Below are positions 1-35,374 of a DNA stretch of 35,374 bases, piece after piece. Source of the stretch: Candidatus Scalinduaceae bacterium (GTDB lineage: Bacteria; Planctomycetota; Brocadiia; Brocadiales; Scalinduaceae); contig JBHICG010000031.1 of assembly GCA_046759445.1 (NCBI GenBank), positions 1 through 35,374 of the forward strand, given 5' to 3'. The stretch's first letter is position 1; the number at the start of each line of letters is the position of its first letter. A program made the translations under genes and the position numbers. The notes under the pieces were generated by a model. The model worked only from the letters and a program-made list of their open reading frames with translations. It did not search any database and had not been told where the DNA came from.

Positions 1-2
1 TA

Positions 3-428
3 CCCATAATCAAGTATGCTTATGAAAGAGAATTAGGTACTGCAGATATAAAAAACATTAACGTGGTGGGTGAGAAAATAAGCAAAGTTTCAGTCCACGA
101 TTTCAAGAAACCTTCCAGCTCTGCACAAGATTTTGCATCTAAATACATTCCTAACTTCATCCTAGCAAAGATGTTTGATAATAGTTGTACCTCTGTTTCT
201 TCCGTATACGAGCCGAATTGTACTAGATGCTATGAATGTATCAAAAATTGCCCTGCAAAAGCAATGTCCGCTCCTGATGGCATGGTAATAGTGGATGAGG
301 ATAAGTGTATAGGCTGTTTTTGCTGTGATGAGGTTTGTAACTACAAGGCAATAGTGATGAAACGTTCGTTTATGGGTAGAACCTTTTTAAAGATGGCTCA
401 GTTTCTGGGTGTAGAAAGGGTGCAGTAG
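3..428 (+). CDS. 3' part of a 2[4Fe-4S] ferredoxin-domain protein (probably DUF362 + Fer4); 5'-truncated by the window edge
   Basis: The frame is open from base 3 (PIIKYAYERELGTADIKNINVVGE...). It carries two CxxCxxCxxxC motifs, CTRCYECIKNCP and CIGCFCCDEVC. The 'ELGxxD...I.VVG' segment resembles the end of DUF362. Confidence 0.75.
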   Translation, partial: PIIKYAYERELGTADIKNINVVGEKISKVSVHDFKKPSSSAQDFASKYIPNFILAKMFDNSCTSVSSVYEPNCTRCYECIKNCPAKAMSAPDGMVIVDEDKCIGCFCCDEVCNYKAIVMKRSFMGRTFLKMAQFLGVERVQ

Positions 429-664
429 AAATGTATTACAAATGACCTATAGACTTCAGATATAGTAGAACTTAACTACCCTTCGCTAATAAAAAACAAA
501 CCATTATACGGTTAAATGGTTTCGTAGCTTAAGCTATTTTTCATCTTGCGTCTTCCGTACTATTTTAATATCATCATAAACGTTAGTCGTTTCCAGTTAC
601 ACGACCATTTAACAGCCTTCGTTTATTTATATTAAGTTTTCAAAAATCTTGAGACATTAAAACA

Positions 665-963
665 GTGGATACAATTTCAAACATAATAAAAATGGTAAGA
701 GGAACCCCTTTCTCTGACATAAAGATGATAAAATGGGTTACTAGGTTACTATCTTTTCAGATCGATGGCCGACTTAATAATGGTTATAGTTTTTTGCCAT
801 ATATAATACACATAAAAATAGAAAGAACTGATTTGTTGGATTGTTACAAATGGAACACTACTTGATAAATACGCAAGTGAAATTGTCGAAATTGGAGTAG
901 ACGTTCTATACATCTCGCTCGATGGACCAGACAGAAGATATTCACAATAATCATCGTAAATAA
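665..963 (+). pseudogene. Decayed radical SAM enzyme fragment
   Basis: 822-929 translates as KELICWIVTNGTLLDKYASEIVEIGVDVLYISLDGP. Removing a CAGA duplication (928-935) restores EDIHNNHR. TNGxLL...ISLDGPxxxH is typical of the radical SAM barrel. There is an upstream in-frame TAG at 819, and no CxxxCxxC motif is seen. Confidence 0.7.
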
Positions 964-1024
964 CATTTGAGCGATTTAATCTATCATCCCAAGCTTAATT
1001 CTCGAAACTGAAGAATATTTTATA

Positions 1025-2380
1025 ATGAAGTGGTATAAAATATTTACACCTGAATTAAAAGAACTCATTGAAAGCAAAAATTTTAAGGGGTTAAGCCATA
1101 TCTTGAGAGAGCTTCACCCGGCAGATATTGTAGATATTATAAGAGAGCTGGAACCCACGGAAAGCGTGATAGCCTTCCGTGTACTGGACAAGACAAAAAT
1201 TGCAGAAGTTTTTTCCCTTCTTCATCCTGAGGAAGAAGAAGATTTGCTCAAATATTTTACTGAATATAGGGTGAAAGAAATTTTATTGGAGATGAGCCCT
1301 GATGACAGGACACAACTCCTTGACGAGCTTCCAGCTTCAGTTGTGAAAAAGTATCTAAGGTTATTGCCAAAGGAAGAGAGAGATGAAGCAAATATACTGC
1401 TAAATTACCCACCGCAATCGGCTGGAAGGGTAATGACTACTGAATATGTGGATCTGAAAACAGAAATGTTAATTTCAGAAGCGCTCGAACATATAAGAAG
1501 GACGGGGCCTGACAGAGAAACCATATATACGTGTTATGCGATTAATGAAAAGAGGATTCTATGTGGTGTGGTTTCGCTTAAAGACATTATCCTGGCAAAA
1601 CCTGATCAGAAAGTAAGCCAGATAATGAACGAAAAAATCTTAAAGGTAAATACAACTGATGATCAAGAAGAAGTGGCCAGGGCTATTCAAAAATATGATT
1701 TCCTGTCTTTACCTGTAGTGGATAGTGAGAATCGTCTGGTAGGTATTGTTACGGTTGATGACATCCTTGATATAGTACAGGAAGAGGCAACAGAGGATTT
1801 TCACAAAATGGCCGCAATGCAATTGCCGGAGGAACAGTATTTCCGTGCAGGGTTTTTTAAACATGTGTCTGGAAGAGTTGTGTGGTTATTTGTCTTGATC
1901 CTTGCAGCTACTGTTTCAGGAAAAATTCTTCAGAAATATTCACTCGCACTTAGTTCTATAATAGCGCTCGCATATTTTATACCGATGTTAATGGGCGCTG
2001 GTGGTAATATTGGTTCGCAATCATCTACTCTGGTAATTAGAGCCCTGGCAACTGGAGAATTAACGCTTAAGCAATGGTGGAAAGTGCTCTTGAGAGAAGC
2101 TGGTGCTGGTGTCGTCATAGGTATCACTCTTGGATTTACCGCGTTCGCTATAGCTATGATTTTCCTTGGAGATAAAATGATGGGAATCACAGTGGGTGTA
2201 TCTGTTACCATAGTAGTTCTTGTAGGGAATATGGCTGGGGCAATCACACCTTTAGTATTCCGCTATTTAAGACTGGATCCGGCAATTGTTTCTGCGCCGC
2301 TTATCACTACAATAATTGACGTGACTGGAATTATCATTTACTTTGAAATAGCGAGAAGGATATTGAGTATATCTGACTGA
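1025..2380 (+). CDS. mgtE: Magnesium transporter MgtE
   Basis: MgtE_N helical domain (HPADIVD, MSPDDR), a CBS pair (SAGRVMTTEY, LPVVD..RLVGIVTVDD), and a TM region with GNIGSQ and PLITTIID. Confidence 0.96.
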   Translation: MKWYKIFTPELKELIESKNFKGLSHILRELHPADIVDIIRELEPTESVIAFRVLDKTKIAEVFSLLHPEEEEDLLKYFTEYRVKEILLEMSPDDRTQLLDELPASVVKKYLRLLPKEERDEANILLNYPPQSAGRVMTTEYVDLKTEMLISEALEHIRRTGPDRETIYTCYAINEKRILCGVVSLKDIILAKPDQKVSQIMNEKILKVNTTDDQEEVARAIQKYDFLSLPVVDSENRLVGIVTVDDILDIVQEEATEDFHKMAAMQLPEEQYFRAGFFKHVSGRVVWLFVLILAATVSGKILQKYSLALSSIIALAYFIPMLMGAGGNIGSQSSTLVIRALATGELTLKQWWKVLLREAGAGVVIGITLGFTAFAIAMIFLGDKMMGITVGVSVTIVVLVGNMAGAITPLVFRYLRLDPAIVSAPLITTIIDVTGIIIYFEIARRILSISD

Positions 2381-2432
2381 GCAAGTTATTCAGTATGCAA
2401 ATTAGTGAACATTATCTGCCAATTCATGTCAA

Positions 2433-2508
2433 CGGGGCGTAGCTCAGCTTGGTTTAGAGTGCGGCGTTCGGGACGCCGAGGTCGGCCGTTCGAATCGGCT
2501 CGCCCCGA
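2433..2508 (+). tRNA. tRNA-Pro (anticodon CGG)
   Basis: Acceptor stem CGGGGCG/CGCCCCG, D arm GCTC/GAGT, anticodon stem CGGCG/CGCCG with loop TTCGGGA (CGG at 2469-2471), T arm GGCCG-TTCGAAT-CGGCT. Discriminator A2508 is followed by TCA, so CCA is not encoded. Confidence 0.97.
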
Positions 2509-2825
2509 TCAAAAATTACAGATTATCTTTCAACGATTAAGATTTTTTTCCACCCGGCTAACCTTTCTATCGGACAGAGATGTTCAGACAAAGAAGTAAT
2601 GGAGCCTCAAGTTGTTGCTAAATGATAACTTATAAACCAGATACAAAGTTATTAAAAAGGATTATTGTCTTGATTCAAGTACAATTTTTTAGATTTTAAA
2701 TAGGTAGAAAATTCAGTACGATAATTAAAGCGTAAATATACATATTAACTAATATTCTGTCATTCACAATAATACCATATATGTAATTAATATTTAAGTA
2801 TTATACAAAATATTGTGTTTTTGTC

Positions 2826-2853
2826 TTGACATTTTAATTTAATTTGTTAGATT
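2826..2853 (+). promoter_or_regulatory. Putative sigma70 promoter upstream of the glutaredoxin-like gene
   Basis: TTGACA (2826-2831), a 16-bp spacer, then TGn-TAGATT (2845-2853). The context is very AT-rich, so a chance match is possible. Confidence 0.35.
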
Positions 2854-3155
2854 TATTTGCACTTAAACACTAATGTACAAGTTCATGTTGTCATTGTTAA
2901 AAAACTCATCTAAAAAACATTTTTTTTGCTTCATCCTTAGGTATTCTGCAGAATTGTAAAATAAGGGATTATTACATTAATAGTCCTCACATTCAGCTTA
3001 GATACTCGTATAAAAGAGTACTAGCAAAAATAGCGGTAAAGAAGATACCGATAAGAAAACTATGGATGTGCTATAAAGAATTGTAGTAGAAGTTAAGAAA
3101 GATCTAAAAAAGTATGATATATTGATGGCATTTTTAAATAGGAGGTTGAGGTATT

Positions 3156-3356
3156 ATGAAGTATGTCTATACGGCGCCAGAATGCCCAAAGTGCGAAACG
3201 TTGAAGGGTAAATATAAAACTCAAGGTGTGAAATATATTGAGAGGGATGCGGAGAGACTCCAAAAACCCGCAGAAGATAGGGACGATATTGATATCGAAG
3301 CATTTGTACAGCTATCAATGCAAAACATGGTTTTGCCTGTAGAAATAGACAAATAA
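3156..3356 (+). CDS. Very small glutaredoxin/NrdH-like redox protein
   Basis: YVYTAPECPKC (CxxC after the first beta strand), GVKYIERD, and a cis-Pro-like VLPV. SD AGGAGG lies at 3140-3145. Confidence 0.75.
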   Translation: MKYVYTAPECPKCETLKGKYKTQGVKYIERDAERLQKPAEDRDDIDIEAFVQLSMQNMVLPVEIDK

Positions 3357-3426
3357 AGGAAGATTTACTCTTTATTGGTTAAAATGCTGTTCTTGTTTTA
3401 TCCAGGAATCGCTAAGCAACAAATAG

Positions 3427-4482
3427 TTATATTACTAGCATACAGTCCCCATAGCTATAAAACCTATAGCCTAGGCTTATGGCGGTTTCATAAGCCTCAA
3501 GGATGTTCTCCCTTCCTGCAAAAGCTGATACGAGTAAAATTAATGATGTCTTCTGCAAATGAAAGTTCGTTATTAATGAATCAGTAAGCATAAAATTATA
3601 TGGTGGATATATAAACAGATCGGTCCACCCTGAGTTTTCTTTTATCTTACCATTTCTTGCTATAGTTTCGAGTACTCTACACGCTGTTGTTCCTGTTGCG
3701 ATGATTTTCTTGCCAAGTAACTTTGCCTTATTAATTTTATCTATTGTCTCTTTAGAGATAGTGTAAAATTCCTTGTGCATAGTGTGTTTTGTAAAGTTTT
3801 CTTCCTTAATACTCTTAAATGTTCCTAATCCAACATGTAAGGTTAAGTAAACTATTTTTATGCCTTTTTTGTTTATTTTCTCTAAAAGAGTTTCCGTAAA
3901 GTGAAGTCCGGCAGTGGGAGCGGCAATGGCTCCCGTTTTTTTTGCATAAATTGTTTGGTAACATTTCTCGTCCATCTTTCTTAATGGCTCATCCTCAGAA
4001 TTTCTCTTTATGTATGGTGGTAGAGGCATTCTGCCAGAGTTTTCTAAAAACTCTATAAATTTTTTTGCGTCTTTAAACTTAATTACCCAGCTTCCTGTCT
4101 TATTTTTACATACGATTTCCCCTTTCAAAGTTTTGTCATCAAAAAACAGGGGTTCGTTTTCCATTAATTTATTATTGGATCTTAGAAGCATTTCCCATAC
4201 TCCGTCATTTATCTCTTTTATGACAAGAGCTTCTACTTTACCACCAGTTATCCTATAACCTGATATCTTTGCATGAATGACTTTTGTGTCATTCAGTACT
4301 AAGACATCTCCACTATTAAAGTATTCAATAATTTCGAAAAACCTTTTATGTTCAATTCTCGAACTTTTCCTATGAAGAACAAGCAAACGAGATTCATCTC
4401 TTTTAGCCTTTGGATGCTGTGCAATAAGCTTCCTGGGTAAAGTATAATCGTAGTCTGTAATTTTAAATGAACGCAAACTCAT
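3427..4482 (-). CDS. queA: S-adenosylmethionine:tRNA ribosyltransferase-isomerase
   Basis: Motifs DYTLP..LIAQHP, VLNDTKV, PLPPYI, AAPTAGLHF, TLHVGLGTF, ITNFH and YRFYSYGDCM. Confidence 0.97.
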   Translation of the reverse strand: MSLRSFKITDYDYTLPRKLIAQHPKAKRDESRLLVLHRKSSRIEHKRFFEIIEYFNSGDVLVLNDTKVIHAKISGYRITGGKVEALVIKEINDGVWEMLLRSNNKLMENEPLFFDDKTLKGEIVCKNKTGSWVIKFKDAKKFIEFLENSGRMPLPPYIKRNSEDEPLRKMDEKCYQTIYAKKTGAIAAPTAGLHFTETLLEKINKKGIKIVYLTLHVGLGTFKSIKEENFTKHTMHKEFYTISKETIDKINKAKLLGKKIIATGTTACRVLETIARNGKIKENSGWTDLFIYPPYNFMLTDSLITNFHLQKTSLILLVSAFAGRENILEAYETAISLGYRFYSYGDCMLVI

Positions 4483-4733
4483 AATTTCTATCTGAACGTA
4501 TATCCCTACTCCCTTTAATTAAAAGGGGATAGAGAGTGATTATATTTTCACGATACTTTTTGCCAAATTATCAGCATTATTTTTCATTAAAAATGTGAGA
4601 TCAGGATAAAAAATTTTTTTAATTTTTTTTGCGAGTAGCAATACAACATGTTGTTATTTTTCTTTTACAATTAATAGATATAGCAAACTAAAAATAATTT
4701 CAAGATTAATTGCAAAAAAAATTTAAAAATATC

Positions 4734-4800
4734 TTGACAAAGGGAAAAATTGGTGTATTGTCTCATGAAATTGGTGAATATTGGGTAAAAATGGGGGATA
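4734..4800 (+). promoter_or_regulatory. dcw (mra) promoter with MraZ-box-like repeats
   Basis: TTGACA 4734-4739, a 16-bp spacer, then TATTGT 4756-4761. TGG cores at 4772, 4782 and 4792 (exact 10-bp period) lie just before the mraZ ATG. Confidence 0.65.
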
Positions 4801-4805
4801 AAACC

Positions 4806-5315
4806 ATGTTCACGGGAAAATACCAGCACATAATCGATGATAATAACAGGCTCGCCATCCCTTCTCCTCTACGTAAGTGTATAGATGAAAAAATAGAGGG
4901 GAAAGGCTTTTATATAACACCCGGTTTGGACAAGTGTCTTGCCGTATATCCACCTCGTCAATTTAACGAGTTAACAAGAAAACTTGGACAGCTTATGTTC
5001 ACTAATCAAAAGGCGCGAAATTTTCAGCGCCTTTTTTTTTCGAAGTCAAGTGGTCTTGTAACCTGTGACAAACAAGGAAGAATTATCATACCTCAAATAC
5101 TTAAAGAGCATGCGGGTTTAGAGAAGGAAGTCGCTATTATTGGTGTAATGAATAAAATTGAGATGTGGGACCTTAAATGTTGGAATGAATTTGAAACGGA
5201 TCATGAACGAAGTTTTGAAGAAGAAGCAGAAGATCTTTTCAAATTGGGTTTTGCTCTAAATCCGGGACAAAATCCACCGATTCCGTATAATCCTAATAAT
5301 CCTACAGATGTGTAA
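4806..5315 (+). CDS. mraZ: Transcriptional regulator MraZ (start re-assigned from TTG 4710 to ATG 4806)
   Basis: MFTGKYQHIIDDNNRLAIP and DKQGRIIIP (two DxxxR AbrB-like repeats), plus KIEMW. It is the first gene of the dcw cluster. Confidence 0.95.
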   Translation: MFTGKYQHIIDDNNRLAIPSPLRKCIDEKIEGKGFYITPGLDKCLAVYPPRQFNELTRKLGQLMFTNQKARNFQRLFFSKSSGLVTCDKQGRIIIPQILKEHAGLEKEVAIIGVMNKIEMWDLKCWNEFETDHERSFEEEAEDLFKLGFALNPGQNPPIPYNPNNPTDV

Positions 5316-5327
5316 AAATTTTTATTA

Positions 5328-6248
5328 ATGGTTTATTTTGACGATGAACAATTACCACATATGCCTGTTATGCTTGATGAGGTTATAAATTTTATCAAGC
5401 CTTGTAAAGGTGATGTCATTGTTGACGCAACAGTTGGTGCGGGAGGACATAGCTGTGAGATACTAAAAAGAATAAGACCTGGTGGTTTACTGATAGGAAT
5501 AGATAAGGATGAAGAGATATTAAAAATAGCAAGAAATTATTTATTGAAAATAAGTAAATCCTTTAAATTGTTTCACGCCAACTATATAGATTTAAGGTGC
5601 ATATTGAGTGAATTAAAAATAAATAAGGTTAATGGCATCCTTCTTGACTTAGGAGTCTCGTCATTTCAATTAGATTCACCAGAGCGCGGTTTTAGTTTAA
5701 ACAAGGAAGGTCCTTTGGATATGAGGATGGATAGGTCACAGGGTATTACGGCTAAAGACCTATTAAGGAGACTGACAGAAAAAGAAATGAGAGAAATTTT
5801 TTGGAGGTATGGTGAAGAAAAAAGATCTAAGAGTATTGCCAGGGCAATATTACGTGAAAGGAAAAAAGGGGAAGGTATAAAAACAACGACCCAAATGGCA
5901 AGAATTATCGAAAAGGCCGTATTCACATCAAAAAAGCGTCCGAAAAGAAGGAAAATCCATCCTGCTACTCTAGTATTTCAGGCCTTGCGTATAGTCATAA
6001 ACGATGAGTTAAAAAACCTAGAGTCTTTCTTAAGTAATGCACATGAGTTTCTTTTACGGGGTTCAAGGATTGTTGTAATATCATTTCATTCGCTTGAGGA
6101 TCGTTTAGTCAAGAATGCCTTTCGTAAAGGCAAAAACACATCCATTCTAAAGATATTAACACGTAAACCGTTAAGACCCATTAAATCAGAAATAAGGGCA
6201 AACGTCAGATCTAGAAGCGCTAAACTCCGAGCAGCAGAAAGGTTATAA
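5328..6248 (+). CDS. rsmH: 16S rRNA m4C1402 methyltransferase RsmH (MraW)
   Basis: Motifs HMPVML, DATVGAGGHS, DLGVSSFQLD, PLDMRMD, SFHSLEDR and RSRSAKLR. Confidence 0.97.
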   Translation: MVYFDDEQLPHMPVMLDEVINFIKPCKGDVIVDATVGAGGHSCEILKRIRPGGLLIGIDKDEEILKIARNYLLKISKSFKLFHANYIDLRCILSELKINKVNGILLDLGVSSFQLDSPERGFSLNKEGPLDMRMDRSQGITAKDLLRRLTEKEMREIFWRYGEEKRSKSIARAILRERKKGEGIKTTTQMARIIEKAVFTSKKRPKRRKIHPATLVFQALRIVINDELKNLESFLSNAHEFLLRGSRIVVISFHSLEDRLVKNAFRKGKNTSILKILTRKPLRPIKSEIRANVRSRSAKLRAAERL

Positions 6249-6251
6249 ATT

Positions 6252-6575
6252 ATGAAAGTGTGTAGATATATTTGTATACTCTTAATTATTTTAATCATGA
6301 CGATATTTACTATTTCTGAAAGTTCCAGAATTATAAGAATTGGGTATAAGATTGCAAGAATGGAAGAAGAATTAAAAAAGCTACCAGAGGAAAGCAGAAA
6401 ATTAATATACAAAACGGACAAATTGAAGACTCTCAATAAGATATCTTTAAGGGTAAAAGATATGAAACTAAAACTGATTATTCTAGATAACTCAAATGGT
6501 GATGATGATATTGCTCTTGTGAAAACTCCTCAAAAACATCTTAAAAGAAATCAACATGGAAAGATTGAAGCGTAG
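6252..6575 (+). CDS. ftsL: FtsL-like bitopic coiled-coil cell division protein
   Basis: An N-terminal hydrophobic helix (ICILLIILIMTIFTI) is followed by a heptad-rich segment. It sits in the canonical position right after rsmH. Confidence 0.7.
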   Translation: MKVCRYICILLIILIMTIFTISESSRIIRIGYKIARMEEELKKLPEESRKLIYKTDKLKTLNKISLRVKDMKLKLIILDNSNGDDDIALVKTPQKHLKRNQHGKIEA

Positions 6576-6711
6576 GAGAGATTACGTCTGATTTTTTGGT
6601 TATTTGGTGGCAGTTTGAAATCTTGGAAGGTGATTGAAAAAGGATCTGAATAAATTAAACACCTAGAGAAACATATTAAAGAATACAGAAAATCTTAAGA
6701 TAGTTAAAGTT

Positions 6712-7242
6712 ATGATTAATCGTTTTGCATCTGATTCTAAACTTTATGTGACAAAAAAATCGAGTTATGAGTTGCTGGATTTAAATGATCTAATAAGATC
6801 ATCGATAAAATTTATTGAACACATGGAGAGCCTTGAGCGTATATCTTTGCAGAAAAAGTTAACACCAAAATTACCTGAGGTGCGAGCCAATGCTGGTGAT
6901 ATTTCCCTTGTAATTGTAAATCTTTTGACTAACTCATTAGACAGTATGCCTGATGGTGGAAAATTATTAATTAAATCACAGTTCTGTAAAGAACATGAAT
7001 CCTGTGTGCAGTTATCTATATCAGATACAGGATGCGGAATTAAAGAAGACGAAATGGATAAAATCTATAGTCCCTTTTTTACAACAAAAGACAAGTTGAA
7101 AGGTATGGGCCTGGGGCTTGCTATAAGCAAAAGGATTATAGAAGACCATGACGGAAAAATTAAGGTAGTGAGTTCATTAGGGGAAGGAGCAACCTTTATT
7201 GTATGTTTTCCTGCTGCAGATAAAGGATTACCAAATAATTAA
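6712..7242 (+). CDS. Stand-alone histidine-kinase ATPase (HATPase_c) domain protein with no H-box
   Basis: N box NLLTNSLDSM, G1 DTGCGI, F PFFTTK and G2 GMGLGL are present. There is no HExxxPL motif, and an in-frame TAG at 6664 blocks upstream extension. Confidence 0.85.
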   Translation: MINRFASDSKLYVTKKSSYELLDLNDLIRSSIKFIEHMESLERISLQKKLTPKLPEVRANAGDISLVIVNLLTNSLDSMPDGGKLLIKSQFCKEHESCVQLSISDTGCGIKEDEMDKIYSPFFTTKDKLKGMGLGLAISKRIIEDHDGKIKVVSSLGEGATFIVCFPAADKGLPNN

Positions 7243-7287
7243 AAGACTCTTGGTCAGATGGAATCATCTTAATGATAGAACAAGAAA

Positions 7288-9024
7288 ATGCTGAATAGAA
7301 AAAAAATTCCAATATATTATAGGATCAAGGTAAACATCTTGTTTGTTGGCATCTTTGTAATCTTCTTTGCATTACTGTATCAGCTAATTCGTATTCAGAT
7401 TCTTGATCACAAAAAATATTCCAAATTGGCATTATCACAGCAATATAAAAAATTAGAAATTCCAACAAGAAGAGGGCTCATCTTCGATAGAAATGGGGTA
7501 AAACTGGCAGAATCAATTCAAGTAAATTCTGTCTTTGCAGACCCTTTGTTAGTAAGAGATAAGGAAAGGATAGCGCAAACAATAGCAAACGTGTTGCATT
7601 TAAATACTGGAAAAGTTCTAAATTTATTAAACAAACAAAATAGATTTGTATGGATAAAAAGGAAGATAACAGACAAGCAAGCAAAAGCGATAAAACGTCT
7701 TATGCTTCAAGGCATAGGGCTCAGGGATGAATACATTAGGGTTTATCCTCATGGAAATCTGTGTTCCCACGTAATAGGTTTTACTGATGTAGATGAGAAC
7801 GGTTTAGGAGGTATCGAATATTCTCTCAACCAAGTTCTTTCTGGGAGTAAGGGGTATAAGGTAGTCGAGACAGATGGACTTCAACGACAATTTTCCACAA
7901 TAAATGGCGAGACTGTTTCCGCTAGATATGGAGACAGTGTTGTTTTAACCATTGATGGTGAAATTCAATCAATAGTTGAAAGTGAGCTTAAAGACTCATG
8001 TTTGAAGTGGGAACCAGATTCAGCTACTGCAATTGTAATGGCCCCTTCAACAGGAGAGGTATTAGCAATGGCTAACTATCCTACGTTTAATCCAAACTTT
8101 GTGCAGGATTCTAAACAGAAGGAGAGGCGTAATAAAGCAATTACGGATTGTTTTGAACCAGGCTCATCGATTAAGCCCTTAATCGTATGTGTTGCGCTGG
8201 ATAGCGGTTATATAAAAGAAGACGATATGTTTTTCTGCCATAACGGAACTTACAGAGTTAGAAAAAGGGTAATTAGGGATATCCATCCATACGATTATCT
8301 AACTATACCGGAAATAATAATTAATTCTAGCAATATCGGAATGGCACAAATAGGAATGCTTATGGAAAGAAGAGGATTATACAGTCATTTGAGGAATTTC
8401 TCTTTTGGTGAAAAAACAGGAATAAGACTACCGGGTGAAGCCAAGGGAATAATAAGATCCTTAAACCTATGGTCGGCTGATTCATTAATTTCTGTTTCTT
8501 TTGGTTATGAGATTGCAACGACACCAATACAATTAATAACAGCTTTTTGCTCGATTGCTAACGGTGGAATGTTACTGAAGCCACAAATTATTTCTGCAAT
8601 AACTGACTTCTCAGGTAAAAGGAAAAGAAAAAAAAACAAAGTTCCTGAACGAATTAGACGTGTGATCTCTCCAGAAATAGCGAGGGAAGTAATGACTCCC
8701 ATATTGGAGAACGTTGTAGAAGAAGGTACGGGTAGAAATGCTATGCTTTTTGAGTATAGCGTTGCAGGAAAAACTGGCACAACTAAAAAATTACAAAGGG
8801 TTGGTAATAAAATTAAATATTCCAGTAGTAAATATATTAGCTCATTTATTGGTTATGCTCCAGCAAATGATCCAAGGATTTGTGTCCTTGTAATATTGAA
8901 TGAACCAAAAAATGGTGCTTATTATGGAGGTACCGTAGCTGCACCTATAGTGAGAGAAATCATAAAAAAGGTGTTTTATTATTTGAAGATTGAACCACAA
9001 TATATCCGAACTGCTCAAAGATAA
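7288..9024 (+). CDS. ftsI: Class B penicillin-binding protein (FtsI/PBP3-like transpeptidase)
   Basis: N-terminal TM anchor, RGLIFDRNG, RVYPHG and GGIE, with catalytic motifs EPGSSIKP (SxxK), SSN and KTGT. Confidence 0.93.
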   Translation: MLNRKKIPIYYRIKVNILFVGIFVIFFALLYQLIRIQILDHKKYSKLALSQQYKKLEIPTRRGLIFDRNGVKLAESIQVNSVFADPLLVRDKERIAQTIANVLHLNTGKVLNLLNKQNRFVWIKRKITDKQAKAIKRLMLQGIGLRDEYIRVYPHGNLCSHVIGFTDVDENGLGGIEYSLNQVLSGSKGYKVVETDGLQRQFSTINGETVSARYGDSVVLTIDGEIQSIVESELKDSCLKWEPDSATAIVMAPSTGEVLAMANYPTFNPNFVQDSKQKERRNKAITDCFEPGSSIKPLIVCVALDSGYIKEDDMFFCHNGTYRVRKRVIRDIHPYDYLTIPEIIINSSNIGMAQIGMLMERRGLYSHLRNFSFGEKTGIRLPGEAKGIIRSLNLWSADSLISVSFGYEIATTPIQLITAFCSIANGGMLLKPQIISAITDFSGKRKRKKNKVPERIRRVISPEIAREVMTPILENVVEEGTGRNAMLFEYSVAGKTGTTKKLQRVGNKIKYSSSKYISSFIGYAPANDPRICVLVILNEPKNGAYYGGTVAAPIVREIIKKVFYYLKIEPQYIRTAQR

Positions 9025-9050
9025 TTTTGTGGGAATTGTTTTTTTGTGAA

Positions 9051-9152
9051 GGGGGGTGATATATGACCAAAAATGCTGGAAGGTAGGTACATCAGTGGGT
9101 GATGTATTGATACTCTATGCTGCCCCAAAATTTGGGGCCAGCATAGGGTGTC
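9051..9152 (+). promoter_or_regulatory. Structured intergenic leader: SD, 7-codon ORF and two hairpins
   Basis: GGGGGGTGAT (9051-9060) precedes ATG 9063-TAG 9086 (MTKNAGR). Hairpin TACATCA/TGATGTA spans 9088-9106. A ~20-bp stem at 9109-9152 has two G-U pairs on the + strand. Confidence 0.5.
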
Positions 9153-9179
9153 TAGTTGAGAATTATGAAAAATCTAAAA

Positions 9180-9205
9180 AAGGAGAAAATATAAGGAGAA
9201 AATAT
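9180..9205 (+). repeat. Tandem 13-bp duplication containing the SD of the 77-aa gene
   Basis: AAGGAGAAAATAT occurs at 9180-9192 and 9193-9205. Confidence 0.9.
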
Positions 9206-9206
9206 T

Positions 9207-9440
9207 ATGACTTATAGGGAACTAGAAAAACAGAATTTTCTTACCTGGTGTAGATACGCTACACCCGAAGAAATTAAAAAAGCAAAAGGCACAAACAAAA
9301 AAGAATTGGAAAGATTATTGAAAGAATATGCAGATGAAATCAAGAAGGTAAGCAAATCTGAGGACTTATATGAATCTATATCACAACATGATGAAGAGGT
9401 GCAAAAAATAGATCTTTCCTTGGAAATTTCAAAGTCATAA
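9207..9440 (+). CDS. Hypothetical 77-aa charged helical protein inside the dcw cluster
   Basis: Strong SD (AAGGAG), co-directional with its neighbours, and ending 13 nt before murE. The N-terminal half (FLTWCRYATPEEI) looks like a folded core; no family was recognised. Confidence 0.75.
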   Translation: MTYRELEKQNFLTWCRYATPEEIKKAKGTNKKELERLLKEYADEIKKVSKSEDLYESISQHDEEVQKIDLSLEISKS

Positions 9441-9453
9441 ATATGGCCTTGAA

Positions 9454-10911
9454 ATGAAATTAAGTGCATTAGTTAGCCATTTAGATTCAGAAGACATACT
9501 AAACTTTAATGATGTTGAGATAACGGGTATTACTAATGATTCTAGAAAAGTAAGGCAGGGTCACCTCTTTGTTGCGATTAAGGGGTATAAAACAAATGGA
9601 CATAATTTTATAGTAAAGTCTATTGAAAATGGCGCAGTAGTTATAGTTAGTGAAAAGAAACTTTATCTTGGTTCAAGAATTCCACAAGTAATTGTACGCA
9701 ACTCAAGGAAGGCTCTTTCCAACTTAAGTAGTTGTTTTTACGGTAATCCATCTCAAAAAATTAAAGTTGTTTGTATAACAGGAACAAATGGCAAGACTAC
9801 TACAACATTTCTAACCAAATCTATAATTGAAGTAGCAGGGTATGAAACTGGCTTAATTGGTACAATTAATTATCAAATAGGCAAAAAAATTATACCCGCA
9901 CAAGAAACAACACCAGAATCAGTAGAGCTCCAAGACCTCTTCGCACAAATGGTAGCTTCAAAGATTAAGTTTGCTGTAATGGAAGCATCTTCCCACTCAC
10001 TGGTTCAACACCGGATTGAGGACATCAATTTAAAAGCCGCTGTCTTTACAAATCTAAGTGCTGAACATCTAGATTACCACGAAACTATCTCGAATTATAT
10101 GGATGCTAAAATAGGGCTTTTCAAATATTTAAAAAGAGATTCGTTTGCAATATTAAATGCAGATGATAAATTGAGTATAAATTTTGCTGATAAAACAAGA
10201 GCACAGGTTTTATGGTTTGGAATAAAAAATAATGCTGACATAAAAGCAAAAATATACAGTGAATCCATGAGAAATACTTTGATTAAGCTAACTTATTTAG
10301 GGATGGAAATAGATATTAACATACCCCTTATGGGCCTGCATAATGTGTACAATACATTAGCCTCGGCAGCCGGAGCTCTTTCACTTGGATTTGAATTAGA
10401 GACAGTAAAAGAGGGTATTGAGAATGCACCTGTTATACCAGGCAGATTGGAGAGTATACCTAATAAACTAGGATTTAGTATTTTTGTAGACTATGCTCAC
10501 ACTCCGCATGCACTTGAAACAGTATTGCATACGCTTAGGAAACTGGCAAAAGGCAGGATAATACTTGTTTTTGGTTGTGGAGGTGACAGAGACAAAAGTA
10601 AACGTCCAGAGATGGGTAAAATAGCAGATGATAATTCAGACATTTTTTGGATAACAAACGATAACCCACGTTCAGAAAATCCGATAAAGATAATAGAGGA
10701 CATCAAAACTGGGATAAGTGCTGGTAGATCATTTCACATCCAAACAAATAGATATGAAGCAATAGAAGAAGCAATTATCGAGGCAAAAAAAAATGATATT
10801 ATCTTGATTGCGGGGAAGGGTCATGAGAAATGTCAAATACTTAAAGACTCCGTCATATCTTTTGATGATAAAGAAGTAATAACAAAGATACTCTCAGACC
10901 ATTCATCTTAA
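9454..10911 (+). CDS. murE: UDP-MurNAc-tripeptide synthetase MurE (meso-DAP type)
   Basis: Motifs DSRKV, ITGTNGKTT, TTPES, EASSH, HLDYH, VDYAHTP, FGCGGDRD and GKGHE. The DNPR motif indicates meso-DAP specificity. Confidence 0.97.
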   Translation: MKLSALVSHLDSEDILNFNDVEITGITNDSRKVRQGHLFVAIKGYKTNGHNFIVKSIENGAVVIVSEKKLYLGSRIPQVIVRNSRKALSNLSSCFYGNPSQKIKVVCITGTNGKTTTTFLTKSIIEVAGYETGLIGTINYQIGKKIIPAQETTPESVELQDLFAQMVASKIKFAVMEASSHSLVQHRIEDINLKAAVFTNLSAEHLDYHETISNYMDAKIGLFKYLKRDSFAILNADDKLSINFADKTRAQVLWFGIKNNADIKAKIYSESMRNTLIKLTYLGMEIDINIPLMGLHNVYNTLASAAGALSLGFELETVKEGIENAPVIPGRLESIPNKLGFSIFVDYAHTPHALETVLHTLRKLAKGRIILVFGCGGDRDKSKRPEMGKIADDNSDIFWITNDNPRSENPIKIIEDIKTGISAGRSFHIQTNRYEAIEEAIIEAKKNDIILIAGKGHEKCQILKDSVISFDDKEVITKILSDHSS

Positions 10912-11009
10912 AACTGCAAAATTTAAATCATATTTAATTGTTTTTTGTTGTATAATCAAGATGTTACCTATAAAAAATGTTTTATCTGAATTTCTCTAAT
11001 TGTGATTTG

Positions 11010-12434
11010 ATGGATAGTATAAGTTTATCTGATATTATAAAGGCGATTGATGGAAAACTAATAAATACTGATCCTGGAATAAATATTAAAGGTGTCTCAA
11101 CTAATACAAGGTCTTTAAAACAAGGAGAAATATTCTTTGCCCTGGATGGTAAGAATTATGATGGACATAAGTTTATCAAACAAGCTATAGATAAGGGGGC
11201 AATTGGTGTCATAGTATCTAATACCAAAAAAAATGAATACTTTTCTTTTAAGGGTCTTGAGAAATGCGTCTTAATAGAAGTGGCAGACACCTTAAAAGCT
11301 TTAGGTGACCTGGCAAGTTATTATCGTCAATGTTTACGTACCAGGTTTGTGGCGATCACGGGCAGTAATGGTAAAACGACAACAAAAGACATGGTTTATC
11401 ATGTTCTTAAAAATTTCAAGAATGTGTCAAGATCAAGAAATAGTCATAATAATTTTGTTGGAGTTCCATTGACAATCTTTGAAACGGATCGAACTCATGA
11501 TTTTTGTGTTGTGGAAATGGGTACAAATGCGCCTGGAGAAATCAAGAGATTGTCTAAAATTATATCTCCAAATTTTACTATATTAACTAACATAGCTCAT
11601 GCTCATCTTGAAGGTCTTGGAAGTATTGAAGGTGTTGCAGATGAAAAGGCTGAATTTATTGAAAATATGGATAAAAATGGAACATTAATCACAAATACTG
11701 ATGACTATTGGTGTAATCAAATTAGTAGCCGTTTTAATGGAAGGATTATTAGCTTCGGCTTTAAAGAAAATGTCCAGATAAGAGCATCAAAAGTTAAACG
11801 TAACAAATCAGGTTTTGTTTTTACCGTTAACGGATCTTTTCCTATCACTTTACCTGTTTTGGGTAAGCACAATATTTATAATTCTTTGGCAACTATAGCC
11901 GTGTGCAGTGCAATCGGTATTAATATAGAGGAAATATGTAAAAAATTTTCTGATTTCAAGCTTCCATCTATGCGCATGGAAAAGCAAATTTGCGGTGATA
12001 TTGTTATTATCAATGACTCATACAATTCTAATCCATCATCAATGTTGGCAGCATTAGATGAATTCTCACAATTACCAGTTCCCGGAAGAAAGATACTTGT
12101 ATGCGGAGATATGCTGGAATTAGGAGAAGAAGCAGAAAAGCAACATAAGCAAATTGGGGAGAAGGTTGCTAAAGCTAAGATTGACGTTCTTTTGACAGTA
12201 GGCCCTTTTTCCGGGTTTGTGGCTGAAGGAGCGATTGACGGTGGTATGCCATCAGAAAATGTTCTTAGCTATAAGACCTCAGAAGAGATATGTTATTTTG
12301 TTGCTTCACTGCTAAAGAGTAAAGACACAATTCTAATAAAAGGTTCAAGAAAGATGAAGCTTGAGAGTGTCTTACACCAAATCAAAAATTGTTGCTCAGA
12401 AGAGAAAACCGTAAGATCGCATAGCAGAGTATAG
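11010..12434 (+). CDS. murF: MurF ligase (likely start ATG 11010; ORF track starts at 10977)
   Basis: Motifs ITGSNGKTTTK, NNFVGVPLT, EMGTN, NDSYNSNP, GDMLELG and KGSR. Confidence 0.96.
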   Translation: MDSISLSDIIKAIDGKLINTDPGINIKGVSTNTRSLKQGEIFFALDGKNYDGHKFIKQAIDKGAIGVIVSNTKKNEYFSFKGLEKCVLIEVADTLKALGDLASYYRQCLRTRFVAITGSNGKTTTKDMVYHVLKNFKNVSRSRNSHNNFVGVPLTIFETDRTHDFCVVEMGTNAPGEIKRLSKIISPNFTILTNIAHAHLEGLGSIEGVADEKAEFIENMDKNGTLITNTDDYWCNQISSRFNGRIISFGFKENVQIRASKVKRNKSGFVFTVNGSFPITLPVLGKHNIYNSLATIAVCSAIGINIEEICKKFSDFKLPSMRMEKQICGDIVIINDSYNSNPSSMLAALDEFSQLPVPGRKILVCGDMLELGEEAEKQHKQIGEKVAKAKIDVLLTVGPFSGFVAEGAIDGGMPSENVLSYKTSEEICYFVASLLKSKDTILIKGSRKMKLESVLHQIKNCCSEEKTVRSHSRV

Positions 12435-12501
12435 TTTTAACTAAAAAATACCGTTATCACAGCTCATCAAAGTAATGACAAGGCTGTTCTGGAGAAGATA
12501 G

Positions 12502-13596
12502 TTGTTTTATAGTTGGATTTATCCACTTCATAATCAAATACACCAACTCTCGATAATAAAATACATATCATTCAGGGCTGGTCTCGCAGCAATAACAGCT
12601 TTCTTAATAAGCGTATTCATAGGAGCAAAAATAATAAAGATACTTGAAAAATATAATGTTTCAGAAGACACTACAAAAAAAGATTCTGAAATGTTAAAAG
12701 ACCTTCATAAGGATAAAAAAGACGTCCCTACAATGGGTGGTATCATTATAATGATTGCTATTATTGTTTCCACCTTGCTTTGGTGTGACCTCTCTAACAT
12801 ATATGTGTTAATGGTGTTATTTGTAGCTGTTTGGCTTGGTATCCTGGGGTTTCTTGACGACTATATAAAACTTACCCAGAAGCATTCTTCTGGTTTATCT
12901 AGTACATCAAAACTCATTTTTCAATGTGGCCTTGGACTAATCCTGGGTTTGGTATTGTATTTTCATTTCATTGATATTAACGATGGAACAAGTCTTATGA
13001 TTCCATTCTTCAAAGGAATTAGACCTGACCTGGGGGCATTTTATGTGTTATTAGTAATGTTCTTCATAGTAGGAATGTCAAATGCAGTTAATGTCACTGA
13101 TGGTCTTGATGGCCTGGCGATTGGATGTACAATAATTGCCGGCTTGGCCTTTACCTTGATAACGTATGTAGTTGGAAGAATCGACTTTAGTAGCTACTTA
13201 AATGTGCCTTATGTTCCGGGGAGTGGTGAATTGAGCATATTTTGCTCTGCTTTAGTAGGCGCCGGATTGGGATTTATGTGGTTTAATTGTTTCCCCGCAC
13301 AAGCATTTATGGGTGATGTCGGCTCATTGCCGTTGGGTGGAATACTCGGTCTTATAGCTATAATAGTAAAACAAGAACTACTTTTATTTTTTATATGTAT
13401 TATATTCATTGTGGAAACGCTTTCTGTAGTATTACAGGTAGGGGTATACAAGATTACGAGGAAGAGAACTTTCATGTGCGCACCTTTACATCATCACTTC
13501 CAATTTAAGGGTTGGCCAGAAACAAAAATTACAATAAGATTTCTAATAATTGCTGCAATAATGGCACTTTTTAGTCTGATAACTCTGAAATTATGA
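12502..13596 (+). CDS. mraY: Phospho-N-acetylmuramoyl-pentapeptide transferase
   Basis: Motifs PTMGG, GFLDDYIK, NAVNVTDGLDGLA, FMGDVGS and APLHHHF. It has a TTG start with a GGAG SD. Confidence 0.97.
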   Translation: MFYSWIYPLHNQIHQLSIIKYISFRAGLAAITAFLISVFIGAKIIKILEKYNVSEDTTKKDSEMLKDLHKDKKDVPTMGGIIIMIAIIVSTLLWCDLSNIYVLMVLFVAVWLGILGFLDDYIKLTQKHSSGLSSTSKLIFQCGLGLILGLVLYFHFIDINDGTSLMIPFFKGIRPDLGAFYVLLVMFFIVGMSNAVNVTDGLDGLAIGCTIIAGLAFTLITYVVGRIDFSSYLNVPYVPGSGELSIFCSALVGAGLGFMWFNCFPAQAFMGDVGSLPLGGILGLIAIIVKQELLLFFICIIFIVETLSVVLQVGVYKITRKRTFMCAPLHHHFQFKGWPETKITIRFLIIAAIMALFSLITLKL

Positions 13597-14780
13597 ATAC
13601 CATAAAAAATCAATTTACAGTTACCAGAGAAATTTGCCGTTTGGAACCTGCAAATATTATAGTCTGTCTGGTTACAACCTTACTTGCAATTGGCATAATT
13701 ATGATATACAGTACAAGCTCAATAAGAGTTGTTGAAGGCCATAATACCATTAACATTCCTTTTCTTAAGCATATCCTGTGGATAATATTTGCAATCATAT
13801 GTATGTTAGTCATGATGAAACTTGATTATCATTACTTATTAAGATATAGCAACTTAATCTTCTTTGTTGCTCTTGTTGGACTAGTAATTGTGCTCATTCC
13901 AGGAGTAGGAACCGTTACTAATGGTGCTTGCAGGTGGATAAGATTTGGAGGTTGCTTTGGTTTTCAGCCGTCTGAATTTGCCAAACTTGCAATGATTATC
14001 TTTATGTCAAGTTATATAGCAAAAAATCAAGAAAAGATGTCGCATTTCAATAAAGGTTTTGTGATTCCTGTTATATTAATAGGTGCTGTATCTCTACTTA
14101 TTTTGAAAGAGCCAGATTTTGGAACTGCCGTATTCATAACATTAATTTCATTTATATTGATTATGGTGGGAGGAACCAGAATAATTTATATAATTTTTGC
14201 CGTTATGGCATCAATTCCCCACATATATGAAATCATGTATAAGATGCCAACTTATCAGAAAAACAGATTAATTGCGTTTCTTGACCCCTGGAAAGATCCT
14301 GAAGGAATAGGTTATCAAATTATACAATCATGGATTGCACTCGGTTCAGGAGGATTAACGGGTTTAGGGTTGGGTGGAAGTCATCAGAAATTGTTTTTTC
14401 TACCTGAAAGCAGTAGTGACTTTGTATTCTCAATAATAGGAGAAGAACTAGGATTCATAGGAACGGCGTTAATTATCATTATGTTTGCCTTATTAGCGTG
14501 GCAGGGAGTGAGAGTTTGCAAGTTGGCGCCAGATATGTTTGGTTTTATCCTTTCATTAGGTATAACTTTTTCTATTGCCATACAATCTGCCATAAACATT
14601 GCTGTTGCCACAGGTTCCGTACCAACAAAGGGACTTCCATTGCCATTTATCAGTACGGGAGGGTCATCACTATTGTTTTCGTTGCTTGGAATAGGAATAC
14701 TCTTAAACATTGCAAAGCAATCAAAAGATAATGCTGTTTCAGTGAAAGACGCCCTTAATAACAGGAGCTTTGTCACTTGA
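13593..14780 (+). CDS. ftsW: SEDS peptidoglycan glycosyltransferase FtsW
   Basis: Motifs RWI, FQPSEFAK, EPDFG, GYQ..QS..A.GSGG, LPE..SDF and LPFISTGGSS. It overlaps mraY by 4 nt. Confidence 0.95.
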   Translation: MNTIKNQFTVTREICRLEPANIIVCLVTTLLAIGIIMIYSTSSIRVVEGHNTINIPFLKHILWIIFAIICMLVMMKLDYHYLLRYSNLIFFVALVGLVIVLIPGVGTVTNGACRWIRFGGCFGFQPSEFAKLAMIIFMSSYIAKNQEKMSHFNKGFVIPVILIGAVSLLILKEPDFGTAVFITLISFILIMVGGTRIIYIIFAVMASIPHIYEIMYKMPTYQKNRLIAFLDPWKDPEGIGYQIIQSWIALGSGGLTGLGLGGSHQKLFFLPESSSDFVFSIIGEELGFIGTALIIIMFALLAWQGVRVCKLAPDMFGFILSLGITFSIAIQSAINIAVATGSVPTKGLPLPFISTGGSSLLFSLLGIGILLNIAKQSKDNAVSVKDALNNRSFVT

Positions 14781-15967
14781 AGATTATCTTTGCTGGTGGC
14801 GGTACTGGCGGACATTTAGTGGCCGGAATTAGTATAGCAGATGAAATATTATTACGATTCCCGGATACGGATATTGTCTTTTTAGGAACAGATAAAAAGA
14901 GGGAAGCTAGATACATAGAAAAAAGTGGTTATAAGTTCGAACAAATAAAAGCACGCAAACTAACATCAATAATTTGCTTACCCGCTTTTGTCTTAGTCTC
15001 CATAATCGGGATTATACATTCTTTAATTAGCATTATTAGAATTAAGCCTGATATAATCATCGGACTGGGTGGATATGGTTCCGTTTTACCTGTAATTGCC
15101 TCATATATTATTGGCATTCCGATTGTCTTGATAGAACAAAATGTTATTCCTGGTAGAGCTAATTTATTAATGGCAAAATGGGCGGATACAATATTCTGTC
15201 ATTGGGAAGGTACAACAAAGTGGTTTAAAAAGGTACATTCTATTCATGTTACGGGTATTCCAATACGTAGGAACATCATAAAAAAGAAGACAGACATTCC
15301 TAAAAATGTTCTTGGTTTTAATCCTCAGAAAAAGACGTTATTGGTAATGGGCGGCAGTCAGGGTGCACAGGCAATAAATCTGGTGTTGTTACAAAGTGTT
15401 CCGAAACTTAAAACCTTAATTCCGGACTTGCAAATTATTCATCTTACTGGAAAACATGGATATAAAGATGTTAAAGATACTTATGATAAGGTGGGAATAA
15501 AAGCCTTTGTATCTGAGTTTTTTGACGACATTAGCATTGCCTATGCACTGTCAGATTTGGTTATTTGTCGTGCAGGAGCGAATACTATTGCAGAAATTTC
15601 TGCTGTAGGTATTCCCACGATTTTAATACCTTATCCGTATGCAACTGATAACCATCAATACTGGAATGCTTATGAACTTGCAAAGAGGGGAGGAGCCGTA
15701 ATCATAAAGCAGGAAGAACTAAATCCTGAAAGGATTATAGAATTAGTATCAAGTTTGCTTATAAATGATGAAAAACTGAATAATATGAAAAAGATCAACA
15801 AAAACTTAAATAAACCGTTTGCAGCTACGAGTCTTATAGATATAATATGTCAGATATCTGAGGCAAAGAATACCAAAAAAGATATAATCCCTGCCCAAAG
15901 TACAGGCGAGGATGAAACAAGAAATTATACAAGAAAAAATGAACCTTACCTTTCAAAAACATTATAA
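14777..15967 (+). CDS. murG: Lipid I GlcNAc transferase MurG
   Basis: Motifs AGGGTGGH, GGYGS, EQN..PG.AN, GGSQGA, CRAGA and HQYWNA. Confidence 0.97.
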   Translation: MKIIFAGGGTGGHLVAGISIADEILLRFPDTDIVFLGTDKKREARYIEKSGYKFEQIKARKLTSIICLPAFVLVSIIGIIHSLISIIRIKPDIIIGLGGYGSVLPVIASYIIGIPIVLIEQNVIPGRANLLMAKWADTIFCHWEGTTKWFKKVHSIHVTGIPIRRNIIKKKTDIPKNVLGFNPQKKTLLVMGGSQGAQAINLVLLQSVPKLKTLIPDLQIIHLTGKHGYKDVKDTYDKVGIKAFVSEFFDDISIAYALSDLVICRAGANTIAEISAVGIPTILIPYPYATDNHQYWNAYELAKRGGAVIIKQEELNPERIIELVSSLLINDEKLNNMKKINKNLNKPFAATSLIDIICQISEAKNTKKDIIPAQSTGEDETRNYTRKNEPYLSKTL

Positions 15968-17528
15968 AGGGATCAGTCAACGACAGTATCTCAACCATGC
16001 TAATTATAGCGATATCAGAGGGAAACACGTTTACTTCATTGGCATTGGGGGTGTAGGAATGAGTGCAATTGCCAAGATATTAATAGATGAGGGTTGTTTT
16101 GTTTCTGGTTCCGATTCAGAATGTTCTCCAGTTACACGTAATCTTGAAAAACTGGGTGCCAAGATTAATGCGAGACAGGATGGGAGAGACATTAATCATC
16201 GTACAAGCTTAGTAATAACATCAGCTGCCATTCGTGAGAATAACCCTGATCTAATAAAGGCAAAGAAGTTAGGGCTGAAAATTATTAAATATTCTGAGTT
16301 TTTGGGTTCTTTAATGAAAAATAGGTGCGGCATTACGGTTAGTGGTACACATGGTAAAACTACAACAAGTGCAATGATTTCAACAATACTAAAAAATGAA
16401 GGATATGAACCTGCCTTTGTAATTGGTGGTAATGTTGAAGGAATCGGAGGTAGTTCTTGTCTTGGGAGAGGAAACTTTTTTATTGCTGAAGCATGTGAAT
16501 ATGATAGAACCTTTTTGAGACTATCACCACAGGTAGGCGTAATCACTAATATTGAGGAGGACCATCTTGATTATTATAAAGATATCGATGGAATTACAGG
16601 TGCCTTTTCAGAGTTTGTATCTTTAATACCTGAAGATGGATTACTTGTTGTAAATAATGATGATATAAATATAAAAAAGGTCATTAAAAGTGCAGAATGC
16701 AGGATTGAAAACTATTCAGTTATTATGGCAACTAATAAAGACCTGCCTGACTATGTTATTCAGGCAGGAAGGACGTTCATACCTGAGTCCTCTTCGATTA
16801 ATAAAGTATCGGAACCTCTAGCTGATGAATTACATAAAGAAATATATTTAGAATCTGATTCGAAATGGATTGCCGTTATGTATTATTTTGATAAAGGAGT
16901 GAGTTATTTTCGCGTATTTAATGAAGGTAAACATTTTGGTGATTTTTACTTGAATATGCCTGGGTTACATAATGTATCAAATGCACTTGCTGCAATTACA
17001 GTTTGCAGTTATATCGGTTTAGATAAAAAAGATATTAGAAAAGCGTTAAAGACATTTAAGGGTGTACACCGTCGTTTTCAAACCATTAATAACAAATATG
17101 GTATTACAATTATTGATGATTATGCCCACCATCCCACGGAAATCAGATTGACATTGGAAACTGCAAAGTCAATTTATCCTTCACAACGACTTTATTGTGT
17201 GTTTCAGCCACATCAGCACAACCGTACAAGGCTTCTTCTAAAGGAATTTGCGAAGGCACTTACGCTTGCTGACAAAATAATCATTACTGATATTTATGCG
17301 GCAAGAGATTCGGGTATGGAAAGAGCTTCCGTTAGTTCTTCAGACCTTGTGCAAGAATTGCAAGAAATTGGTGGAGATGTTAAATACGTAAAAAGCCTGA
17401 GTAAGATTATAAACAGCTTGTCCTCAGATGTAAAAAAAGATGATATTATTTTAACCATGGGTGCAGGTAATATCTGGAAAGTAGCTCATGGTCTAAAAAG
17501 CAACCTCGAAAGCAAATATGATCAGTAA
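15912..17528 (+). CDS. murC: UDP-MurNAc-L-alanine ligase MurC (start uncertain; contains an internal insertion)
   Basis: Motifs IGIGGVGMSA, SGSD, GTHGKTTT, EACEYD, DHLDYY, DDYAHHPTEI, FQPH and MGAG. Confidence 0.96.
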   Translation: MKQEIIQEKMNLTFQKHYKGISQRQYLNHANYSDIRGKHVYFIGIGGVGMSAIAKILIDEGCFVSGSDSECSPVTRNLEKLGAKINARQDGRDINHRTSLVITSAAIRENNPDLIKAKKLGLKIIKYSEFLGSLMKNRCGITVSGTHGKTTTSAMISTILKNEGYEPAFVIGGNVEGIGGSSCLGRGNFFIAEACEYDRTFLRLSPQVGVITNIEEDHLDYYKDIDGITGAFSEFVSLIPEDGLLVVNNDDINIKKVIKSAECRIENYSVIMATNKDLPDYVIQAGRTFIPESSSINKVSEPLADELHKEIYLESDSKWIAVMYYFDKGVSYFRVFNEGKHFGDFYLNMPGLHNVSNALAAITVCSYIGLDKKDIRKALKTFKGVHRRFQTINNKYGITIIDDYAHHPTEIRLTLETAKSIYPSQRLYCVFQPHQHNRTRLLLKEFAKALTLADKIIITDIYAARDSGMERASVSSSDLVQELQEIGGDVKYVKSLSKIINSLSSDVKKDDIILTMGAGNIWKVAHGLKSNLESKYDQ

Positions 17529-18399
17529 TATAGAAATTGTTGATGACATATTTCAGTATGATGTGTCTCTGCAAAGATATACCTCCTTCAAGACAGGGGG
17601 TGTGGCTGAGATATTTACAGAACCAAGGGATATATCCGAATTAAAGAGAGTCCTCCAATATTGTAAGAATGAGCAGAAAAAGATATTCATTTTGGGAAAT
17701 GGAAGTAACGTATTGGTCAATGACAATGGTATCCAGGGTGTGGTAATCTATTTAGGTGGAACCAATTTTAAAAACGTAAAAAGAAATGACAACTATGTGT
17801 TATCGGAGGCAGGAACAAATCTCTCACAGCTTATCCGGAAAACGTCTCTGTGGGGATTAGAAGGTTTAGAACTATTGGTAGGAATTCCGGGTACTGTAGG
17901 TGGTGCTGTAATGATGAATGCAGGAGGGAAATACGGAAGTATAAGCGAAACTATAAGTTCCGTAACCACTATGACTTTTGATGGTGAAATCAGGAACCAT
18001 AATCGTGAGGATGTTGATTTTACGTATCGTGGATGTAATCTTACTGAGCAAATAGTTATTGAAGTAAAATTTGTGCTTAAAGAATCAATAAAAGAGAAAA
18101 TCCTTGCAAGGATGAACAATATTTATAAAGAAAAAAAAGAAAAACAACCCTTATCAACATTTAATGCCGGTTGCGTATTTAAGAATACACATAGGTTTAA
18201 GGCTGCAGAACTCATAGATAAGGCTGGTCTTAAAGGAAAGAATGTAGGGGGTGCCATTGTCTCAGAAAAACATGCAAATTTTATAGTCAATGTCGGAAAC
18301 GCTACAAGCAATGATATTCTTGAACTCATAAAAATAGTCAAAGAGACTATCAAGGGAAAATATAATATCTCGTTAGAACTGGAAATAAAAATCTGGTAA
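17518..18399 (+). CDS. murB: UDP-N-acetylenolpyruvoylglucosamine reductase
   Basis: Motifs TSFKTGG, GNGSN, GIPGTVGGAVMMNAG, AGCVFKN, SEKHANF and LELE. Confidence 0.97.
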   Translation: MISNIEIVDDIFQYDVSLQRYTSFKTGGVAEIFTEPRDISELKRVLQYCKNEQKKIFILGNGSNVLVNDNGIQGVVIYLGGTNFKNVKRNDNYVLSEAGTNLSQLIRKTSLWGLEGLELLVGIPGTVGGAVMMNAGGKYGSISETISSVTTMTFDGEIRNHNREDVDFTYRGCNLTEQIVIEVKFVLKESIKEKILARMNNIYKEKKEKQPLSTFNAGCVFKNTHRFKAAELIDKAGLKGKNVGGAIVSEKHANFIVNVGNATSNDILELIKIVKETIKGKYNISLELEIKIW

Positions 18400-18436
18400 C
18401 TAATTTATATACAATATAAAAAGGATTCTTTATTCA

Positions 18437-19414
18437 ATGTTTCAATCTGAAAAAGTATTAGGAATTATAGTAACCGATAGGGATGGAGTTGTAAAGTCAG
18501 TAAGTTATAGTAATGGCAATTTTAATTCCGACATAATTGGAGATAAGTGGTACAATGCCTTTCGGATTCCTGGTAAAGATTTTTTTAAAGTAGAAGGTGA
18601 ATATCCTAAGATATACAAATTACCAGAAATCGGACAAAAAATCTTAGTACATCCTTCCCATGGTGAAACAGGAGACACATGCGGATACCACATCCTGGTT
18701 GAGCAAATAGATGATGAAGAAAAGTCTACACAGTATCTGAATAGAATGTTATGCTTTGGAAAAATAGTTCCTGGGATTGCCCATGAGATTTGTAACCCCT
18801 TGACCTATGTATCTGGATGGTTACAAATGTTCCTTTCGGAAACACATGATAATGACCCCAAAAAAAAGACCTACGAGACACTTGTCCAAGAGTTTGACCG
18901 TATAGCCAAGTTGGTTAGTTGCTTACTTGAATTTGCAAAACAAACTCCCACATCAAAAAAAATATTTGATGTAAATCAAGTAATAGAAGATGTTATTTTA
19001 ATGGTTGGCTATACTATGAAAAATGAAAATATTGAGGTTACTAAGAATCTGTTGTATTCAGAACTTAAGATAGAGGGAGATTGCAATAGATTGAAACAGG
19101 TTTTCCTTAATTTGCTACAAAATGCGAGGGAAGCCATGCCAAATGGTGGTAAGATTTATTTAAGTACTAATCTTATCCACGATAATTCAATTATGATTCA
19201 ATTTCGTGATACGGGATGTGGTATCACAAGGGATCAAAGAAGCAAAGCCTTTCGCCCTTTTTATACTACCAAAATCAATAACAATGGCACTGGTTTAGGG
19301 TTGTCAGTATGTAAAGCAATGATTGAAGAAATTGGTGGAACAATTGATTTAGATAGTAAAATAGGAGAGGGAACAGTTATTACTATTATCCTGCCAGGTT
19401 ATTCTTCTGATTAA
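18437..19414 (+). CDS. Cytoplasmic sensor histidine kinase (PAS-like N-terminus, HisKA, HATPase_c)
   Basis: GIIVTDRDG (PAS-like start), H box IAHEICNPL, N box QVFLNLLQNAREAM, DTGCGI, PFYTTK and GTGLGL. No TM segment is present. Confidence 0.92.
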   Translation: MFQSEKVLGIIVTDRDGVVKSVSYSNGNFNSDIIGDKWYNAFRIPGKDFFKVEGEYPKIYKLPEIGQKILVHPSHGETGDTCGYHILVEQIDDEEKSTQYLNRMLCFGKIVPGIAHEICNPLTYVSGWLQMFLSETHDNDPKKKTYETLVQEFDRIAKLVSCLLEFAKQTPTSKKIFDVNQVIEDVILMVGYTMKNENIEVTKNLLYSELKIEGDCNRLKQVFLNLLQNAREAMPNGGKIYLSTNLIHDNSIMIQFRDTGCGITRDQRSKAFRPFYTTKINNNGTGLGLSVCKAMIEEIGGTIDLDSKIGEGTVITIILPGYSSD

Positions 19415-19433
19415 TTAATATAAGAGTTTTGAA

Positions 19434-20513
19434 ATGTCAGCCAATCCTAAAATTCTTGTTGTATTCAGAGAAGATGAAAATATGAAAGCTGCTGTGAAAC
19501 TTTTGGCAGAGAAGGGTTACGATGTTTTTTCTAAAACAAGCGTGTTCCAGGCAGTAGCTACAGTTGCTGAAAGAAAAACGGATATTGTTGTTCTTGATAT
19601 AGACGATTTGGAATTAAAGGAGATGGAATTCTTTGATGTTGTAAAAAAAATTAATCCGAAGCTATTTATTTTGGTTTCCTTCTCTTTTGTAAATAGGGAG
19701 AAAGCCATCAAATCTCTCGAAAGTGGTGCTGATTGCTATATTTTAAAACCCTTTTATATAAATGAGTTACTTGCTATTATTCACAAATTTTTAGATAGGA
19801 CCAGTCATAACGGAAGCATCTTGAAGGAATCAAATGGAAAACAATTGTCTGTAAAACGTATGGCATTGAGGATTGCGCATGAAATTAATAATCCTTTAAC
19901 GACAATCAGTGGTCAGTTACAATTGCTCTTGTTAGGACGGATAAACAAAGACCCCAACTACCCCGTATATGTAACTTTAGAGGAGGAAACACAGAGAATT
20001 GCTGAAGCTGTAAGAAATCTAGTGACCTATGCTCAACTTAGAGAACCTAATAAGTCATTTGTGAATTTGAACGATATCATAAAAGAAGTAATCAATTTCT
20101 TTAAGGATACAAAGCAAGAAAGAGATACTCAAATAATAGAAGCCTTTGATAGAGATTTACCAATGATTATGGCCGACAAAGAACAAATCTCCTTGGTTTG
20201 TAAAAATATAATTTGTAATTCTCAAAAGGCTGTTGGTAAAAAAGGCGTCTTAAAAATTTCCACGGAAAAAGATAACCAAAATATAATTGCTACATTTTAT
20301 GATTCAGGTAAAGGAATTCCTTCTAAGGTAATTGAAAGGATTTTTGATCCTTTCTTAGTAGTTGATGAAGCTGAAGGAGGAATAGGTCTGGGACTCTGTG
20401 TTTCTCATAACATAATTAAGAGGCATGGAGGGGATTTAACCGTAAAAAGCCAGGAGCACAAAGGTACCGTCTTTAGTTTCACATTGCCGTTAGAACCAAT
20501 TAAAATCTTGTAA
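19434..20513 (+). CDS. Hybrid protein: atypical receiver domain plus histidine kinase
   Basis: REC fold (KILVVFRE lacking the DD pair, VVLD, GADCYILKPF), H box IAHEINNPL, DSGKGI and GIGLGL. The N box (KNIICNSQKA) and F box (PFLVVD) are divergent. Confidence 0.88.
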   Translation: MSANPKILVVFREDENMKAAVKLLAEKGYDVFSKTSVFQAVATVAERKTDIVVLDIDDLELKEMEFFDVVKKINPKLFILVSFSFVNREKAIKSLESGADCYILKPFYINELLAIIHKFLDRTSHNGSILKESNGKQLSVKRMALRIAHEINNPLTTISGQLQLLLLGRINKDPNYPVYVTLEEETQRIAEAVRNLVTYAQLREPNKSFVNLNDIIKEVINFFKDTKQERDTQIIEAFDRDLPMIMADKEQISLVCKNIICNSQKAVGKKGVLKISTEKDNQNIIATFYDSGKGIPSKVIERIFDPFLVVDEAEGGIGLGLCVSHNIIKRHGGDLTVKSQEHKGTVFSFTLPLEPIKIL

Positions 20514-20531
20514 TCTATTAGAGGAATAAAC

Positions 20532-22127
20532 ATGGATGAAGGGATAAGAATCTTAGTTGTAGATGATGAACCTAAGATATGCCAATTAATTGAAGAATTG
20601 CTTAGACGTGAAGGTTATCAGACAGACACAAGTTTATCAGGTGTTGAGGCATTACAGATGATGAAGAAGCATAATTATCAAATGTTGTTAACCGACTTAA
20701 AGATGCCTGGAATTGATGGCCTTGAACTGATTCGAAAGGCTAAGAAGGAATATCCGGAAATCAGGACTATAATGGTCACTGGTTATGCAACTGTAGAGAC
20801 TGCCGTTCAGTCGCTAAGACATGGAGTGGATGATTATATAACCAAGCCCTTTAATATTTTTGAATTAAAAAAGGCCGTAAATAGAACCTTATATGGCCAT
20901 CAGATTGCAATGGAAAATAAACAACTTCTAGATGATTTAAAAAAAACAAATATTGAACTTGACTTTTATAAACAAAAATTAACTCTAGAGGTCCAGACAA
21001 CTGGTAAGCATCTTACAGATGCCAATAAAGAGCTTGTTCAAAGAATAAACGAATTAGACACAATAAACGAGATTAGTAAAGCAATTACGTCGGTTTTAGA
21101 TACGAATGAACTCTTAAACTTATGTCTGGGAAAAATTAACGAAAAGCTAAAGGTAAAGCAAAGTTCAATCATGTTGCTTGATGAAGAAAAAAAAGAGTTG
21201 ATAGTTAAGGCATACCAAGGTGACAGATGCAACCTGGTTATAGGTAAAACTCGAAAGATAGGCGAAGGAATTGCAGGGCGTGTTGCGAAAGAAAGAAAGC
21301 CCATTTTGGTCAAGAATATTATTGATGATAACAGGCTTAGAGGAAGTGAAAAACCTGATTATGTAACAAAGTCATTTGTTTCTGCACCTTTAATTTCGGG
21401 TAAAAGGCTTCTTGGAGTAATAAACATCACAGACAAAATTTCAAGAGAGAGTTTTAGTGAGACAGATGTTAATCTCCTTTGTATTATGGCAGGGCAGGTA
21501 AGTATTGCATTAGAAAACATGAGACTTTACAAGACAATAGAAGAAAATTGTTTTAATACGGTTAGGTCTTTGGCTAATCTTCTAGAGGCAAGAGATAGTT
21601 TTACAAATGGTCATTCTCAAAGAGTATCAGAATACGCACTCTCCATCGCAGATATGATAGGAGTGTCACCCAAAGAAAAAGACATATTGCATCATGCAGC
21701 ACAATTGCATGACATAGGCAAAATAGGTATATCAGAACGTATACTTAATAAGCCTGATAAATTGAGTAAATCTGAATTTGATGTAATAAAGTCCCATCCT
21801 ATTATAGGTGAAAAAATAATAGAGCCTTTAGATTTTCTCAAAGAAGCAAGTCACTATATAAGAGGTCACCACGAGAGTTTTGATGGTAGTGGGTATCCTG
21901 ATAAATTGGGTGGAAAAGATATACCACTTTTGACTAAGATAATGACAGTAGCCGATGCTTTCGATGCAATGACATCAGAAAGGACATACCGGCCATCTAA
22001 AAAGATAAACGAAGCGATTTCAGAACTCAATAGAGTATCTGGGAAACAATTAGATCCTGTATTAGTAGATGCATTTGCTTCTCATGAAATGACCAAGATA
22101 AGTTCTGAATTAGAATCTTATTCATAA
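20532..22127 (+). CDS. REC-GAF-HD-GYP cyclic-dinucleotide phosphodiesterase
   Basis: Canonical REC (ILVVDDE, LTDLKMPG, MVTG, TKPF), a coiled coil and a GAF domain. HD-GYP motifs are EARDSFTNGHSQRV, LHDIGK, HHESFDGSGYP and ADAFDAMTSERTY. Confidence 0.93.
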   Translation: MDEGIRILVVDDEPKICQLIEELLRREGYQTDTSLSGVEALQMMKKHNYQMLLTDLKMPGIDGLELIRKAKKEYPEIRTIMVTGYATVETAVQSLRHGVDDYITKPFNIFELKKAVNRTLYGHQIAMENKQLLDDLKKTNIELDFYKQKLTLEVQTTGKHLTDANKELVQRINELDTINEISKAITSVLDTNELLNLCLGKINEKLKVKQSSIMLLDEEKKELIVKAYQGDRCNLVIGKTRKIGEGIAGRVAKERKPILVKNIIDDNRLRGSEKPDYVTKSFVSAPLISGKRLLGVINITDKISRESFSETDVNLLCIMAGQVSIALENMRLYKTIEENCFNTVRSLANLLEARDSFTNGHSQRVSEYALSIADMIGVSPKEKDILHHAAQLHDIGKIGISERILNKPDKLSKSEFDVIKSHPIIGEKIIEPLDFLKEASHYIRGHHESFDGSGYPDKLGGKDIPLLTKIMTVADAFDAMTSERTYRPSKKINEAISELNRVSGKQLDPVLVDAFASHEMTKISSELESYS

Positions 22128-22134
22128 AATAGAT

Positions 22135-23727
22135 ATGCAGTTTATTATTATATCTGAAAATGATGACCTGCGTTTACTGAAATATAGCCTGAGCAGGGTG
22201 CCAGGTTGTAATGTACGTATGCTTGATAGTGTCTTCGTCACTCTACTCGAATTGAAAGAAAATCCCGCAGACTTGATCATACTTGATACAAAAGGAATGG
22301 AATCAAGTTCGAATGAAATACTGGATGTTATACATCAGCGCACTCCGGGATCTCAGATAATTGTGATTTCAGACTATTCGAATAGTAAGATATATAAACC
22401 TAATAGCAATAATACTATGTTAGGTGATAGTGGCATAATAAACTCGTTTTCGAGACCTTTTGTATTTGACGAGTTGTTAGGAACGATTACTAGATATATC
22501 AGAAATAAATCAATAAGCTATGAATCCAAACAGAAAGTCAAATTAAAAAACGATAACATAGAGTTAAAGACCAACCCTACCTTAACACTTGCAAAAGAAA
22601 CCGGTTTTTGTTCAAATGGCATGACCTGGCAAAAAAACGGGAACGATAATTATATTGAGAAATTACTAAAGACCATGAATAATATGGAGGAATTGTCTGA
22701 CATAATAGTTCAAGCTTGTGCGGCTAGAGTAAAGTCAGAAAAATGTTCCCTTATGTTATTGGACAGAAAAAGTCAAACACTTACAGTAACGAAAGCAACT
22801 GGTATTAACGTAAACAAAATAAAAAATACGAAAGTCAAATTAGGCGAAAGTGTTGCTGGATTGGTAGCGCTCAAGGGTGAGACGTTTTTAGTAACTGATA
22901 CAAAAAATAAGAGGGAAGACTTTGACATAAGTAATTCTTATAGATACAAATCCAGCTCATTTATTTCTATACCTCTAAAAGTTAAATCAGATACAATAGG
23001 TGTACTTAATTTAACAGATAAAATCAATAATCAACACTTTACAGAAAACGATTTAAATTCATTATCAACATTTGCTTCTTATGCAGCAATTGCCATTAGA
23101 AATAATTTGCTCTTTAACGAACTTCAGGATTTATCTGTTATAGATGAACTTACAGGATTATACAATAAAAGGCATTTTTTAAGTTGCCTGGAAAATGAGA
23201 TAGAAAGGTCATGTCGTTACAATTGCCATTTTGCCTTGGCTATATTCGGTATTGACGATTTCAAATATTATAATGACACTTATGGCAGATCGATTGGAAA
23301 CTTCGTCTTAAATCAAATTTCAGATATCATTAAAATATACACAAGGAATAGTGATATTGTTGCGCGTTATGGTGAGGGAGAATTTGCCGCGCTCTTTCCC
23401 GAAACGCGTGGTACTGAGAATTCATTAACCAGTACCATCTCAGGTCTCCAATTTCCTGATAGGTTAAGGACTGCAGTTGAGAGTCACGGATTCTCACGTA
23501 TTGATCCTCTTAAAAGGGTTTGTATAACAATCAGTGGTGGTGTGGCCATATTTCCGCTTGATGGTAAAACAAAGAAAGAACTTATTTCTAGAGCTGAAGA
23601 AAATTTGTGTTACGCAAAAAAGAAAGGAAAAAACACAATATATATTGGTCGAGTATATCCACATGACTATCATATAAAAATCCTTCGGGGGAAACCATAC
23701 TACACCCCATTATGCAAGAAGGTGTAA
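22135..23727 (+). CDS. Pseudo-receiver-GAF-degenerate GGDEF protein (probable c-di-GMP receptor)
   Basis: DELTGLYN is present, FGIDDFK has the first catalytic Asp replaced by Gly, the RNSD I-site is intact, and RYGEGEF replaces RYGG(D/E)EF. TISGGVA and AKKKGKN follow. Confidence 0.88.
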   Translation: MQFIIISENDDLRLLKYSLSRVPGCNVRMLDSVFVTLLELKENPADLIILDTKGMESSSNEILDVIHQRTPGSQIIVISDYSNSKIYKPNSNNTMLGDSGIINSFSRPFVFDELLGTITRYIRNKSISYESKQKVKLKNDNIELKTNPTLTLAKETGFCSNGMTWQKNGNDNYIEKLLKTMNNMEELSDIIVQACAARVKSEKCSLMLLDRKSQTLTVTKATGINVNKIKNTKVKLGESVAGLVALKGETFLVTDTKNKREDFDISNSYRYKSSSFISIPLKVKSDTIGVLNLTDKINNQHFTENDLNSLSTFASYAAIAIRNNLLFNELQDLSVIDELTGLYNKRHFLSCLENEIERSCRYNCHFALAIFGIDDFKYYNDTYGRSIGNFVLNQISDIIKIYTRNSDIVARYGEGEFAALFPETRGTENSLTSTISGLQFPDRLRTAVESHGFSRIDPLKRVCITISGGVAIFPLDGKTKKELISRAEENLCYAKKKGKNTIYIGRVYPHDYHIKILRGKPYYTPLCKKV

Positions 23728-23867
23728 ATTAGAATTTTTTGAGAATAAGTATCAGGTTTTATTTATCCAATTACCCATCAAAACGGTTTTGCCCACCATG
23801 GTAAGCGGTTTGGGCTGGTATGAAAGAATCTAATGTGATATCGGAGTTGTCTTTATAACCAATATAA

Positions 23868-23953
23868 AATGCACAGAGAATATAGAAAAAAATAAAAATA
23901 ATAAAAACCTATAAAACCAATAATTAGGTCTATACTATAATTCTCTGTGCATT
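23868..23953. repeat. 14-bp perfect inverted repeat bracketing an A-rich spacer just upstream of ddl
   Basis: AATGCACAGAGAAT (23868-23881) pairs with ATTCTCTGTGCATT (23940-23953). It extends by 4 bp (ATAG/CTAT) with a 1-nt bulge. Confidence 0.9.
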
Positions 23954-23963
23954 CAAAAAAAAT

Positions 23964-24986
23964 ATGCTTGATAAAAAAAACATTGCAGTATTAATGGGTG
24001 GCATATCATCTGAAAGAGAAATATCATTTCAGTCCGGTAAGGCTGTTGCAAATGCCTTGAGAAAGACCAATAACAACGTTATCGAAATAGTCGTCAATGA
24101 TAGCGTTGTTGATGAACTTGATAATCATGAAATTGATGTGGCATTCATAGCCCTTCATGGGTATTTTGGCGAGGATGGTGGTATTCAGGAGATTCTGGAA
24201 TCAAAGGGCATTCCGTACACTGGCTCTGGTGTTTATGCAAGCAAACTTGCAATGAACAAACTAAAATCTAAGAGTATTTTTAAAAAGAACAATATACTAA
24301 CCCCGGATTATCAATCAGTCTCTACTAAACAGACTGTTCGCGTAATCATTAAAAGAGCTGAAAAACTTGGTTTACCTGTTGTTACCAAACCCATAGACAA
24401 TGGTTCCAGTGCAGGAATATCTTTGATTAAAGAGTATGATGAATTAAAAGATGGAATAAATTATGCAGGACTATTTGGGAATGAAATTCTTATTGAAAAA
24501 TATATTGAAGGCAGGGAATTGGCTGTTGGCATTCTTAATGATAAACTTTTACCCATAATTGAGATAAAACCTGCTTCAAAGTTCTATGATTATGTTGCAA
24601 AGTACAAGGATAAAAGAACCCAATATATAGTCTTGAAATCTGATAATAAATCATTGTTTCATTCAACATATACTGATGCTCAGGAACTGGCGGTTCAAGC
24701 ACACAATAGCCTTGAATGTCGTGGTTTCTCAAGAGTAGATATGATATTAGGCAAAGACGGTAAAATATACGTCCTTGAAGTTAATACTATCCCGGGGTTC
24801 ACGGAAAGAAGTCTATTGCCAAAGGCAGCTAATGCCGTAAACATTGGTTTTGTAGAATTATGTAGTATCATCGTTGATACTGCACTCAAACATAAACACA
24901 CCCAGTCGTCTGAACAATCCGTTCAGGTAGGTGACAAGGCAGCAAAGAAGACAACGGAGAAATCCAACCAGTCCTGTTATATATAG
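23964..24986 (+). CDS. ddl: D-alanine--D-alanine ligase
   Basis: Motifs MGGISSEREIS, LHGYFGEDG, PYTGSG, GSS, EKYIEGRE, FYDY..KY and EVNTIPG. Confidence 0.97.
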   Translation: MLDKKNIAVLMGGISSEREISFQSGKAVANALRKTNNNVIEIVVNDSVVDELDNHEIDVAFIALHGYFGEDGGIQEILESKGIPYTGSGVYASKLAMNKLKSKSIFKKNNILTPDYQSVSTKQTVRVIIKRAEKLGLPVVTKPIDNGSSAGISLIKEYDELKDGINYAGLFGNEILIEKYIEGRELAVGILNDKLLPIIEIKPASKFYDYVAKYKDKRTQYIVLKSDNKSLFHSTYTDAQELAVQAHNSLECRGFSRVDMILGKDGKIYVLEVNTIPGFTERSLLPKAANAVNIGFVELCSIIVDTALKHKHTQSSEQSVQVGDKAAKKTTEKSNQSCYI

Positions 24987-25011
24987 AAACTAATAAAATT
25001 ACAGCTCACGA

Positions 25012-25974
25012 ATGAAACAAATCCTTAAATATCTTTACGATAAGGCCGCAGACAAGACAAGAACTGGTATCGTTACCCTAAACCCATATCTTGAGAAGAC
25101 ACAGAAAAAAACCATATCCATTTTACTAAGGTCGTCCATCGTAATCATCGCAATCCTTGTTGTTATGTGGTTGGGTAAATTCACATGGAAACATTTAACA
25201 AATCGAGCAATGTTTATGGTAAGTCCTGTAACATTCTCGTTTGAGACTCCAACATGGGCGACTGATAAATTCATCCATAAGGTAAAGAACCTCCCCGGTC
25301 TGAAGAAAAAATACAATATGTTTGAAAAGGATTTAACAAAAAAAATTGCTGCGATATATGAAAATAGTCCTCTTATTTCTAAGGTTTGCTATATAGAAAG
25401 AGAACTTCCTAACTGCATAAACCTAAAATTTGAATTGCACAGGCCGATAGCCATCATCAAGAATAAGGGTAAAGAGATCCTGGTAGATAAGGATTGTGTT
25501 AGACTTCCAGGAGAATTCTATAAATATCCTGAAGAAGGTGAAAATCCAATCTATATAATCAGTAGCAGGTCTTTAAGGGTTCCTAAATGCGGTGAAAGAT
25601 GTAATAACAGGTCAATCAGGGAAGGCGTAAATCTTTTAAATTATCTAAAGTTTAACAAAATAGATAAACTTCTAAAAATTGCGTCTATAGATGTTTCTAA
25701 TGTGGGTAGGAGACTTAAAAGTGGTAAAAGTGATATTATGTTACGGACACAAAATGGAGCTATGATAAAATGGGGATGTCCAAAATCATGCGAACAGCCG
25801 TATGAACTCTCTGATTATGGAAAACTTCAGAACCTGTTGAGTGTCATAAAGGAGGAAGGAACAGAACTTGCTAATATGGAATATGTTGACGTTAGATGGA
25901 AGATCCCGTTCGGTAAACACATGAATGTTCCTATGAAAGACAAGTCCCAGTATCATACACAGATTGTAAAATAA
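25012..25974 (+). CDS. ftsQ: FtsQ/DivIB-like cell division protein
   Basis: A single TM (SSIVIIAILVVMWL), a POTRA-like end ERELPNCINLKFELHRPIAII, and C-terminal YVDVR (cf. YIDLR). It follows ddl. Confidence 0.8.
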   Translation: MKQILKYLYDKAADKTRTGIVTLNPYLEKTQKKTISILLRSSIVIIAILVVMWLGKFTWKHLTNRAMFMVSPVTFSFETPTWATDKFIHKVKNLPGLKKKYNMFEKDLTKKIAAIYENSPLISKVCYIERELPNCINLKFELHRPIAIIKNKGKEILVDKDCVRLPGEFYKYPEEGENPIYIISSRSLRVPKCGERCNNRSIREGVNLLNYLKFNKIDKLLKIASIDVSNVGRRLKSGKSDIMLRTQNGAMIKWGCPKSCEQPYELSDYGKLQNLLSVIKEEGTELANMEYVDVRWKIPFGKHMNVPMKDKSQYHTQIVK

Positions 25975-26015
25975 AACATACTTTTGTTAGTTCATTCATG
26001 CTGATTGAAACAGAT

Positions 26016-26050
26016 GTAGCGGATGGCTTAAGGCCATTCGAGAGAATGGC
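26016..26050. repeat. GTAG-led REP-like palindrome / hairpin between convergent genes
   Basis: GTAG followed by CGGATGGC-TTAAG-GCCATTCG. An alternative hairpin GCCATTC-GAGA-GAATGGC spans 26033-26050. Confidence 0.5.
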
Positions 26051-26072
26051 ACGCCTTCCATAACTCCTCTGG

Positions 26073-26795
26073 TTATTTGCTGAATACCTTTTTTAGTAGT
26101 TCGGTAACTCTTGCTGCTGGCTCAGTCCTGATCTTCTTTTCTTCCTGTCCTATCATATAAAAAAGTCCATCTAGTGCTTTGTTCGTTACATAATGGTCAA
26201 TGTCTAGAGATTCAAACTTCATAAATGGTAAAGTTGTATACTTACTTATCATATCTTTATAAAAACGTGTCACATTGACTTCGCTCATACTTGATGAAAT
26301 TATTGGCTTGAATGCCTTATAGAGTTTTTGATTTGTTTTTGTCTTGAAATAGTCTGTTGCGGCAGTATTACCTCCGTTGAGGATCTTTTTGGCATCTTCA
26401 AAGGTCATTTCCTTTATTGAGTCGACAAAAAAGGATATCGCTTTAGGTGCAGCTTTTTCTGCTGCCCGGTTCATACTGAGGATAAAATCATCAACCTGTT
26501 TTTGGTATCCAATCTTTCTGAGACTATCTGCAACCATATTGATTTTTTCTGGCATGAGTATCTTAATAGTTTGATTTCCAAAATAACCATTAACTTTCGA
26601 AACTGAATTTACGGCATTCTCTGTTCCTATTGATAGAGCCTCCTTAAGGCCGGATATTATGTTCCCCTCGGCAGATTTTTTCTGTGATTCCAGGCCAATT
26701 CCCTTCTTGATTTCTTCAAAAATTCCTGCATAACATAAGCTTACGATAAAGAAGTGAACGAATATAATTGCAAAGAAAATATTTATTTTTTTCAT
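26073..26795 (-). CDS. DUF4197 family exported protein
   Basis: Signal peptide, GLKEAL..G, SMNRAAEKA, DAKKILNGG..AAT.YF, ALDGLF.MI..EE..IR and AR.T.LL.KVF. Confidence 0.9.
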   Translation of the reverse strand: MKKINIFFAIIFVHFFIVSLCYAGIFEEIKKGIGLESQKKSAEGNIISGLKEALSIGTENAVNSVSKVNGYFGNQTIKILMPEKINMVADSLRKIGYQKQVDDFILSMNRAAEKAAPKAISFFVDSIKEMTFEDAKKILNGGNTAATDYFKTKTNQKLYKAFKPIISSSMSEVNVTRFYKDMISKYTTLPFMKFESLDIDHYVTNKALDGLFYMIGQEEKKIRTEPAARVTELLKKVFSK

Positions 26796-26981
26796 TTACC
26801 AACCTCCCTTAATTTATCTTTGAGTTTTAAAGCAAACGACTGTGTGCAAAACTGAGCCCTGTTATAGACGTGTTTACATGTTGTTGTCAAGGATTGAATT
26901 GTTCTGTCAAAGGAAAAGGGTCTATCACTATTTATTTATAATTATATTTTGAAAGTTTAAGCCTCTTTCCTCAGAGATTTG

Positions 26982-27413
26982 TTAGTCATTGTAGGGTTCA
27001 TCTTCCTCAAGCCGTTTACCAAGCCCAACAACATTATCATCTGTATAGCCAATAGCCTGGTAGAACTCAATTACGTCCTTATTGGCTGACCGAACTTGCA
27101 GGTTGATTCTAGGGCAACCTTTCTCTTTTATACGCCCCTCGACAGCTTCCATGATTAAGCGTCCATAACCCTTTCTCTGGTATTTCGGATCTACAGCGAG
27201 GTAGTTTATCCAGCCGCGGTGACCTTCATATCCCCCCATCACACTGGCTATGATTTTACCGTTTACGTTTCCTACAAGAAAAAGATCACGATCTACTTTC
27301 ATTTTTCTTTCAATATCTCGTTTTGGATTGCTCCTTGGAAGTACTAAATTACACTTAAACCAAAGCTTGATGACTTCTTTTTCATCACTTTCTTGATACT
27401 CTCGAATTTCCAT
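26982..27413 (-). CDS. GNAT acetyltransferase (YpeA-like)
   Basis: MGGYEGHRGWINYLAVDPKYQRKGYG (motif A) and INLQVR..N..V..FY..IGY. Confidence 0.92.
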   Translation of the reverse strand: MEIREYQESDEKEVIKLWFKCNLVLPRSNPKRDIERKMKVDRDLFLVGNVNGKIIASVMGGYEGHRGWINYLAVDPKYQRKGYGRLIMEAVEGRIKEKGCPRINLQVRSANKDVIEFYQAIGYTDDNVVGLGKRLEEDEPYND

Positions 27414-27570
27414 GATACTTTATCTTTATATATAGACAATTTAATAAAACTTCTATATCAGAGAAACCTCAAAGATATATCTGTTTTAAAATCAGATTAG
27501 GCGTAGTCATTCCCTCTTTCGACGGTTACTGTTTCCAATTCATTGTATCCTCTATTTCTTATAAACGGGC

Positions 27571-27810
27571 CTAATCTTTGATTAGGCATAATCTCCCTTT
27601 ATAGATCTCTTCAGTCCAGCATAATCTGAAATGAGCGCATTCTTGACATTTACTGAGCAAACCTCTCCTTTCCATAAGTTCTTTTCCCAAAAGAGACTTT
27701 TCTGCTTCATTACGTTTCAGGAGTAGACATAAAGGCTCTTTCGTCAGACAACCATGTTGATTATAACAAGTAATACATATGTTTCTTTTTTCTGGTTTTT
27801 TATCTGACAT
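27571..27810 (-). CDS. Small Cys-rich hypothetical protein (possible metal binder)
   Basis: Seven Cys in two clusters: CITCYNQHGCLTKEPLC and CQECAHFRLC. Confidence 0.6.
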   Translation of the reverse strand: MSDKKPEKRNICITCYNQHGCLTKEPLCLLLKRNEAEKSLLGKELMERRGLLSKCQECAHFRLCWTEEIYKGRLCLIKD

Positions 27811-28250
27811 GATGTTTTTTAAACCTGACCATTAGAAGCCTCACATAGTGGATAAGATTCATCATCAGAAAAAAGAGATTCACCCATCCTCAAGGCAACA
27901 TCTCGGGAACGGGAAATGCTTTAAGACGGAGGAGGGTTATTAAACACCGTACGAGATAAATCCTCTGTTTCGTGCGCTTCGGAATTAATAGCATTTAGAT
28001 TGATTATGCTCTAGTGCTCAAGGCAATAAAAAGAAAACCCCCCTTGAGGCTGTGTCATAATGTTGAAAATTGGAATCTTGTCATTTCTGAAAGCGTTAGA
28101 GACTGGAGAATCTCGCTCAGGACTGGCTCCATGCGAAAGGTCTTGCCTTTGTGATGCCTTGAATAAACTCCACGAATGAAAAATCTATTAGAATCAATAA
28201 TATATAAAATCGAAATTCTTCGCCTAAAGTTTTTATTATGCTATGATTTC

Positions 28251-28964
28251 CTATTCTTTTTTGATGTGTGCCTCTTCCACAATCACATCATATTTGTAAC
28301 CACTCCCAAAATCTTTATCCTTATACAAGGTTCCATTTACGGTTACAACATCACCCACTGAAGGATTATCCTGAGTGGTAACCACAAGGTCGTGCGTGTT
28401 ATTCTTCTGTTCTCCGGTTCCATCCTGAATATGGAGCCAGTTCTTTCCCATAATTCCAACAGAAACCTTCATCACTTTACCTCGAATAAGAATGTTTTGC
28501 TTATCAAGCTTGTCACCTTTTTCATACAGTTCTGCTACTGTATAAGCATTTGAACCGGAAGCCTTTTCCACATTTATTGCTTCTTCGGTATGGACTACCG
28601 TACCCTTGCTGCCTATGCCCTCAGGTTTGTGTGATTCGGATGATCCATGTGAGACGGGGCCTGTAGAAAAAATGATCCTGTCGAATGTGCGGTTTAAGGT
28701 TTTACTCGTGAAATCGAACATTTCATGACCGGGCTCAAAAGACATCTCCTGACCAACAGCAACTTTCATTTCCATTACGGCAACCCACATTTTTTTCCCA
28801 TCCTTTTCAAGGAGGAGATACGTATAACCGCCACTGTTCATCGTTTCTACGATTTTGCCAGAAAGTGGGGTTGATGTATGTTCCGATCCTGCTTGCGTTG
28901 TTTGCATTGAGACAATCATTCCCCATGTTATAAAAATAGTCATACAAATGGTAAGTTTTTTCAT
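28251..28964 (-). CDS. Exported NrfJ-related / tandem OB-fold protein
   Basis: Signal peptide, GKIVETMNSGGYTY...WVA, F.SKTL.RTFD.I.F, GIMGKNWLHIQDGTG and DKDFGSGYKY. Confidence 0.75.
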   Translation of the reverse strand: MKKLTICMTIFITWGMIVSMQTTQAGSEHTSTPLSGKIVETMNSGGYTYLLLEKDGKKMWVAVMEMKVAVGQEMSFEPGHEMFDFTSKTLNRTFDRIIFSTGPVSHGSSESHKPEGIGSKGTVVHTEEAINVEKASGSNAYTVAELYEKGDKLDKQNILIRGKVMKVSVGIMGKNWLHIQDGTGEQKNNTHDLVVTTQDNPSVGDVVTVNGTLYKDKDFGSGYKYDVIVEEAHIKKE

Positions 28965-29260
28965 ATAAATGCTCCTTTATGTCATTTTGTTGAGTTAGCA
29001 AGATAAAGATCTACAACAAGAAATTGCCTTTTTAAACTGATAAATGAATTAAAACAGAATTCCATGAGATTTCAATCTTTTTTCAGATTTTATTACAAAT
29101 GATTTTTTGAACATACCTCTAAGACCTGATTGATTTGGGCATGATTATATGAATAAATATCAGCATAAACAAAGGATATCGCTGGTGAGGTGTGGTTTGG
29201 GGTGGACTAAAAATATATTTACTAACTCGGATTTCATATTTAGAATTTTGGTTTTCCCTC

Positions 29261-30430
29261 TTAGATACTGCGTACGTTAATGACTCCTTCTATGTTTTTC
29301 AGAGCAGAAAGGAAATCCGGTGTCGGTGGGGATTCTATATCAATCAAATTATACGCAATCTCGTGACGGCTCTTATTGAGCATCTCACTAATATTGATGT
29401 TCCTATCTGCGAGAATGGAAAGGATCCCTCCTAACATTCCAGGAACATTTTTGTTAGATAGCGCAATCCGGTACTCACTGGTTCGTTCTAAAGATGATGT
29501 TGGGAAATTGACCGAGTTTTTGATATTTCCGTGTTCAAGGAAAGAGATAAGTTGATCCACGGCCATCACTGCGCAGGTATCTTCTGCTTCTGTCGTACAT
29601 GAACCGATATGGGGCAGAAGAATCGTGTTTTTCCTTCCGATCAAATCCGGTGTTGGAAAATCTGTAACATATTGTGCAAGCTGCCCGCTTTCTAAAGCTG
29701 ATATGACTGCTGAAGAATTAACGATCTCTCCCCGAGAAAAATTAAGTAAATGAGCGCCAAGTTTAAAAAATTTTACTGTCTCACTGTTGATCGTATCCCG
29801 AGTTGCTTCCAACACAGGCAGATGCAGTGTTACGTAATCCGATTTGGACAAAAGAGAACGAAGGTTTTCCATTTTTTGTGTTTTATTAGACAATCTCCAG
29901 GCAGCATCTACAGATAACTCAGGATCGAAACCAACCACATCCATCCCAAGTTTAAGCCCCATGTCAGACACTAAAGATCCAATTGCTCCCAGTCCAACAA
30001 CTCCAAGGGTTTTTCCAGCAAGTTCCCGTCCTTGAAAATTATTCTTGTTAGTTTCCACTAACTTCTTCATTTCTTCAGCGTCAGTAACATGGTCAAGACC
30101 GTTCACATACAGAATTCCATCTAGGCACCTGCGGGAGCTAAATATTAAGGCAGCCAATACTAATTCTTTAACAGCGTTTGCATTTGCTCCAGGTGTATTA
30201 AACACGGGGATTCCACGTTCTGTACAAGCTTCAACCGGAATGTTATTCACACCAACTCCGGCTCTGGCAATGGCCTTTAACGGAGGGTAAATATATTCCG
30301 GAGTTAACGGTTGACTCCGGACTAAAATGGCATCCGGCTGGTTTGCTTCACTCGTAATCTCATAACGATCAGGGGCAAATTTCCCTAAACCCTTTGTCGA
30401 TATTTGATTCAGTTTTAAAATTTTGTACAT
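29261..30430 (-). CDS. serA: D-3-phosphoglycerate dehydrogenase family protein with C-terminal ACT domain
   Basis: RAGVGVNNIP, NTPGANANAVKE, GLGAIG (Rossmann), NFSR, PHIG, and ACT segment NKNVPGMLG. Confidence 0.85.
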   Translation of the reverse strand: MYKILKLNQISTKGLGKFAPDRYEITSEANQPDAILVRSQPLTPEYIYPPLKAIARAGVGVNNIPVEACTERGIPVFNTPGANANAVKELVLAALIFSSRRCLDGILYVNGLDHVTDAEEMKKLVETNKNNFQGRELAGKTLGVVGLGAIGSLVSDMGLKLGMDVVGFDPELSVDAAWRLSNKTQKMENLRSLLSKSDYVTLHLPVLEATRDTINSETVKFFKLGAHLLNFSRGEIVNSSAVISALESGQLAQYVTDFPTPDLIGRKNTILLPHIGSCTTEAEDTCAVMAVDQLISFLEHGNIKNSVNFPTSSLERTSEYRIALSNKNVPGMLGGILSILADRNINISEMLNKSRHEIAYNLIDIESPPTPDFLSALKNIEGVINVRSI

Positions 30431-30758
30431 TTGTCCTCTTATTTAACATAATTTAATTGATGTAGTTCTCATATTAACAACATATTTTAAACCATTTTTA
30501 TTGACTTTTCTCCATTGTATACAACTCCCCTAATTATGACAGGAGAAAAAGTCAACAATGTTTTCTGTGTAACTCCTTTTTATACAAAGAAATAGTGAAT
30601 TTTATCTATTATAAAATAAGATAGTTAAGGATATCAAATGGCTTGCTTTAGTCAACGTAAAAAGGGGTTCTAAATCCTCAGATATAGGAGTTTTAAACGA
30701 AGATTGTCAAGAGGTGTGTTTTACTACTTTAGACTTTGAGTTTAAACAGTAACATTAG

Positions 30759-30797
30759 AAAGGCATCCTTGCATCTTAATGACACAAGGGTGCCTTT
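30759..30797. terminator. Intrinsic terminator-like inverted repeat downstream of the His-rich gene
   Basis: AAAGGCATCCTTG / CAAGGGTGCCTTT, 13-bp arms with one mismatch; the T tails are short. Confidence 0.55.
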
Positions 30798-30962
30798 ATG
30801 TTTAGTCTAATAAACAATCGCTGTTATATATGCTCAGTAATTAGGTAGCTCTTTTAGTATGATAAAGCAAAAACCAAAAAATATCTTACGCAATGTTCTC
30901 AACAAGCCTACTTACAATAATGCAAACAGCCTTTTAATGATAATCATACAGTGTGATAATTA

Positions 30963-31259
30963 CTAGCATCCATGGCGCCTATAATATCTATAGGTGTATG
31001 GTCTATGTAAGTACCCGGGATTGTAGTAATAACCATGTCTGTAATATCTACCGTGGTGTTTTTTATACCTATAGTGTCTGCCGTTATGCTTATAATGGTG
31101 GTGGCTTCCGTGGTCATAATGCTTTTTATAGCTATGGCCATAATGACGATTGTGATGTCTTGAGTCGCTATTATGATGACGGTCGTTCCCATAGGCAATA
31201 GGATAGCTTGATAAGAATATGCTCATACAACATATTACAATTACTATTAGTTTATTCAT
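30963..31259 (-). CDS. Secreted His/Tyr/Arg-rich low-complexity peptide (start probably ATG 31259 or 31262)
   Basis: SD GAGGTG and a signal peptide ending AYG. The mature 74 aa contain 18 His and 16 Tyr (counted by hand). Confidence 0.75.
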   Translation of the reverse strand: MNKLIVIVICCMSIFLSSYPIAYGNDRHHNSDSRHHNRHYGHSYKKHYDHGSHHHYKHNGRHYRYKKHHGRYYRHGYYYNPGYLHRPYTYRYYRRHGC

Positions 31260-31429
31260 CATACACCTCACTTTCCCTACGTTTTAATACAACTAATATG
31301 ATGAAATTGTTCCTAATTATTTCCACTAAAAATAAATAATTATCTATCATATTATTTTAAAATATAATAAACCTTATGAAAAATCAATAATACTCACTAA
31401 TCAAGATGTGCACCCATTTTCACAGAAGT

Positions 31430-31849
31430 TCACTTACCATTTGAAAAGAACCTTTTGATCATACGATCAAGGTCGAGTCTATGCTGTGCAAATAGTTTAT
31501 AAAAGAAGTTGAAAAAATGTTTTAAGACAGGCCAGCTAGTTGATGATACTAACCAACGTAGCCCAATGGCGCCATATGCTTGTCGAACAACCTCAATTCC
31601 TCCTATCACTCGACCATCAGGAAATACCCCATGGATGTTTCCCTTCAAATCATTCAAAGATTTTCCATACCGCATAGGATCAAAATCTTCGTGAGAAATA
31701 TCTTCAAAAACAATTACACCCTTTCGATTTAAAAGACTTAATAAGAGTACTTCAACTCGACAAATATGGTATGCTCCATCGTATAATATTTTAAAATTCC
31801 AGTCAGACAAAGAAACCTCCTGACCATTAATGCAAAACTTGTGGTTCAA
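31430..31849 (-). CDS. DCC/DUF393 thiol-disulfide oxidoreductase family protein with a degenerate active site
   Basis: ILYDGAYHICRVEV (family motif DGxCxxC), I.FEDI, IHG...DG.V..G.EV.RQAY.AIGL.WL and Y..FA.HR. Confidence 0.75.
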   Translation of the reverse strand: MNHKFCINGQEVSLSDWNFKILYDGAYHICRVEVLLLSLLNRKGVIVFEDISHEDFDPMRYGKSLNDLKGNIHGVFPDGRVIGGIEVVRQAYGAIGLRWLVSSTSWPVLKHFFNFFYKLFAQHRLDLDRMIKRFFSNGK

Positions 31850-32047
31850 TCATCATCAACATAGAATATTTATAAAAGTGTAAATTATTAAGAATTGAGA
31901 TTTAAACCCTTTTTTCTTATGTTATAGAAGCTTCCATATACATTTAGTAGGATAATAAACTACTAAATAAAATCAAGGGGAAATGGGAAGGGTTTACAAA
32001 ATTATGTAGATTTCCTTTGACCCGCATTGCGGGCAATTTCTCTTTTT

Positions 32048-32075
32048 AAGCAAGGATTGATTTATGTTAAAAGAT
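32048..32075 (+). repeat. 28-bp direct repeat, left copy
   Basis: AAGCAAGGATTGATTTATGTTAAAAGAT, identical to 32815-32842. Confidence 0.93.
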
Positions 32076-32277
32076 ACACCTGGTTGCAAATCAGGCATAA
32101 ATATGTATGTCTGTCCCATATCTAATATCAAACTAATGCAGTCAAGGGGAGATTCGACCCCTTTTCCTTTTGATGGATTGAAGCATTTGTCAAATAAAAT
32201 AGTGTCCCCTTTTTCCTTTTTATATTATGATTTGAGAAGATTATCCGTGGATTGAAGTATTTGTCAATATGATTATG

Positions 32278-32294
32278 CCTGATCTTAGATCAGG
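32278..32294. promoter_or_regulatory. Perfect 8-1-8 palindrome upstream of the gemA-like gene (operator-like)
   Basis: CCTGATCT-T-AGATCAGG. Confidence 0.45.
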
Positions 32295-32332
32295 GGTTTA
32301 ACTCTCGTTTCCTTCCAACTGTTCCTATTTTA

Positions 32333-32704
32333 ATGGATAAGAAAAAACTGGCGGTTATTCACATTGTTAAAAAGGAATTATCCTTGAGTGATGACGAGTA
32401 CCGGAATATTCTTGAACGAATCACCGGTGTTCGATCCGCAAAGGATTTGACCGACAATCAGTTTCATAAACTGATGCGTTATTTTGTCAGAACCCGCCAT
32501 TATCGAGTGACAAGCAGAGGAATAACCATGCGGCAGAAATATTATATACGACAGTTGAAAGAGAAACTTCAGTGGGATGACGCCCATTTTCAAAATTATA
32601 TGCACAAATATTTCCATAACCGAGAGCTCATAACCTATACCAGGCACGACGCCAGCAATCTGATTGTTGCATTAACAGAGATCTTGAAAAGCCACGGCAC
32701 GTAA
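32333..32704 (+). CDS. Phage Mu GemA/gp16 (DUF1018) family protein
   Basis: IHIVKKELSLSDDEYRNILERITGVRSAKDLT matches the IHIAK..L.L.DD.YR..L...TG..S...LT signature. The C-terminus reads ASNLIVAL. Confidence 0.82.
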   Translation: MDKKKLAVIHIVKKELSLSDDEYRNILERITGVRSAKDLTDNQFHKLMRYFVRTRHYRVTSRGITMRQKYYIRQLKEKLQWDDAHFQNYMHKYFHNRELITYTRHDASNLIVALTEILKSHGT

Positions 32705-32814
32705 ACCGGAAGACCGATTGCACCAGGTATAATGTCATTAATCTGTACCAATCTCTTTGACATTATATTGTTTTTCCTGATTGCCTAAAATAATCTACGC
32801 CTTCTTCTCTCTTA

Positions 32815-32842
32815 AAGCAAGGATTGATTTATGTTAAAAGAT
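32815..32842 (+). repeat. 28-bp direct repeat, right copy
   Basis: Identical to 32048-32075. It extends to 38 bp with 2 mismatches (32805-32842 vs 32038-32075). Confidence 0.93.
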
Positions 32843-32873
32843 GTGGTCTTATCAATTAGGCATAATATTTTTT

Positions 32874-35372
32874 TTAATGGTCACTGTCCTTTTCATGCTT
32901 AATCAGTCTATTTTCAATTTGTGGATAAAGCTTGTCAATTTCCTTCTGAATTTCTATTGTCTTTTTTAAAGCAGTTACTACTTTGCAGTAATGTCGAATG
33001 TCGTCAAGGGTTAGTCTTTTGCCTTTTCTGTCTTTCAACCATTTATCTAATACTTGATAACCGCCAATTTGATATTCCCACAACTCTTTCTCAATCCCTT
33101 CAAAATACTGGTTTTTGTTAATGTGAACTCTCTTTTCATCCTCATTATACCTTAACTTTTCCACTAGACTTGTCCCATCGCCCTGAAACTTTGATATTGG
33201 ATTGTTTAATGACTTTGATTTTAACAGGTGTAGTTCCGTAAGCTCTTTTCCTAAAACAGACATCTTTTGAAAGAGTTTAAAATCCTTTGTGAATGGAACC
33301 TTCGGGAAATCTATCTTCAGAAATTCAGCATATTTAGTGCGGTAAATGTTTGAATAAAGCACTGCATAAATATAGAAGAATATTTGTTCTGGAATTGGTT
33401 CTTGCTTAAAATTCATTGTAAGTTGTTCGAGAAATACCCTAGAGAGATTTGACCTTTTTGTACCGTAATCTGCCTTTGGTTCAAAAAGCATCATAGTACT
33501 ACTAGAAGACCGTTTTTTAGGGTCAGTTTTTTGGGGATAGAGATATAGTGGGAATACAAAACCTGCACCTCTATTACTTATAAAAAGTCTTCTATCTGAA
33601 ATTTCATTTGCACAAAGAATATAGTTATAAATTTTTACAAAATCATAAAGGTATTGTCGCATTACTATCAAACCGATATTATCTTTAACAAAATGTTGCA
33701 TTACATCATAACGATCTCGGTCTATTAGTTCTGTAAGATAACAAATATATCTATTATCAAAGGGTCGATAAGAATATGGTATTATGGATTTTTGCCAATC
33801 TTTATTTTTTATTTTATTCCTTGCTTGCGCTATCTTGAAGTCATTAGTGTCCTTTAAGGTTAATCCCTGCCTTACTAATTCATCAGGTAAGTTACCAGTA
33901 AAAGTTCTCATCTTTTGTCTGACTTCCTCTTTTGTAAAACCAATTACAAAATGATCACGATGAGTCGTTACACCACTTGAAGATTTATTAAATATTTTTT
34001 GAATAGATATAAATTGATTATAGTTTCCTTGTAGCGAAAAATCTTTTTCCTCAAAGAAATAATGAGGTTCTGACGGCTGTAATTCTATCCATTTCGTAGA
34101 TTGAATATCATTTTTATTTAAATACGTATATTTCTTTTCTCTCAGGCCATAAACATCTTCATAAAAAACCTTTCCCAAGCCTTTATGTTTTTTGTTTTTG
34201 ATAAATAAAACAATAGAGACTCCCTGCTGGATATCAAAAACGTTTTCATCTTTACCTCCGTCAGGACATTTCTCACCAATACGGCTATTGCCATGTAGAT
34301 TTAAAACATAAATCTCATTGAAACTCTCTAATAATTTTTTGCGCATACCACGATGAATTAATCCTGAAATGTAGGAATTATTAGTAATCATACCTATAAT
34401 ACCTTTTCCTTCTTTTTCAATTTTCCAGTGTGCAAAGCGAATAAACTTAATGTAGTCATCGGAAAGAGGTTGTATATTTCTTTCGTCTCGAACATCTTCC
34501 TTGTAAAGTTCCATTTCTTTTTCAATAAAACTAGATTTATTGATAGAACTTACAGAATACGGAGGATTACCCATTATTACCAATACAGGCGTCTTCTTTT
34601 TTACCTTTCCTGCAAGTCGAGATTCCTCAGCTAAGGATGACATGCCGGGAAATTCAGATTGGGCTAGATCTTCCATTTCCAGGGTATTTGTCAGATACAA
34701 CTTGAATCTATCATCCTTTCTTAATTTGTAATCTAATTCCTCCATTAGAAATGACATCTTCAAATGACCTACAGCATAAGGCGCCATCATGAGTTCAAAG
34801 GCGTAGAAATTCTTCAAAATATGTTCTTTGATTAAGTCCTTTTTGCCTGCCTCGCCATATTTAGTGGTAAATTCTGTAGTAGCCAGTTTGCTTGCCTCAG
34901 CAAGAAATGTCAAAGTGCCGGCAGCAGGATCAAGTACAGTTACAGAGCTTGATGCAAAACCTTCGTCTTTACCAAATCTCTGCTTTAAGACGTAATGTAA
35001 TAAACGAACAATATATGAAACTACAGGTTCCGGAGTGTAATAAACACCCCTTCGCTCCCGTTCTTTTGGATCATACTCAGCAAGGAATGTTTCGTAAAAG
35101 TGAATGATTGGATCTTTCCCCTTACCTTCATGAAAATACTTGTGAAGTATATTATTTACATTGGTAACAGCTAAGACTTCTGCAATATCATCAACAATCC
35201 ATTCCATCTGTTTAGGTAGATCTTCAAGTGAAATGAACCTAAATACATCTCTTAAGATTCCTATCGTGCGAGGAATATTATCGAATGCAAGTTTACGATT
35301 AAAACCGTTTTCTGATCTCGTTCTTGCAGCAAAAAGACCATACGTAATAGTCTGTGAATATAAATCTGCAAA
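32874..35372 (-). CDS. Type IIG / Type ISP-like restriction-modification enzyme (N6-adenine MTase + C-terminal specificity domain); 5'-truncated by the window edge
   Basis: The frame stays open beyond 35207 to the window end (FADLYSQTITYGLFAAR...). Motifs are YETFLAEYDP..R..RGVYYTP, motif I LDPAAGT, motif IV GNPPY, YRPFD, IDFPKVP and IGGYQVL.KWLK.RK. Confidence 0.9.
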   Translation of the reverse strand, partial: FADLYSQTITYGLFAARTRSENGFNRKLAFDNIPRTIGILRDVFRFISLEDLPKQMEWIVDDIAEVLAVTNVNNILHKYFHEGKGKDPIIHFYETFLAEYDPKERERRGVYYTPEPVVSYIVRLLHYVLKQRFGKDEGFASSSVTVLDPAAGTLTFLAEASKLATTEFTTKYGEAGKKDLIKEHILKNFYAFELMMAPYAVGHLKMSFLMEELDYKLRKDDRFKLYLTNTLEMEDLAQSEFPGMSSLAEESRLAGKVKKKTPVLVIMGNPPYSVSSINKSSFIEKEMELYKEDVRDERNIQPLSDDYIKFIRFAHWKIEKEGKGIIGMITNNSYISGLIHRGMRKKLLESFNEIYVLNLHGNSRIGEKCPDGGKDENVFDIQQGVSIVLFIKNKKHKGLGKVFYEDVYGLREKKYTYLNKNDIQSTKWIELQPSEPHYFFEEKDFSLQGNYNQFISIQKIFNKSSSGVTTHRDHFVIGFTKEEVRQKMRTFTGNLPDELVRQGLTLKDTNDFKIAQARNKIKNKDWQKSIIPYSYRPFDNRYICYLTELIDRDRYDVMQHFVKDNIGLIVMRQYLYDFVKIYNYILCANEISDRRLFISNRGAGFVFPLYLYPQKTDPKKRSSSSTMMLFEPKADYGTKRSNLSRVFLEQLTMNFKQEPIPEQIFFYIYAVLYSNIYRTKYAEFLKIDFPKVPFTKDFKLFQKMSVLGKELTELHLLKSKSLNNPISKFQGDGTSLVEKLRYNEDEKRVHINKNQYFEGIEKELWEYQIGGYQVLDKWLKDRKGKRLTLDDIRHYCKVVTALKKTIEIQKEIDKLYPQIENRLIKHEKDSDH

Positions 35373-35374
35373 AT

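Follow-up and report, generated by a model that had tools for sequence, protein, structure and literature searches.

Anammox bacteria divide without FtsZ in a manner yet to be explained, and the dcw operon is among the few places from which to approach the problem. The window analysed here, a stretch of 35,374 nucleotides from a Candidatus Scalinduaceae bacterium, raises a narrower question: why do four signalling genes lie between murB and ddl, and do they control division? The signalling module inside the cell-wall and division operon of Scalinduaceae (marine anammox bacteria) is a real arrangement, and no description of such a module inside dcw was found in the literature searched, figures and supplements aside.

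Gene content of the murB-ddl interval

The interval of the window holds four plus-strand ORFs, given here with their landmarks:

4806..5315, + strand: mraZ, first gene of the dcw operon, likely start ATG 4806
17518..18399, + strand: murB, left edge of the variable interval
18437..19414, + strand: HK1, PAS (about residues 5-92), HisKA (H116) and HATPase_c (Pfam, alignment, predicted structure)
19434..20513, + strand: RHK2, atypical receiver, HisKA (H149) and HATPase_c (Pfam, alignment)
20532..22127, + strand: REC-coiled coil-GAF-HD-GYP response regulator (Pfam, alignment, structure match)
22135..23727, + strand: degenerate receiver-GAF-GGDEF protein keeping the RxxD inhibitory-site motif at 404-407 (Pfam, alignment)
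23964..24986, + strand: ddl, right edge of the variable interval
25012..25974, + strand: probable ftsQ, named from its position and one N-terminal hydrophobic segment, with no FtsQ family match

Successive gaps from murB through HK1, RHK2 and the HD-GYP gene to the GGDEF gene are 37, 19, 18 and 7 nt, followed by 236 nt before ddl. Pfam domains in gene order are HisKA and HATPase_c; REC, HisKA and HATPase_c; REC, GAF and HD_5; and a weak REC with GAF and GGDEF. The four genes, their order and their gaps are thus as an earlier note on this DNA, made from the sequence alone, had described them. Several of its other observations also held on checking. Peak 19-residue hydropathy of the four proteins (1.09-1.12) is far below that of FtsL, FtsI, MraY and FtsW (2.4-2.9), so none has the transmembrane segment whose absence had been claimed, and no terminator-like site was found on the plus strand from 12893 to 24300, matching the reported lack of an obvious terminator across the block. 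Similarly, the cluster was said to be without ftsA and ftsZ, and the 97%-complete genome gives no FtsZ family match and no FtsA match above the cut-off; murD is also absent from the cluster and is found on another contig. FtsZ loss is common to all planctomycetes according to the available part of PMC12673574, which rules it out as a trait special to this locus. The only Rfam match in the window is a tRNA. An assembly chimera is ruled out by the recurrence of the gene order in relatives (synteny in 20 genomes) and by contigs across the murB-HK1 junction from two other runs.

Domain architecture of the module proteins

The HD-GYP protein has the features of an RpfX-type regulator: a canonical receiver with acidic pair, phospho-Asp, Thr/Ser and Lys (D11, D12, D55, T83, K105; PF00072, 104.7 bits), a central GAF domain (190-328) and complete HD-GYP motifs (H393-D394, H446-H447-E448, G454-Y455-P456). 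Its receiver and catalytic residues are retained across 22 sequences. Among solved structures the protein is closest to PmGH, an active GAF-HD-GYP enzyme (4mcw, E 1.9e-42), and seven of the eight PmGH metal ligands, as given in the accessible part of PMC4159591, are present, with F357 at the position of E185.

HK1 has the H-box histidine and the N, G1 and G2 boxes of a class I (HisKA) kinase, a PAS fold and no transmembrane segment. Although its N-terminus has no PAS match in Pfam, it is modelled as a PAS fold (pLDDT 79) whose best structural match is the PAS domain of S. aureus YycG/WalK (4mn5; Z 10.3, rmsd 2.8, 89 aligned), which bears out the earlier description of this kinase as PAS-like. 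The PAS family is narrow, with 12 matches among 1.84 billion representatives. RHK2 had been called a pseudoREC kinase. The acidic pair is gone, but it is the sole loss, with D55, S82/S84 and K105 kept in an alignment of 18, so the receiver is better termed atypical than clearly pseudo. Orthologues of RHK2 occur only in Scalinduaceae genera g1, g2 and g4 and in family f5, where the G2 box is missing; these two losses make it possible that RHK2 may act as a modulator or phosphatase. Its match to NCBIfam NF047466 (LvrB-type) is below cut-off, and PDB 8vc9 is among the structure matches listed. The Hpt domain or protein expected of a multistep phosphorelay was not matched among the 29 window ORFs.

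In the GGDEF protein of the window, active-site changes (D372G, H385R, D389N, and GGEEF to GEGEF) remove the GG(D/E)EF motif and the metal and GTP residues of an active diguanylate cyclase, whereas all are present, with GGEEF intact, in the 10 other homologues. The degenerate state is therefore found in one of 11, the window genome only. This protein is changed at 12 of 72 otherwise invariant positions, against 0-5 in other homologues, which fits decay, and the gene was found in only 4 of the 25 Scalinduaceae genomes searched, being split in two of those four. A dead active site together with a kept RxxD (R404-N-S-D407) is characteristic of PopA; since the degeneracy is private to the window genome and not shared by relatives, a conserved PopA-like role is unlikely.

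Distribution, inheritance and selection

We compared 92 genomes of the order, from the window's own family Scalinduaceae (f1) and from families f2, f3, f4 and f5. Counts for Scalinduaceae cover the 27 genomes with murB located; G016 (95% complete), with neither murB nor a module match and a dcw contig that stops after murG, is excluded. HK1 comes straight after murB in 20 of the 27, the HD-GYP gene alone is present in two, and in the remaining five, on at least three separate branches, murB adjoins ddl. One of these module-less genomes consists of 2 contigs and is 96% complete. Across the 92 genomes, the HD-GYP orthologue is matched in 21, the HK1 PAS domain in 20 plus G028, and the RHK2 receiver strongly in 18. 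In G028, a member of f5, the three core genes keep their order but are unlinked from dcw, amid unrelated metabolic genes. A short murB-ddl ORF in that genome was ruled out as a module scar, being the relic of a ddl-start/murB-end duplication.

Searches of f2, f3 and f4 (63 genomes) gave no module orthologues, and the module is absent from every dcw locus examined in other families (8/8 in f2, 1/1 in f5, 17/17 in f4). The HD-GYP search scored 16 candidates per genome, and absence outside f1 and f5 rests also on the HK1 and RHK2 searches; the HK1 search missed the divergent HK1 of G028, so more distant orthologues could escape it. A core divisome or FtsZ-replacement regulator would be expected throughout the order, and the module is not that widespread. 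The earlier note had proposed synteny as a check: the murB-HK1 linkage stands in 20 of 27 genomes, while the five without it and the unlinked copy in f5 are in part the outcome it had named as counting against its idea.

Within Scalinduaceae, all orthologues detected for HK1, RHK2 and the full HD-GYP protein sit in the murB-ddl interval; 9 of 17 metagenome contigs spanning the interval are without an intact HD-GYP gene. Between genera, mur genes have a dN/dS of 0.09-0.26 and HK1, RHK2 and the HD-GYP gene one of 0.13-0.27 at similar dS; the kinases and HD-GYP protein are under purifying selection comparable to that on mur genes. Selection on the module genes does not imply selection on their position in dcw. 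The HD-GYP tree broadly matches the genera, and the comparison supports vertical inheritance of the block, which in most Scalinduaceae is a conserved component of the dcw operon. A placement of f5 as sister to f1, from a tree without f4, was dropped, as adding f4 gives (f1,f4) against (f5,f2) with support 1.0; the module may have moved into dcw within f1, or been transferred between f5 and f1.

Operon promoter, transcription and a hairpin before ddl

Two elements flank the reading frames:

4734..4796, + strand: promoter-like site, the operon promoter TTGACA-N16-TATTGT with three TGG(T/G)N boxes at 10-nt spacing (4772, 4782, 4792), likely MraZ operator
23869..23952, + strand: hairpin element of about 84 nt, 11 nt before ddl (folding z -8.4)

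The three-box pattern recurs upstream of mraZ in 39 of 42 relatives' regions in addition to the window; the boxes are presumably of the type bound by MraZ, and a literature search on the three-box motif found nothing. The promoter and its boxes are conserved at the operon head. A sigma-70 promoter scan was uninformative (77 sites seen, 79.8 expected). Between murB and HK1 lie 37-43 nt in G000, G018 and G021 and 140-391 nt in 17 of the 20 HK1-bearing genomes (19 measured plus the window); the longer gaps could hold a promoter or processing site, and that of the window genome is too short for a promoter. Contigs from two RNA-library assemblies span the murB-HK1 junction. Their cover stays level throughout, however, and DNA carry-over is possible, so they are no proof of co-transcription. 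Run X2 has zero cover at 22314-23581 and run X1 low cover there; neither was weighed as evidence. The module is probably co-transcribed with dcw. HK1 starts 13.6 kb downstream of mraZ, and in Neisseria elongata MraZ influenced only the first 5-7 dcw genes, according to PMC9395523.

The hairpin in the 236-nt gap before ddl, absent from the earlier note, recurs in unchanged orientation at murB-ddl cassette boundaries of relatives with gene duplications or deletions. All 25 sites with its exact pattern in the 92 genomes, and all 31 strong matches to its model, lie inside the murB-ddl interval. Rfam gave nothing near gathering score on four element loci. In an alignment fitted to the model, 97% of cells are paired and both-side changes occur in 3 of 22 pairs, covariation too weak to demonstrate a function at the RNA level.

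Other insertions in the dcw cluster

Two further ORFs lie upstream of the module:

6712..7242, + strand: HATPase_c-only ORF between ftsL and ftsI (Pfam, residue check)
9207..9440, + strand: unannotated 77-aa ORF between ftsI and murE, its site kept in f1 and f4

The first had been counted as a fifth kinase-type gene. It is an ATPase-only fragment limited to genus g1: HATPase_c stands alone, with no HisKA domain or H-box, which rules out a full kinase, and the ORF occurs in G001 and G002 and is absent from 16 other Scalinduaceae, 6 f2 and 1 f5 ftsL-ftsI loci. The 77-aa ORF, which the earlier note does not mention, has no significant Pfam match and no usable protein atlas match.

The earlier note took the content of dcw clusters to vary little; this does not hold for the order, in which at least eight different insertions turned up. 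Among them are a 340-390-aa gene between murE and murF, a biotin-carrier gene and a cassette of dipeptidase, hydrolase, Mur-ligase and Ddl-like genes; murC, murD and murB have been relocated out of dcw in various lineages. An unrelated REC-GAF kinase lies directly before mraY in 9 of the 9 f4 genomes that carry it, and is a second insertion, independent of the Scalinduaceae module. Two-component genes make up three of about eight insertions by a post hoc count.

Possible roles of the module

Starting from the observed gene content, order, residues, distribution and selection, we favor, with a probability of about 0.5, an accessory, kinase-controlled c-di-GMP phosphodiesterase module that is inherited with dcw and links c-di-GMP output to growth. 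A cytoplasmic two-component c-di-GMP module would have come between murB and ddl in an ancestor of Scalinduaceae and then been inherited with dcw. The PAS domain of HK1 would sense an intracellular signal, and HK1, autophosphorylated at H116, would phosphorylate D55 of the REC-GAF-HD-GYP protein directly or via RHK2, activating its c-di-GMP phosphodiesterase, which probably uses two metals. The fourth gene may once have encoded an opposing, active diguanylate cyclase, lost, split or (in the window) inactivated in most lineages. If the module genes are read through from dcw promoters, the capacity to degrade c-di-GMP would rise with cell-wall gene expression, so that a general output of c-di-GMP signalling (adhesion, aggregation or the state of the envelope) would be linked to growth. 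Such a module would be useful yet dispensable, and hairpin copies at its borders may promote duplications and deletions in the interval. A c-di-GMP network exists in the genome, given its 6 GGDEF and 8 PilZ matches. Motility was dropped as an output, as flagellin does not co-occur with the module (3/5 module-less and 16/22 module-bearing genomes).

A second, more doubtful possibility is that the position is meaningless: a working c-di-GMP module entered a permissive junction of an eroding dcw cluster and stays because exit is rare. The occurrence of the three genes away from dcw but in unchanged order in G028, the many unrelated insertions, the moves of murC, murD and murB and the frequent deletion or breakage of the module would all fit. 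Against this, no Scalinduaceae genome has the module outside the murB-ddl interval, the f4 kinase is placed before mraY without exception, and two-component genes recur among the insertions.

The earlier note reads the block as a circuit devoted to division or the cell cycle and connected with the loss of FtsZ, in which a phosphorelay and c-di-GMP time FtsZ-independent division and the degenerate GGDEF protein is a PopA-like effector; this appears improbable. All planctomycetes are FtsZ-less, yet the module is absent from the dcw clusters examined in f2 and f4, and the 63 genomes of f2, f3 and f4 yielded no orthologue. It is lost in five of 27 genomes of its own family, including the 2-contig one, and unlinked from dcw in f5; the GGDEF gene is rare, and its degeneracy in one homologue fits decay; and no Hpt or CpdR-like partner occurs within the window. 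Loss in several relatives points to an accessory add-on, not a control system for FtsZ-free division. A broader idea, which we likewise hold unlikely, is that septal wall synthesis in these very slow growers is tuned by phosphorylation and c-di-GMP, and that anammox bacteria for this reason repeatedly recruited cytoplasmic signalling genes into FtsZ-less dcw: the module, the f4 kinase before mraY and the ATPase-only fragment of genus g1. The Scalinduaceae module would then control division or cell separation in its own lineage, the hairpin would set transcript processing and the 77-aa gene would be an unrecognised division component.

Most anammox genomes and several close relatives are without the block, which means that it is not a general substitute for FtsZ-linked control. 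The module, the second independent kinase insertion and the small unannotated gene are candidates for expression, localisation and enzyme tests, and populations in nature that have or lack the module could readily be compared.

Comparison with known systems

We liken the hairpin to the gene-less, REPIN-like hairpins of GxxExxY (PF13366) cassettes. CACAGA-type inverted arms flank genes of such cassettes in these genomes (CACAGA upstream and TCTGTG downstream in 4 of 37 loci, related words in the rest), and the hairpin arms hold one full and one imperfect unit of CACAGA-type words; similar arms occur in unrelated metagenome loci. Unlike those cassettes, the hairpin is not dispersed, being single copy in G000, and no GxxExxY gene with identical arms was seen.

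In Caulobacter, CckA-ChpT-CpdR, PopA and PdeA form a cell-cycle circuit of kinases, c-di-GMP turnover and a dead GGDEF protein with RxxD. The window module shares these three elements, but is without Hpt, membrane anchor or CpdR partner, has its dead GGDEF in one genome only, and is dispensable. Leptospira LvrB-type REC-HisKA-HATPase kinases have the receiver-kinase layout of RHK2, whose receiver differs in lacking the acidic pair; this layout would presumably allow a kinase-to-kinase cascade.

Eroded Planctomycetota dcw clusters, without ftsZ and ftsA and with genes lost or moved, resemble that of the window; in their available parts, reviews treat losses and not the insertion of signalling genes, which sets the window apart (PMC12673574, PMC5147048). 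PmGH of Persephonella marina (PDB 4mcw) aligns over residues 181-518 through its GAF-long helix-HD-GYP core, and equivalents of its D183, K225 and D308 are present. The window protein has an additional N-terminal receiver, and the F at the E185 position places it in the Y/F group, predicted in the accessible text to be binuclear, not trinuclear. Of the same architecture are the RpfX/RpfY-type regulators (D. vulgaris DVU2933 and DVU0722; V. cholerae VCA0210), members of a described REC-PAS/GAF-HD-GYP class with predicted phosphorylation-controlled c-di-GMP hydrolysis; dvu2933 is said to belong to an operon that regulates lpxC, an envelope gene (10.1101/2021.11.05.467447). No dcw placement of such a gene was found in the literature searched; that of the window, by contrast, sits within dcw, accompanied by two cytoplasmic kinases and by what was ancestrally a cyclase.

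Signalling genes between murB and ddl

Four forward-strand open reading frames lie between murB (17518-18399) and ddl (23964-24986) in the dcw (division and cell-wall) cluster, with the coordinates and the spacers of 37, 19, 18 and 7 nt that an earlier note had reported; 236 nt separate the last of them from ddl. Their Pfam domains are as follows.

18437-19414, +, HK1, HisKA-HATPase_c
19434-20513, +, RHK2, REC-HisKA-HATPase_c
20532-22127, +, HD-GYP gene, REC-GAF-HD-GYP
22135-23727, +, GGDEF gene, weak REC-GAF-GGDEF

As had been claimed, the four proteins appear to lack transmembrane segments, having no hydrophobic stretch resembling those of the operon's membrane proteins. The proposed PAS-like N-terminus of HK1 is likewise supported by modelling, which predicts a small PAS fold for residues 1-92; the top structural match, the cytoplasmic PAS domain from YycG/WalK in S. 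aureus (Z 10.3, rmsd 2.8, 89 aligned), is evidence of fold only. RHK2 had been described as carrying a pseudoreceiver, and the acidic pair is indeed missing, yet D55 and K105 are present. For the HD-GYP gene the closest named record is from Ca. Scalindua rubra (74% identity), a match that puts f1, the family of the window, in the Scalinduaceae, which are marine anammox bacteria. The receiver of the HD-GYP protein is canonical; among solved structures its best relative is PmGH, of whose 8 metal ligands it keeps 7. Phenylalanine occupies the PmGH E185 position, and the group with this residue is predicted to be binuclear in the portion consulted of PMC4159591. Degeneracy of the GGDEF domain holds for the window copy, which is dead, but not for the family, since 10/10 other homologues keep GGEEF. 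The window copy is altered at 12 of 72 otherwise invariant GGDEF positions (0-5 in other homologues) and 4 of 44 GAF positions (0-7), while RxxD is retained; judged from sequence, these changes would fit either incipient decay or a move to a binding role that is recent and private to this genome.

Distribution of the module

The expected synteny of murB, module and ddl is found in most relatives within the family but not in all. murB was found in 27 of 28 Scalinduaceae (f1) genomes, which form the base of the count. HK1 follows murB in 20 of these, where several loci are truncated at contig ends and HK1 is split in one genome (G008); two genomes, both of genus g3, have the HD-GYP gene only between murB and ddl; and five (G004, G006, G011, G015, G090) have no signalling gene there, nor did genome-wide searches find module orthologues elsewhere in them. 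The GGDEF gene is present in 4 of 25 f1 genomes searched and split in two of these; because its holders are scattered across three genera, we take it to be ancestral in the family, with repeated losses. The HD-GYP gene is present twice in three genomes, and in six genomes of genus g2 a stand-alone 130-aa receiver derived from the HD-GYP N-terminus, apparently with two separate origins, lies 5′ of ddl. Examples from relatives' loci are listed.

L054 8455-8847, stand-alone receiver
L060 11035-11427, stand-alone receiver
L064 2021-2413, stand-alone receiver

Beyond the family, murB adjoins ddl in 8/8 loci examined of family f2, and the module is absent from 17/17 dcw loci of f4 (probably Brocadiaceae), where murB has left the cluster, accompanied in G079 by murC.

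A hairpin in the murB-ddl interval

Before ddl, window positions 23869-23952 fold into a stem of 13 bp plus 4-5 bp with an inner stem (z -8.4), single-copy in this genome and without a match in Rfam. Of 92 genomes, 17 carry the exact pattern, at 25 sites in all, every one within the murB-ddl interval, and a covariance model gave 31 strong sites, all in that interval, and two weak sites elsewhere. Copies share a single orientation and lie 5′ of HK1, duplicated HD-GYP genes, the stand-alone receiver and ddl; they mark cassette boundaries, with up to four copies per genome. The arms are strongly conserved and covariation is weak. In three genomes without the module the order is murB-hairpin-ddl or murB-hairpin-hairpin-ddl, the outcome that direct-repeat recombination would be expected to leave; other deletions have breakpoints inside genes. 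The hairpin is not present between murB and ddl in g3, f5 or f2, nor at the corresponding f4 site. Metagenome contigs chosen via the hairpin are a biased sample, from which 11 of 60 loci were removed as repeats; 17 contigs, some of which may represent one population, span murB-ddl, with the full module in 6, the HD-GYP gene alone in 2 and no intact HD-GYP gene in 9. Nine of the 60 loci are unrelated DNA that shares the 11-nt arms, and several of the nine hold CACAGAG-type arrays in tandem; related arms border GxxExxY genes in these genomes.

The surrounding dcw cluster

FtsZ had no match in the window's genome (97% complete) and FtsA none above cut-off; murD is on a separate contig. According to parts of two papers, ftsZ is absent from all planctomycetes and ftsA from most, and the dcw cluster is eroded (PMC12673574; PMC5147048), so that 'ftsZ-less' characterises the phylum. 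Anammox cells are described, in part of PMC4432595, as dividing by binary fission, using a ring that is not FtsZ, and as synthesising septal peptidoglycan. The window MurC (15912-17528) is long (538 aa, similar in f1 relatives), with a ~50-60-residue insertion in the middle domain, and in five g2 genomes (L064, L060, L062, L063, L057) the murG-murB interval lacks murC. Positions 32333-35372 hold a Mu GemA-like ORF and a type ISP restriction-modification gene truncated at the contig end. Further features of the window and of relatives' loci are as follows.

Window 2433-2508, tRNA
Window 9207-9440, +, unannotated 77-aa ORF
L268 8186-9907, L283 8315-10348 and L287-L295, f4 REC-GAF-HisKA-HATPase(-REC) kinase, murF-mraY
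L056 3049-7969, also L044, L046 and L068, dipeptidase/hydrolase/Mur ligase/Ddl-like cassette
L104 7109-8266 and equivalents, 340-390-aa gene, murE-murF

The 77-aa ORF, a candidate anammox-specific dcw gene, shows greater constancy than the signalling module. It lies between ftsI and murE in 19/19 other f1 loci spanning the gap, plus G016, and in 17/17 f4 dcw loci (one judged by coordinate). Homologues occur in 26/27 other f1 and 44/47 f4 genomes (71/92 across the order) and in none of f2, f3 or f5; Pfam and the protein atlas gave no significant match. Two paralogues in the window's genome lie in the flagellin-fliD gap and 3′ of a clpC-like gene.

The supposed fifth kinase between ftsL and ftsI (6712-7242) does not stand as a full kinase, having a HATPase_c domain only and no H-box, and is confined to the three g1 genomes. 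The unrelated f4 kinase lies immediately 5′ of mraY in 9/9 genomes having it, with murF as its other neighbour in the 6 loci of sufficient length, and is an insertion independent of the f1 module. The cassette before ftsQ, comprising D-Ala-D-Ala dipeptidase-like, alpha/beta hydrolase, Mur ligase-like and divergent Ddl-like genes, appears to substitute for the usual ddl, of which remnants are left, in G005, G013 and G017, and may alter the peptide stem. The murE-murF gene of genera g2 and g4 has a weak transglutaminase-like match.

Expression and possible role

Ahead of mraZ, at 4734-4796, stand a promoter-like site and then three TGG(T/G)N boxes with 10-nt spacing, a pattern also found in 39/42 relatives from four anammox families; we take such boxes to be MraZ binding sites. 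No forward-strand terminator-like site was found from mraY to ddl, the earlier note having judged the same for the signalling block, and contigs of two RNA libraries (one study) bridge the murB-HK1 junction, although bridging cannot prove a transcript. Between murB and HK1 there are 37-43 nt in three genomes, against 140-391 nt in the remaining 17. Co-transcription with dcw is plausible, and MraZ control of the module is hypothetical; in N. elongata the MraZ effect is confined to the first 5-7 dcw genes, in the part consulted of PMC9395523.

We give about even odds (0.5) to an accessory, kinase-controlled c-di-GMP phosphodiesterase module that sits within dcw and is probably expressed with it, whereby c-di-GMP turnover would track wall synthesis. 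The window's genome has 6 GGDEF and 8 PilZ matches; as to output, flagellin presence does not track the module. That the module is a passenger in its dcw position is possible, and nearly as good an account. In G028 (f5), HK1, RHK2 and the HD-GYP gene occur in the same order among metabolic genes on a contig distinct from dcw. Between-genera dN/dS is 0.13-0.27 for HK1, RHK2 and HD-GYP versus 0.09-0.26 for mur genes (dS alike), and higher within g1 (HK1 0.49, HD-GYP 0.45). Between murB and ddl, G028 carries a short ORF (L070 6908-7261) composed of the ddl start and the murB end, a relic of local duplication. The dedicated division circuit proposed earlier is unlikely: it would have to be lineage-specific and dispensable, and the five module losses map to at least three branches.

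For this probable accessory phosphodiesterase module, a partial literature search found no description of the arrangement inside dcw. Its domain types are all known already, and the architecture of the HD-GYP protein is that of RpfX-type regulators, as presented in part of 10.1101/2021.11.05.467447.
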